Part shown: one piece after another, positions 1 through 64,000 of the stretch | Layout: every line of letters starts with the position of its first letter | How positions within the stretch are numbered: the stretch's first letter is position 1 | IMG/VR virus record: IMGVR_UViG_3300005662_000039 | Coordinates: 4,188 to 68,187 of that record | Direction: 5' to 3' (one strand) | Length of the DNA stretch: 64,000 nucleotides | From: a virus | Taxonomy: Duplodnaviria; Caudoviricetes | Notes under the pieces: generated by a model | The model's database searches: none | Seen by the model: only the letters and a program-made list of their open reading frames with translations | What the model was told of the DNA's origin: nothing | Position numbers and translations under genes: made by a program

Positions 1-1
1 T

Positions 2-1093
2 ATAGTCGTTAGTTCTGGTGTTGAATACGCTGGTACGGGATATTTCAAAGACACATCTAGGGCTAAGGTATTTTACTTTAATGCGGATAATAATGGACTA
101 TCAGATCCAAGAACCGCAGAATCTCAAAAACCAGCCATCAAGGCTATCGAGTTTGGCTATACAGTTGTTGCTGGAATGGTCGGAGAGCCAGATGCAGTGG
201 ATCAGACTACTCAATACCCAGATCCACGAGCGATTATATACGCCGCCTCTAATGGCATACCAATGGCTTGTGCCATGATATGGTCTCAGCGCGCAGTCGG
301 AGAGCATTTGGCTGTATACGGAGATCCTCTCGCCAGGTTTAGAGCTGAAGATATAGCAGAAAAGAAATTCGATGCAGTTGAAGGATACCTGAGTTCTATA
401 AATAATATAGCACAAGCAAGATCTCAGATAAGAACAAGAGAACTATATGCATCTAGAATACTTAGAATAGTATCTGCTGCAGACAGTGCGGATTTCAAAA
501 GAAAATTCCTACTTAAAGCCAAGTCGCTGAGTTTTATTGAAGATGGTATATCACTTGGAATGCTTGCAAGTCCAAGTTCTGAACTTAGAAACATATCTAA
601 GCATGTGGGATATGCAAAATATGATTTTATCACAGAACCAAGTTTTGAAGAACTCATTAAACTTATTGGTAAAAAAATACCACTTAGTTTTTTACGCTCT
701 AATATAGATTCTAACTTGATAGTATCTAGAGTTGGTTCTAGTTTAATACAGCCACCAGGAATCGCAGTAATTGAATTCAGGCTACCTACTATAACTGGAT
801 TGCCAAGATTTTTTCACTTAATGGCAAATGGATATGATGCTGAAGGAAATCTAGTATTTAGTGTAGATTCAGTTAATAGGTCGGATCTTTGGAGATACGA
901 GTCCGAACCAGGAGTATTGAGAAGAATACCACCAGAAGGTATCTACACATCTCTATCTGGAAGATATATAGAATTTACCCAGCCTACAGGTTCTTCCCCA
1001 CCTCTTGTTGAAATAAGAGGAGAGTTCAGTATAATTGATCCAGAAAACGATCCTGAACTTATACATGAAACATATTGGAGAACGCAAGAATGA
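2..1093 (+). CDS. 5'-truncated protein; possible TIGR03790-like (caspase/gingipain-fold-like) C-terminal region
   Basis: The frame of ORF 176..1093 is open back to position 2 (IVVSSGVEYAGTGYF...). The segment GMVGEP...YPDP...AVYGDPLARF resembles the G-x-V-x-EP...GDPL signature I recall for TIGR03790 proteins. Confidence 0.4.
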   Translation: MVVSSGVEYAGTGYFKDTSRAKVFYFNADNNGLSDPRTAESQKPAIKAIEFGYTVVAGMVGEPDAVDQTTQYPDPRAIIYAASNGIPMACAMIWSQRAVGEHLAVYGDPLARFRAEDIAEKKFDAVEGYLSSINNIAQARSQIRTRELYASRILRIVSAADSADFKRKFLLKAKSLSFIEDGISLGMLASPSSELRNISKHVGYAKYDFITEPSFEELIKLIGKKIPLSFLRSNIDSNLIVSRVGSSLIQPPGIAVIEFRLPTITGLPRFFHLMANGYDAEGNLVFSVDSVNRSDLWRYESEPGVLRRIPPEGIYTSLSGRYIEFTQPTGSSPPLVEIRGEFSIIDPENDPELIHETYWRTQE

Positions 1094-1590
1094 GTAACCC
1101 AGGAATAAGACCGGGAGCTTATCGAAGCATAATGGAATCTGCATCAGAGTCTTTATATTGCTGTCACCAGGCTAATTTATACATAGATAAAGCAATGTTT
1201 TCCATTGAGAGGTCTGCTATTCAGCCAGAAAATCCTAATAGAAAAAAGACCTTATCAAGCATGGAGGTTTCAAAGAGAAAACTGACAGATCTAGCAGCTT
1301 CTCCAAGTCAAGCAATTGTTTCTTTTGCAATTGATGTTACAAAGTACACCATAGGCACTTATGGGTATAGTGGTATAGAAGATATGTTAGCCGACCAATA
1401 TATATCAGTTCCACAGCCAATTCTTACAGTCATGCAAGGAATAGGTTTTCTGACAGATGTTGCAGAAGGCGGAGATGAATCGGCTAGATGGTTAGATATC
1501 GGAGACTCTCTTGATGAGATATCTATCTCTAGTATTTCAGGAACACTTATGACTTGGGATTGGATTGGTTCCGTTGGTATTAGCGCTTGA
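1090..1590 (+). CDS. hypothetical protein
   Basis: ATG at 1090 overlaps the upstream stop (ATGA). No recognisable motif. Confidence 0.7.
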   Translation: MSNPGIRPGAYRSIMESASESLYCCHQANLYIDKAMFSIERSAIQPENPNRKKTLSSMEVSKRKLTDLAASPSQAIVSFAIDVTKYTIGTYGYSGIEDMLADQYISVPQPILTVMQGIGFLTDVAEGGDESARWLDIGDSLDEISISSISGTLMTWDWIGSVGISA

Positions 1591-2022
1591 CGGACCTTTT
1601 ATTTCGTTATTAATATTCAATTCTTTAAGGCTTGCAAGGAATCTGTACCATGCTTCCATATTTCTTGGACTTGCGGGAACGGTATGCGCAAAGAGTCTTA
1701 TTGATTGAATGCATTCATTAAAATTATTTACAACAGAACTTGCTGATTTTATCTCTCTTGATTTTCCTATGTTCTTTAATTTCGCATTGATAACCATTTC
1801 ATTTGGATATTCTCTCTCTAGCTCCTCCACTACCTTATTCAAAGCATTTCTAACTGACTGAAGAGCCAATGACAGTGCGATATTCTGATTGGCCAGCATA
1901 TCATTTTTCACTTGCAAGTCGCTAATTATTTTTAGAGCAGATCCTGTGTTTGAAACAGACCCCATGGCAACTGCTATCATATCAGAAAGTTTTTTTTCAC
2001 TACTATCTTGCATGTTCAACAC
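1537..2022 (-). CDS. hypothetical protein with coiled-coil segment
   Basis: 161-aa ORF with heptad-like stretch LQVKNDMLANQNIALSLALQSVRNALNKVVEEL; last of three overlapping - strand genes. Confidence 0.65.
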   Translation of the reverse strand: MLNMQDSSEKKLSDMIAVAMGSVSNTGSALKIISDLQVKNDMLANQNIALSLALQSVRNALNKVVEELEREYPNEMVINAKLKNIGKSREIKSASSVVNNFNECIQSIRLFAHTVPASPRNMEAWYRFLASLKELNINNEIKGPSSANTNGTNPIPSHKCS

Positions 2023-2642
2023 CTTGGTAAACTATGAGCATCATTATATGCCTCAACTAAATCTACGGCTTTATTGTAGTAGGAAGGCAGCCAATCTCCA
2101 AAAACTCCTATCAATGCCTTATGTTTTTCATCCTTATCGGGTAAGGGATTGCCATAATCGTCTTTTGCATAAATCATTTTCTTAATATCAACCACACCAG
2201 ATGCTTGACCGTGAGCATTCGCAAAGTCAACTATCATATCTAATACTTTTACAAAATCCTGAAAAATTATAGGATTCATTGCCAGTGCTGCGGCATTGGA
2301 TGTAAGTCTTTTTCTTAAGACATTGCAATATATTTCATTATATATATACTGACACACACTACCGGGAGCTATCGAAGTATTCTTTGAATGCTCGTTAAAC
2401 TCCGAATCCATATGAGACTTCATTGATCTAGAAAAATCTGCCAAGTTTGAATATCCCTTTTGCTGAATCATGTCAATAGCCATTCGAGATGATCCTCGAT
2501 TGCCCATCCATGTGTCCCCTATGATAGGATCCAAGTTTTCTTGAATTCTTTTTGCGCCTTCCAGACCCTTGTTTAGGATCTGTCTCAGCGATGGACTAAA
2601 AGCTTTTTTTGCCAAATAACTTTCGGTGTGAATTTTTATCAT
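2016..2642 (-). CDS. hypothetical protein
   Basis: 208-aa ORF, start/stop-coupled to its neighbours. Confidence 0.75.
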   Translation of the reverse strand: MIKIHTESYLAKKAFSPSLRQILNKGLEGAKRIQENLDPIIGDTWMGNRGSSRMAIDMIQQKGYSNLADFSRSMKSHMDSEFNEHSKNTSIAPGSVCQYIYNEIYCNVLRKRLTSNAAALAMNPIIFQDFVKVLDMIVDFANAHGQASGVVDIKKMIYAKDDYGNPLPDKDEKHKALIGVFGDWLPSYYNKAVDLVEAYNDAHSLPRC

Positions 2643-3127
2643 TTTGATACCTGTTCAAGTTCTTTCTCGAATGCTGGAAGAAATCTATCTATGCTATCGT
2701 TAACTCCAATGAGCATAGTAAATGATCTATCTGCCCTCATTTTTTCAAGAAGCTCTTTTGTGGCGTTTTTTATATCTGGGTGAAAAGCGTATGATGTCAT
2801 ATCTGTCGGTGGAAGTGCTGAAGTTTTTTTATTTATGATTGTTGCAGGTCTTTCCGTAAAACCAACGCTTCTGGTTCCCTGGACGGAATAGGTTATATCT
2901 ATACAATGATTCAACAACTCTGATACCCTCTTTATCTTGTTAAATAAAATTCCTACTGGTCTTATATCATAAGTTGTTCCAGAAGAAGATATTATCATAT
3001 TAATAGTATGCAAAGAAAATTCCAATAATTTAACAGTCTTTTCAGCGACTACAAGTTGCTCATGCGAAAACACATCTTTGTTCTCGCCCGTAATCATTGA
3101 TTTTATACCCCACATAAATCTTTTCAT
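2639..3127 (-). CDS. hypothetical protein
   Basis: 162-aa ORF overlapping the next gene by 4 nt. Confidence 0.75.
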   Translation of the reverse strand: MKRFMWGIKSMITGENKDVFSHEQLVVAEKTVKLLEFSLHTINMIISSSGTTYDIRPVGILFNKIKRVSELLNHCIDITYSVQGTRSVGFTERPATIINKKTSALPPTDMTSYAFHPDIKNATKELLEKMRADRSFTMLIGVNDSIDRFLPAFEKELEQVSK

Positions 3128-3196
3128 ATTGTTTTTTACTTGTAATTAAGATATACTCCTAAAGGATATTTCGCAAAGATAGTCGAAAATAAAATC

Positions 3197-4189
3197 ATGA
3201 ACATAAAATTAGCAAGAATTCATAATAGAAATATGCTGATGCGTATTGCTCAGCAAGCAGCTACAGTTGCTGATGACGGTACTAAAACCGATACTACAGG
3301 CGGCAAAGACAATGGAGCCACCGCTCCTAGCGGTACTCCTACTCCTGCCCAGGCAAATAATACTGGAACTACCCAATTACAAAATAAAGCCCCTGCTGAT
3401 GGGTATGACACTTTTGTTCAAAGACAACAGCTTAATCAATTTAAAAAGGAGCCATGGCTTATTAATCTTTATTATGCATATCAGCCACAGCCAAGCACAA
3501 GGCTTGAGAATGATCTAGGGGGAGCTGTAAGAAGGGCCACTGGGACATCATCAGATAGAATAAGAGAGCATTTAGCAAATGCTCTCTCAAGATTAGAAAG
3601 TCCAAAAGTCGTATCCCTAAGAGATAAAGCCATTAATGAATATGCTAGATGGAATGAGCAAGTTACATCAGAAAAGTCGAGAATGCAGGGACAGGCTGAT
3701 GCCGCAAAAAGCCAGGATGCCGCCAAGGCACATGATGCATTGTTAGAATGGCAAGAAGGGACTGATGATCCTAGTTGGCTGTTTCTGACTAATGAGGTTT
3801 CAAAGTCAGCCCTGAAGCAAGCTCAAATGCAGATTGTCAGAGAAATCGAGAGAGAAGGAAGTGGTATTTTGAACTCAAATCCACTATCTTTCTCCGCAGT
3901 AGCAACTGATCCAATTTCTTATTTTAATAATTTAATGGAACAGGGATATGTAAGGAACATACAGAGCAAGGGAATAGCTCTTCCATTTGATGTTATAATG
4001 GGATGGGCTGAATCGCTAAATGAAGCCCAAAGGATGACCCCGCAGTTCCAGAGATTCCAAGGTTTAGTAGACCAAGCATCGGAGAGGCAGGGAGTCCAAA
4101 CCGATATTAGAGGCATAAGAAACCAAGGCATGATTGATAGAGCAAGAGCAGCAGAACAGAGAAGAATGAGACCTGGACGACCGCGCTAA
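3197..4189 (+). CDS. putative internal head protein with leader ending R-I-A-Q
   Basis: MNIKLARIHNRNMLMRIAQ|QAATV..., then a T/G/P-rich linker and a helical Q/E/R-rich body; followed by a terminator. Confidence 0.6.
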   Translation: MNIKLARIHNRNMLMRIAQQAATVADDGTKTDTTGGKDNGATAPSGTPTPAQANNTGTTQLQNKAPADGYDTFVQRQQLNQFKKEPWLINLYYAYQPQPSTRLENDLGGAVRRATGTSSDRIREHLANALSRLESPKVVSLRDKAINEYARWNEQVTSEKSRMQGQADAAKSQDAAKAHDALLEWQEGTDDPSWLFLTNEVSKSALKQAQMQIVREIEREGSGILNSNPLSFSAVATDPISYFNNLMEQGYVRNIQSKGIALPFDVIMGWAESLNEAQRMTPQFQRFQGLVDQASERQGVQTDIRGIRNQGMIDRARAAEQRRMRPGRPR

Positions 4190-4223
4190 AATAAAATAGC
4201 CATATAATAAAAAGGGCACTAAT

Positions 4224-4258
4224 AATAAAAAAGGGCACTAATAGTGCCCTTTTTTATT
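4224..4258. terminator. bidirectional intrinsic terminator
   Basis: Perfect 17-bp inverted repeat AATAAAAAAGGGCACTA-a-TAGTGCCCTTTTTTATT between convergent genes. Confidence 0.9.
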
Positions 4259-4274
4259 CAAATAAATCAACCAA

Positions 4275-4823
4275 TCATGGAGCTTCTACTGCTCTAGCCA
4301 GATCCAGATACTCAAATTGCTGAGTATTTCTATTAAATTTAACTGGATAATATAGTTTTTTACCATTAACTACAAATGGTCCATGCATGCCATTTTCTGA
4401 AATTTTATTGTCTTTAAAGAATAATTTTGCATCAGGAGCATCTTGTGTTGGATTTGGCACAAATCCTGCCGTAAGAGCACCTCCTGGACCAAGTCCACTA
4501 TTCATACTGCCAATGCTTATTCCAGATGTGGAAGCTTGCCCAGATGCTGGAATAGGTATATTAGGATCACTAAATTGAGTTGCCTGCACTCCTGGACCTC
4601 CAATTCCAGCCTGAGCAGGCTGATTGACATCCGTAGCAGCCGAAGTGCCACCTAATCCAGGGGCTCGTACACTATTTTCGACAGGAGGTCTTATTGTAGG
4701 CACTGGAGATGGCATGTTTATTGGTCCCGCCATCTGTGCATGCTTGTTCATTTTTAATATATTATCCATTCCTTGCATTGGAAAGTTTGATGATATCTTT
4801 ATCTTCATGTTGTTATCCTCCAA
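4275..4823 (-). CDS. Pro/Gly-rich protein with KIKIS leader and K-H-A-Q motif; putative internal virion protein
   Basis: MKIKISSNF...MNKHAQ|MAGPINMP; low-complexity P/G/A/Q body. Confidence 0.65.
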   Translation of the reverse strand: MEDNNMKIKISSNFPMQGMDNILKMNKHAQMAGPINMPSPVPTIRPPVENSVRAPGLGGTSAATDVNQPAQAGIGGPGVQATQFSDPNIPIPASGQASTSGISIGSMNSGLGPGGALTAGFVPNPTQDAPDAKLFFKDNKISENGMHGPFVVNGKKLYYPVKFNRNTQQFEYLDLARAVEAP

Positions 4824-5553
4824 GCATTCTTGGATTTAATTGCCTACCACCAGATGGCTGAGTAGCTTTTGCCTTAGGAGCAGAAGGAGCTGGAGCAGCA
4901 GGTTCTGGAAGCTTTCCAGTGTCTTTCACAGTCTCGTACTCTTTAAGTATCTCCCTGCCAGCTTCACCAGTTTTTGCTGAAGCATCATCTGGAGATATAT
5001 CTGTTTTCTTAGTCTGAGGATTTCCAGGTCTGGTTCCTCCTACGGGCTTTTTTGCTGCCTCAAATAGGATCGCATAGTTTTGATCTTCTCTCCTCTTTCG
5101 AGCGACGGCTTCTCTTTTTTGTTTTACATCTACATTTGGAACAGCCATCCCCTTGGATCTAAGTTCCTGCTCCATAAGCTCCAGTGTGGTTCTGCCTTGA
5201 TTTATGGCATCCATCACAGCTTCTTGTATATTTAATGTTGCTGACTTGAGTAGCGGAGCTACTTCTTTCTCCAAAGCGATTAAACCTGTTTCGTACTGGG
5301 CAACAGATTCTGTAGTGACCTTAAAACCTCCCATTACTTCCTGCCAAGATCTTCCGCCCGTAAGAGCATTCCAACCTGCGCCTATTGCTTCTCCGCCAAG
5401 ATATATTCCAGCACCAATCAAAAGAGATGCCGTTATGGGATCCATGGCTTCCTTGCGAAGTTCTAAATATCCAGCATCATTTATGCCAATGTATCCTCGA
5501 GATATACCAGCTTCAGCCCATTTGTTTCTGTTTATTTTTACATTATTTTTCAT
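4813..5553 (-). CDS. putative internal/ejection protein with hydrophobic Gly-rich segment
   Basis: Leader VKINRNKWAEAGISRG...LRKEA|MDPITASLLIGAGIYLGGEAIGAGW, then a coiled coil and a P/A/K tail. Confidence 0.65.
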   Translation of the reverse strand: MKNNVKINRNKWAEAGISRGYIGINDAGYLELRKEAMDPITASLLIGAGIYLGGEAIGAGWNALTGGRSWQEVMGGFKVTTESVAQYETGLIALEKEVAPLLKSATLNIQEAVMDAINQGRTTLELMEQELRSKGMAVPNVDVKQKREAVARKRREDQNYAILFEAAKKPVGGTRPGNPQTKKTDISPDDASAKTGEAGREILKEYETVKDTGKLPEPAAPAPSAPKAKATQPSGGRQLNPRMLGG

Positions 5554-5562
5554 CTTAAGTCC

Positions 5563-6570
5563 TTATTGATTGGCTGGATTAAATTGTTCACTAACGCTAG
5601 ATGGAGATGACAAATCTTCTGGCAAGGTTTGCTCAGACATTACATCTTGAATTTTTCCAGAAACTGCTGCCTGATATCCAGGATCATTCTCCAGATCCTT
5701 AGCCATGGAGGCTATGTATGAATTCAATGCATCCAATTTTTCATTAGGACCTGCTGCGTGACCGTACATCATTGGCATGACTTTTTGAGCAAGTATTTCT
5801 TGCGCTTTATTGAATTCTTGAGCACCTTTGGGGGTTCTTATTGCTCCAGATACATCATTGGCTCCTCTACTCCAGTCATACACAGACATAAGTCCCTTAT
5901 GAACACCCCATGCAGCCATTGAGCCAGCTGCTGACACTAAATTCCCAGCCATAAAGCCGCGCACGCCGCCTGATGCTATAGCCCCAGCAAGACCAGTCCT
6001 GGCTGTGGCCAACGCTCCAGGAACAGCTCGTCCTCCTGCAGCTAGTCCACGCACAGTAGACATGGCTCTTCCTGAACCAGATGCTCTTGCCGCAGAAAAT
6101 TCAGTTCCTACTGCAGATAACGGTTGTTTTAATCCCATTCTGACGCCAGCTGTTGGAGCAGCTCTAGAAACTACTCCTCCAGTAGAAGTTGGAACTCCCT
6201 GAACTGCTTCGATGGCCTGTCCAGTTGGCGATACTACTCCGCTAGGACCTATCAACATATCTCCAAGCCTGCTGGTTGTATATCGAGGAACCGTAGTCAT
6301 TCCACTTGGTATGCTTCCAAGACCTTTACCTTTCATTCCCGAAACTACTCCTCCAGGAACTCCGTAGCCAATGCTCCTTTGCATGGCATCATAGCTATTT
6401 GCCTGGGCTCGTTTAGTTAGCGAAGATGAGTTTGCGGAAAAAGCAGAAAGATTAAGAATCAAGGCATCTTCAGATATAATAATGCTTCCGTCCTTGATTC
6501 CAGCCATTACCCATTCTCGTGATGAGATTTTTATTTTATTAGTATTTGACTTTTTTACATTTTCACTCAT
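5563..6570 (-). CDS. Gly/Ala-rich putative internal/ejection protein
   Basis: Likely start ATG 6570 (MSENVKK) with AGAGG upstream; leader KIKISSREWVMAGIKDG...TKRAQ|ANSY; glycine-zipper-like segments. Confidence 0.7.
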   Translation of the reverse strand: MSENVKKSNTNKIKISSREWVMAGIKDGSIIISEDALILNLSAFSANSSSLTKRAQANSYDAMQRSIGYGVPGGVVSGMKGKGLGSIPSGMTTVPRYTTSRLGDMLIGPSGVVSPTGQAIEAVQGVPTSTGGVVSRAAPTAGVRMGLKQPLSAVGTEFSAARASGSGRAMSTVRGLAAGGRAVPGALATARTGLAGAIASGGVRGFMAGNLVSAAGSMAAWGVHKGLMSVYDWSRGANDVSGAIRTPKGAQEFNKAQEILAQKVMPMMYGHAAGPNEKLDALNSYIASMAKDLENDPGYQAAVSGKIQDVMSEQTLPEDLSSPSSVSEQFNPANQ

Positions 6571-6598
6571 ATTTGCCTCTGATTTATAATATGGTATA

Positions 6599-7228
6599 TT
6601 AATTCTTATTCCTAAGTACAGCCATTTGCTGCATGGCACGAATCTGTTGTTTGCTAATTTTTTCCTGAGTTGCACCTATGGCAGCCGCCAGCGCTATGCC
6701 TTTGTTATCAATATGAGAAGCCATGCCCTGCATTCTGCCTATTAATTTTTGCAAAGTACCCAGGTTCGTACCAGCAGCCTGAAGTGACCCCACATCGCTA
6801 GCAATGGCAGGATTTATTTTTGAAGAACCAGCCAATGCAGAAGATATCAATTCTTCTATATAATTTGCCCCCATGTAGGCTCCTATGGCAGGAGCAGCAA
6901 CTGCGGCTGCCGGAAGAACCGCCCTGCTTGCAGAACCAAGCCATGGGAAAAGTCTGGATCCTAGGTTTTTAGCAGCAGCAGGCGCAGCTGCCCCAGCAGC
7001 AACACCAACTGCCACATCCTTGCTACTCATGGCATTTGATCCAGTTGCAGGAGTCCCGTATCCTGATTCTGAGCCACCAGGAGCTCCAGAAACTCCCTTG
7101 ACGCCATATGAGGCAGCAGCATCTTCTATCGACCTAGATAGGCTTCTATGATCGCCTATGAAATTTGGGATCATTTGCGCAGTCTTCTTGCGACTGCAAT
7201 CAGGGCATCTTTGAATTTCCTTTTTCAA
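6599..7228 (-). CDS. Ala/Gly-rich putative internal/ejection protein, CxxC + K-T-A-Q leader
   Basis: Likely TTG start at 7228 overlapping the upstream TGA: MKKEIQRCPDCSRKKTAQ|MIPNF; hydrophobic AVLPAAAVAAPAIGAYMGA segment. Confidence 0.65.
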   Translation of the reverse strand: MKKEIQRCPDCSRKKTAQMIPNFIGDHRSLSRSIEDAAASYGVKGVSGAPGGSESGYGTPATGSNAMSSKDVAVGVAAGAAAPAAAKNLGSRLFPWLGSASRAVLPAAAVAAPAIGAYMGANYIEELISSALAGSSKINPAIASDVGSLQAAGTNLGTLQKLIGRMQGMASHIDNKGIALAAAIGATQEKISKQQIRAMQQMAVLRNKN

Positions 7229-7560
7229 GGCAATTTCGTTCCCTTCCTCCACGCCTTACAACTCCAGTATCTTGCAGTAGTCCTATCCTTTGCTGTATCG
7301 CATTTATGCCTTGCGAGAAAGGACTTCTGCCTGTTGGGCTTGTTTCTTTTGATACTCAGGGTCTTTTCTCCCTTTGATTTTGCACTAGATCCGCCGTGTC
7401 CGAAATTAACCTTCTTTACATTCCCTGACTTTGGATCTTTCACATAAACCTTGAACTTTTTAACATCGCCCTTCATTATCTTGCCAAGAGAGACTTCCTT
7501 GCCTTGATATTGAGCAGCATGCTTTTTAAGTTCAAATGATTCTGTTTCTATTATTACCAT
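7225..7560 (-). CDS. small basic conserved phage protein (YQG...KKFKVYV...VNFG...KSFLARH-C...ARYWSC-W family)
   Basis: Motif pattern I recognise from many large-phage hypothetical proteins; here preceded by KKHAAQ. Confidence 0.75.
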   Translation of the reverse strand: MVIIETESFELKKHAAQYQGKEVSLGKIMKGDVKKFKVYVKDPKSGNVKKVNFGHGGSSAKSKGEKTLSIKRNKPNRQKSFLARHKCDTAKDRTTARYWSCKAWRKGTKLP

Positions 7561-7578
7561 TTAAATCTCCACTTATTC

Positions 7579-8250
7579 TTATGTAGGAGAATAGTTTTTT
7601 CCTTGCGATTCCTCTAAAGAATAATCAATTGCAATCGATAAAGTCGCTTCGTAGAAGCTTTTCCTGGAATCAACACCAACAATCCAGCGATATTTGGGAT
7701 CTCCCTCTGACTTCTTTCTATTTACAATAGTGGTAAAGTCTTCTCCTGTCTCTGAATGTATTCTCATTATTTCAGAGCTAACTGGAGGAGTTACAACCCC
7801 ATTTGGAGTTGCTTTTTTGACTACAACTACCTTGTCATTAGAGGGTATGTCAGTCAACTCAAAATCAGCGGATATAAACTTAAAAGGCAGTGATCTATTG
7901 CCTGAAAAAACCGCATCGCATATGGCATTTCTTATTTCTTCTTGCTTTTCTGTTATTACTTGAGAAGCAACCATGGATCTCCATTCTTCAAAAGCATTTA
8001 TTTCACTGTTATCAGGATCTTCTGACTTCACCATCTTGTCAAGAACTTTTCTCAAGGTCTTGCAGTCCTTGACATCAAATCTTATCCATGTATTTTTTTC
8101 CCCTAGACCTGACATTTTTCCTTTACTCATCTTGAAGTCGACAAGAACGGAATCCTTGTCCTTCATTGCCTGATCCACTATGTCCTGCACTGCATCGGCT
8201 ACTTCTATTGACTTTATAAATTCCGAAAAAGATTCAGATATCATGTTCAA
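7579..8250 (-). CDS. hypothetical protein
   Basis: 223-aa ORF; exact start uncertain (TTG 8250, ATG 8244 or a later GTG/ATG). Confidence 0.7.
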   Translation of the reverse strand: MNMISESFSEFIKSIEVADAVQDIVDQAMKDKDSVLVDFKMSKGKMSGLGEKNTWIRFDVKDCKTLRKVLDKMVKSEDPDNSEINAFEEWRSMVASQVITEKQEEIRNAICDAVFSGNRSLPFKFISADFELTDIPSNDKVVVVKKATPNGVVTPPVSSEIMRIHSETGEDFTTIVNRKKSEGDPKYRWIVGVDSRKSFYEATLSIAIDYSLEESQGKNYSPT

Positions 8251-9133
8251 CTTAAAATTCCTTTCACTTAGAAATTTCTGTGGTTATAGAGAGCTAGATC
8301 TCGATTTTGAGATCGGAAATTCTCCCATTCATGTTGTTTTCGGTCCCAATGGCACTGGAAAGAGCACCATGCTTTCAGCCATAAGGATACTTGCAAATCC
8401 TCAAATGTTTCTAAATAGAGACAATGATCTTATTTTTAGAAAACTCACATGGCATCCAGATTACGATCCTACGACAATCGGATTTACTCCTTCGTCGGAA
8501 CCGCTTTTTATGAAAGCAGTATTTTCAGATATAGAAGGAAGTCAGAAGATAGTGACCATGGACAACCATGGCGTCATTGCAAATGAACTGCCTCATTATC
8601 GCAGCGATCAGGAAGGCTTTAGCATTTTTGTAGATGCAGATCATCCTATGAACATGAATAAGTTTCAGATTCCAGAAGAAGCAGGAGACAAGTTCCTAAG
8701 ACTGGCAAAGGCAGTATATGGTCTTCCTGTTTCATTGAATACAGCAATCAAAGTTGCAGAATTGGATTCATCTAGGAATTTCCATACAGACTTCATGATA
8801 GTAAAGGGTGAAGTAAATGTTCACTTTAGAAGAATGAGCGATGGAGAGAAGAAAATAGCAACATTACTACGTCACATATGCACTGAAGCAGTTCATAATC
8901 CATCAAGAATAATATTAATAGATAATGTAGAAATGCATATATACTTCAAAAGACACTCACTGCTTTCAAAGGCTTTATGCAAGGAATTTCCAGACAAGCA
9001 GTTTATAACTACATCTCATTCAAAAGCTTTCATAGATTCATGTCGTGAGCAGTATGGATCATATTCTCTCATAGATCTCGAAGAGAAGTTTTCAAAGGAC
9101 TACGCTCTGTATTCAGTAGATGAATCCTACTGA
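8243..9133 (+). CDS. ABC/SMC-like (AAA_15/AAA_21/OLD-type) ATPase
   Basis: MFNLKFLSLRNF start; Walker A GPNGTGKST; signature MSDGEKK; Walker B ILIDNVEMH; H-loop ITTSHS. Confidence 0.85.
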   Translation: MFNLKFLSLRNFCGYRELDLDFEIGNSPIHVVFGPNGTGKSTMLSAIRILANPQMFLNRDNDLIFRKLTWHPDYDPTTIGFTPSSEPLFMKAVFSDIEGSQKIVTMDNHGVIANELPHYRSDQEGFSIFVDADHPMNMNKFQIPEEAGDKFLRLAKAVYGLPVSLNTAIKVAELDSSRNFHTDFMIVKGEVNVHFRRMSDGEKKIATLLRHICTEAVHNPSRIILIDNVEMHIYFKRHSLLSKALCKEFPDKQFITTSHSKAFIDSCREQYGSYSLIDLEEKFSKDYALYSVDESY

Positions 9134-9600
9134 TCGGCGTAAACCGATAGGCTCCATCCGCTACGCGTCTGGAGAGTATCGTCTCGGCTTCGCCTCGCCA
9201 ATACTACGTTTTCTTTCTCGTTTATAATAAATTTTTCCATCTATTAATGGGCTCTGGGAGCAGAGTATCTCCTAAGAGAGCCACTCGCGTAAATTACCAT
9301 TCAGAACGCAATATTTCATTGCTCACGCGAGGACAGCGCTACCATTATTCTGATATGGTACCCTAATTCTGTAAAGTAGCGGAAAGGATAATGTCCGCTT
9401 GGACGCACGAAGCATGCGTTTTACAACCACTGCATTACCTAAATGAACAGTCTTTTACCTCTGATGTTTAAGTCTTGATAGATGCAGGCTACCTCTTCGG
9501 TTAGGAAGAGTACAGGCTTGCGGGTCTTAGCCATGGGGTGTCGCGCCTGAAACCCCTACCCCCCCTGTTCCTGGATGTTGCCGTGCTTGCGGCATTGCCT
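9133..9600. ncRNA. candidate structured non-coding RNA or ssDNA origin/initiation element
   Basis: ~470 nt with no ORF of 60 aa or more, visibly more GC-rich than its flanks, with about ten consecutive stem-loops (listed in findings). Confidence 0.5.
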
Positions 9601-9662
9601 TTTTATCGACAAAATGATTCTAGAGAAGAGGTAGATATGTTAAAAAAAAGTATTATAAAAAA

Positions 9663-10001
9663 GTGATTTCTCTATATCCACAATCATCTGGAATAAAAAG
9701 CAGTCAAAAATCAACAGCCCCATCTCACCCTAGAAAAGGTGATGTTTGGATTTATCCAATTACGGGAGAAGAGACTGTGTGGTATGTTGACTCTAATGAC
9801 AAGGCTGCTTTTGTTGAGTTTGCTGACAATGCCATATGGGAGGATTTAGCTGAAGCAACTTCTGAATTAAAATTTCCATCAAGCAGTCCTTCAATATCTC
9901 AAATTTTAATACATGGAAGAAGAAAATGGCAGTGGAACGGCAAATTCTGGAAATCACTTTATCCCGCATTGGTGGTGCGTGGAGGAACTTTCTCAGATTA
10001 G
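9663..10001 (+). CDS. small fibre-associated structural protein
   Basis: FPSSSP...KWQWNGKFWKS pattern typical of phage fibre modules; ends RGGTFSD. Confidence 0.6.
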   Translation: MISLYPQSSGIKSSQKSTAPSHPRKGDVWIYPITGEETVWYVDSNDKAAFVEFADNAIWEDLAEATSELKFPSSSPSISQILIHGRRKWQWNGKFWKSLYPALVVRGGTFSD

Positions 10002-10009
10002 TGTGAAAA

Positions 10010-10017
10010 TATAAATA
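10010..10017 (+). promoter_or_regulatory. possible late-promoter-like TATAAATA
   Basis: TATAAATA ~45 nt upstream of the fibre gene; a second copy at 12397-12404. The AT-rich context makes chance occurrence plausible. Confidence 0.25.
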
Positions 10018-10061
10018 TACATAAAAAAAAGATAAGATAAATAATATATTAGGAGCAATAA

Positions 10062-11990
10062 ATGGCAACAAATCCCACCATTCAGTTCAAGCGCAAGACT
10101 ACGACAGGTACACCATCTTCCCTTTCTGTGGGAGAGCCAGCGGTAAATACTGCGGATAATCAACTATTCATAGGCACCAATGGTCCTGCCGTAAAATGGG
10201 TTGGAGCTGAGATAGAAAACAGTTCTACCAATGGAACCACATGGTCTAGCGACTTAAAGTTGGCTACAAAGAAAGCAATTGGCGACTATTTCATGCCTCT
10301 TGGCGGCGGTTTATTTACTGGAGATGTTACCCTAACAGGGGGATCTGATCTGAGGTTCAGGGAGACAGGCGGAGGCACCGACTACGTTGCCTTCCAGGCT
10401 CCAGCCGCTGTGACCACGAGCGTAACATGGACTCTTCCTGCTGCAGATGGTGGTGCAGGAGAAGTGCTTTCCACAAACGGATCTGGAACACTCTCTTGGG
10501 CTTCTGCTGGATCTGCTACTACTGTAACCACTAACTCGGATAATACCAATGCGACTAGATACATTGTTTTGTCCACATCAGCTCAGTCTGGAGCAACACT
10601 ATACGTTGATGACACCACTGGAGCCCTTAGCTATAATCCTTCAACTGCAGCACTTACTGTTGCTGGTGATGTAAATGTGAACGGCGGTGATTTGGTTACA
10701 TCTGCATCAACAGCAAGTGTTTTTGATACCAATGCCACGACTCTGACGGTGGGAGCCGCAGCCACAACAGGTACCTTTGGCTATTCCAGTACGGCTGCTT
10801 CTACAACAAATATATCAACTGGAGCAGTCGCATCATCTACCACAAAAACCGTAAACATAGGTACAGGAGGAGCAGCATCTTCCACTACCAATGTCAACAT
10901 TGGATCTTCCAACGGAGGCACCGTAACAGTAAATAGCAATATGACTGTGAGCGGAGACCTTACTGTAAGCGGAACTACTACCACAGTGAACAGTAGTACC
11001 TTAAGTGTGCAGGATCCTTTGATATTCCTGGCTAACAATAACGGATCTACAGATGCTGTTGATATTGGATTCTACGGTCTATATGATACATCTGGATCTC
11101 AAGATCTTTATACTGGCTTGTTCCGAGATGCCAGCGATGACAAGTATAAGCTGTTCAAGAGTCTCCAGGCAGCGCCAACGACCACAGTCAATACCGGCGG
11201 AACTGGATATGCGGTTGCCACCCTTGTCGCAGACCTTGAAGGAAAGGTCAGCGGTCTTACAGTCACAACCTCAACAGGCACACTGACCATAGCCAATGGT
11301 AAGACCCTTACCGCTAGCAATACGCTTACATTTACTGGCACAGATTCTTCTTCCGTGGCTTTCGGAGCTGGTGGTACTGTTGCGTACATCGGATCAAACA
11401 ACGCATTCACTGGTGCAAATACATTTACCAATGCCACTGGACAAACCTTCAGACCAGCAGGTACTCAGGATGGTATAATAATTCAGGGAAGGGCTGGAGG
11501 CACCAGCACCTATGCTGTGACCCTTGCCACGGCCACCTTAGGCGCTTCTCGCACCTTTACTCTTCCAGACGTAGATGGCACCGCCATTACTACGGGTAAT
11601 CTATCCAGCATCACGACAGTGGGAACGATTTCTTCTGGTACATGGAACGGAAATGCAATTGGAGTTGCATACGGAGGTACTAACATAACATCATACACTG
11701 TTGGTGATGTTATATACGCTTCTGGAGCGACTACTTTAAGTAAATTGTCAGCATCATCCACTGCTGGGGCAGTGCTGGCAAGCACAGGATCGGCAGCAGC
11801 TCCAGAGTATAAGACTATATCATTTACAAATGGATCTGTCACTTCTGGATCTGGAACTCTTACACTTGCGGTTCAGAATGCAGCTGCCGATGGAACCACT
11901 AAGGGAATAGCAACATTTGATTCTACTCAATTCGATGATTCTTCTGGATTAATATCTATGGGTACCATAGATGGTGGTACATACGTATAA
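10062..11990 (+). CDS. fibre/appendage protein 1 (Mtd_N-like N-terminus)
   Basis: MATNPTIQFKRKTTTGTPSSLSVGEPAVNTADNQLFIG head; T/G/S/A-rich beta repeats; C-terminal IDGGTYV; AGGAG RBS. Confidence 0.8.
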   Translation: MATNPTIQFKRKTTTGTPSSLSVGEPAVNTADNQLFIGTNGPAVKWVGAEIENSSTNGTTWSSDLKLATKKAIGDYFMPLGGGLFTGDVTLTGGSDLRFRETGGGTDYVAFQAPAAVTTSVTWTLPAADGGAGEVLSTNGSGTLSWASAGSATTVTTNSDNTNATRYIVLSTSAQSGATLYVDDTTGALSYNPSTAALTVAGDVNVNGGDLVTSASTASVFDTNATTLTVGAAATTGTFGYSSTAASTTNISTGAVASSTTKTVNIGTGGAASSTTNVNIGSSNGGTVTVNSNMTVSGDLTVSGTTTTVNSSTLSVQDPLIFLANNNGSTDAVDIGFYGLYDTSGSQDLYTGLFRDASDDKYKLFKSLQAAPTTTVNTGGTGYAVATLVADLEGKVSGLTVTTSTGTLTIANGKTLTASNTLTFTGTDSSSVAFGAGGTVAYIGSNNAFTGANTFTNATGQTFRPAGTQDGIIIQGRAGGTSTYAVTLATATLGASRTFTLPDVDGTAITTGNLSSITTVGTISSGTWNGNAIGVAYGGTNITSYTVGDVIYASGATTLSKLSASSTAGAVLASTGSAAAPEYKTISFTNGSVTSGSGTLTLAVQNAAADGTTKGIATFDSTQFDDSSGLISMGTIDGGTYV

Positions 11991-12017
11991 TAAAACAGAC
12001 TAATACAAGGAGGATAT

Positions 12018-12317
12018 ATGCCAAGGCAGGTTTCCTATATTAGATTCAATGAAAATCTTTCTGATAACATATCGTATTCAAAAAATTACATTAAGCGAGA
12101 TAGTTCTGAAAATGAGATAATATCAATTGTCAGCGGTCATGCCACTGCTTCTCCAACCTTTGGATTTGAATTAATTGATAGTAGCGGAGGTGCCGATATA
12201 CAGAACGCAGCCGCAGACAGTCAGACCAAAGGCATTGCGACATTCTTCGATGCGCAGTTTGACTCATCTTCTGGTCTCATCACGCTTGACACACTTGATG
12301 GCGGATCTTACGATTAA
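12018..12317 (+). CDS. small protein duplicating the C-terminal 36 aa of fibre 1
   Basis: QNAAADSQTKGIATFFDAQFDSSSGLITLDTLDGGSYD vs QNAAADGTTKGIATFDSTQFDDSSGLISMGTIDGGTYV; AGGAGG RBS. Confidence 0.75.
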   Translation: MPRQVSYIRFNENLSDNISYSKNYIKRDSSENEIISIVSGHATASPTFGFELIDSSGGADIQNAAADSQTKGIATFFDAQFDSSSGLITLDTLDGGSYD

Positions 12318-12339
12318 AATATAATTTTAATTTTCTAGT

Positions 12340-12371
12340 AAAAAATCCAGGGTTAGCATCCTGGATTTTTT
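12340..12371. terminator. intrinsic terminator (potentially bidirectional)
   Basis: AAAAAATCCAGG-gttagcat-CCTGGATTTTTT. Confidence 0.85.
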
Positions 12372-12417
12372 TCATTACTACAATACATTGACGATATATA
12401 AATAACGGAGTCTACGC

Positions 12418-12672
12418 ATGGAAGACCAGGAAATGTATAAAGATAATTTTTTAATTCCAATTCTCAGGAAAAGAGTAAGCGAACTTTCTTCAATAGCTTT
12501 GGAACTAGAGGCAACGGTCATATTTCAGAACAATAAGATCAAGGAATTGAACGATAAGATAGCCAATTTAACTTTTATTCAAAATGAAGATTCATCTTCT
12601 CCAGCAAGATCGAAAAAGAAGTTATCTTCCAGTGAAAAGAGCAGCAGTATGGCAGATGGCGGAACATTCTGA
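12418..12672 (+). CDS. small coiled-coil protein, possible fibre chaperone/adaptor
   Basis: LRKRVSELSSIALELEATVIFQNNKIKELNDKI heptads; ends ADGGTF. Confidence 0.7.
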   Translation: MEDQEMYKDNFLIPILRKRVSELSSIALELEATVIFQNNKIKELNDKIANLTFIQNEDSSSPARSKKKLSSSEKSSSMADGGTF

Positions 12673-12678
12673 TACTAA

Positions 12679-14685
12679 ATGGCTACTAACCCAGCAATAA
12701 AACCAAGAAGAGGAACATCAACGCCTGGTGCTGGTGCTATACTTCAGCATGAACTAGCCATAGATACTACCAATAAAAGAATATTTATTGGCGCGGCAGA
12801 TGGTTCTGGAACATTGGTAGGATCTGCTCCTGGCGGGTCTGATACACAAATACAGTTCAATGACGGTGGTAATCTGGGTGGTGATTCTGGTCTTACATAC
12901 AACAAGACGACAGATGCCTTGACCATGGCGGGTGATCTGAATCTAAATGGTGGAGGAATAAAATCGAATGAGGCAACTGTTTCTATTCTTCCATCTACAG
13001 TCACTACACTCAATATTGGTGGCGCTGCAACTGCTCTTAATTTGGGAACAACGACAGGAACTACGACCATAAACAGTCCAACTGTGGTAGGTTCACAAAC
13101 AACACAAGCACTTTTTGATACTGTAGCAACCACGATGAATTTTGCCAGAACGGCAACTTCAATTACTATGGGTGCTGCTACAGGAACCACTGCAATAAGA
13201 AATCCCACTGTAAGAATAGGCAATACTACAGGTCAAATAACTACCAATACTACAGCAAGCACAAATCATTTAACACTTCAGCCTTGTGGTAAGTTGATGA
13301 TTGTACCAACTTTACTAACTATCAATGCAGGATCTATTCCTTCTATTACTGTAGAGAATACAGATGGAGCAACAGGTGTAGTCGAGATTGCTGGTGGTGA
13401 CTTATTTCTGACAAGAAAGACAGCAGATGATGCTACTTTTACTCCTGTAAACATCATATTTGAAGGAGCAACGAACAATACTAATGAAACCACATTAACT
13501 GTTGAGGAACCTACTGCTGATAGGACGATCACTCTACCAGATGCTGGTGGAACTGTTGGTGTTATGGCATCTCCTACAAATCAGCAAATTCAGTTCTATG
13601 ACAGTGGTACTAAGAACCTCAAGGGTGATGCTGATCTAATTTTTGACGGTACGAACCTGCAGATAGGTTCGCAGGGAGATTTGCGTCTTGCTGATTCAGA
13701 TTCCTCCAACTATGTCGCCTTTCAGGCTCCAGCAACAGTATCTGACAACAACATCTATACGCTTCCATCCGCAGTAGGATCTGCCAATCAAGTATTGCAG
13801 ATTGCTTCAGTTGCAGGAAATGATGCAACCCTACAGTGGGCGACTGTATCTGGTTCTGGTTCGCCTGGTGGTTCTGATACTTATGTACAGTTTAATGATG
13901 GTAGCACTTTTGGTGGTGATGCCGGTTTCACTTACAACAAGACAACCGACAGTGTTACACTTGCTGGAGATATTGCAGTAAACGGTGGAGATATTACCAC
14001 TTCCGCTACAGTAGCATCCTTGTTCGACGCCACAGCAACCACAATTAGTATAGGAACTTCTGTTGCAACCACTGTGAGTATTGGTGCAAATGCCAACGGT
14101 GCAGCAGTGAATATGTGCAACGGAAACATCACATTCACACGAACAGGTTCTGGAATGTTGGTTTACTCCAATCTCGTGGATGGATCTATCAACGGAATGA
14201 ATATCAAGTGTAATGGAACTGGTTCTCCAATTCAGATAGGTGATGTTGATGGAGCACTGAACTCTACAATATTGATGGTGAACGACAGTGCAGGAACCAT
14301 TACTTTCTATACGGGAACTGGTTCGTACGCCTTCCCTACGACTAACGGAAGCAGCGGTCAAGCACTGACTACGAACGGATCAGGAACACTTTCATGGTCT
14401 ACGGTATTTGCAAGAAGCGTGAACAACATATCGACCACTACAAGTGCAGGCTCTGCTGCGAATACAGATTATGTGTATAATGTAACATCTGGAACATTCA
14501 CTCTTACTATGCCTACTGCTGTTTCGAATGCGAATAGATACAGCATCAAACAAAGTGGAACAGGAACTTTGACCATAGCAACTACTTCTTCGCAGACTAT
14601 AGATGGATCTAGCACATACACCATCAACGCACAATATCAGTCGATAGATTTGATCAGCGATGGAGCAAACTGGATCATAGTATAA
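12679..14685 (+). CDS. fibre/appendage protein 2 (Mtd_N-like N-terminus)
   Basis: MATNPAIKPRRG...ELAIDTTNKRIFIG head; repeated GGSDT(Q/Y)(I/V)QFNDG...G(L/F)TYNKTTD modules. Confidence 0.8.
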   Translation: MATNPAIKPRRGTSTPGAGAILQHELAIDTTNKRIFIGAADGSGTLVGSAPGGSDTQIQFNDGGNLGGDSGLTYNKTTDALTMAGDLNLNGGGIKSNEATVSILPSTVTTLNIGGAATALNLGTTTGTTTINSPTVVGSQTTQALFDTVATTMNFARTATSITMGAATGTTAIRNPTVRIGNTTGQITTNTTASTNHLTLQPCGKLMIVPTLLTINAGSIPSITVENTDGATGVVEIAGGDLFLTRKTADDATFTPVNIIFEGATNNTNETTLTVEEPTADRTITLPDAGGTVGVMASPTNQQIQFYDSGTKNLKGDADLIFDGTNLQIGSQGDLRLADSDSSNYVAFQAPATVSDNNIYTLPSAVGSANQVLQIASVAGNDATLQWATVSGSGSPGGSDTYVQFNDGSTFGGDAGFTYNKTTDSVTLAGDIAVNGGDITTSATVASLFDATATTISIGTSVATTVSIGANANGAAVNMCNGNITFTRTGSGMLVYSNLVDGSINGMNIKCNGTGSPIQIGDVDGALNSTILMVNDSAGTITFYTGTGSYAFPTTNGSSGQALTTNGSGTLSWSTVFARSVNNISTTTSAGSAANTDYVYNVTSGTFTLTMPTAVSNANRYSIKQSGTGTLTIATTSSQTIDGSSTYTINAQYQSIDLISDGANWIIV

Positions 14686-14694
14686 GGAGCAAAA

Positions 14695-15579
14695 ATGTCA
14701 CACGGACCTATTTTAGAGAAGAATGTCTCGGCAAGTTCTGGAAACCTGATACTTACTGCAACCTCAAAGCCTTCAACGCCTGCTACGGGAAAAGTTGCCA
14801 TATGGGCGCAAGATATTGGAGATAGAGTGCTGCCCTGTGTTGTTGATTCTCAAGGCTTAACTAACAATCTACAATTATGTGTTGGTAGAACAAAGATAGG
14901 CACTTGGAGCTGGATTGGGAATGCAACTACAGCAACCATCGGACCTGGTATAGCAGCGCCTCAGACGAACGGTACTGCTACCGCAGTGAGTGTTGCTACA
15001 ACTAGCGCGCTTGCTGCCGCGAGAAGGCTTCAGTATCTTTCTGCTGCAACAAACCCTTCTTCAGCGTCCATCAGGCATAATGCCTTACAATATTTCTTAG
15101 GCAACGCAACAGACCGCGGTGGTTTTATGATGGTAATGAGATTCGGCCCCTCTGATGCAGCTAGCAGAGGAACCGTACCTTCAATGTTCTGCGGTATGAT
15201 CAGCCAAACAACTATTTTGGCTACCGTAACAACTGCTCTAACAAATCTTGTTGGGGTATGTCAATTGGCAGGATCTACCAATATGCAGATAATACATAAT
15301 GATGGAGCAGGAACTGCAACCACTGTTGATCTTGGTTCTGATTTTCCTTGCAACCTAAACACAGAACTTTACGAGGTTACTTTGGCCTGTCCTCCAAACG
15401 CAACAACTGTAGGATACCAAGTAAAGAGAATAGGAACTGCTTTCGAAGCAAACGGAACAATCTCAACCGATCTTCCTTCCAACACTCAGTTACTTACGCC
15501 ACAACTGACAAGAATAAACAACGCAGCCAATACAGTTGCGATGGACTATTCATCTGTTTACATAGAAAGTTATGCATAA
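14695..15579 (+). CDS. fibre-tip/lectin-like structural protein
   Basis: T/A/G-rich beta-strand composition; directly upstream of a fibre chaperone. Confidence 0.55.
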   Translation: MSHGPILEKNVSASSGNLILTATSKPSTPATGKVAIWAQDIGDRVLPCVVDSQGLTNNLQLCVGRTKIGTWSWIGNATTATIGPGIAAPQTNGTATAVSVATTSALAAARRLQYLSAATNPSSASIRHNALQYFLGNATDRGGFMMVMRFGPSDAASRGTVPSMFCGMISQTTILATVTTALTNLVGVCQLAGSTNMQIIHNDGAGTATTVDLGSDFPCNLNTELYEVTLACPPNATTVGYQVKRIGTAFEANGTISTDLPSNTQLLTPQLTRINNAANTVAMDYSSVYIESYA

Positions 15580-16014
15580 ATGAGTTATATAATATTCAGA
15601 AACGGACATCCAGTAAATGCTTATCCGCAGAAACCACTTGAGAAACTTGGACTATCTCCTGATGCACAAGTGATAAGCGAAGAACTTGCCCAACTGGATT
15701 GCTATACCTTTATTGATAGTGATATGCCTAGTTTTGACTGTAATCTTTTTTATCCTGTCGAGAACTGGGAGATCAGAGGAACAGAGTGCATTCGTACTTG
15801 GACTCTCGGTGATCAGGACTACAGCGAAGCATGGACCTATGTGAAGAACATCAGAAACCAGAAGTTAGCCGAATGTGATTGGACTATGACATCGGATGCT
15901 CCACTGACAAACGAGCAGAAGCAAGCGTGGATGGATTACAGAATAGCACTGAGAGATCTTCCACAAAGTTTCGATAAGCCGCAAAGTGTTGTTTGGCCAG
16001 TCCCGCCTTCGTGA
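15580..16014 (+). CDS. tail fibre assembly chaperone (Phage_tail_APC-like)
   Basis: WTYVKNIRNQKLAECDWTMTSDAPL...WMDYRIALRDLPQ...VVWPVPP signature. Confidence 0.85.
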   Translation: MSYIIFRNGHPVNAYPQKPLEKLGLSPDAQVISEELAQLDCYTFIDSDMPSFDCNLFYPVENWEIRGTECIRTWTLGDQDYSEAWTYVKNIRNQKLAECDWTMTSDAPLTNEQKQAWMDYRIALRDLPQSFDKPQSVVWPVPPS

Positions 16015-16026
16015 TATAATACAGCG

Positions 16027-16503
16027 ATGTACCGTAACGCAAAAGATGTAGGCTATTCTCCAGGCGATCTAGGACGGTTTTCTGTTCTAAATGGCCTGGA
16101 GTTTTCTTCTGTTCTTGATGTAGGATCTGGTCCTTGCATTTTGCAAGGTGTTCTCAAGGATGTCGCATATGAAGCGGTGGATGTGCGAGAGGAATCTCTT
16201 GCTCTCTGTAACTGCAAGACATATACTTCTATTCCTGCAAGAAAGAAATACGATCTTGTATGTTTTTTTGGTGTATTTGCCTATGGTGACAAGGAGCAGT
16301 GTCGAGAACTTCTTGCAAAAGGATCAAAGCGTGCCAAGAAGTATGTTGTGTTCTCCACAATCAAGCCGTTTCCAAGAAGCGGAAAGATGCTTACTTTTGA
16401 TGAAAATGAAGTTATACAAATGATTTCTTTAGTAAATCCCGCTAGTTACACCATAGATACTGTGACGGAACCAACAGAAACAATAGTCATTTGCGAGATT
16501 TAG
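16027..16503 (+). CDS. class I SAM-dependent methyltransferase
   Basis: Motif I VLDVGSGP, acidic AVD at the end of strand 2, YDLVCFFGVF. Confidence 0.7.
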   Translation: MYRNAKDVGYSPGDLGRFSVLNGLEFSSVLDVGSGPCILQGVLKDVAYEAVDVREESLALCNCKTYTSIPARKKYDLVCFFGVFAYGDKEQCRELLAKGSKRAKKYVVFSTIKPFPRSGKMLTFDENEVIQMISLVNPASYTIDTVTEPTETIVICEI

Positions 16504-16582
16504 GTAAATATATTATAACTAATTAGGTCATGCAAACTATTTTTAGGACTTGTTTGGTATATAATGTAATAATATAATCAAT

Positions 16583-19500
16583 ATGACCATTTCTAGAGAG
16601 TCTTTGATCACTATCTTGTATGGAGCTAATGCTCAGAATTCTCCCTCTGATTTATCAGATGGAGAATTGGCTTTTTCAAATGCTTCAAAGAAGTTGTTCG
16701 TAGGATCCGATTCTGATTCTACTTCAAATTGGATAGGATCTATTATCGATGATTCTTCATCGATAGACTGGTATGGTGTTACTTCTGAAAATAATAAGTT
16801 ATCAACACAGCATGCGATAATGCAATTGTTTTCCAGTGGTGCAATATCAGAATTAAAAATATCGAGTAAGTTGATATTTCCTAACGAAGATGGTTCTTAT
16901 TATTCTGCATTGCAAGGAAACTCCAATGCGAGTCAGGATGCAATATATATTCTTCCTGCAAGCATTGGATCCGTTGATCAGGTTTTAAAAATATCATCAA
17001 TATCAGGATCTGAAGTGTCTCTATCATGGGGCACTTCCACCGGTGGTTCTGGAACCCCAGGAGGTTCCGACACCTACGTTCAATTCAATGACGGTGGATC
17101 TTTTGGCGGCGATTCTGGTATTACATACAATAAGACAACAGATGCCCTTAGTGTTGCTGGTGATATCAATGCAAATGGTGGAGCCGTAAAAACCATTGCT
17201 ACCACATTTAGTTTGGCGGATGCTACGGCAACAACTATTAATTTTGGTGGATCTGCAACATCAATGAATATTGGATCTACAACTGGATCTACCACCATAA
17301 AGAGTCCAACATTGGTTGGCTCTCAATCGACTCAGGCACTTTACGATACTGTTGCTACTACCATGAACTTTGCCAGAACGGCAACTTTGATAACAATGGG
17401 ATCCACTACGGGGACAACTGCGATAAGGAATCCAATTCTCAGGTTGGGAAGCACTACTGGAGTAATAGCAACAAACACCACTGCTTCTACAAATCATATA
17501 ACGCTGCAGCCTTGTGGCGAACTATCGATTACGCCAACGACCACGCTCGTTAATGCAGGAAGCATACCTTCACTTACGGTCGAGAACACGGATGGAGCAA
17601 CTGGTGTTGTTGAGATCTCTGGAGGCAATCTTTTCCTTGGTAGAAAGACTGCTGATGATGCTGTATTTACATCTGTTGATATAGTATTCGAAGGTGCTGC
17701 AAGCGATGCTTTTGAAACTACCCTTACGGTCGCTGATCCCACTGCGGATAGAACAATAACGCTTCCTGACGCATCTGGAACTGTAGGTCTTGTTCCAGGA
17801 AATAATACAGAAGTGGTATATAATAATAATGGGGCATTAGGTTCCAGTTCTTTATTTATATACGATTCTGCTAGTAATATACTTGAGGTAGACGGCGGTC
17901 ATGTTAGAAGCAGTCTCTTAGGCGCTGTTCAGATAGAGGTGCGAAATACTACAGGATCTCCAATATCAGCTGGTACTCCTGTTTATGCGGTAGGATATTC
18001 TGGCGTCAGGATCTTAATAGCTCCAGCTGATGCATCTGATTCTTCAAGAATGCCAGCAGTAGGTATAGTGGATGGTGCAATATCTAATAACAGTAACGGG
18101 CACGCTACCGTAACTGGAGTTCTTAGGAATATTAATACCACATCATACTCAGTTAATCAAACTTTATATGTTGCATCTGGCGGAGGTCTTACAAATGTTA
18201 GGCCAACATCAGCAAGCGTTCTTGTCCAGAATATGGGCAAGGTGGTTAATGTCGGCGTTAATGGCGAAGTTGTTGTATTTGGACCAGGAAGAACAAACGA
18301 TGTTCCCAATCAGATCATCGTAAACGACACGATTATTTTTGAGGGAGCAACTGCAAATGACTACGAAACTACGCTTGCTGTAACTGACCCAACTGCTGAT
18401 AGGACTATAACATTTCCTGATTCAACTGGAACTGTTGCACTGGTTGCTGGATCAGACACTTATGTGATGTTCAATGATGGCGGATCAGCCCTGGGTGGTG
18501 ATTCTGGTCTTACTTACAATAAGACTACTGATACTTTGACAGTATCTGGAGATTTAGCCGTAAATGGTGGAGACATTACCACTACTGCATCAGGTACATT
18601 TAATATAGTCAATTCAAACGCAACTGGCATCTACATGGGCAATAACGATGCAACTGATGTGAGGATTGGAAAAACTGACAGTACTGGAACTAATAGATTA
18701 TATGGCACTACTCAGATAGTTGGAGGAACGCTTACTACCGGCGCAGCTACATCATATTTGTTCAATACGACATCAACTACTCTAGCTATTGGTGGAGCAG
18801 CCTCCTTGCTCACGCTTGGATATGACAGTACAGGATCTTCTACTACGAACATTTCAAATGGAACCGTTGGATCGGGCAGTACTAAGACGGTAAACATAGG
18901 AACTGGTGGCGGAGCCTCGTCTACTACGAATATAAATATAGGATCATCCATTGCTGGAACAGTGACAATTAATAGCAATGTAACAGCAAGTCTAGATCTA
19001 GCTGTTAATGGAGGTGATATCACAACCACTGCTTCCAGTGCTACCGTGATGAACTCTAATGCTTCAACTCTTAGCATAGGTGGTGCAGCCACATCACTTA
19101 CTGTTGGCGCTACCACTGGCACTGCATATCTTAGAAATCCTCTTTTTGTTCTCGGTAGCACTGCTGTCGGCATAAGTACTAACAGTGGAACTTCAAACTA
19201 TATAAGTTTTGTTCCTTATGGTAATTTTACAATAAGTCCACTAAGTACTGGGTCTACTTTTGGAGGTACTAGTACTTCACTTAATGTGACTAATGGTGTT
19301 GATGCTACAGGAGTGGTCTCAGTATCTGGCGGAGATCTCTATCTCGGAACCAAGCAATCAGATGAATTTTCACCTCCCGTATCGGTAAACATAATTTTTG
19401 AAGGTTCATCGAATGATGGGTTTGAAACCACTCTTACAATAACCAATCCAACTGCGGACAGGACTATCACGCTACCAAATCTGAGCGGAACTGCGATTGT

Positions 19501-20275
19501 AAATTCTAATAAATTGAGTGACTTATCGTCGACAACATCTGCTGAACTGGCTTCGGTGATAAGTGATGAAACAGGAACTGGAGTTCTTGTGTTCGGTACC
19601 TCGCCAGAGATAACTACAAGTTTGACTACCAGTAGTTCTACATTTAGCCTTGTGAATACGAACGCTACCACCGTTAATTTTGCTGGAGCAGCTACATCTC
19701 TCACAATTGGATCAACCAGCGGAACGACGATTATTAGGAATGATTTGCAATTGAACGCACAGTCTGATCTTCGTTTTGCAGACTCGGATTCTTCGCATTA
19801 TGTATCCTTTCAGGCACCATCAACAGTTTTATCAAATATTACATGGACTTTACCTTCTACTGATGGATCTAGTGGTCAATTGCTGTCTACCAATGGATCT
19901 GGAACACTTTCATGGACTAGTGATGAGGACTTGATAAGTTGTTACATAGATGGCACTCCCGATGTGATATCTACTGGAGTAAAAGCTTTTAAAGTAATTC
20001 CTTATGATTGTGAAGTAGTTGCGTGGTATGTTATTTCCAACTCTTCTGGAAGCATGCAGTGGGACGTAAGCAAGGCTGATTTTGCTACATATCCGACAAC
20101 TACTTCCATAGTTTCTCTATCTGATTATCCAGATCTAGTGTCTCAGTCGAAAAATTCTAACACATCTGTTTCTGGATGGACGGCTATAGACTCTGGAGAT
20201 ATTGTCGAATTTGAAGTCACAAGTAATGCAGATGTACAGAATGTTGGGATATTCCTAAAGATACGGAGAATATGA
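16583..20275 (+). CDS. long mosaic fibre/appendage protein 3 (1230 aa)
   Basis: Mtd_N-like head (DGELAFSNASKKLFVG); modules shared with fibres 1 and 2; three FEG...ETTL...PTADRTIT(L/F)P repeats. Confidence 0.8.
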   Translation: MTISRESLITILYGANAQNSPSDLSDGELAFSNASKKLFVGSDSDSTSNWIGSIIDDSSSIDWYGVTSENNKLSTQHAIMQLFSSGAISELKISSKLIFPNEDGSYYSALQGNSNASQDAIYILPASIGSVDQVLKISSISGSEVSLSWGTSTGGSGTPGGSDTYVQFNDGGSFGGDSGITYNKTTDALSVAGDINANGGAVKTIATTFSLADATATTINFGGSATSMNIGSTTGSTTIKSPTLVGSQSTQALYDTVATTMNFARTATLITMGSTTGTTAIRNPILRLGSTTGVIATNTTASTNHITLQPCGELSITPTTTLVNAGSIPSLTVENTDGATGVVEISGGNLFLGRKTADDAVFTSVDIVFEGAASDAFETTLTVADPTADRTITLPDASGTVGLVPGNNTEVVYNNNGALGSSSLFIYDSASNILEVDGGHVRSSLLGAVQIEVRNTTGSPISAGTPVYAVGYSGVRILIAPADASDSSRMPAVGIVDGAISNNSNGHATVTGVLRNINTTSYSVNQTLYVASGGGLTNVRPTSASVLVQNMGKVVNVGVNGEVVVFGPGRTNDVPNQIIVNDTIIFEGATANDYETTLAVTDPTADRTITFPDSTGTVALVAGSDTYVMFNDGGSALGGDSGLTYNKTTDTLTVSGDLAVNGGDITTTASGTFNIVNSNATGIYMGNNDATDVRIGKTDSTGTNRLYGTTQIVGGTLTTGAATSYLFNTTSTTLAIGGAASLLTLGYDSTGSSTTNISNGTVGSGSTKTVNIGTGGGASSTTNINIGSSIAGTVTINSNVTASLDLAVNGGDITTTASSATVMNSNASTLSIGGAATSLTVGATTGTAYLRNPLFVLGSTAVGISTNSGTSNYISFVPYGNFTISPLSTGSTFGGTSTSLNVTNGVDATGVVSVSGGDLYLGTKQSDEFSPPVSVNIIFEGSSNDGFETTLTITNPTADRTITLPNLSGTAIVNSNKLSDLSSTTSAELASVISDETGTGVLVFGTSPEITTSLTTSSSTFSLVNTNATTVNFAGAATSLTIGSTSGTTIIRNDLQLNAQSDLRFADSDSSHYVSFQAPSTVLSNITWTLPSTDGSSGQLLSTNGSGTLSWTSDEDLISCYIDGTPDVISTGVKAFKVIPYDCEVVAWYVISNSSGSMQWDVSKADFATYPTTTSIVSLSDYPDLVSQSKNSNTSVSGWTAIDSGDIVEFEVTSNADVQNVGIFLKIRRI

Positions 20276-22683
20276 TGAAGGTTGCGGTAGAACACCATTT
20301 CACAGGAACTACGGAGCTATTAAGCGGCACATACGACTCCGATAAGACGATGATCGGTTCACTGTTGAAGCAGTACACTGGATCCAATCCAGAAGACAAG
20401 TACATTTCACCAAGAGCAGCGGCTATTTCCAATATACCTGAAGTTAGCGGTGGTGCTGGTACTATGTACCTTCCCCATGTCGTTCAGTGGTCTAGCAATA
20501 TTTACTGGGTTTTTGTTGTCTCTAACGCTACGGCTGCTGTAACAAGAACTATCGGAATGTATGAGTTCGATTCCAACAGTTCCACTCTGACATGGAAGGG
20601 ATTCATAACCCTCTCTGGAACCACTGTTGCAGGAAACAAAACTGCCAGAAGTTTGCGAGCCATGCTATACGAGCATACAACTGGAACTGTATCTACTAGC
20701 GGGTCGTCTACTACTATCACTGGTTCTGGAACTGGGTTCCAAAGCGAAAGAATAGCGGTTGGTGCAAGAATAGGATTTGGAACAACAGATCAAACCGCAG
20801 TTACGACTTGGTACGAAATAACCGCCATCGCAAGCGACACATCTTTGACCATTAGTGCTCCTGTAACGCTATCGGCAGGAACATCATATGTCATAGAAGA
20901 GTTGAGAATAGCAGTTCTTTGCACGAACGCAACCTTTATAAACGGTGGAGTGCATCTCATAAAGGGCTTAAACTACTCGACATTTGTCAACGGTGGAACC
21001 ACCATAACAGAGGCAACAACGGTTGACAATATTCGTGCTTCGTATCTTCTGAAGCCTGCTAATGTGGCAAGCGCATCCCACTCTACATTCACAGTAACTA
21101 TTGCTGCGCCTGGTGTATTCACAATAAACAATCACGGATTACTGTCTGGAGACATAGTATTTCTTACAACCACTGGTGCTCTTCCAACAGGTCTTGCGGT
21201 GAACACTGCTTACTATGTCATATCTACTGATCTCACAACTAATACTTTTAAACTTTCGGCAACATACAACGGTGCAGCAATCACTACAACTGGTACACAG
21301 AGCGGTACACACACCATGCACACTGGACTGAACTACAACGGTGCTGGTATGGCACTGGATGAGTTCGTAAGTAATACTGATCATAGCCTTTACTTCATAA
21401 ACGCTGAATCTGCAACTGCAAGAGTGACGAAGTTTAATATTCGTGCAGCACTTACGGTCGGTTCCATCACTGGTGGCCCTTCCAACGGTGTTTCGTCTAG
21501 TGCTCATGTCGCCAGAACAGTTCAGCAAGCAGTTACTGGAACAGTCGCACAGTTGGCAAATGCTAGAGTATACACGGTCAATCACGGTGCTGCATCTGGT
21601 GTGAAGTCCCTTTGGTTTGCAACCACCACAAGAATATACAGATGCCCTGTTGCTAATCTAACTGAGGCTAGTACCAACTGGTTGGCTGATGCTATGGTGG
21701 AAGTTCCACCAGGCGGTGGAAACATTACTTACAACACAACAGGTACGATGTCACAGGTAGATTATGCTGGTTCCATAGACCGAATGTTCATAACAACCAC
21801 TTCTGGTCGTTTTGGAACATATGTGGCGCAGTACGATTCTAGCGGTTCTACACAGTTTGATCGAATAATAGGAACAAATCTTAACAGGTATAAACTAACT
21901 TCCACAGCGGTTGGCTCTATGGATGGGCTGTTCCCACAGGCAACACTCACCCTGTGGAGCGAAAATGGATGGTTATTCTCGATTCCTAGTACCACAACCT
22001 CTGGTCTTAACTGGCTCTATATTTTCCCGTTTGGATCTGACAGCACATATCACCTAACCTCTAACCAGTATATGATAAGTCCGAAACTAGCAACAACAAA
22101 TGCCACGAAACTATATCAGGTTTACTTCGATCATATGGAGTATTCTGGTTCTCACGCTCTTGGATTCCCAGTAGAGTCGTACAGAGCATACTACCGCACA
22201 AGTGGAATAGACGATAATAGCGGTGCTTGGACAGAAATCACCGTTGGCGGTGATCTTACTGGTATTACTCCTGGCGATTACATTCAGTTTAAGGTTGCTT
22301 TCGATATTATGGGTGAGGTTTGCGTGCCTACTAGATTGTATTCCTTATGCTGCATATACGAGGATTCTTCTCAGGATTCACACTATCAGCCATCGCTAAC
22401 GAAGTCCTCTGCCGCAAACAGACAGTTCGTATGGAGACAAGTATCATCTTGGGGTTCTAATATTCCCGATCTACAAATAAGATTGTACAATACCAGCACA
22501 GGATTCCTTGTGCTAGATGACACGGTAAATACTGCTGCATCGGGTGATTGGGAATATTCCACTGATGGAACAACTTGGAATGCTTGGAATGCCGCACAAG
22601 ACACCGTTGGAAACTATATTCGTTATACAGCGGATTCTCTCCCAAATAATATTACAGTAAGAGCACTGCTCACACAGGTATAA
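20272..22683 (+). CDS. large beta-rich virion structural/appendage protein (803 aa)
   Basis: T/S/G-rich; internal TVTIAAPGVFT..NHGL.SGD.V...TTGALPTGL..NTAYYV module common in phage appendage proteins. Confidence 0.65.
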   Translation: MMKVAVEHHFTGTTELLSGTYDSDKTMIGSLLKQYTGSNPEDKYISPRAAAISNIPEVSGGAGTMYLPHVVQWSSNIYWVFVVSNATAAVTRTIGMYEFDSNSSTLTWKGFITLSGTTVAGNKTARSLRAMLYEHTTGTVSTSGSSTTITGSGTGFQSERIAVGARIGFGTTDQTAVTTWYEITAIASDTSLTISAPVTLSAGTSYVIEELRIAVLCTNATFINGGVHLIKGLNYSTFVNGGTTITEATTVDNIRASYLLKPANVASASHSTFTVTIAAPGVFTINNHGLLSGDIVFLTTTGALPTGLAVNTAYYVISTDLTTNTFKLSATYNGAAITTTGTQSGTHTMHTGLNYNGAGMALDEFVSNTDHSLYFINAESATARVTKFNIRAALTVGSITGGPSNGVSSSAHVARTVQQAVTGTVAQLANARVYTVNHGAASGVKSLWFATTTRIYRCPVANLTEASTNWLADAMVEVPPGGGNITYNTTGTMSQVDYAGSIDRMFITTTSGRFGTYVAQYDSSGSTQFDRIIGTNLNRYKLTSTAVGSMDGLFPQATLTLWSENGWLFSIPSTTTSGLNWLYIFPFGSDSTYHLTSNQYMISPKLATTNATKLYQVYFDHMEYSGSHALGFPVESYRAYYRTSGIDDNSGAWTEITVGGDLTGITPGDYIQFKVAFDIMGEVCVPTRLYSLCCIYEDSSQDSHYQPSLTKSSAANRQFVWRQVSSWGSNIPDLQIRLYNTSTGFLVLDDTVNTAASGDWEYSTDGTTWNAWNAAQDTVGNYIRYTADSLPNNITVRALLTQV

Positions 22684-22684
22684 A

Positions 22685-22834
22685 ATGGTCGATGACATCA
22701 TTTTTCACAGCAACTATTTCTTTCTGGAATTACCGACATATAGTTCTGGTGTGATTACTTCCGTTTTGGAATGGGATGCACCAGATTCATTTCAGATAAG
22801 ATTGGCATTACCTGAAAGAATAAGTATAGGTTGA
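22685..22834 (+). CDS. possible 49-aa protein
   Basis: ATG 1 nt after the previous stop, giving MVDDIIFHSNYFFLELP...; fills the intergenic gap; no homology evidence. Confidence 0.3.
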   Translation: MVDDIIFHSNYFFLELPTYSSGVITSVLEWDAPDSFQIRLALPERISIG

Positions 22835-22912
22835 TATATTTTATGTATTTTAGTACTTATATAAAAAAGATTTTATTAGTATTGTAAAAAATATAATGTG
22901 GAGGGTTTTATT

Positions 22913-23272
22913 ATGCCTGATCCGCAGTTAAGATATTTAATAGTGGTGCCTGTTTATAAACAGTTGTCAGTTAACGCCGTACTAGAAAAATTAGTAGATA
23001 GAGCAAAATCTTTTTTTCAGTTAGATTGTGCATGTTCGAGATATGGGAATATGCCTCCTTCTCACTTTTATTGTTCTAAATTAACTCAGGAAGCTTTTGA
23101 TGTAGCATCAATTGTTATTGAAGAAAATATGCCTCATTGCTATTGGTGCAGTTTTTTTGATGGTGATTTTGTATGGGATACTAATGTTGCAGAGTGCGCC
23201 AATATGATAGGAGAGAAAGTCTCGGACAGAGAATTTCTAAAGACTATAGGGCTTAAGCCGATAAGAGTATAA
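22913..23272 (+). CDS. hypothetical protein upstream of terminase
   Basis: GGAGG RBS before ATG 22913; stop overlaps the TerL start. Confidence 0.6.
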   Translation: MPDPQLRYLIVVPVYKQLSVNAVLEKLVDRAKSFFQLDCACSRYGNMPPSHFYCSKLTQEAFDVASIVIEENMPHCYWCSFFDGDFVWDTNVAECANMIGEKVSDREFLKTIGLKPIRV

Positions 23273-25104
23273 TGGCAAAAAGAGGAAGACCTCCACTAGT
23301 CAATCCGATCATTAAGCATTTGGGAGACTTGAGAAAAGTCATCCAGACTACATCTATATCATCTGAAATAAATAGAAAAATACCTTCTATAGAGGAATTC
23401 ATAGATAGTGAAGACTACTTGGGTCTTCCCAAGCGCACCCCCCATCCAATCAACCTTTTTCCTATGCAGCGTATAGTACTGAAGGCTTTTTATAGGGGTA
23501 CTGAGGGAAATGAAAATGTTAAATTAACAGAAGAAGAGATTCAACTTTGTCGTGATTTAGAACTTGAAGATGAAGAGAATGGGGATTTTATCAACAAGTA
23601 CGAATCAGACAACCTTTTCACCGAAATGGTTCTGGTTTGGGGCAGGAGATCAGGTAAAGATTTTTGTGTTGCCATTATTGCCCTGTACGAAGCGCTTAAG
23701 TTATTGGAAGCGCCAGGTGGCGATCCTCATGCATTGTATGGATTAGGAGGAGGAGCTCCATTTAATATACTAACAATAGCAAACTCGGCATCTCAAGCGC
23801 AAGTTTTGTTCAATGAGATTAAGGATAAGATACTTCCTTCTAAGTATTTTCAAACAAAAATGGGATCGGATTGCATTACGGCAGACTCAATTCATTTGCT
23901 GACGCCGTCTGATATGAAAAGAAATAAAGACATGGAAGCAAAAGGACTTCCTCAAACGCAAGGTAGCGTCATTATAAAATCTGGTCATAGCAATTCGGAT
24001 TCTCTCGCTGGAATTGGCTGTTATTGTTTATTGTTGGATGAGATTGGCTTATACAAGCAAACTTCTGGATCTTCCGGAGGAGAGGCTATATACAGAACTT
24101 TAACTCCAGCCACTGCAACATATGTAAGAAAAGTAAAAGGTGTTGATAAGAATGGAGAGGAGACAGAAAAGTCTGTTTATGATGGCAAGATCATATGCAT
24201 AAGCAGTCCGCGAGGTAAAGATGGCATATTCTATGATTTGTTTAGCAATTCTCCATCAGTCCCGCATAGGATTACATGCAGACTTCCTACATGGAGCGTT
24301 AATGTCAATCAAAGCCAGGAAGATCTGCGCGCAAAATTTGGGGCTATGTCAGAAGAAGAATTTAATATGGAATTTGGCGCAGAGTTTTCAGGAATGTCTG
24401 GTCAGACGTTTTTTTCCAGAGATGTAGTTGAATCATGTTTTATAAATAATCTAAAATTAAAGGAAAGAGGAGAAATAGGTAGACAATACTATTGTCATCT
24501 TGATCCTGCTACAAGTTCTCATAATTATGCTCTTGTAGTTGTTCATAGAGAAGATTTTATAAATAAAGAAACTGGGAAATCTGATTTTAGAGTGTTGGTA
24601 GACCATGTGAAGGTTTGGACTCCATCAAAAAGTAGACCAATAGTAAATAGAGAGATAGATGACTACATAATAAAACTAAATAATAATTTTATATTATCAC
24701 AAGTCAGTTTTGATCAATGGAATTCTGCACAGAGCATAGAAAATCTAAGGAAGCATGGCATTCCCGCAAAACTGACGAGATTTACTAAAAGGTATAAGAA
24801 TATAATTTACGACAATTTATACGATATAGCAAGTTCAGGTAGACTAAAGATACCTCATGAAGAATTGCTTAAAAATGAAATGTTGTATTTACAGCGAAGA
24901 TTTACCCCAACTGGCTATAGAGTATTTGCCAAAAAAGATGGTCTGGTAAAAACGGACGACTCTGTAGATGCACTTGCTGGAGCCTGCTATGGATGTGTGC
25001 AGGAAAATGTGGATAGGCTACCAAGTGGTAGGCTGGCAAGAATGAATTTATGGTCTTTTGGTCAACAGTCAGGTGTGGCGAATACATTTTTTAATAGACT
25101 ATAA
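23272..25104 (+). CDS. terL: terminase large subunit
   Basis: Walker A WGRRSGKD; Walker B LLLDEIG; motif III ISSPRG; RNase H-like nuclease HLDPA, FDQWNS, DDSVDALAG. Confidence 0.93.
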   Translation: MAKRGRPPLVNPIIKHLGDLRKVIQTTSISSEINRKIPSIEEFIDSEDYLGLPKRTPHPINLFPMQRIVLKAFYRGTEGNENVKLTEEEIQLCRDLELEDEENGDFINKYESDNLFTEMVLVWGRRSGKDFCVAIIALYEALKLLEAPGGDPHALYGLGGGAPFNILTIANSASQAQVLFNEIKDKILPSKYFQTKMGSDCITADSIHLLTPSDMKRNKDMEAKGLPQTQGSVIIKSGHSNSDSLAGIGCYCLLLDEIGLYKQTSGSSGGEAIYRTLTPATATYVRKVKGVDKNGEETEKSVYDGKIICISSPRGKDGIFYDLFSNSPSVPHRITCRLPTWSVNVNQSQEDLRAKFGAMSEEEFNMEFGAEFSGMSGQTFFSRDVVESCFINNLKLKERGEIGRQYYCHLDPATSSHNYALVVVHREDFINKETGKSDFRVLVDHVKVWTPSKSRPIVNREIDDYIIKLNNNFILSQVSFDQWNSAQSIENLRKHGIPAKLTRFTKRYKNIIYDNLYDIASSGRLKIPHEELLKNEMLYLQRRFTPTGYRVFAKKDGLVKTDDSVDALAGACYGCVQENVDRLPSGRLARMNLWSFGQQSGVANTFFNRL

Positions 25105-25138
25105 AAGGTTATATGGAAAAATAGGAGTATAAAAAAAT

Positions 25139-25849
25139 ATGTTCAATTTATCAAAAATAATAAGTCAAATTTTAGGCATAAATAAGAAAGCTTCTTTAGA
25201 ATCTTCTTTAGAAAAAGAGAGGACTAAGCAGGGGCTGCGATCTGGCGAAGAAGTTGGTGAAAAAGCTTTGGAAATAGATCGAGTTGGAGATGATTCTGAT
25301 CTTATTGAATCAAATTTAGATGCCAACAGAAAAACGGAATCAGATGCCAAGGTAACAGAGGCAGCAGTTGATGAGCATTCTGGCTTTACTGCTCGGCAGC
25401 CTGGAAAAACAGATGATTATGGAGATGTGTCTCCTATGGCTGTTGCTTCAGAAGCTTGGGACGCCCGTGCTCGTGAATTGTATAAGAAAGAATTATCTAA
25501 AATAACTAAAGCTGACTCTATTTTAGATAAGTATATCGGAGATAGGCACAATACAGAGACTAAGATAAAGTCTGTGTCTGAAAATTCAAGCGGATTGGCA
25601 AACATATCAGATAGATTTAAGGATTACGGATCTACGCCATTTGAAGATGCTAAGAAAAACATAGATTCAGTATCAAAAGAAACCAAGATAAATAAGATAT
25701 CATCTCAAATAATGGATCTTGATGCAATAAGACTTGCTGTGGAGGTAGAAGCCTTTAAGCGTGGTCATCATACAGAAGAAGACCATAGGGTGCTTGCATC
25801 TGTACGAACAAATAAGAAAACATTGCTACAAGAGCTTTTTAGTGTTTAA
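25139..25849 (+). CDS. head-region protein, MFNLSK...KKAS leader
   Basis: Leader motif plus SLESSL/LIESNL/VTEAAV repeats resembling the TE(G/S)QL repeats of the protease. Confidence 0.7.
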   Translation: MFNLSKIISQILGINKKASLESSLEKERTKQGLRSGEEVGEKALEIDRVGDDSDLIESNLDANRKTESDAKVTEAAVDEHSGFTARQPGKTDDYGDVSPMAVASEAWDARARELYKKELSKITKADSILDKYIGDRHNTETKIKSVSENSSGLANISDRFKDYGSTPFEDAKKNIDSVSKETKINKISSQIMDLDAIRLAVEVEAFKRGHHTEEDHRVLASVRTNKKTLLQELFSV

Positions 25850-26333
25850 TATTAATACAAAAGGATTTACTTTAAAAATAGCTCAAAGAGGTACTGATGT
25901 GCCTAGGGCTTTTGAAAATCCTATAGGAAAAAGAGATCCGTATCAGAATTACGAATTACCCAATGATGGCAAGGGCAGAAAATTAAATATTTTTGGAACA
26001 ATAGGGATGCCTGGAGAGCCTGGTAACGGTTCATCCTCTGCTATTGGTGGAGAAAAATTCAAAAGGGTTAATCCAGACATAGCACATCCATATTCAGAGA
26101 CGGGAGACACATTATCTAAGAGCCAGGATCCAGACCATCCTTTTGATTCTGAAGAAGATGGAAGACCATCAAGAAGTGAGTACGGGGTTGGTGGAGGATT
26201 GAATTTTTACAGCGATGATAGCGCTTTATCTATTAATAGCCGTGTTTTTGGATCTGATAGAGATAAAAATCCCAATGGTCCCCAAGGCGATGTTGGCGGA
26301 AAAGTTCGCTCTTTAGTGCCGAAATCGACTTAA
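25842..26333 (+). CDS. head-region protein, MFNI...LKIAQ leader
   Basis: A GTG start at 25842 overlapping the previous stop gives MFNINTKGFTLKIAQ|RGTD; G/P/D/S-rich disordered body. Confidence 0.65.
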   Translation: MFNINTKGFTLKIAQRGTDVPRAFENPIGKRDPYQNYELPNDGKGRKLNIFGTIGMPGEPGNGSSSAIGGEKFKRVNPDIAHPYSETGDTLSKSQDPDHPFDSEEDGRPSRSEYGVGGGLNFYSDDSALSINSRVFGSDRDKNPNGPQGDVGGKVRSLVPKST

Positions 26334-26343
26334 GGAGTTCATA

Positions 26344-27009
26344 ATGAAGATTAAAGTAACGAACAAGGTTAAAGGGGAAATAGTTATATCCTGCTTGGGT
26401 GGATCTATGCGCAGAGGAGACACCGTGGCTCTTGACCAAACAAAATCCTCTCATCCTGATGTTCTTTGGGCTATTCACCATGGATATCTTGAGATAGTTG
26501 ATAATATAATTGGGCAAGAACCCATGAGCGATGTTGTATGCTTTGTAAATTGCACAAAGAGAACACTTACTGGCAAGATGTTCTCTAAGCCTTTAGATCC
26601 ATCAAGAAGTATTGTCGTTAAGAAAACTGACCTTATATTTAATGAACTTATTAAAATGGTCGATAAGGGCAAATTGAAGATAGACGGTTCAAATAGTGTT
26701 ACTGTTTCTAGTATTCACCCTTCTGGGGTCACAGTAGCTGAACATATTGAAAATTTGGAATTAAAAGAAATTCAATCAAAAAATAAGAATAAGTCAAAAA
26801 AGACTGCCATTAAAAAAGTTGAAAACAACACTGATATATATGCAAATAAGAAGGATGAAAAAGCACAATATAATAAGAAGATTAGCGATAAAAATGATTC
26901 AGGCATTAGGGAAGAAGTAAACATGGACAATGCGATAAAGAAATCTAATGCTTTAGTTATGGGCATTAGAGATCCAATATTTGTTGATATGAACGGCGAG
27001 GTATCATGA
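26344..27009 (+). CDS. protein with two tandem copies of a ~50-aa module and a charged tail
   Basis: Each copy: beta(N)-beta-...-helix-G(Y/K)L(E/K)I; GGAG RBS. Confidence 0.75.
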   Translation: MKIKVTNKVKGEIVISCLGGSMRRGDTVALDQTKSSHPDVLWAIHHGYLEIVDNIIGQEPMSDVVCFVNCTKRTLTGKMFSKPLDPSRSIVVKKTDLIFNELIKMVDKGKLKIDGSNSVTVSSIHPSGVTVAEHIENLELKEIQSKNKNKSKKTAIKKVENNTDIYANKKDEKAQYNKKISDKNDSGIREEVNMDNAIKKSNALVMGIRDPIFVDMNGEVS

Positions 27010-27152
27010 AAATATTTGCATCAAAAAAAGCATTCAACAAAATAAAAAATGTTAAAAAGAAAAACCTGCTTACATTATGTAGGTATTTTTCTCTAATATA
27101 CCCCAAAGAATACGTTGAGGGGGTCGCGGGTGGGCGCTGTCCTTCAAGATAA
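27006..27152 (+). CDS. 48-aa protein missed by the ORF track; paralogous to the C-terminus of 29888..30541
   Basis: Gapless 31-aa alignment FNKIKNVKKKNLLTLCRYFSLIYPKEYVEGV vs FVKIANLTDKQKAAFRSYWQNVWPKEFIDAV; ATGA overlap with the upstream stop. Confidence 0.65.
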   Translation: MKIFASKKAFNKIKNVKKKNLLTLCRYFSLIYPKEYVEGVAGGRCPSR

Positions 27153-27906
27153 TAAAGTCGCAATAAGTAATTTTATAGCACTCGATCTTAAAAGATTGGG
27201 TGTTGATTTTATCGATGGAGTCATTTACTATCGAGGCAAAAATTACAATTCTGTTTCCGAATATGCTGATGAATTAAAAAAAGAAGTAACAAAAAATATT
27301 AGTCAACTCCGTAGCATATGGCAGTCTGTGCCTATTTTTCTGGCGGAAGATAGTGGCATCATCACTTCGGAAGGGTCTAGGTTGCTCTCTCACTGTCTTT
27401 ATAATTTATTAAAAAAAGTCAACTCCTATCATGTATTAAGCGGAATTCATGCTTCAATATCAATAAGATCAGCATTAAATTCAGATACTAAAAGATGGAG
27501 CGATAAGACAGCTGAAGATATATCTTATTTATCCGTAAAAATAGACAATATAGAAAGAGACATACGAAATAAAGCTTTTATAGTATCCTCCATTCACTTT
27601 TTGCACGAGAGTATGAAAAAAGTGGCTCAAAGTTCTGGAGGATCAGTTCAAGGTGCTTATTCCAACCTTGATTTACCAATGGCTGAGAGATGGTATCTAT
27701 GGAGAGATATTGATGATGAAGTAGATGGTAGAAGGGATTCTATTAGATCTCAACGTAGATATCAAATGGGTCTGGAAGACTCGGATCCGCTTGGTGTTAA
27801 GGAGGGTTTCTATTGGAGAGAAATAAGAAACGAACCATATAAGTTCGATGTTTTATATCCAGACTCGCCATATCCATACAGAAGTGCATTGTGGGGTAAT
27901 CCATGA
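27115..27906 (+). CDS. head-region protein with internal KKVAQ
   Basis: 263 aa, TTG start uncertain; KKVAQ|SSGGSVQGAYSNLDLPMAERW. Confidence 0.7.
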   Translation: MRGSRVGAVLQDNKVAISNFIALDLKRLGVDFIDGVIYYRGKNYNSVSEYADELKKEVTKNISQLRSIWQSVPIFLAEDSGIITSEGSRLLSHCLYNLLKKVNSYHVLSGIHASISIRSALNSDTKRWSDKTAEDISYLSVKIDNIERDIRNKAFIVSSIHFLHESMKKVAQSSGGSVQGAYSNLDLPMAERWYLWRDIDDEVDGRRDSIRSQRRYQMGLEDSDPLGVKEGFYWREIRNEPYKFDVLYPDSPYPYRSALWGNP

Positions 27907-28265
27907 ATGATATAAATAAAAAATCATATTCTGTTATTTCTCTAGTGTCCTCGATGGGGAGACCATCTTTTGTCCAAGGCAAAATACTACTGGAAATGTT
28001 TAAGATGGGGAGCGGTTCGTCTCTTGGACTTCCAGCCCATATAGGATCAGCTCAACTTAGTGAACTTCAGCGTAATGGTCTTATAGATATAGATTCAAAA
28101 AATAACATTTACCCAACTAAAATGGGTATGAAAATGCTGGAATCTTTAATATTGGGAGAAGATGATTGCACCTACCCACTAAAGGAGGCTGTTGCTGCTG
28201 ACAAGTTTAAAAAAGGAATTCCTCTTCATATGCTGGCAAAGTCTTCTTCCATCATGAGGCTATGA
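27903..28265 (+). CDS. hypothetical protein (possible winged helix)
   Basis: LSELQRNGLIDI...IYPTKMGMKML resembles a wHTH wing. Confidence 0.6.
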   Translation: MNDINKKSYSVISLVSSMGRPSFVQGKILLEMFKMGSGSSLGLPAHIGSAQLSELQRNGLIDIDSKNNIYPTKMGMKMLESLILGEDDCTYPLKEAVAADKFKKGIPLHMLAKSSSIMRL

Positions 28266-28266
28266 A

Positions 28267-28473
28267 ATGCAAGTAATTGCTTTTTATAAAGATGCCGCCG
28301 ATTATGATTCTTTTATAAAAAAAATTATAAATAAAGATATGCATAGCGACATTATTCATCACAAAAGCCAGAAGAAATTAATAATTGATATAACTATCGG
28401 TTCGGAGGATGATGCCGAGGGTTTTTTTATAGCTGAAAGATTTAGGGGCAGAAAGTTGGTTATAGATGCCTAG
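28267..28473 (+). CDS. hypothetical protein
   Basis: 68-aa ORF coupled to both neighbours. Confidence 0.55.
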   Translation: MQVIAFYKDAADYDSFIKKIINKDMHSDIIHHKSQKKLIIDITIGSEDDAEGFFIAERFRGRKLVIDA

Positions 28474-29227
28474 AGGAATGGCTATCATCAACTGTGAGTT
28501 AGCAGATAATCCCCATGCGCATTCTCGCGGACTGATGTTTCGTGATAGCCTTAAAGAAGGTCATGGCATGCTATTTGATTTTAAAAAGGAACAGAATCTT
28601 TCGTTTTGGGGCATGAACACACTTATACCTTTAGATATAGCATTTATCGATAAAAAAGGCAACATTGTTAATACCGATATTGTAAAACCTCATTGTCTTG
28701 ATTCTGTAAAAAGTTCCTCCCCTTGCATGTTTGCTCTCGAGGTTCCAGCGGGTACATTTAAAACTAATAATATAAAAAATGGTGATTTTGCAGAGATTTA
28801 TAAAGAAAACGGGAATACTGTAGTTTTTCTTCTAAAAAATCATTTAGAGGGAAATATTAAGGTCGCGGCTTTGGACATGGAGCCAGGTGGCAATCTTAAC
28901 GTGGATGCAGAAGAGATTCCAGCCAGAGGTAGTGTAGATAGAAATGTAAAGGATGAAAATGCTCCCTTGTTCGGCAGCGTATTTGATGCTCTTAAATGGT
29001 GTATACATAATCATGAAGTATGTAGAATAACATATCAGACTGATAGTGGTCATGTAATAACTAGAGATATAGAGCCTCATGATATTTTTTATGGTTCTAG
29101 CAAACATCATCAAATATTATCAACTTGGGACGAAAATGCTAATGGACCTAGAAGCTATATTGTCATGAGAATAATTTCTTATGCGATTCCTAGAAGGAAA
29201 TTTACTCCAAAAATACAACTTTATTAA
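28466..29227 (+). CDS. DUF192 domain + WYL-like domain fusion
   Basis: N-term ELADNP...RGLMFR...GMLFDF...FWGMNTLIPLDIAFID...ALEVPAG (DUF192); C-term CRITYQTDSG..ITRDIEPH.I...LSTWD....GPRSY..MRI (WYL pattern). Confidence 0.75.
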   Translation: MPRGMAIINCELADNPHAHSRGLMFRDSLKEGHGMLFDFKKEQNLSFWGMNTLIPLDIAFIDKKGNIVNTDIVKPHCLDSVKSSSPCMFALEVPAGTFKTNNIKNGDFAEIYKENGNTVVFLLKNHLEGNIKVAALDMEPGGNLNVDAEEIPARGSVDRNVKDENAPLFGSVFDALKWCIHNHEVCRITYQTDSGHVITRDIEPHDIFYGSSKHHQILSTWDENANGPRSYIVMRIISYAIPRRKFTPKIQLY

Positions 29228-29229
29228 AT

Positions 29230-29829
29230 ATGGAAAACATTATACGAGAATTACTTATCGCGGCACAGGGTCTTGACAACAGAGGCTTATCTAATGAAGC
29301 AAATGAATTGGACAAGACAGCAGAAACTTTAGTGAAGATAAAAACCGCCCAGTATGACGGCACTCAGGGGTATTTTATAAGAAATACTAGATGCTGGAAT
29401 GGGTGTATAAGGACAAAGAGAGCAGAAGGTAAAAACCCCAACGAGGCGTGGACTGAGTGTCATGAAGAGTGGGTTGATTCTTCGACATCAGGATCTGCTG
29501 ATGCGGTATGGGGAAAATATGCCAATGATGAATCGTTTAACAAGACTGCAGGCATTTATGACAATATCATACTTACTGCTGCTGATGCCGCATTGAAGAA
29601 CATAATTGAAGGCAGAATATCTCAAGGCATGTCTTATGAAGATGCGATTCCTATGAGTTTGGCTGAGCGCAGCATTGCTCTTGCCTCTGAACTTAGTAAA
29701 TGTGCTGAAAAAATAAATATTTTGGCAGAAGGTCTGGATATAGAAGGATCAGCATCTGTACTTAAAGATGTTTCAATTAAATTATCTGAATTGTCTGCAG
29801 AGGAATATGTAAAATCTATTTCATTTTAA
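29230..29829 (+). CDS. head-region protein with LD..G...EA..LD helix and IKTAQ motif
   Basis: AQGLDNRGLSNEANELDKTAETLVKIKTAQ|YDGTQGYFIRNTRCWNGC. Confidence 0.75.
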   Translation: MENIIRELLIAAQGLDNRGLSNEANELDKTAETLVKIKTAQYDGTQGYFIRNTRCWNGCIRTKRAEGKNPNEAWTECHEEWVDSSTSGSADAVWGKYANDESFNKTAGIYDNIILTAADAALKNIIEGRISQGMSYEDAIPMSLAERSIALASELSKCAEKINILAEGLDIEGSASVLKDVSIKLSELSAEEYVKSISF

Positions 29830-29887
29830 CAAGGTTAAATAGTAGAAATTTAGTAAAAATTAAGCTAGTAATAGCAAGGAGCAAAGT

Positions 29888-30541
29888 ATGAGATTCTTTT
29901 CAAACAAGATATATGTGAATGGTGCGTCAAAAAATTTTAATGACATAATAAATGATGTAGCCGGTGGCATGAAGAAGCAGGCAAGCGTCGCTTCGCAGTC
30001 TGCTGAAAAGCCTGTTGTTAAGCAGGCCAAAGAGGCTATAACAGATGCTCAGGAAGGAAAACTTCCTCCAGCTCTGGTTGCAGCCATTAAGAGAAAGGAA
30101 GGCAAGCCAGGAAAGAGCAAGAAGAAGTCATCAATAAATGGCAACGATGTTAAAATAGCCTCCGTAAACCAAATAGACACCGATACTGTTGAAGTGGAAT
30201 TCGTTCCAGAGAACACTAAGGTCGCTGAGATTGAAATATCAGATGATGGTTCAGTTAAGATGGCTGGATGGAATGAGGGAATGGCTGCTACTGAGGATTC
30301 AAATGAGGCTGGCTCTTCAGAGGATAATGCTGAGTCTAAAGAAGTAGCTGATTCTGATTCTGCAGAAAACTCAGATGGCAAGGAGTCATGCGAGGCTTGT
30401 GGCATGTCCACCATGGCTTCTTCTGGAGACTTTGTTAAGATTGCCAATCTAACCGATAAGCAGAAAGCTGCTTTCCGTAGCTATTGGCAGAATGTCTGGC
30501 CAAAAGAGTTCATTGACGCGGTTTTAACCAAGGATCAATAA
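29888..30541 (+). CDS. head-region protein with multiple K-x-A motifs and CxxC
   Basis: KKQAS, VKQAK, VKIAS, KVAE, VKMAG, VKIAN; CEACG; AGGAG RBS. Confidence 0.75.
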   Translation: MRFFSNKIYVNGASKNFNDIINDVAGGMKKQASVASQSAEKPVVKQAKEAITDAQEGKLPPALVAAIKRKEGKPGKSKKKSSINGNDVKIASVNQIDTDTVEVEFVPENTKVAEIEISDDGSVKMAGWNEGMAATEDSNEAGSSEDNAESKEVADSDSAENSDGKESCEACGMSTMASSGDFVKIANLTDKQKAAFRSYWQNVWPKEFIDAVLTKDQ

Positions 30542-31179
30542 TGTCCATAATCCCTGTAGGTCGGCGTTCTGAAATGGTCGGCCAAATATTCAGGTTGGCT
30601 AATGACCAACTTCATCAGCCTGATGCTGATTCTGCCTATATGACCTCGGGTGATTCTCAGTCTCCTTTGCCTTCGGATGCGGTTAAGAACGCAGCCCCTG
30701 TCGTAAAAGATGCGACAGGGGCTGCTGCGGATGCGGCTGGTTTTCACGATCTTGTATATAAAGAACTTGAAAATTTAGGCATTGATCCTCGTATCATTTC
30801 TAGAAAAAGCAATTCTCTTATTAAATTCGAAGAAGACATAGCAAGTGGTAAAATGTCTGGAAGTTTTTTAATACCAGTCGAACTCCCCACTGGCGGTACT
30901 GTTTCTCATGATAAAGCAAAAGAGATCGCTTTAAAAATATTCGATAAGTTTGGACTAAAAGGAAAAATCGGAAGAGACGAGAGACGGAAGTTTCATGTCA
31001 TATCATTTTCCACCAAAGAAGCAGAAGCGTCTAAGCCTACGAATGAAGGGTCTTTTGGAAATCTTCCAGACAATGAAGCAGAAAAAAAGACAAGTACTGC
31101 ATCCGTGCAATCCGAAATGTTCTTAACTAGAAAGTCAATGCTTATTGATGCTTTGAGAAAAGGCGGATACATCAGATGA
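30541..31179 (+). CDS. hypothetical head-region protein
   Basis: 212-aa ORF, translationally coupled. Confidence 0.75.
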   Translation: MSIIPVGRRSEMVGQIFRLANDQLHQPDADSAYMTSGDSQSPLPSDAVKNAAPVVKDATGAAADAAGFHDLVYKELENLGIDPRIISRKSNSLIKFEEDIASGKMSGSFLIPVELPTGGTVSHDKAKEIALKIFDKFGLKGKIGRDERRKFHVISFSTKEAEASKPTNEGSFGNLPDNEAEKKTSTASVQSEMFLTRKSMLIDALRKGGYIR

Positions 31180-31847
31180 TATTTAGCAATAGAGACTCTG
31201 GTAAAAGCAATATTTTTGGTGATGCATTTGATAAATACGATGCATCTTCAGCCGTTCCTAGCGACGATGTACTCGAGTCTATGCGAAGGAAAGCATGGAG
31301 CAGCTCTCCCTCAGGAGGGGAGGCATTGAGGAATACGATTTCCAGATCATCCGCTGCTACAGATGATTCCAGTGCTTCTGGGCGCGCATTCATTGGCATG
31401 AACTCAGCAAGAAGTATATTTTCTGATTCGACAAATAATGAAGGGAAAATCGATGCTAAGTCAGCATCTGATTCTTCAAGACAGTCAGAGAAAAATGCTA
31501 GAAAAGACCTAGAGCGCAAGCGAAGGGCAGAGTCGAATCCATCTGGAGAATTGGAAGCAAAGAATTTTTCTGCACACGCAAGCGAACATAAGCGCATGGA
31601 CGTTACGAAAAACGCAATTAGCATATTTGATAAAAATCCATTTGAAAGAATGGGATCCAATGAGGCAGAGTTGAAGAAGAATATAAAAGTAGCCAACGAA
31701 GACCTGCACGGATCTAGGCAACTGACATCAAAAGATGTTACTGAAAGAATATTTAATGGATTCGGTGCCGAAGTTAAAAAAGCAACACATCATCAGTCCG
31801 TGGTTGATAATTTGATAAATAAGTTGAAAGGTGATAAAAGTGAGTAA
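31176..31847 (+). CDS. hypothetical Ser-rich head-region protein
   Basis: 223-aa ORF, ATGA-coupled. Confidence 0.75.
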   Translation: MIFSNRDSGKSNIFGDAFDKYDASSAVPSDDVLESMRRKAWSSSPSGGEALRNTISRSSAATDDSSASGRAFIGMNSARSIFSDSTNNEGKIDAKSASDSSRQSEKNARKDLERKRRAESNPSGELEAKNFSAHASEHKRMDVTKNAISIFDKNPFERMGSNEAELKKNIKVANEDLHGSRQLTSKDVTERIFNGFGAEVKKATHHQSVVDNLINKLKGDKSE

Positions 31848-32838
31848 TACTTTTAATCTCAAGAAGTTCGCTCAGCAGTCAATTGCTCAAATGCCGAGAC
31901 AGGATGTAGTGGAGTCGCCAGCATCCGCATCTGCAAGCGATTCTCCATTATTAATGGATCAGGGATATGATAGCACAGTTTCTCAGGATTCTAATATAAC
32001 TTTACCTAAATTCCAAAATGGAAGTGAACTTTTCGAGTTTTTGGAGGCTTTTAGAACTCAGCAAGGAGATGCTGCTTCTGCTTATGATGCCGCATGGAAT
32101 GGTTTTTTTGCAAAGAGATTGGCTGGCAGTCCTAATGCTTCTTCTTTTGAAGATGGATTGAGAAGATTTTACGAGCAAAAGGACAATAGTAATGAGGCGA
32201 CAAAAGTCGCAATGGATATTTTTGATATATATTCTTCTATGATAGATCCCAATATTCAGCCCATCATGACAGAGACTAAGTCTGCTTCAGTGCTTATAGA
32301 TGAATTAATAGATTCTACAGATGCAATCATATTAAGCATGGCTAGGTCGATAGTAAAAAATGCTTCTAAATCTAGTTTTAATTTATCAAAATTTGCCCAG
32401 CATAAAACTCTAACTAATTCAGTTGTAATGACTGGTCCAAGCCAGGTGGGAATATCTCCATTTACTAGAGATTTACAGTCAAGCATGCATCTTGTAGAGC
32501 AGAACAAGGGATTTGGTCTGCGGATAGGTGATATATTGGATATAGATTTCGAGTCCATATGGCGTGGTAATATAATGGACAAGTACTATAGATCCACTAG
32601 GGATAAAGATGGCATATATGGTGGTGGCTATATAGACGACAAATTCGAGGTTAATCGATTTATTCCAGTTGGAAATAACTATCAGTTACCTCCAGGTGTA
32701 AGACACAGACCATACATCCCCGAGCACGGATTGACCGAAGCTCGTATAGAAGTTGCCAGAGGCAACAAAGATAAATTGAGTGACCCAAGAAAATTTGCCA
32801 AGATATATAATCACTCTCTATCTAAAAAAAAAGTATAA
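31840..32838 (+). CDS. head-region protein with two FNLxKFAQ motifs
   Basis: (M)SNTFNLKKFAQ|Q and SFNLSKFAQ|H; ends at an A9 run (SKKKV*). Start is GTG 31840 or 31831. Confidence 0.8.
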   Translation: MSNTFNLKKFAQQSIAQMPRQDVVESPASASASDSPLLMDQGYDSTVSQDSNITLPKFQNGSELFEFLEAFRTQQGDAASAYDAAWNGFFAKRLAGSPNASSFEDGLRRFYEQKDNSNEATKVAMDIFDIYSSMIDPNIQPIMTETKSASVLIDELIDSTDAIILSMARSIVKNASKSSFNLSKFAQHKTLTNSVVMTGPSQVGISPFTRDLQSSMHLVEQNKGFGLRIGDILDIDFESIWRGNIMDKYYRSTRDKDGIYGGGYIDDKFEVNRFIPVGNNYQLPPGVRHRPYIPEHGLTEARIEVARGNKDKLSDPRKFAKIYNHSLSKKKV

Positions 32839-33047
32839 CGACAAATAAATTTGCTAATCAAGCGTTATCTCCAGGAGATGCGCTTGATCGTGCATTTTCC
32901 GCACTAGATGGAGCAAAAGACAAGGGGCTTGGAAAGTATCGAATATGCCCTGTCTGCGGAAGTCACTGCAGTGCGGAAGCATCTGTATTCAAGTGTCATA
33001 ATTGCAATGCATCATTAGCAAATGTAATAATTCACTTTAAATCGTAA
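32826..33047 (+). CDS. start-less -1-frame extension encoding a zinc ribbon (frameshift product of the upstream gene)
   Basis: The -1 frame is open from just after TAA 32823-25 to TAA 33045-47: KKSITTNKFANQ...CPVCGSHC...FKCHNCNAS; no ATG/GTG/TTG anywhere in this frame. Confidence 0.6.
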   Translation, partial: KKSITTNKFANQALSPGDALDRAFSALDGAKDKGLGKYRICPVCGSHCSAEASVFKCHNCNASLANVIIHFKS

Positions 33048-33066
33048 TACCGAAATCTAGGTTAGT

Positions 33067-35289
33067 ATGACCAAAAAAAATTCCAATAAAGAAGTCGAAT
33101 CAGGTAGTTCAGATAATTCATTAAGTATGAATAAGCTGGCATCAGGTGGTGCTGTGCATATGCCTATCACCAAGGCTGCTCAGTATGTTGGTGGATCAGC
33201 ATCTACCATATTTACTCAGCCAATGTTCTTTAGTCCCCTGCACACTCCTCAAAATTGGCAGATAGCAAGTAAGCGTCGAGAAGTCGCTCAGTGGGCGAGG
33301 TTTTATTACGAGAACGAGCCAAAAGCTGCTGCTGGAATAGATTTTTATGCTAATTTTCCCATGAACGGATTCAAGCTAGAATGCAAGGATCGTAAGGTTC
33401 TGGCATTTTATGAGCATTTGATAGATAAGTTGGATTTGGAAAACTGGCTTAGAAAAATAAGTCACGAATATTATCTTCTCGGAGACGTATTTGTCTTTAC
33501 CGAGGTGGAATGTCCTGTGTGTGGTGGTACTGGAGAAAGAGTCGATGGGATGATGTGCAATCATCCTGATGGAGTAATTAAGAGGATACTTATATTAAAT
33601 CCTGACTTTGTTGAAGTCCAAAGAACTCAGTTAGCAGATGAGCCTGCAGTTGTGCTTCTTCCAGATGATGATCTGAAGAGAGTGGTGTCGCAAAAGAAGC
33701 CTCTTGAAGTTTATAATAGAATACCAGAAAATGTTAAGCGAATGGTGATGGCTGGAGCTCCAATTCCTCTCTCTCCCAGATGTGTAAGTCATATAAAGCG
33801 CAAAGGTTCTCCATACGGTACTTATGGAGAATCATTGTTGAGAAGATTATTCACCATAATATCTTATAAAACAAAATTAATGACAGCGAATTGGATAGCA
33901 GCTGAAAGGCATATACTTCCAGTCAGGGTAGTAAAAGTTGGTACTGAAAATCGTCCAGCCAGTGAGGCAGATATTGCTGATGCACAATCCCAATTGGCAT
34001 CAGTTGCAAATGATCCGAATCTCACTATTGTTACTCATCATGCATTTGAGATGGACTTTGTTGGAGCAACGGGCAAGATTCATGATATGAGTACTCAAAT
34101 GGAGGCAATAGGCAAGGAGATGCTTGATGGTCTCATGTTGCCTCAGACATTGCTTAACGGCGAAATGGCAGGATATAGTTCAGCGGCTGTGGGCGTGGAA
34201 ACTTTGATAAGAAGGTTGGAGACATGGAGGATAGAGCTAGCATCTTGGGTTGAGAAGAATATATTTTTACCAGTTGCTCAAATGCAGGGCTTTGTTGACG
34301 TATCAAAGTCTAAACTTGTTGGTGAAACGGTTTATTTGTATCCAAGATTAAAATGGAACGACCTTAATCTTCGTGATAATACATCTAAATTGCAAAATCT
34401 AATGCAACTTCATGATAAGGGTCTTATTTCAACGCAAAAATTGCTTGAGGAATTTAATATCGATTATGATACTGAAATCAATAGGCTAAGAGAGGAACAG
34501 ATTACCGCTGGTAAGGGTGGTAATATAATGGGTGGCTCTGGTTCTGGAGGAGGTTCTTCTGCTGGCACTGAGATGCCAATGCCAACTGGTGGCAGTGGCC
34601 CTCCATTGGATATGGGAAGTCCCTTGCCTCCACCAGATATGGGAGCTCCAAGTGGTGGCGCTATGCCATCAATGGACTCTAGCGTATCTGCTCCGTCATT
34701 GACAGGAGAAGCTGCGCCTATGCCTGCTGCAGAAGGGGGAGCGCTTCAATCATCAGCAGCAGTAATGCCTGATAAAATATATAAAAAAGGCAAGGCTCCA
34801 AAGATTGAAAAAAAAGAGGAGCATAAGCCAGAGCCTCCTAAACAAATTTATTTAACTAAGCCAGAACAAAAACTATATTCTATTCTATCTAGAATGAGAG
34901 TTCCATATAGGCTTTTTGCTCAGTTTAAACAAGCAACTCCATATTCTACAAGTCCATACTTGCTTGACTTTGCCTATCCAGAAATCGGTGTTGACTTGGA
35001 GGCTGATGGTGACTTCTGGCATTCTGACCCAGAATCTATATATAGGGACAAAAATCGTGATGCTAATTTAGCCACAATGGGATGGCGTGTAATACGAATT
35101 AAAGAGTCAGCTCTTAATGGTGCGGTCGATGAGGTTGAGAAGATTATATCTGCTAACATTCGTGAAGCAGCATTGGAGAAAAAGCAACTTAGCAAAAAGG
35201 CTTCTATTCATAATTTCAGTATGATAGATAGTGAATTTTGCACTATCTACCTTCCTTCTGGAGAAATAGATGATAAAGATCGCAGCTAA
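33067..35289 (+). CDS. portal protein with C-terminal DUF559/Vsr-like nuclease domain
   Basis: Position between TerL and protease; FYYENEPKAAAGIDFYANFP, EYYLLGDVF, PYGTYGESLL, LTIVTHH, LKWNDLNL portal-type motifs; P/G/M/S linker; then KPEQKLY...LDFAYPEIGVDLEADGDFWH...DKNRDANLATMGWRVIRI. Confidence 0.85.
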   Translation: MTKKNSNKEVESGSSDNSLSMNKLASGGAVHMPITKAAQYVGGSASTIFTQPMFFSPLHTPQNWQIASKRREVAQWARFYYENEPKAAAGIDFYANFPMNGFKLECKDRKVLAFYEHLIDKLDLENWLRKISHEYYLLGDVFVFTEVECPVCGGTGERVDGMMCNHPDGVIKRILILNPDFVEVQRTQLADEPAVVLLPDDDLKRVVSQKKPLEVYNRIPENVKRMVMAGAPIPLSPRCVSHIKRKGSPYGTYGESLLRRLFTIISYKTKLMTANWIAAERHILPVRVVKVGTENRPASEADIADAQSQLASVANDPNLTIVTHHAFEMDFVGATGKIHDMSTQMEAIGKEMLDGLMLPQTLLNGEMAGYSSAAVGVETLIRRLETWRIELASWVEKNIFLPVAQMQGFVDVSKSKLVGETVYLYPRLKWNDLNLRDNTSKLQNLMQLHDKGLISTQKLLEEFNIDYDTEINRLREEQITAGKGGNIMGGSGSGGGSSAGTEMPMPTGGSGPPLDMGSPLPPPDMGAPSGGAMPSMDSSVSAPSLTGEAAPMPAAEGGALQSSAAVMPDKIYKKGKAPKIEKKEEHKPEPPKQIYLTKPEQKLYSILSRMRVPYRLFAQFKQATPYSTSPYLLDFAYPEIGVDLEADGDFWHSDPESIYRDKNRDANLATMGWRVIRIKESALNGAVDEVEKIISANIREAALEKKQLSKKASIHNFSMIDSEFCTIYLPSGEIDDKDRS

Positions 35290-35683
35290 GAGAATAAAAG
35301 ACCGCAACATTTCCTGGAAAGAAGAATATACGGAAAGAACTAAACCTCTAAAGGAGAGATATGAGGATCAGATCGGTATTGGTTCTTACTACAGATGGGC
35401 TGGTCATGATTATACTACGAATAGCGATTACTACGTTGTTTGCTCTCCCGCAAAAACAAAAGAACTAGACAATGCATTTTTTGCTGGCATAAAAAAACTA
35501 CCTCCAATATATAAAAGAGATGTAACAAAGGTTTATTCTCCATATGGAAGGTATTTTAACAATATAGCTAGTGCATTAACCTTCCTGAATGATAAGTACA
35601 ACATACCATACCCAAAAGAACAGATTAATTATACCGATGAAAATCTCCAAGGAATTAAAATACCTCGTTTTATAAAGGCTTAA
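35270..35683 (+). CDS. conserved hypothetical protein between portal and protease
   Basis: 137 aa, MIKIAAK start; overlaps the portal stop. Confidence 0.7.
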   Translation: MIKIAAKRIKDRNISWKEEYTERTKPLKERYEDQIGIGSYYRWAGHDYTTNSDYYVVCSPAKTKELDNAFFAGIKKLPPIYKRDVTKVYSPYGRYFNNIASALTFLNDKYNIPYPKEQINYTDENLQGIKIPRFIKA

Positions 35684-35684
35684 C

Positions 35685-38600
35685 ATGGAAGATACTATTG
35701 AAGAAAATGGTTTGGGTAAGAAGAGTTTCCGTTTTACATCTGATAGAGATGTATGTGCTCTTAATCTGCCCAATAATTGGCAAGAGATAAACACAGATAT
35801 TCTAACTAAAAATGCTTCTATTAAAGAAAACGGATCAATCTTCAATAAAAACGGTAAAGTAGTAGATTTGGGAGGCTTTGATCTTGATAAAGCCATTGAC
35901 GAAAATTCAGAGTGCCTATTCGTTAAGGTTTTTGCTATTAAGAAAGATGAAGTTAACGACAATGGTGATTTCTTCAACGAAAGTGAACTTAAGAAAGCTA
36001 CTAGCACATTCATTGGCGTTCCAGTTTTCGTTAATCATCAAAATGATGATATAGAAAAAGCCAGAGGCAAGGTTGTTCACGCATGGTATGATGATGAAAG
36101 AGGTGGCATATACACCATAAACATGGTCGATAAGGTTGCTTTCCCTCGTCTTGCTCGTGGGCTTGAGGCAGGCTATGTTACTGGCAGTTCGATGGGATGT
36201 TCTGTGAAGTATTCCTGCTGCAGTATATGTCATACCAGAGCTGCCACAGCTAAAGAATTTTGTAGCCACATTAAGGAAAGAAAAAAGAGACTCTTTAATG
36301 GGGAATGCGAATGCAAGTATCATGATCGTCCTAATGCTGGAGATGAGCCATGCCCATTATGTGACAAGAAAAAGGGCGAGAAAAAAGCCAATGTCTATAA
36401 AGACAAGCAAATATTTGAGCACAACTATGGGGTTAAATTTATAGAAGACAGTTTTGTAGTCAATCCTGCTTGTCATGATTGTCTCGTGTCCGACATACTT
36501 AATCCAAGTGAATTGCAGAAGAAAGTTGCTAATGTCACAGATATTATTAAGAAATACGCATCATCCATTGAGGGGCAAGAGCATAATGATGGATGCAGTG
36601 ATGGTTCTTGCTCTTTAAGAAAAGTTGCTGGGGTCAAGGAGATTGGAGATTTAAATGAGGCTATGAATAAAATGGAGAGAGTTGTTCGCTCTATGATGGC
36701 TCAAAAATCAAAAGTATCTTTGGAGTATGTTTCAGATATTATAAAAGTTTGCGCAGATGTTCAGAAAATAGCAGATGAATTAGTGGAAATGGGATATGCA
36801 AGACTTCCATCGCCTAGTGACGACCAGGTTGCTTTTGGAGTGGCGGAGCATGCCTCTCCCATTAATCCTCAAGGGTCTCCTGTGCAGACATCCACCCCTG
36901 CTATGCCATCTCCATCTGCTGCCATCCCTGCGAGTACTAAGCCTATCCAAACTGCAGTAGCTAAGCCTGGATCATTCTCGGCACAGACTACTGAGTACGG
37001 TGATGATATAGGTAGAGTGACAAAACCTTCTTTTATGCCAAGAAAATCAGAAAATATGGAGGATTTTGTTAAAATAAGTCATATGATACGCGATAGGATT
37101 GCTAATTTAGAAGAAAAATTAGCGGAGGGTATTGATTTGGGACTAAGTTCTGATTACAGGGCGACAGATGGCGATATCTCCATTGTTATCACTGCTGATG
37201 ATGATGGGGATATGTTTGTATCTGCGTTTAATGGCACAAGAATGACTAAATGGGCAAGCGTCGATACGCTTACTCAAGAATTACGGCAGTTGGTAATAAA
37301 CGACCCCACGGAGGCCGCCAGAAGGTTGTTAATTGCAGGTTACGGCGGCACCAACCGGAGCGAAGATACTATGAATAGCAATGAAAATAATGATAATCTG
37401 AAGATCGCTAAGAGAAAAGATGCACCAGATGTAACTACTCAGGCTCAGCTTGATGGATCTGGTCTTTTATATGGAGCACGCAAGGGCGATGCTCCAGACA
37501 AGACCACTCAATCCCAACTTGATGGGCACATAAAGAAGGACGAATCTAGTGCTTCTCCAGTAGAACGTCATCCATCTCCCACTGATACTGTGGAGTCTCA
37601 GTTGAATGGCAAGGGCGGATTCATGGTTCGTTGGAGCAACACTCCAGAAGCCATCACTGAAGGACAGTGGACTGCTGCTAACAGGGAAGTATATGCCAAG
37701 TTGCCTTCGGATTGGTCTGAAGGCGCAAAAGAATCTCAACTTGAAGCCCTTCGAAAGTCTCACAAGTGGGTTGATCCATCGGAAACCACAGAGGGGCAAC
37801 TTGCCAAGAATGCCTCATCTTCTGCAGTTGATTTGATCAAAGCTGCATCAGATGGCATATCAACGGCTATAGGCTTCTATGGTCTAACTGCTGATCAGGT
37901 TAAGAAAGCATTCGCTGTTGCTGGTAAGAACATGGAGAAGACTGCTTTCAGCGTTCTTTACAACGCTGCTCCATGGCTGGTTGAGGACAGGATTAAGAAT
38001 GTTTCTTTGAAGCGTTTCCTTTCCAAGGAAGCAAGTTCTGCTGATCTCGGTATAGAGCCAATGGACGCTCTCGTTGCTGGCTTGGCTGATCATGTTGGCA
38101 ATCTTCCTGTTGATCAGGTAATAAAAGCAGCATCTTGGATATCTAAAGAGCAAGTTGCCTTCCAGACTGCTATCGACAACGCTGAAAAATTCGCCTCAGT
38201 AGAGGAGGATGCCAGCGTAGATGAGGATGATATTTTCCGTAAGGCCTTTCGCGAGTCTAACTTTCCAGAAGATGGACTTTTCAAGATATGCGCGACGATA
38301 GAAGATGACATTAACGTAGATCCTTCCGCTGGTGATGCATTTGTGCGTGCTGTTCATAAGTTTGCATCTGCTCAGGTTTCTGAGGCTTTCGGAGTCTCAG
38401 AACTTGCTCCTATGTCAATAGATATAGACGATTCCAACGGTATCGTGGAAGCAACTTTGAAGATTGCATCCATGCTTGATGCGGAGGAATTAAAGCATTA
38501 CAACGAATGGCTTTCTTCCGCTGAAAAGTCAGAAAAGAATGCCTCCTCCTCTTTGGAAGACAGGAGAAGCAAGCGCGCTTCTGTCCTTAATAAAATTGAC

Positions 38601-41192
38601 GAGTTAGAGAAGAAAGCGCAGATGATGGGCGGACAAATGCCAGCTAACCTTAATCCTGCTGGAATGGGAGCTGGTATGAATCTTCCTGGCGGTAGTGTTC
38701 CTCCAGGAACTCCTGGAGTGGAGGCTCTTACAACTGGTCCTGGTATTCCTGGTCCAGGTGGAGCTCCTTCGCCAGCAGCAGATCCGTTGGCTGGTTTGGG
38801 TGGTGACGATGCTTCGGAATCTGCCGAAGATGCTCCAGAAACAGCGAATCCTCCCATGGCAGTCTGTGTTGTTTGCGGAAATAATGATGTTGATGTTTCA
38901 GGTGGAAAATCAAAGTGCAAGGGTCCTGGATGTGGTAGTGGATTTAGCCTGAAGGTCGTCCCCGCATCTTTACTTGATGGTGCTTCTGAGGCGGAACCAA
39001 GTTCTGAAGATTCTGAAGCATCTGTAGAGAAAGGTCTGGGAGGATCTGGAGCAGCGCTGCCACCATCTGGTGCAATGCCCCCAGTTGCTGCCAGTGCCAA
39101 GTTGGATGTTGACGCACTCAAGAAGGTGGCTTCCACTATTGAATTCGGATCAGTAAGTCCTATTACTGGCACAAGGAACACCGTCAAGTTGGGAGATGGT
39201 ACTTGGGCATGTCTTGACAGTGGGCAGAAGTACATAGTTCGTGTTGCAGCAAGTGCAAATGATCCTAAGTCAATATGGGCTCAATGGGAATGGGTTCCAC
39301 AGGTCAAGAAGGCATCATGCTCCAGTTGTTCTCGTAAGAAGCAGGCTTTTGTGAATGCGCTTTCAGAAATGGGAATTTCCGAATCTCAGTTTGATTCAAT
39401 GCCAGTTAACAAAAAGGCAGAAACCATTATTGCTGTTCATCAGTCTGGAAAATATTCCGAGATTAAGCAAGCATCATTGGATTCAGATGTGAAATATTCC
39501 ATCAAGCAGGCCTTTACCGTTCATGGAGAATTCCCCATGAATGATTGCATGGAGAAACTTGCTCGACGTTATGGAGAGAATGCTCTCGCGCTCAGTGGCC
39601 CATGTGAAGGTAGAAATCTTGCTGATTGCGTTTGCAATGGTCTTGCTAAGGAGAAGGTGTATACCACAGGATTGGCCAGCAAGATTGCTTCCGTATGGTC
39701 TGACAAGGATGCGATGGATAATTGCCTTGAGGATCTCATTCGTTCTGGAATGACTCTTGGCAAGGCTGCTTACGCATGCGATGGAATGAAGACTAAGTAC
39801 GCTTCAGTAGAGGAGCTTTTTGCTGAAGCCATGTCTGGAGACGAATTCGGTGGTGATGACACTGATGGATCTGATGAAGGTAATGACGATGATAATTCAG
39901 ATCCATTCGATTCTGACGGCGATGATGTTGATGTAAAACATGTTGATCCAAATGACATGGAGATAGATCTCAAGCTTCACGCTGATCCAGAGATGCTTGA
40001 TGCGATAGAAAAAGCTATATCTGAGATTATGTCCAATGTTCCATCTTCAGATGGAGCAGAAGACAATGATGTTGAATTTGAGATAGCTGATGACGATGCA
40101 GACATTGAAGAAGGTGATGTTGATGTTGATACATCAGGTGATGATTCGTCCGATTCCGACGAAAAAGCTGAAAAATTAGAAATTAACAAAGGAAAAGACG
40201 GACAAGACATGAATATTGTAAATGATACCATGGAAAAAGAATCCGACATGACAAAATTAGCACCAAAGGCAGCAGAGTCCAATGACGAGCGCATTCAGCG
40301 TGAAGCAATGGCATTGCGCCGTGGTAGAGTAGTTGGCGTCGGAAAACTTGAACTTGATGTGTCTAAGATAGCCAATTCCCTCAATAAGAGTTCAAGTGAA
40401 AAAGAAGTAAAGCAGGAAAATCCACAGGACAACGCAGGAAAGATATCTGGCGAGAATGTCCCCATGGAAGATGCCGATGCTCCTACTTCTGGCGAGGGAA
40501 TGAAGGATATGGATAAGCCTTCTATCCCAGTTACTGGAGACTCTGAGATGGGCAATGCTGTGACTGGTCGCGTGGCATCTTTTGAGTCCGCACTTGCAAA
40601 GATGGCAAAAGACATGAAGTTGCAGCGAGGCAATGTCCAAGACGATAAGGACATTGGAAATTACAGCAAGGACGGCATTGAGATGACATCTCCCAATGTT
40701 CCATCAAAGGGCGGTGCCGATCTTGATACCCCAAGCATACCTGCTGGAGATGGTGCCTTTGATGGCGAGTCTGAAGCAGGATACACAGCAGAAAAGCAAA
40801 ATCACATGACTGGCGGAGACGCTGGATCTGGTGGAGATACGAAGACCAGTGGTGTTCGTGAGGAACTTGCGCTCAAGATTGCAGCAAGAATGGTTGAGGA
40901 GAAGGTTATTTCAGCCATGCAAATGCCTGCAAAGATAAACGAGCTATCGAGATACCAGGTATCTCAGCTTCAGGATCTTGAGAAAGTTATGTTTAGGAAC
41001 GCCTCTAAAGGTCTAAAGACAGCTTCTGTATCAGGTGGTTTGGAGAAACCTCTTCTGATAGCAGATTCCAGCAGCGAGAAGAATGTATCTTCTGATCTTA
41101 AGTCAAAGATATCTTCTCTCTTCCGTCTACACAAGCAGAACGAAATGGCTGATCAGACGGAAAATGCCAAGTTACGTGACGTTTTCAGATAA
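35685..41192 (+). CDS. prohead (capsid maturation) protease fused to a very large scaffold/core region (1835 aa)
   Basis: N-terminal domain DFF...ELKKA..TFIGVPVFVNH...GKV...GSSMGC.V....CSIC (His and Ser candidates of HK97/herpes-fold proteases); acidic disordered and helical C-terminal parts; directly upstream of the decoration protein and MCP. Confidence 0.8.
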   Translation: MEDTIEENGLGKKSFRFTSDRDVCALNLPNNWQEINTDILTKNASIKENGSIFNKNGKVVDLGGFDLDKAIDENSECLFVKVFAIKKDEVNDNGDFFNESELKKATSTFIGVPVFVNHQNDDIEKARGKVVHAWYDDERGGIYTINMVDKVAFPRLARGLEAGYVTGSSMGCSVKYSCCSICHTRAATAKEFCSHIKERKKRLFNGECECKYHDRPNAGDEPCPLCDKKKGEKKANVYKDKQIFEHNYGVKFIEDSFVVNPACHDCLVSDILNPSELQKKVANVTDIIKKYASSIEGQEHNDGCSDGSCSLRKVAGVKEIGDLNEAMNKMERVVRSMMAQKSKVSLEYVSDIIKVCADVQKIADELVEMGYARLPSPSDDQVAFGVAEHASPINPQGSPVQTSTPAMPSPSAAIPASTKPIQTAVAKPGSFSAQTTEYGDDIGRVTKPSFMPRKSENMEDFVKISHMIRDRIANLEEKLAEGIDLGLSSDYRATDGDISIVITADDDGDMFVSAFNGTRMTKWASVDTLTQELRQLVINDPTEAARRLLIAGYGGTNRSEDTMNSNENNDNLKIAKRKDAPDVTTQAQLDGSGLLYGARKGDAPDKTTQSQLDGHIKKDESSASPVERHPSPTDTVESQLNGKGGFMVRWSNTPEAITEGQWTAANREVYAKLPSDWSEGAKESQLEALRKSHKWVDPSETTEGQLAKNASSSAVDLIKAASDGISTAIGFYGLTADQVKKAFAVAGKNMEKTAFSVLYNAAPWLVEDRIKNVSLKRFLSKEASSADLGIEPMDALVAGLADHVGNLPVDQVIKAASWISKEQVAFQTAIDNAEKFASVEEDASVDEDDIFRKAFRESNFPEDGLFKICATIEDDINVDPSAGDAFVRAVHKFASAQVSEAFGVSELAPMSIDIDDSNGIVEATLKIASMLDAEELKHYNEWLSSAEKSEKNASSSLEDRRSKRASVLNKIDELEKKAQMMGGQMPANLNPAGMGAGMNLPGGSVPPGTPGVEALTTGPGIPGPGGAPSPAADPLAGLGGDDASESAEDAPETANPPMAVCVVCGNNDVDVSGGKSKCKGPGCGSGFSLKVVPASLLDGASEAEPSSEDSEASVEKGLGGSGAALPPSGAMPPVAASAKLDVDALKKVASTIEFGSVSPITGTRNTVKLGDGTWACLDSGQKYIVRVAASANDPKSIWAQWEWVPQVKKASCSSCSRKKQAFVNALSEMGISESQFDSMPVNKKAETIIAVHQSGKYSEIKQASLDSDVKYSIKQAFTVHGEFPMNDCMEKLARRYGENALALSGPCEGRNLADCVCNGLAKEKVYTTGLASKIASVWSDKDAMDNCLEDLIRSGMTLGKAAYACDGMKTKYASVEELFAEAMSGDEFGGDDTDGSDEGNDDDNSDPFDSDGDDVDVKHVDPNDMEIDLKLHADPEMLDAIEKAISEIMSNVPSSDGAEDNDVEFEIADDDADIEEGDVDVDTSGDDSSDSDEKAEKLEINKGKDGQDMNIVNDTMEKESDMTKLAPKAAESNDERIQREAMALRRGRVVGVGKLELDVSKIANSLNKSSSEKEVKQENPQDNAGKISGENVPMEDADAPTSGEGMKDMDKPSIPVTGDSEMGNAVTGRVASFESALAKMAKDMKLQRGNVQDDKDIGNYSKDGIEMTSPNVPSKGGADLDTPSIPAGDGAFDGESEAGYTAEKQNHMTGGDAGSGGDTKTSGVREELALKIAARMVEEKVISAMQMPAKINELSRYQVSQLQDLEKVMFRNASKGLKTASVSGGLEKPLLIADSSSEKNVSSDLKSKISSLFRLHKQNEMADQTENAKLRDVFR
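37427..37803 (+). repeat. six (T/V/I)(T)E/Q-x-QL peptide repeats in the protease/scaffold
   Basis: DVTTQAQL, DKTTQSQL, DTVESQL, AITEGQW, AKESQL, ETTEGQL. Confidence 0.7.
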
Positions 41193-41218
41193 TATAAAAA
41201 ATATAGGAGAATAAAAGA

Positions 41219-41803
41219 ATGGCACTTATTGAAGTTTATCATACAATCGCCTCCAATTTCGTTGTCAGCAATGTCAACAACAACGAAATCAAGGAGGGAA
41301 TGGGCGTGGCTCTCGTTCCTGACGCGGGTCACAACTCTACCGTCGTTCGTAAGGACGGCACCTACACCAATGCTATAGGTATTGCTGGCGACTCAGCCAA
41401 TAGCACCACTAGCAACAAGCCCTACCAGTCCTCTCTCGTTGTCAGTGGAACCGGTGCTACCAAGTCCACTGCCAATCGCGTGAGCGACTTCTTTGACGAG
41501 TCTCTTGCCTCTGGTAAGATCACCGTCTATATGGGTACTGGAGAGTTCTATAGCGATCAGTACGACTCATCAGTTATTACTAACGAGTCTACTGTTGGTT
41601 CAACTCTCTACATGTCTGACAGTGGTCTTTTGACCACTTCGTCCAATGACAATAAGGTTGGAATCCTCCTCAGCCTTCCAAACGCCTATCCAAGCGGCGT
41701 TCCTGGTGCTGATGATAAGGCCACTGCTGCTCTTGAGGGCATCAACGGGTCAACCAGTCTTGGAACTTTCGTTCATTTCTACATGAACATTCAGCCTGCA
41801 TAA
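41219..41803 (+). CDS. capsid decoration/cement protein
   Basis: Between protease and MCP; EGMGVAL...AIGIAGD...GKITVY...GEFYSDQY...LYMSDSGLLT beta-tulip-like pattern; high-expression codon bias. Confidence 0.6.
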   Translation: MALIEVYHTIASNFVVSNVNNNEIKEGMGVALVPDAGHNSTVVRKDGTYTNAIGIAGDSANSTTSNKPYQSSLVVSGTGATKSTANRVSDFFDESLASGKITVYMGTGEFYSDQYDSSVITNESTVGSTLYMSDSGLLTTSSNDNKVGILLSLPNAYPSGVPGADDKATAALEGINGSTSLGTFVHFYMNIQPA

Positions 41804-41871
41804 TTAACCTAGCTAGAACTTTACCGCAATAACGGAAAACTAGCACAAAGAAAGAAAAGGAATTTAGATCC

Positions 41872-42759
41872 ATGTCAATAGATAAAAATGGTCTTACCTA
41901 TGATGAGAAGGAAATGGTCATTGCCCAGGCGCTCGCCACCGAAGAGGGTCGCACCGCGCTTGCTCAGGCAATGGTTGAGCCAATTCGCCGGTCACTTGAG
42001 TATCAGGCGGTTGGTCGTAAGCTTCTGATGGTTGATGAGCTTCCCCAGGGCGCTCTTCCCCGTTACGAGCGTGACGTTGCCTCCGTGGCCACCGTTGTTG
42101 CTCGTCAGGGCGCAGTGCCTGATCAGATCGTTGAGGGCGAGGAGATCCTTGTCCCAACCTTCGAAATCGCTGCTCACCCAACCATCCGTCTTTCTGAGAT
42201 CAAGGCTCGTCGATTCTATATCGTCGACCGTGCTCAGATCAAGGCTAAGGAAGCAATCCAGAAGGAAGAGGATCGCAACATATTCAATGCTCTCATCGCT
42301 GCAGCTGATGCGCGTGATGCTAGTGGTCTCGGCAGCCAGATTGTAGATAACCAGGGAACCCTGGAGACTGCTTCTCTGAACACTGCTTACCGCTTCATCG
42401 AGCAGCACGACCTTGTTGCCTCTAAGGTTGTTTGCCACCCCAATCAGTACGCTTCATTCCGTACTTTTGGTAAGTCTTTCTACGATGAGGCTACCACTCG
42501 TGAGATTCTGACCACTGGTCTTTACGGTCACCTCTGGACTGCTGACATTCACGTCAGTTCCCAGCTTGACACTCAGACCATATTGGTTACTGCTTCTCCA
42601 GACACTGTTGGAGCTTTCCCAATCCGTCAGGATATCACTGTTCTTCCAGCAGACGATCCAAAGAAGCTTCGTCTTGGCTGGGTCATTTTCGAGGAAGTCG
42701 GCGTTGTTGTAATGAACGACTACGCTGTAGCCAAGATCGAAGTCAGCGTTGCATCCTAA
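41872..42759 (+). CDS. major capsid protein (HK97 fold)
   Basis: LAQAMVEPIRRSLEYQAVGRKLLMVDELPQG...EILVPTFEIAAHP...AIQKEED...DIHVSS...GWVIFEEVG; strong codon bias; AAGGA RBS; followed by a terminator. Confidence 0.9.
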   Translation: MSIDKNGLTYDEKEMVIAQALATEEGRTALAQAMVEPIRRSLEYQAVGRKLLMVDELPQGALPRYERDVASVATVVARQGAVPDQIVEGEEILVPTFEIAAHPTIRLSEIKARRFYIVDRAQIKAKEAIQKEEDRNIFNALIAAADARDASGLGSQIVDNQGTLETASLNTAYRFIEQHDLVASKVVCHPNQYASFRTFGKSFYDEATTREILTTGLYGHLWTADIHVSSQLDTQTILVTASPDTVGAFPIRQDITVLPADDPKKLRLGWVIFEEVGVVVMNDYAVAKIEVSVAS

Positions 42760-42796
42760 TAGAGGGTAAAATCCGCCCATAAGCGGTTCCCAGAGG

Positions 42797-42828
42797 GGCT
42801 TCATGCCGAAAGGCATGGAGCCTTTTTT
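42797..42828 (+). terminator. intrinsic terminator after MCP
   Basis: GGCTTCATGCC-GAAA-GGCATGGAGCC-TTTTTT. Confidence 0.9.
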
Positions 42829-42901
42829 ATTTTATTGTTATATCATAAAAACTACTTTTCAAAAAGGTGTTATTCCAACTTGCTCGTATATAATATCTCA
42901 T

Positions 42902-44548
42902 ATGGCAGAAAGAAAGATATTCAATTTCAATTCGCAAATAGACCCAAAATTAACTTTTGATAAGTTTGGGTATCTGCCAGAAAATCTTGGGAAAACATCC
43001 TCAAAATTTGTTGTTGCCTCATGTCGTTATTGTGGTGATTTTATGGATATTAGGAAAGGCTTTTTTAACAAATCAGGCTCAGCATGTCATAAGCAATGTA
43101 GATTGAAAGAAATGAGCGAGTCAGGATCTCCATTTCTGTCTGAAGATGTAAGAGAAAAATCACGTCAGACTAATGTCAAAAAATGGGGGAATGAGGTTCC
43201 TCAAAAAAATGAATTAATAAAAGACAAGATTAGATCTGCAAAAAAGGATCCATCATTTCAAAATTATTTTAAGAATATTATGATTGAAAGACATGGGGTT
43301 GACAATCCATGTAAGCTTGAAGATCATATGGAAAAGGTAAGAAAAACAAGTTTGGAAAAATATGGAGTTTCGCACTTTAATTTGAACCCATCAGTGCAAG
43401 AGAAGCGCAAACTTACCAGCATGGAAAAATATGGCACTGAAAATCCAGCACAAAATACTGCAGTTTCTAATAAGATAAAAGATTCATGGCGTCATATTGT
43501 TAATGAAGAATGCGCAAAATATTCTATGCATAATTTTGTTCGTAATAGCAAAGAACTTTGGACCATGATTGAATCTGGTAGATCTCTAGGAGAAATAGCA
43601 GACGAATTTAAAATAGATAGAGTGGCTTTAAATAAGGCTCTTTTGGCTCCTGAAATAAGGGATAAGTACAAGAGTTTATATTCTTATCCAAAGAATCAAA
43701 AGCAGAAAGAGATACTATCTTTTATTAACTCAATAGGAATAACAGATGCGATCATGAATGATGTTTCAAGGATAGGCATTGAATTAGATATATATTCTCC
43801 ATCTTTGCAATTAGCGATTGAATTTAATGGGTCATATTGGCATTCCGAGGCTATAGTTGATCGTAAGGCAGCTAGAAATAAGCATTATAATAAAAGTAAA
43901 ATATGTGAAGAAAACGGGATACGTTTAATTCACATATTTGAAAAGCAATGGGAAGAACGAAGATTTCAAATAGAATCCTTTCTCCGCTCTGCTTGTGGTG
44001 CAAATCAGATAAGGATAGGAGCAAGGGACTGTCAATTAGACTACTCAGAACAAAATAATTTTATAGATATGGTGCATATTCAAGGCAAGCCTATAGGAAC
44101 AGATTTTTGGATTAATCTAATGCATAATGGATCCATTGTGGGATCTATGACAATAGGAGGTCATCACAGAAAAAGTGATGACAACGAAGCCATCTTAAGC
44201 AGGATGGTATTTGCTAATAATACTACAGTATCCGGCGGAGCATCAAGAATGCTGAGCAAGGCAATAGAATGGTGTAGGAGAAACAAATTTAGTAAAATCA
44301 CTACATGGTCAGATAGCGCTATAAGTACTGGCTGGGCATACGAAAAGATGGGTTTTAATTTGGAAAAGACATATAGACCTGATTATTTTTATTGGGATCT
44401 CAGGAATGATTGCTATAAATCCAAGCAGTCCCAAAAGAAAAAATCAACAAAGTGCCCTGAGGGCATGACCGAGAGAGAGTGGTGTCTGGAAAGAGGTTTA
44501 TACAGAATCTGGGATTGTGGGAAGAAAAAGTGGTCTATTAATCTGTAG
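42902..44548 (+). CDS. free-standing Hef-like homing endonuclease (KYG-NP repeats + Vsr-like PD-(D/E)xK + GNAT/Mom-like domain)
   Basis: ERHGVDNP, EKYGVSHF, EKYGTENP repeats; ELDIYSP...AIEFNGSYWHS; LSRM...GGASRML...TWSD...GWAYEKMGF; AT-richer than MCP; TATAAT 9 nt before ATG 42902. Confidence 0.75.
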   Translation: MAERKIFNFNSQIDPKLTFDKFGYLPENLGKTSSKFVVASCRYCGDFMDIRKGFFNKSGSACHKQCRLKEMSESGSPFLSEDVREKSRQTNVKKWGNEVPQKNELIKDKIRSAKKDPSFQNYFKNIMIERHGVDNPCKLEDHMEKVRKTSLEKYGVSHFNLNPSVQEKRKLTSMEKYGTENPAQNTAVSNKIKDSWRHIVNEECAKYSMHNFVRNSKELWTMIESGRSLGEIADEFKIDRVALNKALLAPEIRDKYKSLYSYPKNQKQKEILSFINSIGITDAIMNDVSRIGIELDIYSPSLQLAIEFNGSYWHSEAIVDRKAARNKHYNKSKICEENGIRLIHIFEKQWEERRFQIESFLRSACGANQIRIGARDCQLDYSEQNNFIDMVHIQGKPIGTDFWINLMHNGSIVGSMTIGGHHRKSDDNEAILSRMVFANNTTVSGGASRMLSKAIEWCRRNKFSKITTWSDSAISTGWAYEKMGFNLEKTYRPDYFYWDLRNDCYKSKQSQKKKSTKCPEGMTEREWCLERGLYRIWDCGKKKWSINL

Positions 44549-44563
44549 TTCCGAAAAATTGCT

Positions 44564-45916
44564 GTGCGTTTAATCAATAATTGCAATGCTGATCTCCAGC
44601 TCTCTAGCGGTAAGTCATCGATACCTCCTGGTGGCATAATAGACGTTTCTTGTTCTGCATTATCAAATGATATCAGAATGAGGAATTTGATATTGTCTGG
44701 TCATTTAGTTATGGATGAAGCTGATGATGAGTGTGCTGCAGCCAAGGCCTTGATGCAGATTGTCGGGCAAAAGGATAATATGATTGATTCAAAAGGAAGA
44801 GAAATAGCCAATGTAGTCTTGAGAGGCCAGATGCTTGACTATTCTGGCTACGCGAAAGTCAATAGGAATTTAGTAAAAGTTGCTAATTCGCATGGAATAG
44901 ATATGCTTGTTGATCCAGTAGATGATAAGCATCCAAAACTTATAGGCAAGGATTTGAGGGAGTTCTCTGATTATAAGAGTTGGAAGGGCAGGTGTTGGAC
45001 TACCGTAGATAGTGTCGTCCCCAATATGGTTCTTCCTAAAGTGGCTAGGAAAAAGATTTTATATACAACAGTGGAAACATCTACATTACCATTGTCATTA
45101 AGAGATAATTTGCATGCATATGATAGAATTTGGACTACATCTAACTTCTGTTCTGGAGTCCTTAAGTCGGAGGCTGGGGTTGATTCTGCAGTGCTTCCTG
45201 GAGTAGTGGATGAACATGTCTGGACTCACAATGGCGATATCAAAGAATTTAATCCTAAACTTAAGAAGTTTGTTTTTGTTTCTGTTTTTAACTGGGGGTA
45301 TAGAAAAGCGCCAGAAATAATGCTTCACTCTTATTTCCGGAATTTTAATTATGAAGATGATGTATCTTTATTGTTGGTTTCCAGATTTAAAAGACATGGA
45401 TCCTCCGTGCGTGGCGTTTATGATGAAGTTGAAAGTATCGCCAAAGAATATGGTGGTAGAAGATTGCCGCATGTGGCTAGATTCTCTAAAGAGGTCGATG
45501 ATGCAGAACTGGCGAGCATATATAGAGCATCAAATTGTTTTGTTTTGGCTTCAAGAGGCGAGGGTTACGGGCTTCCGCATATAGAATCTCTTCTTTGCGG
45601 AATACCAGTTGTTGCCACTCGTCATGGTGGTTATACTGATATTCTTAATGATAGTAATTCTAAATTAGTTGATTTTGATTCATATAAAAAAGTTCCAAGT
45701 GGTGCCACTGGTGTTTCGTATTGGGACGGTCAAACGATGCTAGACTTAACTTCTGACGCTTTTATAGACAGTTTTGGAAGTTCAATGCGAGATGTATATT
45801 TAAATTATTCTAAGTATAAAGCAAATGCTTTGAATGCAAGAGACGCTGTTGTGGCTCAGGTTGGTCGCAGAGCTGTGGCTAATAAGTTAAAATTGCTTTT
45901 GGAGGAAATGAAATGA
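44564..45916 (+). CDS. GT-B (GT4-like) glycosyltransferase with extra N-terminal module
   Basis: IWTTSNF, PGVVD, WGYRKAPE, FVLASRGEGYGLPHIESLLCGIPVVATRHGG. Confidence 0.85.
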   Translation: MRLINNCNADLQLSSGKSSIPPGGIIDVSCSALSNDIRMRNLILSGHLVMDEADDECAAAKALMQIVGQKDNMIDSKGREIANVVLRGQMLDYSGYAKVNRNLVKVANSHGIDMLVDPVDDKHPKLIGKDLREFSDYKSWKGRCWTTVDSVVPNMVLPKVARKKILYTTVETSTLPLSLRDNLHAYDRIWTTSNFCSGVLKSEAGVDSAVLPGVVDEHVWTHNGDIKEFNPKLKKFVFVSVFNWGYRKAPEIMLHSYFRNFNYEDDVSLLLVSRFKRHGSSVRGVYDEVESIAKEYGGRRLPHVARFSKEVDDAELASIYRASNCFVLASRGEGYGLPHIESLLCGIPVVATRHGGYTDILNDSNSKLVDFDSYKKVPSGATGVSYWDGQTMLDLTSDAFIDSFGSSMRDVYLNYSKYKANALNARDAVVAQVGRRAVANKLKLLLEEMK

Positions 45917-46494
45917 TAGTTATAATGGATGATGCAAATAGAAACATGTATTTTATTTCCAATGGCACGAGAAAAATTCCATATGAAGAAGCAACTGATG
46001 TGCTTGCATCATTTTCCAACGAGAATATATCATGTGTATTTGCAAAGCAGATAAGTGTTAAAGATTTGATCACGCACATTGGTAATAGTAAAGAAAACAT
46101 TATTGGGAGTAATGCCCAATCTGAAAAGCGCAATACATCTTATGATACAAGTTCTGCAAAATATATTGTTCCCTCAAAGCCTTCGGCTGTCATCGTTGCT
46201 GGATTAACCCCAACGCTAATGTTTGAAAATGGGTATGACTACAAGTCTGTTGAAAGTTTAAAAAATACATATGGAGGTCATATTCCTCATCAAGTAGAGA
46301 AGCTAATAAATTCAGGAAGACTTATATTTATAGATGAATCGTCAATCGCAGAACTTGAACATAAGAAGCAGGAAAGCATAAAGATAGCCCAGAGAAAACA
46401 TAAAAATGGCGGTAAGAAAGTGGACTCGGATGATTCTGATCTGAATGATGAAGACGGAAGACTTGCAAGAAAGGCAACAAGGATAAATCTGTGA
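45913..46494 (+). CDS. hypothetical protein with a copy of the ~50-aa module
   Basis: ...HQVEKLINSGRLIFID, then a charged tail. Confidence 0.7.
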   Translation: MIVIMDDANRNMYFISNGTRKIPYEEATDVLASFSNENISCVFAKQISVKDLITHIGNSKENIIGSNAQSEKRNTSYDTSSAKYIVPSKPSAVIVAGLTPTLMFENGYDYKSVESLKNTYGGHIPHQVEKLINSGRLIFIDESSIAELEHKKQESIKIAQRKHKNGGKKVDSDDSDLNDEDGRLARKATRINL

Positions 46495-47192
46495 TAAAAG
46501 GAGATAAGATAGTAATAGTATGTCCTATTCAAGATTGGTCGGTATTTTTTGCCATAGGCGCTTATAGGATAATGAGAGAAAGAGGCTATGATGTTTCTAT
46601 CATGCCAAAATCTATGGCTCAGGAAAATATATTTTCTAACGACATAGACATCAGCATATGCGATGGAACATCGATAGATGGTAAAATGCTTTTTTTGGCA
46701 CCAGATCCAATAGCTGAAAGAGATGCCAGGATGCGAGGCATAGAGACGATGGGATGCGTTGCCGACGAATATGAATCGTCATGGAGCGAAGTTTCTTCAT
46801 GCTGGAATGGTCAGAGCGATGCTCCACTGCTGGAAATATATGAAAAAGCTTTCAGCAAATCATTTTACATGGAACTAATAGATGCTCAAAAGATATCAAA
46901 ACCATATACTGGAGTTGCCATAAAAAGCGAGTCAGTACGAATGCTCGTAAAGAGCGCATTCTTTGTTCAGAATTTGAGATTATGGCATGTTCCGATTAGG
47001 CAAAATGTTATGAAAAGATTACATGAAAGTTGTTCATGTTCAACACTTATAACTGATGATGCCTTTTGCGCCATGGCATCATACGCACACGGTAATTCTG
47101 TCATACTGCTTAGAAAACCATGCGATGGACTTCCTAATCTCAGTAGCGGATCTAGACTTGTGGAACAGAATATATCGGAGTACAATGCTTGA
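46491..47192 (+). CDS. degenerate glycosyltransferase-like protein
   Basis: IVIVCP...AYRIMRERGYDVSI; LHESCSCSTLITDD...AMASYAHGNSVILL resembles a GT-B acceptor/donor architecture. Confidence 0.4.
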   Translation: MIKGDKIVIVCPIQDWSVFFAIGAYRIMRERGYDVSIMPKSMAQENIFSNDIDISICDGTSIDGKMLFLAPDPIAERDARMRGIETMGCVADEYESSWSEVSSCWNGQSDAPLLEIYEKAFSKSFYMELIDAQKISKPYTGVAIKSESVRMLVKSAFFVQNLRLWHVPIRQNVMKRLHESCSCSTLITDDAFCAMASYAHGNSVILLRKPCDGLPNLSSGSRLVEQNISEYNA

Positions 47193-47974
47193 TTGCGATT
47201 CGAAATATAGATTTCTCAAAATCTTCTAAGCAATTGCCCTCAAAGATAACTTTAAAGCCATCTGATTTTGGTTTTGCAAATTTTTCTGCATCTAATTCTC
47301 CAGTATCTATCTGCGTCGTAGACACTGGTTGTCCACTTCATTCTGGAATAAGATTTAGCGATTCTATTTTAAAAAATGTTTATGTAGATTTCTGCGGTTC
47401 AGAATCCATACCATGGGATGAAAATGGTCACGCTACAGCTGTATCTGGAATAATAGCTGGAAAGACTGACAAGTATGCTGGATTGTGTCCAAGCGCATTT
47501 TTGCGTTATGCAAGATGCATAGGGCACGATGGGAAGGCTAGTGTTAAAAAGATAGCAGCAGGCATGCTATGGGGCGCTGCAGCTGGTTCTGACATTATAC
47601 TTGTTGCTGCTGGATCAGAAGATAAGGATAGATATCTTGAAGAGGTTGCTAATAAATGTATTCAAAAAGGATGCATAGTAATAGCAGCTGGAAAAAGCAA
47701 TGATAAAAACGCAAGCAAGCATGTTTTTCCGGGCTCTTTTCCAAAAGTATATTCTGCGTGTTTCGGAAAAGGCAAATATGCCAATCATCGTAGTGACGGA
47801 GGAGTTGACATACAGTTTGACCACAAAGGTTGTTGGACTTTTTCTCCAGATGATAGATACATAAAATTGGGAGGTAGCAGTATAGCTTCGGCAGTACTGA
47901 CTGGCATAATTGCTTCATATATATCATCAGGAAAGAATAGGGATGATATCGTGGAAATAATGAGAAATACATGA
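47189..47974 (+). CDS. subtilisin-like (S8) serine protease
   Basis: Triad motifs ICVVDTG (Asp), DENGHATAVSGII (His), GSSIASA (Ser); AAG oxyanion region. Confidence 0.85.
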   Translation: MIAIRNIDFSKSSKQLPSKITLKPSDFGFANFSASNSPVSICVVDTGCPLHSGIRFSDSILKNVYVDFCGSESIPWDENGHATAVSGIIAGKTDKYAGLCPSAFLRYARCIGHDGKASVKKIAAGMLWGAAAGSDIILVAAGSEDKDRYLEEVANKCIQKGCIVIAAGKSNDKNASKHVFPGSFPKVYSACFGKGKYANHRSDGGVDIQFDHKGCWTFSPDDRYIKLGGSSIASAVLTGIIASYISSGKNRDDIVEIMRNT

Positions 47975-47975
47975 T

Positions 47976-48773
47976 ATGACTTTAAAATTTGAATTTTTTC
48001 AATACGACAGTGACGATTACTATGCTGTTGTATCTCGAGATAATTTTATTTTTTCAAAAACAAGCAGCAGTTTTGTATTGGACAGTTCAATTTCTTTCTC
48101 CGATGCAGCTATAGCTTTATCTGCTGGAAGCATGGGTAGGCTGTATGGATCTGTTCCAACTTCAGCATTGACCAATGGTGTTTATGTTGTAAGGATATAC
48201 AGAGGCAATTACAGTTCTCCTTCAGTGTATGATGAGATAGTGTCAATGGGATCTACTGGATGGTCGTCTGTAACACTTTCGCAGGTGGATCCTTCAAATT
48301 TGGATAGTATATCGCCGATTATCTCGTATGATAGCGTGAATACGAGAAATTATTCAATAAAAATGAGTGGAGCTTTTGTGGCATCTAACGCTGCGGAAAC
48401 TGGTTTGGCAGAAATGTTTGTTTATACGGCAAAAAATAAGTGTAAGGTATCTATTGCAATAAATCCCAGAATAGCTGGTATATCATATACATATATTTCA
48501 ATTAGGACTAATGACGGGAGTAGAACGCTATTACAAGGTGTAAATGTATCAGATAGCGGTGGAAGCATTGATTCGGAGTTTGCTATGAATAGTTCTGCTC
48601 TGCCTTATATACTGAATGGTAATTTTATTTTGGCCTTATCTCAGGGATCTTCTTATCCATCTAGAATAGGTGGAAATCCAGACAATATCATGCTAACAAA
48701 TCTTTCTGCTACCGCTTCACTTTCTACTCAAAGAACGGCACCTTCGGTAGGAGTTTCATTTAGAACATTCTAA
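47976..48773 (+). CDS. putative beta-rich structural protein
   Basis: S/G/T-rich 265 aa within the neck cluster. Confidence 0.55.
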   Translation: MTLKFEFFQYDSDDYYAVVSRDNFIFSKTSSSFVLDSSISFSDAAIALSAGSMGRLYGSVPTSALTNGVYVVRIYRGNYSSPSVYDEIVSMGSTGWSSVTLSQVDPSNLDSISPIISYDSVNTRNYSIKMSGAFVASNAAETGLAEMFVYTAKNKCKVSIAINPRIAGISYTYISIRTNDGSRTLLQGVNVSDSGGSIDSEFAMNSSALPYILNGNFILALSQGSSYPSRIGGNPDNIMLTNLSATASLSTQRTAPSVGVSFRTF

Positions 48774-48782
48774 TATATAACA

Positions 48783-49790
48783 ATGACTTGGATATCTTCA
48801 GTAGCAGATAAAGTAGGAAATTTTTCTCAGGGAACTACTAATAGTATTTTTCTGAAGGTAACTGATATTGATGGATTTTCACGATCCGCCGAATCAGTTG
48901 CGATAACAATAACTCATGCAGACTCATCAGAAGTTGTCGTGGATTCAGTTGCTGCAACAACAGTATCTGATGGTTATTATTTCTATGAATGGTCAGTAGA
49001 TGCTGAGGCTGAGGTTGGTCTTTATAATATAGTATGGTCTTACACGTACGACGACACGGAATACTCTGTGCAACAATCTGCCGTAGTATCGGAGATGCCC
49101 GACAAATCTAGTATTTATTATGGAGTAATTGCCGATTTACGAACTGCCCTTGAATTTCATATTCGACCAGTAATGAACATTCCCGTATATTTTGAGCAGG
49201 CTAGGCCGAGTAGGGATAGACAAAATTTCAAGTTTTCATTTCCAAGATGGAATCAAGGTGCTGGCGTAAAAATATACTTAAATAAGGAAATAGTGCAAGC
49301 CGGAGTTGGGGTAGATTATTTTCTTGGTCGCGTCACATTCGCCGAGCCTCTTACAGAATATGATAATGTATATGCAGACTACAACTTTAGATGGTTCGAT
49401 GATAGGCAAATTGTAAGATTTCTCAATAATGGATTAGCTAGATACAATTATTATCCTCCATATAGCAGCTATACATTGCAGACTATGCCACACAGGGCTG
49501 TTATACCTACTCTTTATGGAGCTGCAGTTGATGCGCTTAGGGAAATAATGCTCAGTCTTTCTTTACAAGAGCCAAGTCTTGTTTTTGGTGGACCAGAAAA
49601 GGCACAGAATCTTCACGGTCAAATAGATACATTAAAGAAAAACTTCGAGGAAGATCTCAATAAAATGTACGAACAGAAAAAGTTTGGTCCATATGTTGGA
49701 TTGACTAGAATGGTTGTTGTTCCAGAGTATACTCTTCCTGGTGGAAGAAGTAGATGGTTCAGATATATGTTTACTGGAAGCAATACATAA
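48783..49790 (+). CDS. neck / head-tail connector protein with N-terminal Ig-like domain
   Basis: GYYFYEW...GLYNIVWSY Ig-like part; VDYFLGRVTF...VYADYNFRWFDD.QI..FL...L..YN.YPP pattern. Confidence 0.6.
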   Translation: MTWISSVADKVGNFSQGTTNSIFLKVTDIDGFSRSAESVAITITHADSSEVVVDSVAATTVSDGYYFYEWSVDAEAEVGLYNIVWSYTYDDTEYSVQQSAVVSEMPDKSSIYYGVIADLRTALEFHIRPVMNIPVYFEQARPSRDRQNFKFSFPRWNQGAGVKIYLNKEIVQAGVGVDYFLGRVTFAEPLTEYDNVYADYNFRWFDDRQIVRFLNNGLARYNYYPPYSSYTLQTMPHRAVIPTLYGAAVDALREIMLSLSLQEPSLVFGGPEKAQNLHGQIDTLKKNFEEDLNKMYEQKKFGPYVGLTRMVVVPEYTLPGGRSRWFRYMFTGSNT

Positions 49791-50081
49791 ATGATAGAAA
49801 CTAAAGACATTAATAAAATAAGAAATGCAATACAGGATAGAGATGCTACTATATATGTTCTTGCTACAGAAGAACTTAAAAAACTTATATTGAATGGTGG
49901 CGATCCAGTCATATCGTCTCTACCTAAGGAGGCATCACTTATGCTGCTGGAGGGTCAGGGAATGGCAGTTGATAGTAGCATGGTCATGAATTGGCTCAAC
50001 GGAAATATAGATATAAAAAATAAGCGTATTTTAGACTTGTGCGATATAAAAGTGTATGTAAACACCATTAACATAAGGTAG
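49791..50081 (+). CDS. hypothetical protein
   Basis: 96-aa ORF abutting the previous stop. Confidence 0.6.
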   Translation: MIETKDINKIRNAIQDRDATIYVLATEELKKLILNGGDPVISSLPKEASLMLLEGQGMAVDSSMVMNWLNGNIDIKNKRILDLCDIKVYVNTINIR

Positions 50082-50087
50082 GTAAAT

Positions 50088-50489
50088 TTGTTTTCAGACT
50101 ATGGGGAATTCCTTCGTCTGACCAGGCCTCTTCCGCTTGATTATAAGGAGAAGATAATTGATGCATTATCTTCAGAGGAAAAACGCAGTCTGCGTAAGGA
50201 TTTTATAGTTGGTGGTTGGGACAACGTAGTTTATCGAAATGAGATAGATAGTAGCAGCGAGAGAATAAAAAAAGTTTTCAACAAAGATCCTCTGCGAGTA
50301 CGGGCCTTGGTTTTGAAGGGGAATATGATAAAAGTGCCATATGCGTTTTGGCATACTTTTGTAGAAGATATCAAGCATATACCTAAAAAATATCTCACTC
50401 CATTTGTGGGCGGAATAGAAGTTCAAGAGGATCCTGATGATCCTGAGTATGTTGTTTTAAAAAGAAAGGGAAACTATGAGCAAGAGTAG
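50088..50489 (+). CDS. hypothetical protein
   Basis: 133 aa, TTG start with AAGG upstream. Confidence 0.65.
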   Translation: MFSDYGEFLRLTRPLPLDYKEKIIDALSSEEKRSLRKDFIVGGWDNVVYRNEIDSSSERIKKVFNKDPLRVRALVLKGNMIKVPYAFWHTFVEDIKHIPKKYLTPFVGGIEVQEDPDDPEYVVLKRKGNYEQE

Positions 50490-51207
50490 AAGCAAAGGAC
50501 AGAAGCAAATATCCAAGGAGATATCTCAAGGCGAATATGTTCATAGTGCATTTAAGCCTAGAGACGAATGGCAAAAAAAGGCCGTAGAGACTATCATAAG
50601 CAATCCTGTAAGTTTTCTTTATGGAGTCGCAGGTACGGGTAAGACAACAGTTGCTTTTGGATGTGCAGTTCGTCTATTGATGGCTGGTGAGATTGACAAA
50701 ATAGTCATAACACGTCCTTATGTAACTGCTGGAGAAAAATTAGGCTATCTTCCAGGCACACTAGAGGAAAAGTTCGATCCGTTTGTTACTCCTGTAAGGA
50801 TGATAGCAGATAAGCTTTTGGGCAAAGCCACAGCAGGAAGATACTTTGCTTCTGAAAAGATCATGATATTGCCGTTGGCATACATGAGAGGCTTAACATT
50901 TGAAAGATCTGTTGTAATAGTAGACGAAGCCCAGAATAGCACACCAGAACAGATGCACTTGGTTCTAACAAGGCTTGGGCATGACTCGAGAATTATTATA
51001 GCTGGAGATGAGTTTCAACTAGATCTAGACAAGGGAAAAAGTGGCCTGTCGGATGCTATTAAGCGATTGAATGGAATAGATGGAATAGGATTTTTTGAGT
51101 TTCCTCCAGAGAGTTGCCAGAGGCACCATTTGGTTTCTAAGATTGACACGAAATATAAGCAAGACTTGGAGGGTGAGTCAAAAGGAATATCTAGCAAGAA
51201 AAAGTAG
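50476..51207 (+). CDS. phoH: PhoH-family ATPase
   Basis: GVAGTGKT; RPYV.AGEKLGYLPG.LEEK; YMRGLTF; DEAQN; TRLG; GD..Q.DL; RH.LV. Confidence 0.92.
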   Translation: MSKSRSKGQKQISKEISQGEYVHSAFKPRDEWQKKAVETIISNPVSFLYGVAGTGKTTVAFGCAVRLLMAGEIDKIVITRPYVTAGEKLGYLPGTLEEKFDPFVTPVRMIADKLLGKATAGRYFASEKIMILPLAYMRGLTFERSVVIVDEAQNSTPEQMHLVLTRLGHDSRIIIAGDEFQLDLDKGKSGLSDAIKRLNGIDGIGFFEFPPESCQRHHLVSKIDTKYKQDLEGESKGISSKKK

Positions 51208-51215
51208 TTAAAAGC

Positions 51216-53585
51216 ATGGAAAATAAATTCAATTTATCAAAATATATAAAATATGCACAAACTGCCAGTGATGGTCCTGTGCATGGAAATATAAAACAGA
51301 TCAAGACTAATGATGCTAGACCTTCTGGTTCTGGTCCTGTTGATGCCGCCCCCTCTAATTCTTCGCTAGATATTAGAGAAGCTGTTTCTAAAGCTAAAAC
51401 TATATATACGGAATATGGGAATGACAAAAAAACTGCTGATATGACTGTAGAAAACGAGATTAGATCAAAGTTATCTCAAGAAGACAAGAAAAAGTTTGAC
51501 GACGAGATGGTTTTTTTCTTTTCCAGCAAATATTTGAATAATCTTTATCAGGAATCGCAAGATGCAAATCATTCTGAAAGATTAAAGAAACTCATTGAAA
51601 TATACAATGAAGAAGGCATAGATTCTGCAGAGTATTGGGTTGAAGAGGAAATTAGGAATAGCGAGCCAGGATCGTATGGTGCCGCAAAGAACATGCTTGA
51701 TGCCATGAAGGGTGATAGGTTTGACATAGGTGATGTGTCTGCTTCATCTACCAATACAATTGATGAAAGCATAAATAAGATTAACAAAGCTGCTGCCGAT
51801 GCATTGGTTAGAATAATAAACAATGGCATGATCACAGATTTGATGGAATCGTGTGGTAATTATGTTAAAATGCTAAGAACACCTACTGGTAAAAATAGAT
51901 TCAAGAATGCAATGGAGTCATTTGCTGCCAGAAAGATACCTTTATTTAATAGGCAGGACTTGTTCGGGGTAGCCAAAGATAGGGCTACCACATTTATGTC
52001 GCTTTTTATATCTCAGCATTCAGAATCTGTAAGAACATCAAATGACAGAATAATTAAGGGATCGCTTCATGATTTTGTCAATAGACATTACACATTAAAT
52101 CCAAACGCACGTCCGCTTGGTGATTCATACGTTGGGCATGGTGGTGGCGATACTCCTGCGGAAGCATCACGTAGATACTTTGATGAAATAGATGGGGGTC
52201 TTCACGCTCATAGATTATCAGATGGAAAATATGCTTTCGAGCACATGGCAGATGAATTTGCAAATGCTCTTTCTCAAGATCCTCCCGAGCAGAGGTCTTT
52301 ATGTTTGGTTTTTCTAAAAATAAGCATGCTCGCAGAATCGCAGGGATCAGCTGGTGGTAGGCAGATGAGCCAAATGGGAGACGAGGATTCTGACGCAATG
52401 GATGTTTCTGGAAAGGGATATTCCTCAGCAGATGTTGGATCTTCAACTATACCGAGCACAACACTATCAGATCCTGGGCAGCCTGCAGAGATACTGAATG
52501 CCGTAAGGGAAAAATCCGATCAACTTAAAAATATTATGTCTAAAATTGCACAAGAGGCAATGGTGGAACTGGGCGGAAATAACTTAGTTTCCAGTTATTT
52601 TACGGGAGCCATTTCCAGGATTGCAGCATCTTCTGCCAGCTTGGAAAATTGGCTAGCAGGTAATATGCATATTGAGCAGTTAAATAATGGAGCATCTCCA
52701 TCTTGGATCCGATTTATAGATTCTCCAAGATCTACTCAATTAAATAAAAATAAAGCACAAATATTGGAAACACAAGATTTCAGTTCTTTAGGTCCAGCGA
52801 AAAGAATTAGGAATATAGATGGTATAGAAACCACTTTTATATTTGATTACGAAAAACCTTCTTCTTTTAACATGTACTCTAGCAAGCAATTTGAATATAC
52901 TGATTCTTCAGGCAGGAAGATGCAAGTTCCAATTCCAGTTTTCAAAACAAGATTTGTAGATATTATTTTTAAAGATAAATTAGTATCTCCAGCAGATTTC
53001 ACTGTCAGTGCGGAGGATAAAGATGCTCTAACTGCAATTGCTGCGGCCATGAAGTCATCGTCTCTTCTTGGAGGTGTTGAAAAAACTAGTGAACAAAAAA
53101 TAGAAGACATCTTAAATGTTTTTAAAAATTATCCAGAAAGCTTTATAAAAGGTGCGGCAACCTTAAAATCCAATATCAGTGGAAGCACAGCTAGACTTGC
53201 TGGCGTCATCGGAGTTGGTGATCCTGAAGTTATAGAACAATTCAGAAAAGAAAATGGTTTTCTTACAAATAAGAATACGGCTCCAAATATTGAACAAATA
53301 TTGGAGTTACGTAATTTAGTTAGCACTGATGTTTATCTTAAATTGTTGGCGGCTATTGCGTCCAGAATAGGTCAAAGACCAAAAACAGAAAGGAATTTTT
53401 CAAATTCCGACGAAAGAGCTGTCACTACATTTGTAAATAGAATGCTTGCTCAAGGCAAGATTAGTCAAGCTGAATATGATGCTGTAATTAAATTCAAAGC
53501 TGTTCCACAACAGTCTACTGCATCAAAAAGGGCTGAAGAAATTGATGCATGGATAAAAATAATGACACCAATGATATTCCAATAA
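51216..53585 (+). CDS. large unknown protein with FNLSKYIKYAQ leader; putative internal head protein
   Basis: MENKFNLSKYIKYAQ|TASDG; 789 aa, helical. Confidence 0.7.
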   Translation: MENKFNLSKYIKYAQTASDGPVHGNIKQIKTNDARPSGSGPVDAAPSNSSLDIREAVSKAKTIYTEYGNDKKTADMTVENEIRSKLSQEDKKKFDDEMVFFFSSKYLNNLYQESQDANHSERLKKLIEIYNEEGIDSAEYWVEEEIRNSEPGSYGAAKNMLDAMKGDRFDIGDVSASSTNTIDESINKINKAAADALVRIINNGMITDLMESCGNYVKMLRTPTGKNRFKNAMESFAARKIPLFNRQDLFGVAKDRATTFMSLFISQHSESVRTSNDRIIKGSLHDFVNRHYTLNPNARPLGDSYVGHGGGDTPAEASRRYFDEIDGGLHAHRLSDGKYAFEHMADEFANALSQDPPEQRSLCLVFLKISMLAESQGSAGGRQMSQMGDEDSDAMDVSGKGYSSADVGSSTIPSTTLSDPGQPAEILNAVREKSDQLKNIMSKIAQEAMVELGGNNLVSSYFTGAISRIAASSASLENWLAGNMHIEQLNNGASPSWIRFIDSPRSTQLNKNKAQILETQDFSSLGPAKRIRNIDGIETTFIFDYEKPSSFNMYSSKQFEYTDSSGRKMQVPIPVFKTRFVDIIFKDKLVSPADFTVSAEDKDALTAIAAAMKSSSLLGGVEKTSEQKIEDILNVFKNYPESFIKGAATLKSNISGSTARLAGVIGVGDPEVIEQFRKENGFLTNKNTAPNIEQILELRNLVSTDVYLKLLAAIASRIGQRPKTERNFSNSDERAVTTFVNRMLAQGKISQAEYDAVIKFKAVPQQSTASKRAEEIDAWIKIMTPMIFQ

Positions 53586-53773
53586 AATATGCAAAATCTA
53601 TGTGCATCTGCAAGCATTGCAAATGCGAGACCATAGATAATAATGTTATTATTTTTGATTTTTTGCAACAAGAGATAAAATGGTCATGCGAAAAATGTAA
53701 AGAGCAGAATATCTTTATGGGTTGGAGCGAATTCAGGTCAAAACCATTTCCAAAAATAAGGACCCAAAGGTAA
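53549..53773 (+). CDS. small zinc-ribbon protein
   Basis: CKHC...CEKC. Confidence 0.6.
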   Translation: MDKNNDTNDIPIKYAKSMCICKHCKCETIDNNVIIFDFLQQEIKWSCEKCKEQNIFMGWSEFRSKPFPKIRTQR

Positions 53774-54300
53774 TGTTTTATATAGTCAACTGCTCTGGAA
53801 GACATGTATCTCTTTCTTCCTTGGGAATAATGCTCGCGCCTAAGCAGGGTATAGATTTGGATCAGAAATTTTCTAGGATGCAGACTGAAAAATCTTCAGA
53901 CTTAAAAAACGCCATAAGCAAAGGTGTTATAAAGTTGGTTAGGAAGGATGGCGGAATAAAGACTAATCCAGAGGTAAAGAAAGACTCTATGGATATGGCT
54001 GTTCTTCTCCAAATTAAAAAAATGCTTGAGGACAGTAAGAGTAAGGATATTGATGCGTTAGCTGATGCCGTGGCATCTCGCATAGGCACATCTAAGATAT
54101 CTGCTGATATAGTAAATGCCAAGGATTCATATTCTTCGGCGTTAGAAGAAAATATAGATCCAGCGATGTTGGATATCATTCATCAAAAAGCAGTTGACAG
54201 AATGACAAAAAATGTAGAAGGTCAGACTCCTTCGGAGCAAACTTCGAAGATTGATGTAGACATAAATAATAGACTTGACGAACTAGAAGGACTACTGTGA
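53773..54300 (+). CDS. protein with N-terminal ~50-aa module and charged C-terminus
   Basis: TAATG-coupled start; MFYIVNCSGRHVSLSSLGIMLAPKQGIDL...SSDLKNAISKGVIKLV. Confidence 0.75.
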   Translation: MFYIVNCSGRHVSLSSLGIMLAPKQGIDLDQKFSRMQTEKSSDLKNAISKGVIKLVRKDGGIKTNPEVKKDSMDMAVLLQIKKMLEDSKSKDIDALADAVASRIGTSKISADIVNAKDSYSSALEENIDPAMLDIIHQKAVDRMTKNVEGQTPSEQTSKIDVDINNRLDELEGLL

Positions 54301-54307
54301 GGTATAT

Positions 54308-55366
54308 ATGCCAGAATCAATAGGATATGACGTTGGTACGATGTTTTGTCAATGCGCGAAGTCTAGCACTGACGGTAAAATATCTATAACAAATGTTCGT
54401 AATGCATTTGTTGAAGTTCCAGGCGGGCAAGATGTTGAAGAAATACTTGCTAGAAATGGTTGGCAATGGGTTAAGGATGGAAAATCATATTATGTAGTTG
54501 GAGAGGATTCTCTTCAAGTAGCCAAGCTTTTTCCAGGTAAGGTTGAATTGCGCAGGCCTCTTCAGGACGGAGTTTTAAATAGAAACGAAGAAAAGAAAAA
54601 CATCATACTTGCAAAAATAATAGAGGATCAGTGCGGCAAGGCTCCAGATGAGAAAAGTATTGTTTGCACATGTATAAGTTCTCCATGCATAGATATAGAG
54701 TATGCAGATAATACATTCCATGCTGCTAGATTAAAAGGTATGTTCGCTAGACTTGGATGGAATGTTAAAATCATAGAGGAAGGATTGGCTGTCATACTTT
54801 CTGAGCGCCCAACAACTAAGGATGCGGATGGTAAGGAGATTCCATATTCAGGAATGGGAGTTAGTTTCGGTGCTGGAAGAGCAAATTGTGTTTTAGCATA
54901 TAAGGGCATGCAAATACTTGGCATGTCTGTGCAGCGTAGCGGCGACTGGATAGATAAGCAGGTTTCCCAGCAGACAGGCGTACCTATTTCTCAAGTAATG
55001 ACTAAGAAAGAAACAGTTCTTGATCTTACTAAGGACGAATACGATGATGATGTTCTTTTTGCGCTTTCGGCATACTATGATGCAATGCTAAAATATGTAT
55101 TTAGTAACTTTACAAGTAAGTTAAAGGATGTCAAAACTGAATTTTCCTATCCAATTGACATAGTGGTAGCCGGAGGTACAAGTATGCCAAAGGGATTTGA
55201 GCAGAGAGTCGAGAAGATCGTTCGCTCTCTTCAGATACCATTCTCGATAAACAAAGTCATGAAATCGGCTTCTCCAAGAAATTCGGTCGTCAGTGGATTG
55301 TTGACTCAGGCTGAGATCGTTAAGAGAAAGCTGGAAAAAGGCTTAATACAGGCTGAGGAAATATAA
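54308..55366 (+). CDS. actin-like ATPase (MreB/MamK/ParM superfamily)
   Basis: Phosphate-1 GYDVGT; RRPLQDG; connect-1 IEEGLAV; phosphate-2 SFGAGRAN; SGDWID; adenosine VVAGGTSMPKGF; connect-2 NSVVSG. Confidence 0.88.
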   Translation: MPESIGYDVGTMFCQCAKSSTDGKISITNVRNAFVEVPGGQDVEEILARNGWQWVKDGKSYYVVGEDSLQVAKLFPGKVELRRPLQDGVLNRNEEKKNIILAKIIEDQCGKAPDEKSIVCTCISSPCIDIEYADNTFHAARLKGMFARLGWNVKIIEEGLAVILSERPTTKDADGKEIPYSGMGVSFGAGRANCVLAYKGMQILGMSVQRSGDWIDKQVSQQTGVPISQVMTKKETVLDLTKDEYDDDVLFALSAYYDAMLKYVFSNFTSKLKDVKTEFSYPIDIVVAGGTSMPKGFEQRVEKIVRSLQIPFSINKVMKSASPRNSVVSGLLTQAEIVKRKLEKGLIQAEEI

Positions 55367-56094
55367 TGGGCTACGCGACCAGACAACTTGTTCAAAATGT
55401 ATTGGCACAAACATTGACATCGGCTACCACTCCCACACTAGAGGGTCGTGGTAAGCTTATAAACTTTGGCAATCAAGTTGACAAGAATCTCATAACAAAC
55501 GATATAATGGATAATTTTATATCGATGGCAGATTCATTTATAAATTCTACATTGTCTGTAATATATAAAACGCCTCTCACGGAGGCTGCTGATGCTGAAT
55601 TTATACTTGCTTTTTCTACCGACCCATATTCAGTAGAAATAATACTAGAAGACAATAAGGCTGGCTCTCTAGTTCCTGGAGATAATATAATATTTGTACA
55701 AGACGGCATCGAAGAGCGTGGCGTAGTTGCTAGTGTTGATAATGCATCTACATTTACATTGGAATCTTCATTGGGCTTGGTCTATGAGCCATCTTATACC
55801 AGAGTTATTAGAGTCAGATACCCAGATCCAATTCCGAACATATCTGCAAGAATAGCTGCTGCATCTATATATGACAGATATTTTTCATCACAGTCTTCAA
55901 GCGAAAAATCAGATTACGGCAAGACTCAAAGATCTATGGCTAGGATTGATATAAATAACATACTTAATGGCAGGGTTGTGCTTCACGGTCAGCACAGGAT
56001 TGGAAGAAGATTTGCCAGTGGAAATCTAATCGATAGATACGGACTTCCTGCGGGAGAATCAGATGCAAGTAGGGACATCGGTGATATGCCGTGA
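55366..56094 (+). CDS. head-tail adaptor (gp6/Mu gp36-like) with inserted beta domain
   Basis: MGYAT...I..AD..INS.L...Y..PL...YPDPI..ISARIAAASIYDRYF. Confidence 0.65.
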   Translation: MGYATRQLVQNVLAQTLTSATTPTLEGRGKLINFGNQVDKNLITNDIMDNFISMADSFINSTLSVIYKTPLTEAADAEFILAFSTDPYSVEIILEDNKAGSLVPGDNIIFVQDGIEERGVVASVDNASTFTLESSLGLVYEPSYTRVIRVRYPDPIPNISARIAAASIYDRYFSSQSSSEKSDYGKTQRSMARIDINNILNGRVVLHGQHRIGRRFASGNLIDRYGLPAGESDASRDIGDMP

Positions 56095-56312
56095 ATATAG
56101 AAAAATTAGTTTTGAATTCCTCGAAAATTTCTCGTGGATCTGTGCTTGTGCCAGATCCACTGCTTTTTGAAAAAAGAGATGATGCTATTTTTTTTGGAGA
56201 CTCCAAATCCATATCTAAAAAAATATCAGATGGAAATATGCCAGAGGAAAAAGCAAATTTTATATATCCTAAGTTAGATCAGAATAAGAATAAAAAATAT
56301 AATGGACGATAA
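56091..56312 (+). CDS. hypothetical protein
   Basis: 73 aa, GTGA-coupled. Confidence 0.55.
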   Translation: MNIEKLVLNSSKISRGSVLVPDPLLFEKRDDAIFFGDSKSISKKISDGNMPEEKANFIYPKLDQNKNKKYNGR

Positions 56313-56318
56313 AAAAAT

Positions 56319-57221
56319 ATGGAAGAAGTCATAGATAGCATTCGCAAGATAATACAAAGATGGGTTACAACGGAAGCAATATTAACTTCTGATGCAGATA
56401 ATGGTGACTCAGTTGTAAACGTGCACAGCTCAACGAGGTTTTCAATTGGCGATGAGGTCATGCTGACTGACGGCTCTGAATATGAATATCCGTTAATAAT
56501 AGTATCCAAGCCAGACAGCGAGTCCATAGAATTTGATAGACCTGTAGTCCATGGCCCATGGAGGGTTTCCAAGAACTGTAAAGTGGCAAAGTCAATGAAG
56601 GGGAGACTTGTTCAGGGTATATACATAGGAGATCCTCCTGTTATTCCAAGATATCCTGCTGTAGTAGTAAATGGTAGATCTAAGTCATCGGAATGGGCAA
56701 CTCTTGAAACAACAATAGAAACATACGACATAGACATCAGTTGTTATATCCAGGACGATACTCAGGAAGATGGATATAGATCACTTCTTTACTTGACAAA
56801 GACGATAGAAACAGGATTGAAGCGCAATCTATTCCCTCTTGTTGGGGAAAGATCTCATACTGATGTTTCTGTTGGCATAGAGCGCAATGACACCATAATT
56901 CGCGTGGACTCTACTGACGGAATGGCTAGGCATCAGTTCGTACTTGTCGAAGATAGATTTAAAGCTGAAGATGTTCGTATTGACGAAGTCATAGATGACA
57001 CTCATATTCGTCTCAAGACGGGAATAGTTAATCCATATCCGCTGGAGTACGATCCAAGAGTAATCATAGTTGACCGATTCTTGCATAATACTTGGCCAAA
57101 AAACATCGAGTTTGGTTTTGTATCAAAAGATACATTATTAAAAGCTTCAAAAATTAGTTGGAAGGGTGAAGAGCTAGAAATACAAGGACCTATTGGATGG
57201 AAGGATACACCAAGGACATGA
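56319..57221 (+). CDS. tail completion/terminator-like protein with inserted beta domains
   Basis: PRYPAVVV...YDIDISCYI...GYRSLLYLTKTIE.GL; two DA/GD.V.V.ST..F..G..V repeats. Confidence 0.6.
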   Translation: MEEVIDSIRKIIQRWVTTEAILTSDADNGDSVVNVHSSTRFSIGDEVMLTDGSEYEYPLIIVSKPDSESIEFDRPVVHGPWRVSKNCKVAKSMKGRLVQGIYIGDPPVIPRYPAVVVNGRSKSSEWATLETTIETYDIDISCYIQDDTQEDGYRSLLYLTKTIETGLKRNLFPLVGERSHTDVSVGIERNDTIIRVDSTDGMARHQFVLVEDRFKAEDVRIDEVIDDTHIRLKTGIVNPYPLEYDPRVIIVDRFLHNTWPKNIEFGFVSKDTLLKASKISWKGEELEIQGPIGWKDTPRT

Positions 57222-58324
57222 AGAGTATTTTGCTATTTTGTAAATCGCCACACGTTGCTGGTACTATCGGAGAAATCTGTAGAGATGTGGCGCGGGGCAT
57301 AATCGATGCTGGAATGAATGTTGTATTCGTGTCTACATGTGAGCCTGTATCTTATGTAGAGAGCGTTGACGGAATGGGCTACCCCATCACGATAGGAGAC
57401 AGGAGCATTTCATGCTTTTGCGGGTCAGAAAATGTAATAGTGGGTCTGTATGAAACTATCACATCAAATAAATTTGATTACATCATGTCTATTGGAGAAA
57501 GAGCAGAAATGGAAATGGTTTCTGCTGCGCTTCAGGTGGTGGGGGACGGAATAGAGCATTTTCATATATGGACTGGTTCTTCAGAGCCATCATTTGCCAT
57601 TTCTGAATCTCTTAGTAGAATTAGCAAGTTAGTATGCTTTGGTAGTTCGGCCAGTAAAAACTTCTCGTCTATATTTAGTAATACTATTGGCATTGAAGTG
57701 CGTAGTGATGTTGGTGTTCCTATAAATGCTGATGTTAGGGATGAAGGTATAATCTGCGGAGGGCCATGTAATGACATATCAAACCTAATTTCTGTTGTAG
57801 AAGGATTGTCTGGAGTAGAAAAAAATATTCATATATTCTCTAATATATATGAGCCGTCAGATTATGATTTGAAGTCTTTTTGTGCTTACTTTGGTATTGA
57901 TGCAGACTTCGGAGAAGAGCCTTATGGCACATTTTATGGACTCGATAATGTAAATTTGTCAAAATTAGCATCAAGACATAAGTTTGTCGTAGATCTTTCT
58001 CTTAGACAATCTTGTTGTTATGCCGTAGATTGCTGCATTCAAAATGGAAGCATCCCAATTCTATCTAGAACTCCAAGGCACATTGATTTTCTTTCAAGTC
58101 GAGGCCTTGATGAGAATATGATCAATTTGATAACTGTTTCTACCTGTAAATTTAGACCATCTGGAGGGGATTGTATATGGATATCAAATTTTACAGAATT
58201 AAAAGAAAAAATAATATTATTGCAGGATGATGATATTGCTTTTAGTATCAAGAATAGGCTCATTAGCGATACAAAACAGTTACCGTTAATGAGAGAAAAA
58301 ATTCATGAATTTTTCTTAAAATAA
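57218..58324 (+). CDS. divergent GT-B glycosyltransferase-like protein
   Basis: MKSILLF...G.I.RDVARG..DAG.NVVF; LSKL...HKFVVDLS...AVDCCIQNGSIPILS. Confidence 0.5.
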   Translation: MKSILLFCKSPHVAGTIGEICRDVARGIIDAGMNVVFVSTCEPVSYVESVDGMGYPITIGDRSISCFCGSENVIVGLYETITSNKFDYIMSIGERAEMEMVSAALQVVGDGIEHFHIWTGSSEPSFAISESLSRISKLVCFGSSASKNFSSIFSNTIGIEVRSDVGVPINADVRDEGIICGGPCNDISNLISVVEGLSGVEKNIHIFSNIYEPSDYDLKSFCAYFGIDADFGEEPYGTFYGLDNVNLSKLASRHKFVVDLSLRQSCCYAVDCCIQNGSIPILSRTPRHIDFLSSRGLDENMINLITVSTCKFRPSGGDCIWISNFTELKEKIILLQDDDIAFSIKNRLISDTKQLPLMREKIHEFFLK

Positions 58325-58379
58325 GAAGGATTTATGATAAAGCAAGTTAAAGTATTTAACAACATCGGAGACAAAACTC

Positions 58380-58772
58380 ATGGCAGTAATCAACTCAGAC
58401 AAGTACAAGCAAATTAGCGACAACATAGCGACAGCAAAAGCCCAGCTAAAACTGGCGGTGACTGAAATGTATTCAGCGGTTTACACAATCGCACTCTTGG
58501 ACGATGTGACCCAGAGCGTGGATCTTCTTCAGCCTCTCTTTACTGTTTACCAGCTTACCGACAACGCATTCTCCCGCACCTCGCTTTTCGATGGTGCTGT
58601 TCTTGCGTTGAACAATCACGTTCTTCGTCGTGGAGGATACACCACTCTGGACTCATACCTGGCGCAGAGTGCTGGTACTGGTGACGACATTATTCTTCTC
58701 CCAGAGTTCTGGGATCTGTGCAACAAACTTGGTTATAATGTAAGCGCTACTTACAAGTACCTGGTAGACTGA
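58380..58772 (+). CDS. small, probably abundant virion protein
   Basis: 130 aa; MCP/tube-like codon bias; GGAG RBS. Confidence 0.65.
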   Translation: MAVINSDKYKQISDNIATAKAQLKLAVTEMYSAVYTIALLDDVTQSVDLLQPLFTVYQLTDNAFSRTSLFDGAVLALNNHVLRRGGYTTLDSYLAQSAGTGDDIILLPEFWDLCNKLGYNVSATYKYLVD

Positions 58773-58822
58773 TATATTAAAATAAAGAACTTTTTGGGCT
58801 TGCGCCCGATAGGGGTAAATAA

Positions 58823-59872
58823 ATGGCTGAGAATACCGGCAGTTCAATTCAAAATCCAGACCTGACGACATCGAACTCATTCCCGATTCGTTCAGGTTAT
58901 CAGGGTGCAGTAGTGTATGAGACCTCCGAAGGTGATTACCTTATCCGCACCACATCCTGCACCATGGTTGGTCAGCAGGAAATTACGGCAGTAGACGACA
59001 TCGATGGATCTATCGATAAGACCAGGTACTACCTGCAGCCATTCCGTGCTACAGGAGCAGTGGACTTCCACGTTGACCAGTCTAACTCTGTTGACACCAT
59101 TGACCTTTTTAACGTCATGTTCCGTGACGCAGTCAAGCGACAGGCTGACGGTCGTCTATGGACTCGTGGTAAGAACCACTCTCTGCTTGTTAGATACTAT
59201 CCTGGTCTTGTGTATCGCTTCATCGATGTCGCGATTAACAAGATGACCATTAGTCTCGACACTAGAACTCCACTTAAGATATCCGTCGACATGATGGCTC
59301 GTGGTCGTTCTCGCCCAGACGATACCGATACCGATCTTGGTACCGTTGGTTATGCTGCTCCTGTTCGCGTAATTACCTTCAACGATGTTTCTATCGCAGT
59401 TGAAAGTGACACCAGCGAATTGGCTACAAATACTCGTGAAATCACTAAGCTGAATGCCGTCGAAGGATTTAGCATAGTAATTGACAACCAGTTGGAAGAA
59501 GTGTTTACCGTGAGCGGTGACCTTACTCCATATGACCTTGTGGCTAAGAAGAGGAACATCACTGGATCTATTAACTTCTACGGTAGGTCAGATGAATTGG
59601 CTGACTTCGCGGAAGCCCACGAGCTCTATCCCAGATCTTCTGTTACTCTGGCATTCAATGTTAGAATCGGAAACTCCGTAGTTACCTTGTTCCGTCTGAC
59701 TGGTGTTATTTTCAAGCTGGATAACCTCCAGATTACAAATAACGTGCTCAAGAGTACCATGAACTTCATCGCTCTTGGTAATCAGAACTTCGGATATGAA
59801 GGTATCTCAGGTCTTGGTGCTAACTCTGATGAAGGCTTCAACCAGGCTGATGGTCACCCTTATCCATTCTGA
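58823..59872 (+). CDS. major tail tube protein
   Basis: Beta-rich; ...FSIVIDNQLEE...KRNITGSINFY...LAFNV...FRLTGV.F; strong codon bias; directly upstream of chaperones and tape measure. Confidence 0.75.
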   Translation: MAENTGSSIQNPDLTTSNSFPIRSGYQGAVVYETSEGDYLIRTTSCTMVGQQEITAVDDIDGSIDKTRYYLQPFRATGAVDFHVDQSNSVDTIDLFNVMFRDAVKRQADGRLWTRGKNHSLLVRYYPGLVYRFIDVAINKMTISLDTRTPLKISVDMMARGRSRPDDTDTDLGTVGYAAPVRVITFNDVSIAVESDTSELATNTREITKLNAVEGFSIVIDNQLEEVFTVSGDLTPYDLVAKKRNITGSINFYGRSDELADFAEAHELYPRSSVTLAFNVRIGNSVVTLFRLTGVIFKLDNLQITNNVLKSTMNFIALGNQNFGYEGISGLGANSDEGFNQADGHPYPF

Positions 59873-59886
59873 AATTTAATATCATA

Positions 59887-59935
59887 TGATCAAGGCTGGT
59901 TCATGTCGAAAAAAAGGCATGAACCAGCCTTATCA
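59887..59935 (+). promoter_or_regulatory. strong hairpin overlapping the chaperone start
   Basis: 14-bp perfect core AAGGCTGGTTCATG / CATGAACCAGCCTT, extendable; no U-tract. Confidence 0.6.
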
Positions 59936-60365
59936 TTTGTCAGAAACCTCTGGTCTTAAAGTATATTATCTTTTTGACAGATATCCACTAGATGTTGGAA
60001 GTAGAATGCTAGCCGCATCAAAAAGATGCCCAGAAAATGTGAACATGTCAGATGTTGTTTCCATTCATTGGTCAGTTCCAAGATGGAAGCAAAGATTAGC
60101 CATGTCTGAAGAATGTAAAATATACGATCCAGTTAAAATGGAATATTCAATAGACAGCATGGCATGGAGGGATAAATGGCTGAAGCATTCCATGGTGAGC
60201 TGGGATTTACGTGATCGTGATGGTAATAGTATATCTTTGACGCATGAAAATATAGACGAATTGCCAGCTGATTTCATAGATCAGGCAATATCGGGATACG
60301 AATCAGTATCAGAAGAGGATGATAGATCTGTGGGAAAAGCGTGGAGGCGCTCCGCAATTTCCTAA
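59919..60365 (+). CDS. tail assembly chaperone (gpG-like)
   Basis: W..P.W....., SWDLRDRDG...LT.ENIDELP; start ATG 59919 or 59886. Confidence 0.7.
   Translation: MNQPYHLSETSGLKVYYLFDRYPLDVGSRMLAASKRCPENVNMSDVVSIHWSVPRWKQRLAMSEECKIYDPVKMEYSIDSMAWRDKWLKHSMVSWDLRDRDGNSISLTHENIDELPADFIDQAISGYESVSEEDDRSVGKAWRRSAIS
60332..60338 (+). promoter_or_regulatory. -1 programmed frameshift site G GGA AAA
   Basis: X XXY YYZ heptamer in the correct phase near the end of the chaperone; the -1 frame is ORF 60341..60571. Confidence 0.85.
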
Positions 60366-60571
60366 CTGGGAAAGGTGTTGCGGAAGTGCCTCCATTATTG
60401 ATGGAATATATGATAGCTAGACATTTTGGTTGGAATTTAGAAATAATAAGAGAAATGTCAGATGAAGATTTCGAAAACTTTGCTAGACTAGCAATTTTGG
60501 GCGAAAGTTATAAAAACGCCGATATAATAAATGTTGTAGGCATGACATTCGCTGGAAAGAAAATATTTTAG
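60332..60571 (+). CDS. gpT-like frameshift extension of the tail chaperone
   Basis: GKSVEALRNF...EYMIARHFGWNLEIIREMSDEDF pattern typical of gpT extensions. Confidence 0.75.
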   Translation, partial: GKSVEALRNFLTGKGVAEVPPLLMEYMIARHFGWNLEIIREMSDEDFENFARLAILGESYKNADIINVVGMTFAGKKIF

Positions 60572-60579
60572 GAGAAAAA

Positions 60580-60966
60580 ATGAATATATTTGTAAATGAT
60601 GCAGATCTTATGAATCTTGACTTTTTTGCTGGAGAAAAAGAGGGCAAAATGGTTTTTATGCTTGAGGAGGAAAAGATTAAGGAAGCCTTGGGTGTGAATC
60701 CTTACGAGAAGCATACTATATGGATACGCAAGCCAACTTACGGTAGCAATCGTAAGGCATCAGAAGCCTCCATTATGAGAGATGGCGATTCCGTTCGCTT
60801 TGATCCTATTAAGTATAGGTTCGAAAGAGTGTTCGGTTGTATTAAGAAGTGGACATTAAAAGATGCATCAGGTAATGTCGCGCCGATTACTCAAAGTATG
60901 TTTGATCTTCTTCCTGAAACAGTTGGCGCAATGATTGTCGAACTTATAGAGGCAAAAATAAACTAA
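60580..60966 (+). CDS. second tail assembly chaperone paralogue
   Basis: IKKWTLKDASGNVAPITQSMFDLLP aligns with MVSWDLRDRDGNSISLTHENIDELP; AGGAG RBS. Confidence 0.7.
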   Translation: MNIFVNDADLMNLDFFAGEKEGKMVFMLEEEKIKEALGVNPYEKHTIWIRKPTYGSNRKASEASIMRDGDSVRFDPIKYRFERVFGCIKKWTLKDASGNVAPITQSMFDLLPETVGAMIVELIEAKIN

Positions 60967-60991
60967 TTTAGTAAATAATGATGCCAAAGAG

Positions 60992-61020
60992 GATCCGCCC
61001 CTTTGGGTGGATCTTTTTTT
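60992..61020 (+). terminator. intrinsic terminator before tape measure
   Basis: GATCCGCCC-cttt-GGGTGGATC-TTTTTTT. Confidence 0.8.
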
Positions 61021-61032
61021 TAGGAGTCCAAT

Positions 61033-64000
61033 ATGGCAGATACTAGCGTTCTAGGAGCGATTGATAGCCTACTTAAGGGAACTGGTGGGATTGGAATAAG
61101 TTTAACTCAGATTGCGAATCAACTGAGCGTTACAAACGCTGCCTTGTACGATACTTCCATTCGAATGAAGTCTTTGGGGGTTGATTTTGAAACGGTTAAA
61201 GAAAGAGCAATACTCCTAAGTGATAGATTTAACATGTCTACGGAAGACATGGCTAAGCTGCAGAAAACAGCTGCATATGGCTTCGCATCTGTGGATGATT
61301 CGATAGAAAGACTAAATAATATGCTTTCTGTCAGCGAGCGTCTTTTTGGAAATAATGAAAAAGCAGCAGACAGTTTTATAAATTCTCTTGCATCGCTTTC
61401 TGAGTCTTCACGCAATTACAGAGATATAATGATTGAGGCTGTGGAGGAGGAAGGAAAGCTCATATCCAAAAAGGTTGAAGAAGGAGAACGTGAAGACAGT
61501 TTAAGAGAGATTAGAGGGCTTACAAAGGATATTTTGGATCTCGAATTACTGAGAGGAGTCATTAGTAAAGAACAATATGTTACTAACTTGGCAATAATAT
61601 CTGGTAGCACTCTTCAGGAAAGCGCTATATCTCAATATAATAGCAAGCTCAAAGAGGGCGAGCGTGTTTTAAACTCTCAGAGGCAGATAATTGCAGAGAT
61701 GGCTGGAACTAAGGTTTCTATAAACTTGGCTGAAATTTTAACTCTCGATTCTCAAGTAGTCGGAAAACTCATAGGAGGATTGAGAGATGCGATTAAGAGC
61801 GGTCTTGGAAATGGTAAGACTTTAGATGAATTGTTGTCTACAGATAACAAAGAAGCATTTGATAAGTTTGCCGCAAATATGCGCACTGCCGTGGGTTCGG
61901 TATCATTCTCGGATGAGCAACAACAGCAGATTATAGCCCGTTTTGACATGGGACGCGGTCAATCTCCAGAAGAGATAGCCCAAGCATTCAGCGAACAAAA
62001 TATCGAAGGTCAGATACAATCCCAGGTTGATGCCGCCATAAGTACATTGCAAAAAGAAGGCATGTCGCAGGCGGACTCGGAATCTTTGCGCCCATATTTG
62101 GAGGAAAAATTTTCTTCAGCTGAGAATAAGATTGCTCTTGAAAGAGCAAACCTGGTTGTGATTACAGGCATATTGAAATCTGAAAGAGAACGCGTAGAAA
62201 CCCAAGAAAATCTCAATAGACTTACGCAGATATACGCAAGTAATTTGTCGGATGTTGAAAAAGAAAAGGCTAAAGACAAGCTTATTTCTGAGGAAATAAC
62301 CAAGTCAGTAATGACTACATCGGATATGGTCAAGCAGATGAAGACTCAGTATGAAAGTCTTTATCAAGTGGCCTTGCAATTATCGAGAGCTGCTCAGAAC
62401 TATTCTGTATTTGTAGCAGCTGGAACCAGATCTCTTGAGGAGAATGTTGCGCTTTCCAAGCAAGCATCTCAGGAGCAAATTGCAGCTGCTCAAGCAAGAA
62501 TCGATGCCGCAAAAATGATGCAATCGATACAAGATATGAAGGAAGTTGAGGTGGGAGGGAAAGATTCCTCTGATTTCTTCCAAAGAAAACAGCAGGTCAC
62601 CGAACAACTCCAAGGAGTGGCTGGAGCCCTAGAGCAAGCAGCATCATTGAGTTCTGGAAAAGACAAGGAAAGAATAGACGAGCAACTCAAGTATATCCGT
62701 CAGGCAATGGAAGCCGTGTCGAAGTCAGATGCGGATCTTTTTAACGGTGCAATACTTTCTATAAAACAAGGTGCTGCAGCAAGCATTAGCGATATAGCCC
62801 AAGCGTCTGCTGATATGTATTCGGCTATGGTTGCGCAGATGGACCAGGCTATTTCTCCGTTGGCTCAAAGACAGGCTAATCTAAGATCTCAACTTGAACT
62901 TTCTAAGGCGGACATAAGACTGCTAGACAGCGTTGCTGCTGGCATGGGTGCCTCTATGGAGGCCAGGCTTGCTACAGCTCAAGAAGTTGGAGAACTTATC
63001 AGAAATCAAGATCAGCAAATTGCTGTTTTGATTGCCAACATGAATGAGCAGCAGTCCATAGCCAATGACATGAGTGTTTCGGAAGAGCAGAGAAAAGCAG
63101 CCCAAGCTGCTCTCTTTGAGGCAGAAACTAGGTTAAATAATGCTCAGCGCGAACGCAAGAATCTCATGATGGAACAGCTTGAGATGACCAGGCAGCTGCG
63201 CGAGGGTTATATAGACACAATAGATGCCATGGATGTTGGCGCTGGTGTCTTCTCAGAAATAGTAATAACGGAGCAGAAAAATCTTGGATCCCTAATACGA
63301 ACAGTTGAAGAAGCCCCAAGATTATTGAGATCGGGTGCCAATCAGGGCGGATTGACTGAATCTACTAAATTTGGTCCCATGGGTCTTGTCGGCGGCGGAG
63401 CGCCTTCAGGCGATTACTCGCCCATGGTGATGAAAACCATAGAGGAACTACAGCGTCAGCAAGTAGAATTGACATCAACTATAGAAAAAATGGTTAGTGG
63501 CAATGCCATGTATGGTGGGCAGTTTGCTTCATTGGGAATGCTGGGAGATGTCGGAAAGGTCTATGAGGGACAGTATGGTATCGAACCTGGTAGTAGTTCT
63601 GGTACTTTAGCAACTCCCCAGGGCGTAAATACGCAAATTAATTCATATGGAGTAGCTGCTCCTGCGACTGGTGCTCCTGCGACTGGTGCGACTGGTGCTC
63701 CTGCGACTGGTGCTCCTGCGACTGGTGCTCCTGCGACTGGTGCGACTGGTGCTCCTGCGACTGGTGCGACTGGTGCTCCTGCGACTGGTGCGACTGGTGC
63801 GACTGGTGCTGGTGCTGGTGCTGGTGCTGGTGCTGGTGCTGGTGCTGGTGCTGGTGCTGGTGCTGGTGCTGGTGCTGGTGCTGGTGCTGTTGCTGGTGCT
63901 GGTGCTGGTGCTGGTGCTGGTGCGGCATTCGCGGTAGAACTACCAGATGGTTTCACATCTTTACATATTGCTTTATGTCTGTATATGCTTGTGCGGCATT
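61033..64000 (+). CDS. tape measure protein (3'-truncated; absent from the ORF track, consistent with no stop in the window)
   Basis: AGGAG RBS, ATG 61033 ([16 protein letters not shown]...); helical A/E/Q/K/L-rich; the start and the final ~400 nt read in the same open frame; follows the tail chaperones. Confidence 0.8.
63658..63924 (+). repeat. in-frame tandem repeat (15-nt APATG, 9-nt ATG and 6-nt GA units)
   Basis: gctcctgcgactggt / gcgactggt array followed by (ggtgct)n. Confidence 0.95.

Follow-up and report, generated by a model that had tools for sequence, protein, structure and literature searches.

Between an ABC-type ATPase gene and a block of virion genes in the window (the whole 64,000-nucleotide stretch analysed) lies a gap, 9134–9662, in which all reading frames are closed and the longest ORF is no more than 42 aa. 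The genes to the right of 8180 are all on the plus strand, minus-strand genes giving way to them near 8.2 kb, and the phage encodes a conventional large terminase and portal. The small ORF on the far side of the gap has no protein family match, and is homologous to the small ORF downstream of the gap in a related group of sequences, family B. The features of the region are as follows.

8180–9133, plus strand: ABC-type ATPase gene (AAA_21/SMC_N; PtuA/AriA-like, from protein family matches), the upstream neighbour
9134–9612, minus strand: proposed non-coding RNA (ncRNA) gene of about 480 nt with approximate ends (predicted 5′ end near 9610, 3′ end near 9134–9150), based on ORF absence, conservation, covariation and strand counts
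9152–9205, minus strand: hairpins H2 (9152–9174) and H3 (9175–9205), from covariation (helices 8–10)
9206–9282, minus strand: variable A+T-rich linker (9206–9249) and poorly conserved hairpin H4 (9250–9282)
9280–9284, minus strand: GUGGC, directly 3′ of stem S2 in the minus-strand reading, conserved in 14 of 14 sequences compared
9284–9331, minus strand: pseudoknot stem S2 (9284–9290 with 9325–9331), crossing S1, from covariation
9295–9360, minus strand: pseudoknot stem S1 (9295–9306 with 9348–9360, bulged base at 9354), from covariation
9331–9345, minus strand: conserved pseudoknot loop L1, reading AUGGUAGCGCUGUCC and containing the plus-strand 7-mer CGCTACC
9378–9399, minus strand: hairpin H7 (AGCGGA/TCCGCT), with a conserved 10-nt loop and six pairs, 100% paired, two with double changes
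9403–9419, minus strand: hairpin K1 (ACGCA-CGAAGCA-TGCGT), whose loop kisses K2
9430–9487, minus strand: long-range stem Pg (9430–9435 with 9482–9487) around an irregular hairpin, from covariation
9493–9510, minus strand: hairpin c (CTCTTC/GAAGAG), from covariation
9515–9556, minus strand: invariant hairpin b (9515–9532) and stem Pk (9535–9539 with 9552–9556)
9579–9594, minus strand: hairpin K2 (plus-strand letters TGCCG-TGCTTG-CGGCA), whose loop kisses K1
9604–9622, minus strand: possible start region, with conserved TATCGA (plus strand, 9604–9609) and a -10-like TAGAAT (9622–9617)
9663–10001, plus strand: small ORF, the downstream neighbour and first gene of the plus-strand virion-gene block

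A sequence-only reading of this DNA had described a non-coding element of about 470 nt built of stem-loops, and its non-coding status stands, with no ORF of more than 42 aa anywhere between the flanking genes. Nucleotide identity to two relatives, L033 and L034, is 61–63% in the gap, compared with 71–73% in the ATPase gene and 53–59% in the small ORF; the gap is thus about as conserved as the genes that adjoin it, which argues for purifying selection.

The ATPase gene served as a synteny anchor for locating relatives, and its homologues P0002–P0007 have 76–84% identity. About ten further distinct sequences, all from related large-phage contigs, carry homologous elements in the same post-ATPase gap, and the locus is fixed, lying between the ATPase gene and the virion-gene block in every family. 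Relatives whose ATPase has about 46% identity or less mostly have no gap, L044 and L045 being the exception. A pattern scan of IMG/VR gave 45 motif matches, among which only contigs already known passed the stem test, and a scan of GTDB genomes revealed no new members among the matches listed; two GTDB matches that passed the stem test are G+C-rich sequences in unrelated bacterial genomes and were attributed to chance. Searching the gap with blastn against cultured-phage records and the first related loci found nothing, and nhmmer with the family A alignment recovered only that family's own members. Judged from these sequences, the element most likely represents an RNA family carried by a small clade of phages that are uncultivated and of large or giant size.

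Two kinds of support for the stem-loops had been proposed at the outset, fold energy against shuffled controls and covariation in homologues, and they differ greatly in weight. The fold energy of the window's element is modestly unusual (z = -0.86 for the plus strand, -2.46 for the minus) and taken alone is mild. The comparative data, rather than the fold energy, are decisive for the reality of the element: in family A, for which only three sequences were available (the window, L033 and L034), a curated set of 58 pairs is 96.5% paired, with compensatory double changes in 14 of them, whereas none of 500 shuffles was as good and slid controls were 35–43% paired with 0–2 double changes. RNAalifold finds 34 of 111 pairs compensated in the same family. 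Families B and C share 29 pairs, including a second pseudoknot, that are 96.7% paired (slid controls, 25–39%), and 18 of these have double changes.

These observations bear directly on the proposal that the gap is a decayed gene, or a functionless chance run of hairpins. It is true that distant relatives carry an ORF of 170–230 aa, similar in size to the gap, directly after the ATPase gene, and a fold energy as mild as the window's own would suit a chance arrangement. However, those downstream ORFs are mutually unrelated (hexapeptide transferase, YfbR-like, Lar and AAA_28), tblastn of them against the gaps finds nothing, every frame is closed, and the substitutions are compensatory in a region conserved to a similar degree as its coding neighbours. 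The covariation data already contradict this proposal, and we give it a negligible chance of being correct.

Stems that the sequence-only reading listed all sit where it placed them and most are supported, although some are not kept, or are replaced, in the relatives. Compensatory changes in L033 and L034 support CTCCA/TGGAG, the GGC-TTC-GCC hairpin, CTCGCGT/ACGCGAG with its inner hairpin, AGCGGA/TCCGCT, ACGCA/TGCGT, CTCTTC/GAAGAG and TGCCG/CGGCA; in hairpin c, for example, the arms are wholly different, being TCCATCT/AGATGGA in L033 and CCCACT/AGTGGG in L034. GGCT/AGCC is present as described but, because it is invariant, says nothing about covariation. Pairing of GGCTCT/AGAGCC (9250–9282) is lost in L033, the surrounding linker and H4 region differing in sequence and length in both relatives, and other hairpins occupy the place of ATCGG/CCGAT (9133–9148). 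Stem Pg has six pairs, three with double changes, and Pk changes from GGGGT/ACCCC to GAGGT/ACCTC in L034. The H2/H3 segment is 96% identical to L034 over 56 nt and is restructured with compensation in L033, where a minus-strand U-G of the window and L034 becomes U-A; read on the minus strand, H3 is capped by a GAA triloop, and its internal loop is purine-rich in that reading only. Telling against the minus-strand reading, the first two hairpins after the ATPase stop codon in family B, which may or may not be part of the RNA, show GAA triloops and tandem G-A when read on the plus strand. A helix that would close the gap from end to end, GTGCCGA/TCGGCAC, appears by eye to suit family B, but it is lost in families A and C and competes with a covarying hairpin, and was dropped.

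The core of the element is an H-type pseudoknot that had been overlooked, in which the pairing of 9295–9306 with 9348–9360 crosses that of 9284–9290 with 9325–9331. It replaces the local hairpin TACCAT/ATGGTA (9340–9360) proposed earlier, for which we find no support; instead, ATGGTA at 9355–9360 pairs with TACCAT at 9295–9300, and this pairing is backed by T-A to G-C covariation. The 12 pairs of S1 are 100% paired in the three sequences, four with double changes, and the seven pairs of S2, which encloses a small hairpin at 9308–9322, are likewise 100% paired, with one double change and one minus-strand U-G. S2 takes seven different sequences across the families, and S1 too is present in variant forms. 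Strong sequence conservation is confined to the long pseudoknot loop, with the motif AUGGNNGN(2–3)UG(U/A)CC common to families A, B, C and D, and to the 3′ flank GUGGC, with variable hairpin domains around them. The counterpart in families B and C of the family A loop is GGACA..GCCCATCT; the plus-strand 7-mer CGCTACC was considered as same-place homology between A and B, and rejected because it lies in a different segment in B.

A descriptor of this core on the minus strand (S1, the loop motif, S2, S1′, S2′ and then GUGGC) matches the window at 9280–9345. Run against both strands of 731 kb, it gave 33 matches, every one of them on the minus strand in the post-ATPase gap, and none in fivefold shuffles; having been written after the family sequences were seen, it shows consistency and is no independent test. 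A covariance model, R1, built from the B, C and D pseudoknot (six pairs, 78 positions) scores L044 and L045 at 64.9 bits and misses the site in the window, even when run with filters off, so that the link between family A and families B, C and D rests on a descriptor designed after seeing both.

A second tertiary feature had also been missed, a loop-loop contact of 5–6 base pairs between the 5′-terminal hairpin K2 and the central hairpin K1. The loop pairs are AAGCA/TGCTT in the window, TTTTCC/GGAAAA in L033 and CTTGCA/TGCAAG in L034, such that the letters differ in all three phages while complementarity is kept, and the contact is recovered automatically. The K2 stem itself covaries, being CAGTCC/GGACTG in L033 and GTGCCT/AGGCAC in L034, and a corresponding contact occurs in family B (TAACAG/CTGTTA and TTACAG/CTGTAA). 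In a dinucleotide-shuffle control, any loop pair of at least 6 nt arose in 18 of 480 cases.

Several observations point to the minus strand as the one that is probably transcribed, namely the G-U and A-C counts, the purine-rich internal loops and the fold z-scores. Read on the minus strand, G-U outnumbers A-C by 6:2 among the family A helices, by 19:4 in the core of families B and C (9:0 in one helix of that core) and by 13:3 in S1 and S2, the first and last of these sets partly overlapping, which bears out a preference already suspected. The minimum free energy z-score is more negative on the minus strand in four of five sequences. Automated strand tests on the three family A sequences alone (RNAalifold on both strands, helix intersection and a strand-neutral helix finder) gave ambiguous results or spurious helices, and the curated helices together with families B and C were needed. 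The minus-strand, -10-like TAGAAT noted previously at 9617–9622 is present and aligns with TAGAAT in L034 and TATACT in L033, and families A, B and C all carry TATCG(G/A). Nevertheless, promoter-like and terminator-like matches were not above shuffle expectation, and the scan provided no convincing minus-strand promoter or terminator.

It is also conceivable that the element is a cis-regulatory RNA of the plus strand, forming either the ATPase transcript's 3′ UTR or a leader transcribed from a promoter in the A+T-rich linker, with K2 acting as an intrinsic terminator before the virion-gene block and either the K1-K2 contact or the pseudoknot setting read-through by attenuation or antitermination. 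The plus-strand orientation of all the flanking genes and the position of the element just ahead of the late-gene block in all families would suit such a role, and K2 with its T-run does resemble an intrinsic terminator on the plus strand, both in the window and in L034; however, the T-run is absent in L033, in L006 of family B and in L048 of family C. Furthermore, the G-U/A-C asymmetry favors the minus strand in all three helix sets, the plus-strand fold z-score is the weaker, and known attenuators make do with far less than 480 nt and several tertiary contacts. We therefore consider a plus-strand role unlikely.

The sequence-only reading offered an origin or priming signal as the alternative to a novel RNA, recalling d(GCGAAGC)-type DNA mini-hairpins and N4-type promoter hairpins. 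One version is that a minus-strand transcript enters the A+T-rich segment 9206–9249 and persists there as a hybrid that primes DNA synthesis, much as with ColE1 RNA II or the phage T4 origin transcripts, in which case the kissing hairpins could be targets for copy control. The switch from minus-strand to plus-strand genes is about 1 kb to the left of the element, the cumulative GC skew has a broad minimum at 8–12 kb, and an A+T-rich segment is found inside or beside the structured RNA in all families. Against this, there are no iterons or direct repeats in 9000–9800 and no replication genes were identified nearby; the skew, proposed earlier as a check for an origin, does no more than mirror the switch in gene orientation, which alone explains the minimum, in a record representing only about 15% of a genome. 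Moreover it is the pseudoknot loop that is most conserved, while the A+T-rich segment varies in length and position between families. A primer role for the minus-strand RNA is thus a weaker rival, and on balance quite improbable.

The other version is that the structures form in single-stranded DNA, extruded hairpins with GNA triloops serving as a priming or promoter signal of the G4-origin or N4-promoter kind. The C-GAA-G (9186–9194) and C-GTA-G (9160–9168) triloop hairpins first pointed out on the minus strand do exist there, similar GAA hairpins follow the ATPase gene of family B, and DNA too tolerates G-T wobbles. But these hairpins are small, lie outside the core and are on opposite strands in families A and B, and no gene of the virion RNA polymerase type was identified among the proteins scanned. 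Covarying pseudoknots and a kissing contact spanning 160–230 nt are features of a folded RNA, not of DNA hairpins, and a DNA-level signal seems very improbable indeed.

None of the known RNA families accounts for the element. The Infernal/Rfam search that had been suggested (cmscan with Rfam 15) gave no match in the 64-kb window at the gathering score, none in 9000–9800 at E≤10 and none in eight relatives' gaps at E≤5, and thus no match to group I and group II introns, RNase P RNA, tmRNA, 6S RNA and known riboswitches and ribozymes. ARAGORN identified no tRNA or tmRNA in the window or in nine related loci, and the initial impression that tRNA, tmRNA, RNase P and intron hallmarks are lacking is consistent with both searches. 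The ATPase gene and the small ORF are complete, separate genes, as they are in relatives with no gap, so there is no interrupted host gene of the kind expected for an intron; the record contains no reverse transcriptase.

We therefore favor, as the reading that is on the whole probable, a stand-alone structured ncRNA, about 480 nt long, whose template makes it a minus-strand product, antisense to the genes on either side, and which belongs to a previously undescribed family at a fixed locus in a small clade. The novel large phage ncRNA suggested from the window alone gains support from the covarying conserved structure, the pseudoknot, the kissing loops and the lack of an Rfam match. By analogy with ROOL and GOLLD, such an RNA may act in trans as a compact folded particle, in which the fast-changing but always complementary kissing loops would serve either to lock the fold of a single molecule or to link several copies as an oligomer, and the conserved pseudoknot loop would be the likely site of function, whether in binding a ligand, in binding a protein or in catalysis. 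A bolder form of this idea, which we regard as doubtful, is that it is a new class of ornate RNA in which the kissing loops join copies into an RNA-only assembly, or in which the invariant loop is a catalytic or ligand-binding center. If so, giant phages, which are noted for unexpected cellular-type functions, would carry a further RNA machine at the head of the virion-gene block; to our knowledge, within the literature we searched, no structured RNA specific to giant phages has been described. Large intricate ncRNAs are rare, and RNase P, group I and group II introns, OLE, ROOL and GOLLD have each exposed new RNA biochemistry or architecture. The fold predicted here, a pair of crossing stems together with a kissing contact and a 15-nt conserved loop, is defined well enough for direct testing.

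Comparison with other systems helps to place the element. In phi29-family phages, the pRNA has two complementary loops whose letters vary among related phages while complementarity is kept, and like the present RNA it is encoded beside structural and packaging genes. However, phi29 pRNA (RF00044) is about 120–170 nt, so that the present RNA, at about 480 nt, is roughly four times the size of functional pRNA, with another architecture and no Rfam match. Because the phage has a large terminase and portal of conventional type, a packaging motor that depends on RNA is not expected. ColE1 RNA II/RNA I and the T4 origin transcripts are likewise structured and lie beside an A+T-rich segment, with recognition by way of kissing hairpins; in the present RNA, both kissing hairpins are on the same strand, and conservation is highest in a pseudoknot loop, not in a segment that would form a hybrid.

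On our best reading, the closest in kind are ROOL (RF03087) and GOLLD (RF01998), the large ornate ncRNAs of phages and prophages, which are similarly phage-encoded, stand-alone, several hundred nucleotides long and obscure in function. With the present RNA they have in common many covarying helices, pseudoknots and covarying kissing loops, and a conserved core with variable or disordered linkers. The present RNA nevertheless matches neither Rfam model, is smaller than GOLLD, and has a different core, the H-type pseudoknot with its AUGG...UGUCC loop; it is known only in a single narrow clade of phages, always at the same locus and with no adjoining tRNA genes, whereas ROOL and GOLLD are usually found near tRNA genes or tRNA islands in phages and prophages. 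ROOL and GOLLD form homo-oligomeric RNA-only cages; the present RNA may do likewise, or its kissing contact may be internal, as covariation does not separate contacts within a molecule from those between molecules. In ROOL, covariation first revealed a kissing loop that proved to link different chains of a nanocage (PMC12286853).

The element fills the non-coding gap at 9134-9612, and no ORF longer than 42 aa was found when 9134-9662 was searched. It lies between two plus-strand genes:

8180-9133, plus strand: ABC-type ATPase gene (AAA_21/SMC_N, PtuA/AriA-like)
9663-10001, plus strand: small ORF, first of the virion-gene block

The window covers the greater part of an IMG/VR virus record of 68 kb, for which CheckV estimates a completeness of about 15%; its genes run on the minus strand left of about 8250 and on the plus strand from 8180 onward, and those of the plus-strand block include a large terminase, a portal and a major head protein. 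The large terminase (23272-25104) has as its top match among deposited phage records the uncultured 485-kb phage LR745208.1 (26% identity); phages of Streptomyces and of Mycobacterium come next, with about 25%. We note that the ATPase, about 300 aa long and PtuA/AriA/AbiL-like according to PADLOC, is kept in many contigs from large phages, the longest reaching 500 kb (loci L055-L110), that neither these nor the window have a conserved nuclease partner, and that the genes downstream of it vary (hexapeptide transferase, YfbR-like, Lar-like, AAA_28). A CAGTAG/CTACTG hairpin at 9112-9133 covers the final codons and stop codon of the ATPase gene and abuts the RNA region. On the other side, a 9-codon ORF at 9638-9666 (ATG TTA AAA AAA AGT ATT ATA AAA AAG TGA, preceded by AGAGG), whose stop overlaps the GTG with which the small ORF begins at 9663, holds a near-perfect 12-nt tandem, TTAAAAAAAAGT / TTATAAAAAAGT; it may reflect translational coupling or a slippery A-run.

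Relatives were found among IMG/VR and JGI metagenome contigs with the ATPase as anchor. Those with ATPase identity of roughly at least 47% have an ORF-free gap of 530-730 nt at the same place, and in most of the more distant ones the ATPase is followed at once by unrelated genes. The closest homologues of the ATPase share 76-84% identity with it. A tblastn search of the gaps with the downstream proteins of these distant relatives was negative, which rules out a decayed conserved partner gene as the origin of the gap. Two relatives, L033 and L034, have an ATPase 74% identical to that of the window and gaps that align with it, and these three sequences constitute family A. Nucleotide identity in the family A gap (61-63%) falls between that of the ATPase gene (71-73%) and that of the small ORF (53-59%), which shows the gap to be under selection.

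For family A, RNAalifold predicts 111 pairs on the minus strand, 34 of them kept through changes on both sides. In a curated set (10 helices, 58 pairs) 96.5% of cells are paired; none of 500 shuffles reaches the observed values, and sliding the helix partners by 1-3 alignment columns leaves 35-43% paired and 0-2 double changes. The stems listed in the sequence-only reading are all present in the window, and its proposal that they be checked for covariation is answered by 14 doubly changed pairs among the 58. Its local TACCAT/ATGGTA hairpin at 9340-9360 has to be redrawn, as ATGGTA pairs instead with an upstream TACCAT in the first of the following helices:

9295-9300 TACCAT with 9355-9360 ATGGTA, then 9301-9306 TCAGAA with 9348-9353 TTCTGA: stem S1
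9284-9290 CTCGCGT with 9325-9331 ACGCGAG: stem S2
9403-9419: hairpin K1, loop complementary to that of K2
9579-9594: hairpin K2, loop complementary to that of K1

S1, which reads TACCAG.CCAAA / TTTGG.CTGGCA in L033 and TACCAG.CCGAA / TTCGG.CTGGCA in L034, crosses S2, and the two thus form an H-type pseudoknot; neither this nor the K1-K2 contact was on the earlier list. The K1/K2 loop pairs are AAGCA/TGCTT in the window, TTTTCC/GGAAAA in L033 and CTTGCA/TGCAAG in L034, and an unbiased hairpin-loop search returned exactly these; a loop pair of at least 6 nt occurs anywhere in 18 of 480 dinucleotide shuffles.

A G-U pair on the minus strand is an A-C mismatch on the plus strand, and wobble pairs were counted in helices with compensatory support (the first and third sets partly overlap):

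Family A, minus strand: 6 cells G-U vs 2 A-C
B/C core, minus strand: 19 G-U vs 4 A-C
S1/S2, all families, minus strand: 13 G-U vs 3 A-C

In one five-pair helix of the B/C core, G-U occurs nine times, spread over three positions, and A-C never. The core is 96.7% paired as minus-strand RNA and 91.2% as plus-strand RNA, fold z-scores are lower for the minus strand in four of five sequences, and the hairpin H3 (9175-9205) has a purine-rich internal loop with a GAA triloop on the minus strand only. On this evidence the element is likely a minus-strand RNA. The folding energy, which the sequence-only reading wanted compared with shuffled controls, is moderately low on the minus strand of the window taken alone (z = -2.46; 2 of 100 shuffles equally good), and the plus strand shows nothing unusual (z = -0.86). 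A leader or terminator on the plus strand, ahead of the late genes, is a weaker reading. K2 with its T-run resembles an intrinsic terminator on the plus strand in the window and L034, and has no such likeness in L033, L006 or L048. The minus-strand RNA has a possible promoter in the TAGAAT noticed earlier, which is present as a -10-like sequence at 9622-9617 and aligns with TAGAAT and TATACT in the two family A relatives; promoter-like matches are not above chance, and a search for a clear minus-strand terminator found none.

Directly behind the ATPase stop codon in family B are two covarying hairpins (L004 4940-4985, L006 4962-5010), which on the plus strand have tandem G-A mismatches and a C-GAA-G triloop each. 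The stem variants are as follows (GAACCC/GGGTTC, GAACAC/GTGTTC; GGGGC/GCCCC, GTGGC/GCCAC, ACCGC/GCGGT); the comparable module of the window at 9175-9205 has its GAA-triloop and G-A features on the minus strand, opposite to family B.

The gaps of families B (L002-L006, L035-L040, L093-L095), C (L048-L053, L096-L099) and D (L044/L045) are mutually alignable and covary strongly in their own right. With B and C aligned on the minus strand (167 columns), 29 pairs are 96.7% paired and 18 have double changes (25-39% paired in slid controls); among the 29 are pairs between a hairpin loop and a segment downstream. The K1-K2 kissing contact is also found in B and C, where it covaries (TTACAG/CTGTAA, TTGCAG/CTGCAA, TAACAG/CTGTTA; further, TGGC/GCC vs TGGT/ACCA). 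Families A-D have one module in common, oriented alike with respect to the genes on either side, which reads on the minus strand: S1 5' arm, loop AUGGNNGN(2-3)UG(U/A)CC, S2 5' arm, variable loop, S1 3' arm, 3-4 nt, S2 3' arm, GUGGC. A descriptor script for this module, run on both strands of 731 kb, returned 33 sites, every one an expected minus-strand site, and none in five shuffled copies. Pattern scans gave 45 motif matches in IMG/VR, with the S2 stem only in already-known contigs, and only chance matches among those listed for GTDB. Because the descriptor was written after both groups (A; B/C/D) had been seen, and a covariance model built only from B/C/D fails to detect the window, the link of A to B/C/D is well supported by architecture but unproven by an independent statistic.

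In L002, L004 and L093 of family B the motif CCGTTTCTGT is present twice (for example L004 5181-5196 and 5251-5270), and the copy beside the pseudoknot is complementary to an AACGG hairpin loop across a variable A+T-rich linker (TCCGT/ACGGA). This pairing, if formed, would enclose the linker in a loop; CCGTTTCTGT itself is invariant.

Rfam 15 has no match to the window at gathering score, to 9000-9800 at E<=10, or (E<=5) to the gaps of eight relatives, and ARAGORN likewise finds neither tRNA nor tmRNA. No reverse transcriptase was found in the whole record. The sequence-only reading had offered either a novel large phage ncRNA or an origin or priming signal. The second, as a primer or origin RNA, is the weaker: GC skew has a broad sign change at 8-12 kb of the kind that the change in gene orientation would produce, which does not identify an origin, and neither iterons nor direct repeats were found in 9000-9800. 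The covarying fold and the absence of an Rfam match make the first the best-supported, namely a stand-alone minus-strand structured RNA of about 480 nt that would represent a new family. A literature search found no description of such an RNA, which is weak evidence of absence.

The conserved single-stranded loop of the pseudoknot is the likely functional centre of the RNA, and the kissing loops may hold the fold together or link RNA copies. Tests of family membership place the element in neither ROOL nor GOLLD, although these large ornate phage RNAs are the nearest known kind, having kissing loops, pseudoknots and variable linkers in common with it; in ROOL and GOLLD, the covarying kissing loops proved to join separate chains of RNA-only cages (PMC12286853).

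Follow-up and report, generated by a model that had tools for sequence, protein, structure and literature searches.

The DNA analysed here (the window, 64,000 nucleotides) is part of the genome of a giant phage, a relative of Bacillus phage G. Its head genes follow the order terminase, small genes, portal, protease-scaffold, decoration-like protein and capsid protein. The features that bear on the K-x-A-(S/Q) motif discussed below are listed here, with an apostrophe at each predicted point of cleavage.

25139-25849, + strand: 236-aa head-module protein with an 18-residue leader, MFNLSK...KKA'S, at 25139-25192
25842-26333, + strand: 163-aa protein, GTG start, with a 14-residue leader ending KIA'Q
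27619-27630, + strand: internal K-V-A-Q, residues 169-172 of the 263-aa protein encoded at 27115-27906
29230-29829, + strand: 199-aa Cys-containing protein with a 40-residue conserved helical leader ending KTA'QY(D/V)G
29888-30541, + strand: 217-aa protein with a 32-residue leader, MRFFSNKIYVNG...GMKKQA'S, then variable low-complexity sequence
30541-31179, + strand: 212-aa protein with a conserved 16-residue N-terminal leader, MSIIPVGRR.EM..Q
31176-31847, + strand: 223-aa Ser-rich protein with a conserved MIFxN(K/R)D N-terminus and KSA'S at residues 95-98
31840-32838, + strand: 332-aa two-part protein (31831 family) with MSNTFNLKKFA'Q, KSA'S, KNA'S and FNLSKFA'Q (32377-32400)
33067-35289, + strand: portal fused to a DUF559 endonuclease domain, with NKLA'S (33133-33144), TKAA'Q (33172-33183) and KKA'S (35194-35205)
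35270-35683, + strand: 137-aa conserved protein starting MIKIA'A ahead of KRIKDRN
35685-41192, + strand: protease-scaffold polyprotein, 1835 aa; residues ~45-292 gp21/assemblin-type prohead protease, remainder scaffold-like
41872-42759, + strand: major capsid protein, devoid of K-x-A-S/Q sites; 49% identity to phage G gp27
47189-47974, + strand: subtilase-type (S8) protease gene (Pfam PF00082, E = 1.4e-13)
51216-53585, + strand: orphan protein of 789 aa, encoded outside the head module; leader MENKFNLSKYIKYA'Q at 51216-51257

Leaders and sites of the head-module proteins

The sequence-only reading had noticed short N-terminal leaders ending in K-x-A-Q/S on head proteins whose bodies it described as unrelated. 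Nine of the strings it quoted were found where it had placed them, and the bodies indeed fell into separate families in all-against-all BLAST clustering. Some of its examples had to be read differently. KKVAQ of the 27115 protein is internal (residues 169-173 of 263) and cannot be taken as an N-terminal leader because the part upstream of it aligns with orthologues, MIKIAA at 35270 reads K-x-A-A, and MRIAQ (3197) is an R-x-A-Q at residue 16 of its ORF.

The leader of the 25139 protein reads MFNLSKIISQILGINKKA'S; all of its orthologues keep MFN(L/I)xK and K-x-A-(S/A) with variable spacing, and their bodies are 28-54% identical. The leader at 25842 reads FNINTKGFTLKIA'Q from its GTG start. Its close relatives keep F(N/K)...(K/R)xA'Q and the more distant ones have only MKKxA'R, so this site is weak or variable. 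In the 29230 protein VKIKTA'Q occupies residues 36-41, and the motif (I/V)KxAQYxG is kept clade-wide. In the 29888 protein KKQA'S corresponds to residues 29-33; among 44 homologues the most conserved columns of residues 1-110 are those of the leader and of the site's K and A, and a site lies within the first 50 residues in 36 of them. The leader of the 30541 protein is family-specific and is followed by R-L-A'N, which is not conserved. The start of the 35270 protein looks like a truncated form of the (F/Y)NLxKxAG leader of its distant relatives (48 distinct N-termini). A canonical site is absent from the leaders of the 30541, 31176 and 35270 proteins, as well as from those of the distant 25842 orthologues.

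Several sites were found in the portal and in the two-part protein preceding it. In the latter, numbered from the likely GTG start at 31840, FNLKKFA'Q occupies residues 5-12 and FNLSKFA'Q residues 180-187, where it directly precedes the conserved C-terminal domain; N181, K184, A186 and Q187 are invariant or nearly so in 33 homologues. Of the four sites of this protein, three lie in segments with pLDDT <50, and its family has a variable, putative propeptide region of ~185 residues with 3-4 sites. In the portal NKLA'S (residues 22-26) and TKAA'Q (residues 35-39) lie at the N-terminus and KKA'S close to the C-terminus; P(I/L)TK(A/N/C)A'Q is kept in distant relatives. Counted over homologues, which are phylogenetically non-independent, sites reached 9.6x the expected number in the family of the 31840 protein, 6.6x for 29230, 6.2x for 25139, 4.6x for 27115, 4.3x for the portal and 3.9x for 31176, with no overall enrichment for 25842 or 35270 (1.3x).

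Enrichment of K-x-A-(S/Q) and its absence from shell proteins

All gapped tripeptides (a residue, any residue, then two residues) were scored in the head module. K.AS ranked first, with 26 occurrences against 3.5 expected (z = 12), and none of the x-E motifs was prominent in this unbiased scan. K.A[SQ] occurred 32 times in 5,059 aa of the head module vs 14 times in 16,374 aa of the other ORFs and was thus ~7x denser in the former (odds ratio 7.4, p = 5e-11). Reversed and permuted motifs in the same head-module proteins stayed at background level, with only 2-7 occurrences. Seven of the 14 sites outside the giant polyprotein fall within residues 1-45 (binomial p = 0.005), and the residue two positions ahead of the Lys is usually Leu, Ile or Met. 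The motif is conserved across relatives whose small proteins share only 28-55% identity. In a complete 498-kb relative, 29 of 97 sites fall in the 20-kb head module, and K.AS is also the top motif of the phage G head module (12 vs 2.35 expected).

The 1835-aa polyprotein alone has 19 K-x-A-S/Q sites, 13 of which are kept in all five aligned relatives. Most of the 19 keep their position in relatives of ~50% identity, with a free middle residue and with S and Q swapped at a given site. In 87 giant homologues (at least 1400 aa, drawn from 50%-identity clusters) we counted 849 sites vs 150 expected, with enrichment of K (also R) at P3, of A at P1 and, at P1', of S ahead of Q. In the predicted models of two proteins, the polyprotein and the 31840 protein, the sites fall in linkers of low confidence, outside the helices. 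The shell proteins and terminase gave the opposite picture: there was no site in 57 homologues of the major capsid protein (7.2 expected), one in the decoration protein family (2.7 expected) and none in the large terminase family (2.7 expected).

The prohead protease and the alternative readings

The AlphaFold2 model of the protease domain has a mean pLDDT of 75, with a core of >=90. Its best match among solved structures is T4 gp21 (5jbl; Z 10.3, rmsd 3.0 Å, 145 of 164 residues), the next Foldseek matches are all herpes proteases, and the domain also matches phrog_18299, 'head maturation protease' (E = 3.6e-11). His118 is invariant in 21 of 21 sequences and Ser169 in all 18 in which the column is occupied; the two are spaced by 51 residues in 91 of 94 homologues carrying both motifs. 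They are the conserved, putative catalytic residues of a gp21/assemblin-type protease, a group that comprises T4 gp21 (MEROPS S77) with its relatives and the herpes proteases (S21). To our knowledge, the characterised phage members of the gp21-type family all cut after Glu, at (L/I/S/A/G)-x-E. The enriched motif of the polyprotein, K-x-A-S/Q and not x-E, departs from the gp21 rule in specificity, not in fold.

We consider it probable, judging from these comparisons of sequences, that the phage's own gp21/assemblin-type prohead protease recognises and cuts K-x-A-(S/Q). This agrees with the part of the sequence-only reading that predicted a cleavage site: the motif is conserved, tracks the protease-scaffold protein clade-wide, is absent from shell proteins and falls in predicted linkers. 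The polyprotein, the portal and the small proteins encoded between terminase and portal would co-assemble inside the procapsid. The cut, by analogy, would most likely fall after Ala, because of the Ala'Ser rule of herpes assemblins and the P3-x-P1 layout with free P2 that is typical of the gp21/assemblin clan (PMC10052503, PMC4498786). The protease could release itself as a ~248-residue fragment (a 44-residue propeptide and a 248-residue protease are among the fragments predicted from the polyprotein cuts), the scaffold would be chopped into small pieces able to exit the capsid, and the portal and four to six small head proteins would lose N-terminal propeptides of 11-44 residues, the short leaders being such putative propeptides. 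Removal of 20-254-residue N-terminal propeptides at a short motif is established for SPN3US, phiKZ and T4 (PMC10052503), and herpesvirus pUL26 is likewise built as an N-terminal protease fused to a scaffold, with cleavage after Ala (PMC4498786).

Four or five unrelated families carry F/Y-N-L-x-K-x-A-Q, an extended and conserved form of the site. FN[LI]xK was observed 5 times against 0.39 expected, a number reached in 1 of 2000 shuffles. N-terminal FNLxKxA occurs in the 25139 and 31831 families, in the 51216 protein (FNLSKYIKYA'Q) and in the distant 35270 relatives, and partly at 25842. Its most conserved copy, as FNLxKxAQ, is internal, at the predicted propeptide/mature-domain junction of the 31831 family, and the residue before Ala is free at the conserved sites (T, I, V, S, Q, E or F). 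The extended form may be a high-information site that marks 'maturation' cuts, at which a retained domain would acquire its N-terminus, be the site internal or N-terminal; it might, in addition, assist in docking the precursor in the assembling core.

The sequence-only reading went further and regarded the leader as a shared zip code loading a large and diverse cargo into the head. That FNLxKxA is shared by four or five unrelated families speaks for the first part of this claim; however, the best copy is internal and most leaders of the head module are family-specific, those of the 29888, 30541, 31176 and 29230 proteins each being confined to their own family. The large cargo was not visible. 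In 68 kb the only leader-bearing protein outside the head module was the 51216 protein, the larger contigs of the nearest relatives added one candidate (a YNISKTAQ N-terminus in G005), and a complete relative showed no genome-wide N-terminal excess of K.A[SQ] (13 ORFs vs 11-12 in control windows). Moreover, the very short M-K-K-x-A starts have a low information content and could be ordinary Lys-rich N-termini.

A tag function nevertheless stays plausible because other short N-termini recur on unrelated proteins in relatives, where the shared tags are clearer than here. In phage G, MKRLxKK(A/S) starts ~30 ORFs of 25 unrelated families spread over the genome, with KRL in the first 15 residues 24 times vs 2 expected, and in G002, the complete 498-kb relative, seven unrelated proteins start MNWY(K/R). 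The FNL copies use different codons, and therefore selection acts on the peptide. The 51216 protein carries the tag despite being an orphan, unmatched in Pfam and PHROG and lacking an orthologue in five related genomes; the leader of the 29888 family is better conserved than the body, and phage G particles were reported to contain 104 proteins (PMC12484599). On balance, it is possible but rather doubtful that the FNLxK...KxA leader and its lineage-specific counterparts act as a transferable tag resembling the capsid-targeting sequence (CTS) of T4, necessary and sufficient for head loading and then clipped. Equally tentative is the clade-wide form of this idea, in which address tags of each lineage (FNLxKxA, MKRLxKKA, MNWYK..KxA), all ending in Lys-x-Ala, would load arbitrary proteins and be clipped after Ala, often exposing an N-terminal Gln. 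If true, such tags would make it possible to predict injected proteins genome-wide and would serve as portable tags for packaging proteins.

Cleavage at the same sites by the S8 subtilase (47189-47974) instead of the gp21-type protease is improbable. The subtilase gene does lie in the structural region, is kept in four of four complete environmental relatives and is near the head module in G002. However, phage G has K.AS as its top head-module motif yet no S8 gene, at least 87 homologues have the gp21-type protease and the site-rich scaffold physically joined in one protein, and the P3-x-P1 rule is typical of the gp21/assemblin clan. Still more improbable is a motif that serves not for cleavage but as a binding or structural element (a contact with the capsid interior or DNA), or that arises as a side effect of helices rich in Lys, Ala and Ser. 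K, A, S and E are indeed abundant in the proteins concerned, but composition-matched and permuted controls were at background level, the motif is directional, and it lies in linkers rather than helices, exactly at the predicted propeptide/mature-domain junctions, and not in shell proteins.

The least probable alternative is that the FNL leaders mimic the N-terminal extension of ribosomal protein L27 and are clipped off by the host cysteine protease Prp, as in Staphylococcus phage 80alpha, whose scaffold leader ends KFNLQFF'A (L27 motif (D/N)LQ(F/L)F'A(S/H); PMC9405229): the resemblance to KFNLSKFA'Q and the Firmicute host of phage G favour it, but Prp needs Phe before Ala, where both FNLxKxAQ and the generic sites have a free residue, the generic K-x-A-S sites entirely lack an NLQ-F core, and no PF04327 was found in the phage genomes searched (the window, four complete relatives and phage G). 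Matches in metagenome-assembled genomes were small contigs in bins of inconsistent taxonomy, including two candidate-phyla bins, and indicated no host.

Comparison with known head-maturation systems

In T4, gp21 cuts at (L/I)-x-E, and the internal proteins IPI-III and Alt carry a CTS of ~10 residues. The system proposed here, with cleavage by the phage's own prohead protease, resembles that of T4 in the protease fold, in a three-residue site with a free middle residue, in a scaffold or core with many sites, and in unrelated proteins whose short N-terminal leaders end in the protease motif, here K-x-A with S/Q next, which also recurs throughout the scaffold fused to the protease. It differs in the site itself (Lys-x-Ala then Ser/Gln, as opposed to hydrophobic-x-Glu), in the fusion of the protease to a ~1500-residue scaffold, in a capsid protein with neither site nor propeptide, and in an extended putative tag that also occurs internally.

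Giant phages of the phiKZ type (phiKZ gp175, 201phi2-1, SPN3US gp245) mature their heads at S/A/G-x-E and A-x-E. They share with our phage the giant capsid, and their portal and internal or ejection proteins lose propeptides of 20-254 residues with several motif copies (PMC10052503), which the ~185-residue variable region of the 31831 family would match on the evidence of its sequence. Our phage, however, has no Glu at P1 and belongs to a different clade, with a ~290-aa capsid protein of the phage G type that has no predicted cut.

The N-terminal protease fused in frame to a scaffold and the class of its fold are also those of herpes assemblin/pUL26, which frees itself and cleaves the scaffold between Ala and a following Ser or Thr (YLQA-T, VQA-S; the R-site and M-site; PMC4498786). 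In our phage P3 is Lys rather than Val/Leu/Ile, there are ~19 sites rather than 2, sequence identity is 15-20%, and Gln is frequent at P1' of the putative maturation sites. Phage 80alpha shares the short N-terminal leaders on head proteins and the likeness of KFNLQFF'A to KFNLSKFA'Q (PMC9405229), but there a host cysteine protease acts at a single site per protein and requires Phe before the cut, whereas here the residue before Ala is free, sites are many and also internal, and no phage Prp gene was found. We found no paper describing this K-x-A code.

Source genome and order of the head module

The 64-kb window lies within a single 68,187-bp IMG/VR virus record, for which CheckV estimated a completeness of 15%, out of a genome of roughly 450 kb; related contigs of 461-548 kb were rated 98-100% complete. 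The major capsid protein (41872-42759) shares 49% identity with gp27 of the Bacillus/Lysinibacillus phage G. Because of the low completeness of the record, the size of its relatives and this capsid match, the window is identified as a piece of a megaphage of the phage G clade. Host inference from genome collections returned only small contigs, which sat in bins whose taxonomy did not agree; two of these bins belonged to candidate phyla.

Order of the head module (window positions)
23272-25104: large terminase, first in the module
25139-32838: eleven small genes, after the terminase
33067-35289 (+): portal fused to a DUF559 endonuclease
35270-35683: 137-aa gene, after the portal
35685-41192: 1835-aa protein, after the 137-aa gene
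Between the 1835-aa protein and the capsid gene: 194-aa protein, occupying the place of the decoration gene of phage G
41872-42759: major capsid protein, last in the module

Pfam and PHROGs searches returned nothing useful for the small head proteins or for the protein starting at 51216. In the gap before the portal (32838-33067), relatives carry a small zinc-ribbon ORF (CPxC...CxxC) of 53-140 aa (loci L004:9774-9995, L006:9774-9995, L011:982-1143 and L031:4960-5382); the coding potential of this gap, flagged by the sequence-only reading, is therefore conserved.

Further genes observed in the window
42803-44548 (+): 581-aa homing-endonuclease-like protein with a GNAT acetyltransferase domain, directly 3' of the capsid gene (phrog_3339, E = 1e-84)
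54308-55366 (+): actin-fold ATPase matching Pfam Volactin (PF25216, E = 5e-58)
4275-6675 (-): Gly/Ala-rich proteins with the common start (M)KIKIS..W..AGI

The Volactin-type ATPase is kept at 56-70% identity in the related megaphage sequences G002 and G005-G007 and is therefore a conserved late gene of the clade. Among the Gly/Ala-rich proteins, 4813-5553 shares its MIKISDRQW.EAGIK start with its orthologues in G005 and G007, and 4275-4823 has MNKHA↓Q at residue 27 (the arrow marks the presumed cut, here and below).

Enrichment of Lys-x-Ala sites in head proteins

We compared every gapped tripeptide (one residue, any residue, then two residues) with its expectation from composition, without presupposing a motif. 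The top tripeptide in the head module was K.AS, with 26 observed against 3.5 expected (z = 12). Taken as K.A[SQ], the motif occurred 32 times in the 5,059 aa of the head module and 14 times in the 16,374 aa of all other ORFs (odds ratio 7.4, p = 5e-11). Controls in the same proteins, namely the motif reversed and ten permuted or neighbouring versions, were found 2-7 times each. FN[LI]xK occurred five times against 0.39 expected, a level matched by 1 of 2000 shuffles, and was followed within 15 residues by K-x-A-Q/S in four of these copies. Chance or composition as a source of K.A[SQ] was ruled out by the unbiased scan, the shuffles and the permuted-motif controls. In head proteins other than the 1835-aa protein, half of the sites (7/14) fell within the first 45 residues (binomial p = 0.005).

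Across homologues, with families of small head proteins named by the start of the window member, the ratio of observed to expected sites was 9.6 in the 31831 family, 6.6 in the 29230 family, 6.5 in the scaffold-protease family, 6.2 in the 25139 family, 5.7 in the 29888 family, 4.3 in the portal family and 3.9 in the 31176 family. The major capsid protein family (57 homologues) had no site against 7.2 expected, the terminase family none against 2.7, and the family of the decoration-like protein one against 2.7. In the complete genome G002 (498.6 kb), 29 of the 97 sites lie within the 20 kb holding the head module; replication or metabolic genes thus do not carry the motif just as often, which the sequence-only reading had named as a refuting result. 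In the head module of phage G, K.AS was again the top motif (12 against 2.35 expected).

The sequence-only reading had proposed that head-module proteins with unrelated bodies carry leaders ending in K-x-A-Q/S. The bodies did fall into separate families by BLAST clustering. Nine of the strings quoted are present, and three of the examples do not fit: KKVAQ sits inside a 263-aa protein, at residue 169, and the sequence upstream of it can be aligned with orthologues, so that it is no leader, MIKIAA is K-x-A-A, and MRIAQ is R-x-A-Q, at residue 16.

The protease-scaffold protein and the presumed cut

Residues 1-340 of the 1835-aa protein matched PHROG families of head-maturation proteases. The best match of an AF2 model of this protease was T4 gp21 (5jbl; Z 10.3, rmsd 3.0 Å, 145/164 residues), and the Foldseek matches next in rank were all herpesvirus proteases; a profile of the domain searched against the sequences of solved structures gave noise only. 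His118 and Ser169 are invariant, with a spacing of 51 residues in 91 of 94 homologues. An exhaustive HMMER search with the domain returned 2445 homologues at E up to 0.001 (50%-identity library).

The remainder of the protein holds 19 K.A[SQ] sites. When it was aligned with four relatives (about 50% identity), 13 site columns were kept in all five sequences, with the middle residue freely variable and S and Q interchanging at the same site. In the model, the first of the sites falls within a disordered segment. A cut after each Ala would yield an N-terminal piece of 44 residues, a protease of 248 and scaffold pieces mostly of 11-232 residues, with one of 407. In the 87 homologues with 1400 aa or more, we counted 849 sites against 150 expected, and permuted motifs reached 73-241; enrichment was 4.0-fold for K and 2.2-fold for R at the first position, 4.8-fold for A at the third, and 3.0-fold for S and 2.0-fold for Q at the fourth. 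A second recurrent scaffold motif, E.QL, was found 319 times against 36 expected in these 87 proteins, and the scaffold part of the window protein has four T-(T/V)-(Q/E)-x-Q-L-(D/N/A)-(G/K) repeats at 37434-37800 (+).

In the sites of T4 gp21 (L/I-x-E) and SPN3US gp245 (A-x-E) the first and third residues are defined and the middle one is free (PMC10052503), and K-x-A has the same layout, with P3 and P1 defined. Herpesvirus pUL26, like the 1835-aa protein, has its protease at the N-terminus with the scaffold fused behind it, and it cuts after Ala, at YLQA-T and VQA-S (PMC4498786). Because of this layout and of the cutting after Ala by pUL26, we infer that the site reads K(P3)-x(P2)-A(P1)↓S/Q(P1'), and the cutting enzyme would be the gp21/assemblin-type domain of the 1835-aa protein. 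The protease would release itself, break the scaffold into fragments, and remove N-terminal propeptides from the portal and the small head proteins. Leader or maturation sites, which would make the N-terminus of a retained protein, have Gln after Ala in six cases and Ser in four, and scaffold sites have Gln in one and Ser in 17 (Fisher p = 0.003 for a grouping picked post hoc). As a speculation, a Gln exposed at the new N-terminus could form pyroglutamate by cyclisation.

A subtilase encoded within the structural region (47189-47974, +; PF00082, E = 1.4e-13) is a possible second maturation protease. Its gene is kept in four complete environmental relatives, near the head module in the case of G002, and is absent from phage G, where the motif is still present. 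For this lineage it is a conceivable but improbable alternative to the gp21/assemblin-type domain as the cutting enzyme.

A Gly/Ser/Pro linker joins the portal to its DUF559/Vsr-like endonuclease domain. The portals of relatives carry K-x-A-S/Q both within this linker, at about residue 561-567, and beyond the domain, at about 721; of these, the window portal (33067-35289, +) has the C-terminal one only (residue 710). Since such sites flank the nuclease domain, the nuclease might be freed inside the head.

Leaders, presumed maturation cuts and the targeting question

In twelve IMG/VR relatives with portals of 78-91% identity, the small head proteins share only 28-55% identity, yet their leaders and sites are kept. 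The 25139 family shows MFN(L/I)xK...KxA(S/A), with indels between both elements; the 29888 family, a leader of 30 residues with GMxKxA(S/A) at its end, beyond which the low-complexity sequence cannot be aligned; the 31831 family, FN(L/I/F)xK(F/Y/H/L)(A/S)Q at the extreme N-terminus; and the portal, K(L/Y/F)A(S/N/A) and P(I/L)TKAAQY. In the 30541 family the 16-residue leader is conserved and the site is not. In a more distant set (families of 44-95 members from 80 further loci, reached via the protease alignment), the leader, K and A columns of the 29888 and 31831 families were the best conserved of the first 110 residues. The 31831 family also has an internal FNLxKxA↓QHK, with N181, K184, A186 and Q187 nearly invariant (n=33 homologues), exactly at the border between a variable half of about 185 residues and a conserved C-terminal domain. 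In the AF2 model of the window member (31840-32838), three of four sites lie between helices in segments with pLDDT < 50. This layout is the anatomy of a putative long propeptide with a maturation cut, such as is known from SPN3US head proteins (PMC10052503).

P5 is usually Leu, Ile or Met (17/33 sites). The Leu of FNL follows this general preference, thus F/Y-N-L-x-K-x-A is an extended form of the site. It is found at the N-termini of the 25139 and 31831 families, of the 51216 protein and of distant relatives in the 35270 family, for example as (F/Y)NLxKxAG before KRIKDRG, of which MIKIAA in the window (35270) is apparently a truncated version; 25842 has a partial form. The 51216 protein (51216-53585, +; 789 aa) is the product of a lineage-specific gene, adjoins a PhoH-like ATPase (50476-51207), has no orthologue in five related genomes and gave no usable match in an ESM Atlas search. 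A DNA-level repeat behind the FNL leaders was ruled out, as five leaders differ in codons.

The same element had been proposed as a shared zip code. It does stand on several unrelated N-termini; however, its best-conserved copy is the internal one of the 31831 family, and the other leaders are family-specific. Both facts speak against the full targeting reading, in which leaders load proteins into the head, as do the single further FNL candidate (a YNISKTAQ N-terminus in G005) found besides head-module orthologues on the 94-164-kb contigs of the nearest relatives, and the lack of a genome-wide N-terminal K.A[SQ] excess in G002 (13 ORFs against 11-12 in control windows). In its favour, seven mutually unrelated proteins of G002 (498,568 bp; loci L094-L118) begin MNWY(K/R), for example at 11455, 34068, 271565, 303261(-) and 338689(-); three of them end in K-x-A-Q, and 7/10 NWY tripeptides in G002 ORFs are N-terminal. 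Similarly, about 30 ORFs of phage G (NC_023719; loci L119-L143), from 25 unrelated families scattered genome-wide, start MKRLxKK(A/S), which is hydrophobic-x-K-x-A at the very N-terminus (for example at 16055, 28218, 73330, 207449, 255160, 258975, 388147 and 482110). KRL within the first 15 residues was found 24 times in phage G against 2 expected (p = 3e-18), and one 8-member paralogous family of these ORFs has a common HGTS motif after the tag. Particles of phage G are reported to hold 104 proteins (PMC12484599). On balance, we regard targeting as doubtful.

A non-proteolytic role of the motif is unlikely because the motif is directional, sits in linkers and at junctions, and is absent from shell proteins. 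Cutting of the FNL leaders by host Prp (L27-type motif) is highly improbable: KFNLSKFA↓Q does look like KFNLQFF'A, the scaffold leader of 80alpha (PMC9405229), but the residue before Ala is free in FNLxKxA sites and generic K-x-A sites lack the NLQ-F core. A phage-encoded Prp was ruled out, as searches of the window, of phage G and of four complete relatives gave no PF04327 match.

Comparison with known head-maturation systems

Cutting after Lys-x-Ala, if confirmed, would make mature N-termini predictable directly from sequence, would allow scaffold and propeptide regions to be separated by sequence from retained domains, and would let proteins inside the virion, which may be injected, be shortlisted in the almost wholly unannotated megaphages. 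If the tag idea holds, it would provide a protein-packaging handle for very large capsids. Neither a Lys-x-Ala prohead code nor these leaders turned up in the literature searched.

Maturation of heads by proteolysis and leaders that target proteins to the capsid are textbook knowledge for T4 and the phiKZ group, where, as far as we know, the cut always follows Glu. A different rule, similar to that of herpesviruses, appears to operate in a very large, mostly uncultured clade: Lys-x-Ala, followed by Ser or Gln. This clade has 2445 protease homologues and genomes of 460-550 kb, and it includes phage G, which is in culture. The motif also brings the protease-scaffold fusions of phages and herpesviruses closer together in evolution.

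Follow-up and report, generated by a model that had tools for sequence, protein, structure and literature searches.

Recoding in tailed phages is textbook material for the tail chaperones and for a few capsid proteins. The gene described here belongs to the head module of a tailed phage and adjoins the portal gene. Like lambda G/GT, it is a morphogenesis gene whose two-product design is deeply conserved despite low sequence similarity, and the direction of the shift varies in both: −1, −2, or +1 among genes of the G/GT type (PMC5009743), and −1, +1, or in-frame at the present site. Unlike G/GT, a tail gene that relies on a ribosomal heptamer such as G_GGA_AAG, this head gene carries a run of at least nine A's, and the proteins are unrelated. 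Capsid frameshifts are described for T7 (10A/10B), T3, Lactobacillus phage A2, and the Listeria phages A118, A500, and PSA (PMC5009743). As seems to be the case here, recoding in these phages gives a minority of the head protein copies a C-terminal extension. In those phages, however, the recoded gene is that of the major capsid protein, and ribosomes shifting at a short motif give it a surface extension, whereas the present gene encodes a noncapsid protein and its extension is probably cut off.

Two bacterial systems bear on the tract itself. Programmed transcriptional slippage on an A/T run of 9 to 10 nt is known from Thermus thermophilus dnaX (tau/gamma) and from dnaX of the Chlorobi (A10) (PMC5009743, PMC3711429). 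As at our locus, an unbroken run of at least nine A's sits in a coding region and one gene yields two products. dnaX achieves a set product ratio with no need of RNA structure, and no conserved RNA structure is found at the phage site. In Thermus, however, the long product is the 0-frame one and slippage truncates it, whereas in the phages slippage would usually extend the product. Furthermore, the two gene families are unrelated, ours resides in a phage head module, and slippage on its tract is a predicted event. In the second system, A/T-run slippage gives an extended (mxiE) or truncated product and tunes the stoichiometry of a nanomachine; slippage of the mxiE type can also affect the adjoining downstream gene (PMC5009743). 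That nanomachine is a bacterial secretion system, with no virus involved and without the protease-site architecture described below.

A last point of comparison is prohead processing. T4 gp21 processes internal head proteins that carry capsid-targeting leaders, and the herpesvirus assemblin cleaves between Ala and Ser. The present locus resembles both in having short motifs at N termini and linkers, in otherwise unrelated head-module proteins, and a scaffold-like neighbor led by a protease domain. It differs in its candidate cleavage motif, (F-N-L)-x-K-x-A-Q/S/N.

A 2016 review of recoding gives polymerase slippage only for RNA viruses and lists no scaffold or prohead proteins, its single “head protein” being the title of a reference on the major head protein of phage A2 (PMC5009743). 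The phage G paper describes a tail-chaperone frameshift only, and the literature searched contained no paper on slippery-site frameshifting in a jumbo-phage virion gene. The slip trick is of a known kind; the family of the gene that carries it was previously undescribed. Homologues form at least 359 clusters at 50% identity, in uncultured large phages, and this portal-adjacent gene is a third morphogenetic family with a deeply conserved two-product design.

The A9 tract and the hidden reading frame

The locus lies in a 64-kb window (the whole stretch of 64,000 nt that was analyzed) taken from a single 68-kb contig. Its main features are the following.

31840..32838, plus strand: body gene in the 0 frame, with a GTG start, 332 aa, and a stop at 32836-38
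32823..32825, plus strand: TAA in the −1 frame, abutting the A9 run (frame reading)
32824..32832, plus strand: A9 slip tract, encoding Lys329-331
32832..33047, plus strand: −1-frame extension, 71 codons after Lys331, with its stop at 33045-47
32857..32888, plus strand: RNA hairpin of 8 + 5 bp (minimum-free-energy fold)
32946..33005, plus strand: four-Cys zinc ribbon, CPVC ... CHNC (frame reading)
33067..35289, plus strand: portal gene (phrog_16240 at 1e-45)

The sequence bears out the initial annotation in that the body gene ends in TCT AAA AAA AAA GTA TAA (32821-32838, plus strand), with nine A's at 32824-32832; an in-phase heptamer, A_AAA_AAA, occupies 32826-32832 within the run. Because the −1 frame has a TAA at 32823-25 and the 0 frame stops at 32836-38, the two frames are open together only inside the A run, and the −1-frame TAA confines any productive shift to it. 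Past this TAA, the −1 frame holds 73 sense codons (32826..33044) before its stop. Frame reading agrees with the further claims that this ORF encodes NKFANQ and CPVC...CHNC, contains no ATG, GTG, or TTG anywhere, and fills the gap before the portal gene, which begins 19 nt past the extension stop. The short isoform would be 332 aa and the long one 402 aa. Is a run of nine A's remarkable in itself? It is not: one run of at least nine A's was seen in the window against 1.2 expected from base composition. No other A/T run in the window reaches 9 nt. What is significant is its conservation.

The hairpin at 32857-32888, also proposed in the initial annotation, is real in the minimum-free-energy fold, but its position is not conserved. 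In a 121-nt context it reaches −31.6 kcal/mol (z = −4.4), and none of 200 shuffles was as stable. Close relatives have hairpins nearby, at shifted positions, and the alifold consensus is weak. It begins 24 nt downstream of the A9 run, and canonical spacers between slip site and stimulator measure 5 to 9 nt. Across the family no 3' RNA structure emerges (mean z of −0.7 downstream, −0.2 upstream, and −0.8 in controls). The hairpin was rejected as a conserved stimulator on account of its distance, its unconserved position, and the missing family-wide counterpart, and it probably has no role in any slippage. It is not terminator-like, and Rfam gave no credible match at the site. A Shine-Dalgarno-like tetramer precedes the run in only 7 of 126 junctions, with no conserved motif; no conserved start codon accompanies the slip site, and the window contains no tRNA genes.

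The ribbon itself consists of two CxxC pairs with a short spacer between them (CPVC-x12-CHNC in the window), and homologous extensions are present in all clades. As judged from the alignments, the extension is genuine coding sequence under protein-level constraint, since the four Cys residues are invariant in 11 natural in-frame homologues (C437, C440, C452, and C455 in alignment A3) and these natural fusions run directly into the same C-terminal motif. Pfam zinc-ribbon matches are weak and confined to four members (Zn_ribbon_RanBP twice, at 4e-4, and PknG_rubred and Zn_ribbon_6 once each), with no match for the ribbon peptide of the window. An in-frame long form of the window's own ribbon was absent from 5.8 billion proteins, which is weak evidence, and a C-terminal tail of the LAIDG type was not found elsewhere in the window.

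The body is an uncharacterized head-module protein. Neither Pfam nor PHROGs assigns a family to the window protein or to 11 fused homologues, and INPHARED (GenBank phages) yielded nothing at the DNA level, nor did tblastn with the window protein or with a natural fusion retrieve anything from it. The best hit of a PDB profile search was an LXG domain at an E value of only 0.0075, and the Protein Atlas score of 0.75 falls under the useful range. A first AF2 model, from 23 sequences, was poor (pLDDT of 55); a second, from 95 sequences, reached a pLDDT of 69. In the AF2 model, a four-helix N domain is followed by a conserved C domain. Foldseek with the second model found no match in PDB or BFVD, and in a wide VIA search residues 48-139 matched only generic helical bundles (Z of about 6), with the C domain (about residues 197-320) barely covered.

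Conservation of the tract among relatives

The comparative survey covers contigs of IMG/VR and JGI and comprises 126 distinct junctions. In all of them the A tract is unbroken, with lengths of 9 to 13 A's and none below 9. The ribbon extension is encoded in the −1 frame at 105 junctions, in the +1 frame at 7 (6 of which belong to one clade), and in-frame at 14. The conserved run and an out-of-frame ribbon ORF occur together in over 100 distinct lineages whose proteins share as little as about 30% identity, and all 45 near-length homologues of the body end in KKK-x-stop. The initial annotation had suggested looking in relatives for a KKK-stop combined with a −1-frame ribbon, and 105 junctions have the ribbon in that frame. 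Its proposal that slippage yields a head-module protein in two isoforms, one bearing the zinc ribbon and one lacking it, is strongly supported by these lineages; its −1 assignment holds for most junctions and fails in the one clade that uses +1.

Composition around the tract adds to this. Pure A9 occurs at only 5 of 127 other Lys-Lys-Lys sites of the same genes, where about 45 would be expected, and Lys codons away from the junction are AAA in 71% of cases. The KKK of the junction is pure A in 126/126, although the synonymous AAG is available. The base 5' of the run is T in 98/126 junctions and the base 3' of it is G in 114/126. The signal is unusually clean in that a run of nine or more A's is held at one site and avoided elsewhere, with all three frames served by the same tract. 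These patterns make it very probable that the A9 tract is a maintained recoding site, whatever the mechanism. Gene callers currently truncate the gene here and so drop the zinc-ribbon module in most genomes.

Among the −1 junctions, the run never begins at codon position 2, an avoidance that polymerase slippage alone does not predict and that counts against it as the only process at work.

What of the in-frame relatives? The initial annotation had taken in-frame ribbons in homologues as grounds for abandoning recoding, and such ribbons do exist in the 14 junctions mentioned, but they retain an A10 or A11 tract and are scattered over the tree. These alleles account for 11% of contig junctions and for roughly one-quarter of the 50%-cluster representatives. 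Nine changes on the tree account for 11 in-frame loci, with clustering no greater than that of shuffled labels. Retention of the tract and the scatter therefore indicate, at the level of sequence comparison, that in-frame alleles reflect a length-labile tract and not an ordinary domain boundary, and their frequency implies that the tract also changes length in DNA. Related pairs differ accordingly in length (A10 in L028 versus A11 in L043; A9 in L066-L080 versus A10 in L078). The out-of-frame state nonetheless prevails in every clade, including 16/16 members of the window's own. Run lengths were taken from consensus contigs, in which minority alleles are invisible; in such contigs, 21 flank-identical groups (51 loci, several across different samples) showed no disagreement in run length (0/21), nor did any pair with near-identical flanks.

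Mechanism of the shift

We favor, with somewhat more belief than doubt, a reading in which the A9 tract is a selected, programmed site of RNA polymerase slippage that gives two isoforms, the longer of which carries the ribbon as a cleaved passenger. Most expression would yield the 332-aa protein. In a minority of events the −1 frame would be entered within the run, producing the 402-aa isoform with its zinc-ribbon tail. The polymerase would slip on the homopolymer and add one A to the mRNA, which would then be translated normally. The minimum tract of 9 matches the length of the RNA-DNA hybrid, which is also the threshold for efficient slippage by bacterial RNA polymerase (PMC5009743, PMC3711429). 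The existence of a +1 clade on the same tract is easier to reconcile with a direction-indifferent mechanism, such as slippage by RNA polymerase, than with a ribosomal shift restricted to −1.

Could the ribosome produce the same two products? It might do so by tandem −1 slippage of tRNA-Lys on A_AAA_AAA (32826-32832) or by sliding on poly(A), and we regard this as possible but rather unlikely. Both A_AAA_AAA and A_AAA_AAG are catalogued frameshift heptamers (PMC3711429), and sliding of ribosomes along repeated AAA codons has been reported (PMC4363877). One or the other heptamer is in phase in every tract, that of the window and those of all −1 loci included. Where A9 begins at codon position 3, as it does in 27 junctions, the heptamer takes the classic form A_AAA_AAG, often with a stop directly after it. 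The prevalent G after the run and the avoidance of codon position 2 also suit a ribosomal shift. Yet seven A's suffice for tandem slippage and all junctions have at least nine, and one entire clade requires +1 on the same tract. Conserved stimulators, whether a downstream structure or an upstream Shine-Dalgarno-like element, are both absent, and the hairpin of the window stands too far off for the canonical spacing. RNA polymerase slippage, by contrast, is direction indifferent.

DNA polymerase, too, tends to slip on poly-A/T tracts (PMC3711429), and replication slippage at a phase-variable homopolymer could create genome subpopulations, each making one form. The sporadic in-frame alleles with one more A (9 changes, 11 loci), the related pairs that differ in length, and the overall range of 9 to 13 fit such a scheme; dominance of the out-of-frame state in each clade and the constant length among contigs with identical or near-identical flanks do not, and we consider it unlikely. 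RNA polymerase slippage at such tracts is orders of magnitude commoner than replication slippage, so transcripts would be heterogeneous anyway. An artifact or decay, meaning a true A10 in a plain 402-aa gene hidden by a homopolymer miscall or a dead ribbon remnant, is very improbable. Homopolymers are error-prone on some platforms and in-frame relatives do exist, but the error would have to recur in about 90% of over 100 independent assemblies, with the same single base at fault almost every time. The extension is also constrained as protein, with invariant Cys residues, the same genes avoid A9 at other sites, and the exact 332-aa protein of the window recurs on 7 contigs. Assembly error as a general explanation was rejected, given the concordance of the 21 flank-identical groups and the bias of 105 −1 over 7 +1 junctions. 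Least credible of all is a separate small gene with its own, possibly noncanonical, start or with termination-reinitiation. An ATG, GTG, or TTG does lie inside the ORF of some relatives; the window ORF has none, and in 19 of 61 extension ORFs no possible start precedes the ribbon. In the others, the positions of the candidate starts are not conserved, and just 7 have even a weak Shine-Dalgarno-like motif. In most loci the A tract is precisely where the ORF opens, and natural fusions exist. Separate initiation was rejected for the lack of a start in those 19 ORFs and of conservation in the rest. The natural series of tracts, from A9 to A13 and in −1, +1, and in-frame arrangements, is well suited to separating polymerase, ribosomal, and replication slippage.

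Candidate protease sites and the proposed fate of the ribbon

Three short motifs of similar form occur along the gene.

31852..31875, plus strand: FNLKKFAQ, residues 5-12, candidate prohead-protease site or propeptide end
32377..32400, plus strand: FNLSKFAQ, residues 180-187, candidate cleavage site in the linker between the N and C domains
32847..32858, plus strand: K-F-A-N, seven residues past the KKK junction, candidate protease site

F5, N6, K9, and Q12 of the first motif are invariant or nearly so in alignment A1, and N181, K184, A186, and Q187 of the second are conserved. In the AF2 model, the first sits in a low-pLDDT segment and the second in the low-pLDDT linker 180-196. A cut at the third is predicted to release a candidate ribbon peptide of 63 aa. 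Of 72 extensions, 19 have the pattern K.A[QSN] among their first 20 residues, compared with 4 of 410 control windows, and the pattern follows the junction in every member of the window's clade. The body gene contains 4 copies against 0.38 expected, whereas the count is 0 in the six non-head-module genes without the motif. A neighboring 1,835-aa protein (encoded from 35685), which starts with a head-maturation protease domain (phrog_18299 at 4e-12), contains 22 against 2.6 expected.

By inference from the motifs in the body and the protease domain next door, the long isoform would be a polyprotein, and the pattern past the junction suggests that the ribbon is cut off inside the prohead at a Lys-x-Ala motif. 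The body would carry the ribbon module into the prohead, the prohead protease would sever it, and the frequency of slipping would set how many ribbon modules are loaded per head. A more tentative version of this idea, which may well not hold, is that of a dosing valve: direction-indifferent RNA polymerase slippage on at least nine A's would, in a constant minority of the transcripts, join the ribbon to a carrier bound for the prohead, and the protease would then free it inside the head at the Lys-x-Ala site past the junction. If true, this would be programmed transcriptional slippage in tailed-phage morphogenesis, of which the literature searched held no example. Slippage may also tune translation of the portal gene, in that only shifted ribosomes would terminate 19 nt before its start. 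The portal gene lies downstream of the extension in all 81 loci checked.

The slip site in the window

Two genes bear on the proposed slip site, the first holding it at its 3' end.

31840..32838, + strand: body gene, GTG start with a good Shine-Dalgarno motif upstream, 332 aa
33067 (start): portal gene, phrog_16240 match (1e-45)

The body gene, named for its 0-frame protein, ends TCT AAA AAA AAA GTA TAA, and its nine As (32824-32832) encode a Lys-Lys-Lys triplet (KKK), the junction. Reading in the -1 frame meets a TAA at 32823-25, composed of the T preceding the run and the run's first two A, and then 73 sense codons up to a stop at 33045-47. ATG, GTG, and TTG are all absent from this ORF, referred to here as the extension, which carries, in order, K-F-A-N seven residues past the Lys triplet, ALDRAFS, and a zinc ribbon, CPVC-x12-CHNC. 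The two frames are both open nowhere but within the run. The A9 tract and start-less ribbon ORF ahead of the portal are just as the initial annotation described them. A -1 shift would yield residues 1-331 plus 71 more, or 402 aa. No other A/T homopolymer of at least nine occurs in the 64-kb window, though the run by itself is unremarkable, since about 1.2 are expected from base composition. Two A8 runs, shorter by one base than the minimum at the junction, lie within the portal gene at 33073-33080, spanning codons 3-5 immediately past the ATG, and at 34808-34815. The same gene (33067-35289) also encodes, after the portal core, a C-terminal DUF559/HNH-endonuclease-like domain (residues ~597-725; PF04480 5e-6, phrog_559 5e-8).

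Conservation of the junction

The body matches no Pfam or PHROG family and has no tblastn match among GenBank phages, and no description of its family was found in the literature searched. A set of 5.8 billion proteins contains 45 near-length relatives, and a profile search extends this to 359 clusters (50% identity), with E <= 1e-10 for 331. All aligned relatives, down to 36% identity, stop one to three residues past a KKK. Among the best 150 cluster representatives, 98 end no more than 12 residues past a KKK; in-frame long forms number about 33-39, a share that may be affected if, as we assume, representatives are biased to the longest member. For junction analysis, IMG/VR and JGI metagenomes each supplied 80 loci, which were scored by script. 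Five of the 160 had no scorable junction: L121, L130, and L151, whose contigs end too early; L132, whose fetched stretch has no A run; and L079, a degenerate copy. In the last (L079:3540-4260) the frame changes about 100 nt before the junction, where there is no homopolymer, the tract is only A7, and an in-frame stop lies close to where the protein usually ends; this copy reflects either poor assembly or gene decay. Together with the window, the scorable loci give 126 distinct junction sequences.

The tract is uninterrupted in every one of these. It is A9 in 37, A10 in 78, A11 in 9, and A12 and A13 in 1 each, and is never shorter than nine. A KKK-stop with a -1-frame ribbon, the pattern the annotation proposed seeking in related genomes, was found widely: 105 junctions have the extension in the -1 frame, 7 have it in the +1 frame, and 14 have it in frame with the body. 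With a pure tract throughout and an out-of-frame ribbon ORF in more than 100 distinct lineages, the proposal of slippage-made isoforms with and without the ribbon gains strong comparative support. The window's clade (16 members) uniformly combines A9 with a -1 extension. Six of the +1 junctions (L099, L100, L101, L105, L106, and L110) form a coherent clade with an A10 tract and a short, window-like, ribbon-only extension. Do the in-frame homologues, a case the annotation had itself raised, argue against recoding? They exist, yet they retain the tract as A10 or A11 and are scattered on the tree, with nine changes for 11 loci and clustering no greater than that of shuffled labels.

The nucleotides themselves appear to be under selection. 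Lys codons off the junction in body genes are 71% AAA, from which about 45 of the 127 other Lys-Lys-Lys sites would be expected to be pure A9; only 5 are, versus 126 of 126 at the junction. Body genes therefore avoid slippery tracts save at the junction. Sequence comparison marks the junction as an authentic site of programmed slippage, conserved to great depth, in a gene family that is new.

How the frame may be changed

The mechanism of slipping is of a known kind; its products and their processing are what we infer. Poly-A tracts cause slippage by three processes, involving RNA polymerase, the ribosome, or DNA polymerase (PMC3711429). RNA polymerase slippage on the tract, which would change the frame in a share of transcripts, is on balance the probable mechanism. 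The tract is never shorter than nine, though seven would suffice for tandem tRNA slippage; bacterial RNA polymerase slips efficiently from length nine, matching its 9-10 bp hybrid (PMC5009743). One tract also serves both -1 and +1 configurations, and conserved stimulators adjacent to it were not found by folding, Shine-Dalgarno-like, or Rfam searches. In 61 distinct loci the mean folding z was -0.7 for 70 nt downstream and -0.2 for 60 nt upstream, compared with -0.8 for a control stretch taken from within the gene; a Shine-Dalgarno-like tetramer precedes the run in only 7 of 126 junctions, and Rfam gave no match. What polymerase slippage does not explain is the bias in flanking bases and codon position. 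The base 5' of the tract (window 32823) is T in 98 junctions and C in 27, the base 3' (window 32833) is G in 114 of 126, and the tract of -1 junctions begins at codon position 1 (67) or 3 (38), never 2. The 3' G and the missing position 2 would better suit a slipping ribosome, as would an A_AAA_AAA or A_AAA_AAG heptamer in phase at every junction, and there is a report of ribosomes sliding along iterated AAA codons (PMC4363877). Ribosomal slippage is possible but doubtful, as two defining features of classical -1 sites, stimulators and a uniform direction, are not seen here. That the tract merely changes length in the DNA is improbable, although the sporadic in-frame alleles do reveal such changes across short evolutionary distances.

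Could there be no recoding at all? An assembly artefact, or a ribbon ORF that is a remnant, is very unlikely: 51 loci in 21 flank-identical groups, drawn in several cases from different samples, show no discordance in run length, and error would demand that some 90% of assemblies be wrong, nearly always by one same base. A separate gene with its own initiation is scarcely credible, given that 19 of 61 distinct -1 ORFs lack a start codon before the ribbon and that candidate starts elsewhere are unconserved in position, with even a weak Shine-Dalgarno-like motif in only 7.

Folding bears out the hairpin flagged at 32857-32888 as a stable structure (z = -4.4), but it does not seem to be the slip signal. 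It starts 24 nt past the run, too distant for a canonical -1 stimulator, and no T tract follows it. Close relatives have hairpins in the same region with arms displaced by several bases, built on the partly palindromic codons of ALDRA, and the alignment consensus is weak (-5.7 kcal/mol). We treat it as a clade-local feature outside the slip signal. The ALDRA(F/Y)S codons (GCGCT.GATCG.GC; window 32880-32900 and L001-L009) are partly self-complementary and seed hairpins at slightly differing positions from relative to relative.

The polymerase slippage proposed here resembles that at runs of at least nine in Thermus dnaX and Shigella mxiE, and the logic resembles the lambda G/GT tail-chaperone shift, with its conserved two-product ratio and a direction varying by lineage. 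The site belongs to none of these families. A recoding review confines its phage cases to tail chaperones and capsid and tail proteins and gives polymerase slippage for RNA viruses only (PMC5009743); the phage G paper mentions a tail-chaperone shift as its sole shift.

Among the relatives L065 (3792-4153), L153 (1905-2298), L022, L026, L041, and L072, some have two A10 tracts, with the in-frame one past the body and the shifting one separated by an inserted module; others have additional in-frame A9 runs within the extension. Phages with extra tracts may make more than two products.

The extension and a possible head polyprotein

The extension is a genuine portion of the protein. A four-Cys ribbon is found in all clades, its cysteines are invariant across 11 natural in-frame fusions, and the portal comes next in 81 of 81 loci. 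In most clades the extension, continuing for 140-250 residues, terminates in a conserved ...LAIDG or ...HLGL motif, and in the window's clade it stops shortly past the ribbon.

A second AF2 model of the body (95 sequences, pLDDT 69) has three parts: a disordered stretch of ~53 residues, a confident four-helix N domain (residues 60-135), and a mixed C domain of moderate confidence (residues ~200-320). No significant structural neighbours were found, the wide search covering mainly residues 48-139. The body gene has four K.A[QSN] motifs versus 0.38 expected (1 of 500 shuffles reaches 4), three of them in low-confidence linkers, and two FNLxKxAQ copies rank among the best-conserved columns. The neighbouring 1835-aa protein (window 35685-41192), with an N-terminal head-maturation-protease domain (phrog_18299 4e-12, phrog_2774 2e-28), has 22 versus 2.6 expected (0 of 500 shuffles), and the portal has 3. 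The motif is absent from the major capsid protein and five other tested genes outside the head-protein block, and two more such genes have one or two copies, within chance. A motif of this type occurs no more than 20 residues past the junction in 19 of 72 distinct extensions versus 4 of 410 control windows, and is found throughout the window's clade. On motif statistics and genomic context, we interpret the gene product as a head polyprotein that a protease processes. Whether a third module, the ribbon, joins it would then depend on the slip, and cutting after K-F-A would free a 63-residue ribbon peptide.

In the in-frame long forms L035, L043, L048, L055, and L060, extra modules of 100-350 residues separate the body from the KKK junction, and K-x-A-Q-type motifs flank each one. 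L043 also has an older junction-like site, which reads KKPK and has a broken A tract. The protein acts like a polyprotein built of modules.

Follow-up and report, generated by a model that had tools for sequence, protein, structure and literature searches.

A protease-led giant protein in the head module

The stretch of DNA analyzed here (the window, 64,000 nucleotides) comes from a huge phage, a relative of Bacillus phage G. On its plus strand, where all features placed below also lie, the open reading frame at 35685..41192 translates into a giant head protein of 1835 aa, P0001, in which a protease at the N terminus shares a single ORF with a non-catalytic assembly body. The gene sits inside the head module, preceded by the portal gene (33067-35289) and followed by the capsid gene (41872-42759), and the full-length homologues of P0001, 1800-2700 aa in size, number more than 200.

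The earlier note had recognized a protease domain in this protein, and the predicted structure bears this out. The prohead protease domain spans residues 75-274 (35907..36506). An AF2 model had pLDDT values of >90 across residues 60-280, and VIA structure comparison gave Z scores of 11.0 for the VZV protease, 10.5 for PRV pUL26N, and 10.1 for T4 gp21. The top 37 matches were all herpesvirus proteases or T4 gp21, with Z scores of 7.5-11.0 and rmsd values of 2.4-3.5 Å over 97-128 residues. As modeled, residues 75-274 share the assemblin/T4 gp21 fold. The VNH and GSSMG motifs of the earlier note were also found, supplying putative catalytic residues His118 (36036-36038) and Ser169 (36189-36191), which are about 50 residues apart, as in the assemblin/prohead serine protease superfamily. 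Both are invariant in 60 diverse sequences, along with three members of a Cys cluster (C179, C182, C193, C263, and C266) inserted within the domain. E101 and D149 are invariant as well and are candidates for the third catalytic residue, which is His in herpesvirus proteases and acidic in phage enzymes. Some homologues carry inteins, inserted directly behind GSSMG.

Sequence searches placed the same domain in PHROG phrog_18299, head maturation protease (3.6e-11), with 37% identity to phage G gp19. HK97-type proteases were its nearest Pfam family, though Peptidase_S78 and S78_2 stayed below their gathering thresholds (13.9 bits versus 21 and 13.6 versus 24). At E<=1e-10 the protease clade comprises more than 1300 clusters at 50% identity, including phage G, Bxz1-type mycobacteriophages, and most phage-G-like megaphages. 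The whole of P0001 had zero family matches in Pfam, and a profile search against solved structures returned zinc-ribbon proteins only, at E values of 0.0045 or worse. Within the body, residues 584-707 (37434..37805) hold T-[TE]-x-Q-L repeats (TTQAQL, TTQSQL, TVESQL, KESQL, and TTEGQL) that are kept as ITExQL in the family consensus, and residues 1059-1086 (38859..38942) form a zinc-ribbon-like CxxC...CxxxxC module. A scaffold-only product from a nested internal start, in the style of UL26.5 or Nu3, was also sought; candidates such as the ATG at codon 327 prove nothing, because ribosome-binding sites are weak across the whole phage.

The major capsid protein (295 aa, 41872..42759, no delta domain) belongs to phrog_2522 and is 49% identical to phage G gp27 (282 aa), with which its residues 8-291 align. 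A 194-aa protein adjoins it, and gene position alone suggests that this is a decoration protein; BLASTP found no similarity between it and the phage G decoration protein gp26. Glycosyltransferase genes also adjoin the capsid gene, within the structural operon.

Distribution of K-x-A-[S/Q] in P0001 and beyond

P0001 contains 19 copies of the motif K-x-A-[S/Q], 18 of which are K-x-A-S. The earlier note had counted 18, and each site that it listed is present; its total was one short, since it overlooked KWAS at residues 522-525 (37248..37259), a poorly conserved site. Its rough estimate of about 2 copies by chance agrees with shuffling: 5000 shuffles of the whole protein gave a mean of 1.45 and a maximum of 7 for K.AS and a mean of 1.86 and a maximum of 8 for K.A[SQ], so that the observed count exceeds the shuffled one about ten-fold. 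Shuffling inside blocks of 30, 50, or 100 residues still gave means of about 1.9 (maximum, 9); uneven composition therefore does not explain 19 sites. In an unbiased scan of P0001, K.AS ranked first among all three-residue gapped patterns (Poisson 3e-14), and the eleven other orderings and spacings of K, A, and S occurred 0-4 times each. The near-variants KVAN 280, KVAG 313, KIAK 573, and RVAS 1629 are present as reported earlier, and RNAS 1771 is an additional one.

Sites fall on both sides of the protease core and in clusters along the body. KNAS at residues 42-45 (35808..35819), N-terminal to the core and within a stretch of pLDDT <50, is 99% conserved at K and 100% at A, and 76 of 88 homologues keep the S, with flanks that are 19% identical. 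Directly past the core lies a candidate release site, KYAS at residues 290-293 (36552..36563), behind which comes the KVAG at 313 with its nearly invariant K313. Ten sites (KNAS, KAAS, KEAS, KAAS, KFAS, KFAS, KIAS, KNAS, KRAS, and KKAQ) crowd into residues 708-979 (37806..38621), in and around a helical domain, where the local expectation is 0.44; the last of them, KKAQ 976, has an invariant Q (88/88 homologues). Five more (KVAS, KKAS, KQAS, KIAS, and KYAS) occupy residues 1147-1374 (39123..39806) in and around a conserved Cys-rich domain, among them site 1261, in a loop (K 100%, A 99%), and site 1333, inside a confident helix (K 99%, A 100%). KTAS at residues 1778-1781 (41016..41027) lies 55 residues from the C terminus, in a disordered linker ahead of conserved terminal helices.

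No preference of the sites for disordered or low-confidence regions was detected in P0001. Of the 16 sites modeled in residues 640-1835, seven (719, 814, 892, 951, 963, 1147, and 1333) are inside confident helices, and sites 42, 708, 781, 1208, 1261, and 1778 are in loops or disordered linkers. The long disordered tracts of the protein have 0 sites against a local expectation of only 0.2; the acidic tract at residues 1385-1520 (39837..40244), predicted to be disordered and containing 52 D/E, has none. Beyond the motif itself, the 19 sites have little in common besides a hydrophobic residue at -2 and Asp at -4.

The motif extends to the homologues. Across 121 family proteins, K.AS occurs 9.4 times on average versus 1.24 expected, and K.A outranks every other two-residue pattern in 108 of 120 close members and in 18 of 19 further representatives, with weaker enrichment in a distant clade (observed/expected, 1.7). 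Lys and Ala are the conserved motif positions in the family, with Ala and not Glu at the putative P1. Conservation of the motif K, A, and S/Q is 0.58, 0.57, and 0.39, compared with 0.35, 0.33, and 0.25 for other K, A, and S/Q residues and about 0.28 for P2 and the flanks. Sites 42, 976, 1261, and 1333 are near-invariant, several of them in poorly conserved surroundings, and many others have been gained or lost between relatives: of 94 site clusters in 89 sequences, 7 are found in >=45 sequences and 51 in <=4. High site turnover of this kind fits selection on short linear sites. Whether the protease is fused or stands alone, sites also bracket its catalytic core, and this includes the enzymes of two cultured phages, phage G gp19 and Catera gp94.

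Within the window, the motif follows the head genes. The portal protein (740 aa, 33067..35289) has KLAS 23, KAAQ 36, and KKAS 710, and the phage G portal gp14 (648 aa) likewise has KMAS 55 and KIAS 625. Among the head-module ORFs without assigned function at 25139..32838, several begin with a leader that finishes with K-x-A-[S/Q] (site 16 in the ORF starting at 25139, site 39 at 25761, site 38 at 29230, site 30 at 29888, and site 12 at 31831); ten upstream head-module ORFs had zero matches in PHROGs. With the portal included, the head module at 25139-35683 has 14 sites versus 2.66 expected (p 8.5e-7), compared with 16 versus 9.0 in the remainder of the window. The capsid protein has zero K-x-A-[S/Q], as the earlier note had stated, and so does the 194-aa protein beside it.

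We extended the comparison to 63 related loci taken from IMG/VR, using the reversed motif as a control. Giant ORFs contained 698 sites (reversed motif, 105; expected, 101), upstream head ORFs contained 529 (63; 109), and downstream ORFs contained 63 (27; 34), pooled counts that are not independent, because many of the loci are closely related to each other. A site fell within the first 50 residues in 112 of 444 upstream ORFs, versus 14 for the reversed motif. The motif is thus enriched in scaffold and internal head genes and at the ends of N-terminal leaders, over other ORFs. Of the outcomes by which the earlier note would have its reading refuted, the two open to sequence analysis, a lack of enrichment over shuffled or non-structural proteins and a lack of site conservation in homologues, did not occur. 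Eight of the nine related loci lacking a giant ORF are truncated by contig ends and give no information on natural gene splits at motif positions.

A proposed cleavage code and its alternatives

We consider it likely that P0001 is a prohead protease of the assemblin/T4 gp21 fold joined to a scaffold or internal-protein body and that K-x-A-[S/Q] is the motif its protease recognizes. By analogy with assemblin, the scissile bond is probably K-x-A↓S/Q, after Ala, although HK97, whose protease type comes nearest among Pfam families (below threshold), cuts after Lys. Once the procapsid had assembled, the protease would cut past Ala, reading Lys at P3, Ala at P1, and Ser or Gln at P1', with the hydrophobic residue two positions ahead of Lys as part of the recognized sequence. 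It would release itself at the core-flanking sites 42 and 290, chop the body into about 20 pieces, set free the conserved C-terminal tail at 1778, and cut short leaders off the N termini of the portal and of the small head proteins encoded upstream. The presence of seven sites in helices means that cutting is not required at every site. We lean, by a little, toward a broader reading as well: a large uncharacterized clade of prohead proteases shares an assemblin-like K-x-A↓S/Q code, the giant fusions are self-processing polyproteins that release internal head proteins, and the motif serves as a tag for the head interior.

One other possibility is that K-x-A-[S/Q] docks proteins into the procapsid, by binding the interior of the shell, the protease, or the scaffold, without being cut. 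Multivalent repeats would suit a scaffold, many sites are helical, and the motif ends conserved leaders (MKFxTNKI...VKTAS and FNLxKxAQ) of head proteins that are otherwise unrelated. However, stand-alone proteases, which lack any scaffold body, also have sites on both sides of the core, and conservation of the putative capsid-binding C-terminal region does not depend on the motif. The leaders also carry conserved features of their own ahead of it, suggesting that targeting is one element and the terminal K-x-A another; in T4 internal proteins, the targeting element is likewise separate from the cleavage motif. We therefore regard docking without cleavage as unlikely.

A purely structural origin, in which the motif packs or caps helices of a repeated module and owes its count to internal duplication, could draw on the seven sites in confident helices and the ten in the single helical region at 708-979. 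Against it, the flanks of the 19 sites agree in little more than the hydrophobic -2 and Asp -4 positions, site positions turn over fast, and the motif recurs in loops, disordered linkers, unrelated small proteins, and the portal; we find this origin very improbable. Slighter still is the chance that the motif is read by a protease of the host or by a modifying enzyme acting on Ser, such as the glycosyltransferases of the structural operon, the genes of which lie beside the capsid gene. The motif tracks the protease family across phages of very different hosts (Bacillus-type phage G, the mycobacteriophage Catera, and phages of marine and soil metagenomes), invariant sites can have Gln in place of Ser, K and A are more conserved than Ser, and neither of the surface proteins, the capsid protein and its 194-aa neighbor, contains it.

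If the cleavage reading is true, it provides a substrate rule for a protease clade of thousands of megaphage lineages, and head-interior and ejected proteins become predictable from sequence alone. It would bring phage prohead proteases nearer to herpesvirus assemblin in specificity besides fold, and it would hint at how a capsid of very high T number (T=52 in phage G) forms around a self-removing scaffold of 1835 residues. To our knowledge, the established cleavage motifs of large phages (T4, phiKZ, and SPN3US) are all of the Glu type. A 2026 review of jumbo phages gives phiKZ's motif as its sole example. Our searches of the open-access literature found no proteomic or biochemical report of cutting by this protease clade; nor did they turn up a K-x-A code, cleavage sites mapped for phage G or Bxz1-type phages, or a published cleavage motif for the phage G or Catera protease. 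Published phage G proteomics records protein presence or absence only.

Comparison with known maturation systems

The novelty that the earlier note had seen in the code holds relative to the Glu-type phage motifs, but the code is not wholly new, since the structurally related assemblin cleaves an Ala↓Ser bond and uses a P3 determinant. The proposed K-x-A↓S would be in register with that bond, P3 included, with Lys in place of the Val, Leu, or Ile of assemblin. Herpesvirus assemblin/UL26 (MEROPS S21) supplied the best structural matches of the P0001 protease, and it too is an N-terminal protease fused to a scaffold in one ORF; lambda C/Nu3 and P2 gpO are further protease-scaffold fusions, a type that goes, as in the window, with a capsid protein lacking a delta domain of its own. 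In UL26 a release site follows the protease, and the maturation site lies close to the C-terminal tail that binds the capsid (PMC4498786). The candidate sites 290/313 and 1778 of P0001 may mirror this layout, with 1778 as a candidate counterpart of the assemblin M-site. Differences are nevertheless substantial: P0001 is three times longer than the UL26 precursor and has about 19 sites rather than 2-3, its protease domain contains the Cys-cluster insertion, it has no sequence-level similarity to assemblin, and its virus infects bacteria and has a capsid protein (295 aa) of the HK97 type.

Among phages, known head-maturation motifs are (L/I)-x-E for T4 gp21, (S/A/G)-x-E for phiKZ gp175, and A-x-E for SPN3US gp245. 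T4-type enzymes read P3-x-P1, and SPN3US gp245 favors Ser at P1' (PMC10052503; PMC13282480). The P0001 protease shares the T4 gp21 fold, and our proposal shares with these three systems the P3-x-P1 logic, a motif that is enriched in the scaffold and among internal proteins of the head, and the removal of N-terminal propeptides from cargo proteins and the portal. It departs from them in placing Ala at P1 and Lys at P3 rather than Glu at P1, and in having the protease lead a fusion of 1835 aa instead of forming a separate small protein. Cutting has been measured in those phages, whereas here it is predicted.

The closest cultured relatives are phage G gp19 and gp94 of the Bxz1-type mycobacteriophage Catera (about 35% identity), both in the P0001 protease clade. 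Unlike P0001, gp19 is a stand-alone enzyme of 300 aa, with sites at 9, 248, and 274; a further phage G protein, gp38, has a site at 6. Phage G gp20 and gp21 were considered as separate genes for the P0001 body, and hhalign of the family profile against them gave a probability of about 0.1. Catera gp94 (1369 aa) has a body of another kind and is less strongly enriched (K.A 18 versus 8.2 expected). Phage G and Catera have the same gene order as the window, namely portal, protease, small protein, and capsid protein, and as cultured relatives, phage G and the Bxz1-type mycobacteriophages make the K-x-A code directly testable.

K-x-A-S in the giant head protein and its homologues

Translation of 35685-41192 (+ strand) gives the 1,835-aa protease-led head protein (here, the giant protein), which contains 18 copies of K-x-A-S and one further site, for a total of 19 K-x-A-[S/Q] motifs, each numbered here by its Lys. 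The earlier note had listed 18 of these sites correctly and overlooked KWAS at residue 522; its rough estimate was that about 2 should occur by chance. In 5,000 whole-protein shuffles, the mean was 1.86 K-x-A-[S/Q] (maximum, 8) and 1.45 K-x-A-S (maximum, 7). Because shuffling within blocks of 30, 50, or 100 residues also gave a mean of ~1.9 (maximum, 9), local composition is not the cause of the excess. Eleven other orderings or spacings of K, A, and S occurred 0 to 4 times each, and K-x-A-S ranked first (3e-14) among all three-residue gapped patterns in the protein. K-x-A alone was found 41 times versus 14.9 expected. The motif extends to h-x-K-x-A-S: position -2 is Leu, Val, or Ile, Asp is frequent at -4, and the residue after the motif Ser is often Val or Ser.

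Across 121 homologous proteins, K-x-A-S averaged 9.4 copies per protein versus 1.24 expected. Among two-residue patterns, K-x-A came first in 108 of 120 close members, in 18 of 19 further representatives, and in 9 of 43 members of a distant clade, where no other pattern led as often. The motif that the earlier note had put forward as a candidate cleavage code is also conserved by position: at sites 42, 719, 781, 976, 1147, 1261, and 1333, both K and A are kept in 78 to 100% of 88 homologues, versus 18 to 40% identity in the flanks. Outside the protease core, conservation of motif K, A, and S/Q was 0.58, 0.57, and 0.39, versus 0.35, 0.33, and 0.25 for other K, A, and S/Q residues (P = 0.002 to 0.005), and the P2 position had no raised conservation (0.28).

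A herpesvirus-like protease with a multidomain body

The gene comes after a portal gene (33067-35289; Portal_Mu, phrog_16240) and before a gene for a 295-aa capsid protein (41872-42759) with 49% identity to Bacillus phage G gp27. Immediately 3' of the capsid gene are a homing/HNH-endonuclease-like gene with a GNAT domain (42803-44548) and a GT4 glycosyltransferase gene (44564-45916). Residues 78-272 of the giant protein match a head maturation protease PHROG and share 37% identity with phage G gp19, an annotated head maturation protease. An AlphaFold model built from an alignment of 60 homologues was confident at residues 60-280; its best Foldseek matches were herpesvirus proteases and T4 gp21 (probability ~1.0), and re-alignment gave Z scores of 11.0 for VZV, 10.5 for PRV pUL26N, and 10.1 for T4 gp21, with the first 37 rows all of this fold. 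Pfam HK97-type models scored the domain under threshold, and the protease is therefore an unmodelled branch of the superfamily.

Invariant residues include His118, Ser169, and an inserted Cys cluster (36219-36482), in which C179, C182, and C193 are invariant and C263 and C266 nearly so. The cluster, which phage G gp19 shares, is probably a zinc site, unusual among prohead proteases. Many relatives, including homologues P0003, P0006, P0012, P0028, and P0057, carry LAGLIDADG or Hint inteins directly after GSSMG (G171|C172, equivalent to 36195-36200), a placement typical of active-site motifs, and some have two or three inteins.

The branch comprises 2,518 clusters at 50% identity (E <= 0.001), or 1,301 at E <= 1e-10, and many members are 1,400 to 2,700 aa long, on contigs up to ~498 kb. 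Cultured members come from Bxz1-type mycobacteriophages, Gordonia phages, and Rhodococcus phages. In the Bxz1-type phage Catera, gp94 (1,369 aa; 5875-9984 of Catera locus L002) has the same gene order as the window. Its mid-protein stretch ...GYAIDLM...HFDHMHI... looks like a putative zinc D-Ala-D-Ala/L-Ala-D-Glu peptidase motif, which would be consistent with a polyprotein from which an ejected cell-wall enzyme is released.

From a model spanning residues 640-1835 and the family conservation profile, the body of the giant protein has T-E-x-Q-L repeats (584-707), followed by a helical domain (~715-980). After a Pro/Gly/Met linker come a zinc-ribbon-like module (1059-1086), β-rich and Cys-rich domains (~1135-1385), a disordered tract of ~330 residues (1388-1720) with an acidic first part, and conserved C-terminal helices (1720-1835). 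Pfam and a profile search of solved structures detected no known family in this body. The repeats form a second recurring motif, T-[TE]-x-Q-L; its copies (37434-37805; TTQAQL, TTQSQL, TVESQL, KESQL, and TTEGQL) are kept as ITExQL family-wide, are enriched in distant homologues, and could be shell-binding.

Sites in neighboring head proteins

Window ORFs at 25139-35683 contain 14 sites versus 2.66 expected (P = 8.5e-7), and the remaining window ORFs contain 16 versus 9.0. In 63 related IMG/VR loci, where pooled counts overstate independence because many loci are close relatives, giant ORFs had 698 sites (reversed motif, 105; expected, 101), upstream same-strand ORFs had 529 (63; 109), and downstream ORFs had 63 (27; 34). 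A site fell within the first 50 residues of 112 of 444 upstream ORFs, versus 14 for the reversed motif, often ending a recognizable leader (MKFxTNKI...VKTAS, FNLxKxAQ, or ...VKTAQY). Outside the head module, ORFs at 4275-7252 (- strand), 3197-4189, and 51216-53585 carry K/R-x-A-Q leaders at their N termini (KHAQ at 27, KTAQ at 23, RIAQ at 16, and FNLSKYIKYAQ at 12) and may encode further packaged proteins.

Sites 42 and 290/313 bracket the catalytic core of the giant protein. Shorter and stand-alone homologues have core-flanking sites at ~31-39 and ~276-283, phage G gp19 has them at 9, 248, and 274, and the Catera gp94 core is likewise flanked. Portals of the window phage and phage G have sites near both ends; in the former, a C-terminal DUF559/REase_MTES_1575-like endonuclease domain (~597-696) precedes KKAS at 710.

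Proposed cleavage and its alternatives

The best reading of K-x-A-[S/Q] is a cutting motif for the protease encoded by its own gene. As caveats to this reading, seven of 16 modelled sites, including invariant site 1333, lie inside confident helices, and low-confidence regions were not enriched for sites. Recognition of the motif as a docking site, with no cutting, is unlikely. A role as a structural element is improbable: the 89 proteins compared have 94 distinct site clusters, 7 widely shared and 51 present in four or fewer sequences, while each protein retains 4 to 23 sites. Such turnover is that of short linear motifs selected for presence, unlike a fixed structural element. A host or modifying enzyme as the reader of the motif seems the least probable explanation.

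As a cutting motif, K-x-A-[S/Q] might, in an alternative and less likely register, be cleaved after Lys, as HK97 does. The most likely register would be K(P3)-x-A(P1)↓S/Q(P1'), preferred because of analogy with T4 gp21, SPN3US gp245, and herpesvirus assemblin. T4 gp21 cuts at (L/I)-x-E↓, and assemblin cuts at (V/L/I)-x-A↓S. SPN3US gp245 cuts at A-x-E↓ and prefers Ser at P1' (PMC10052503). Cutting at all sites would yield ~20 fragments, with a predicted 248-residue protease (45-292) and a mostly disordered 407-residue fragment (1374-1780) with an acidic N-terminal part.

We found no description of this motif, or of any cleavage site for this protease clade, in the open-access literature. In overall layout, the giant protein parallels herpes UL26 (PMC4498786): a leader precedes the protease, a site lies between protease and scaffold, and a final site, 55 residues before the C-terminus, is followed by a conserved tail. 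Head-maturation proteolysis is already known; the candidate substrate code here would differ, and it resembles that of assemblin.
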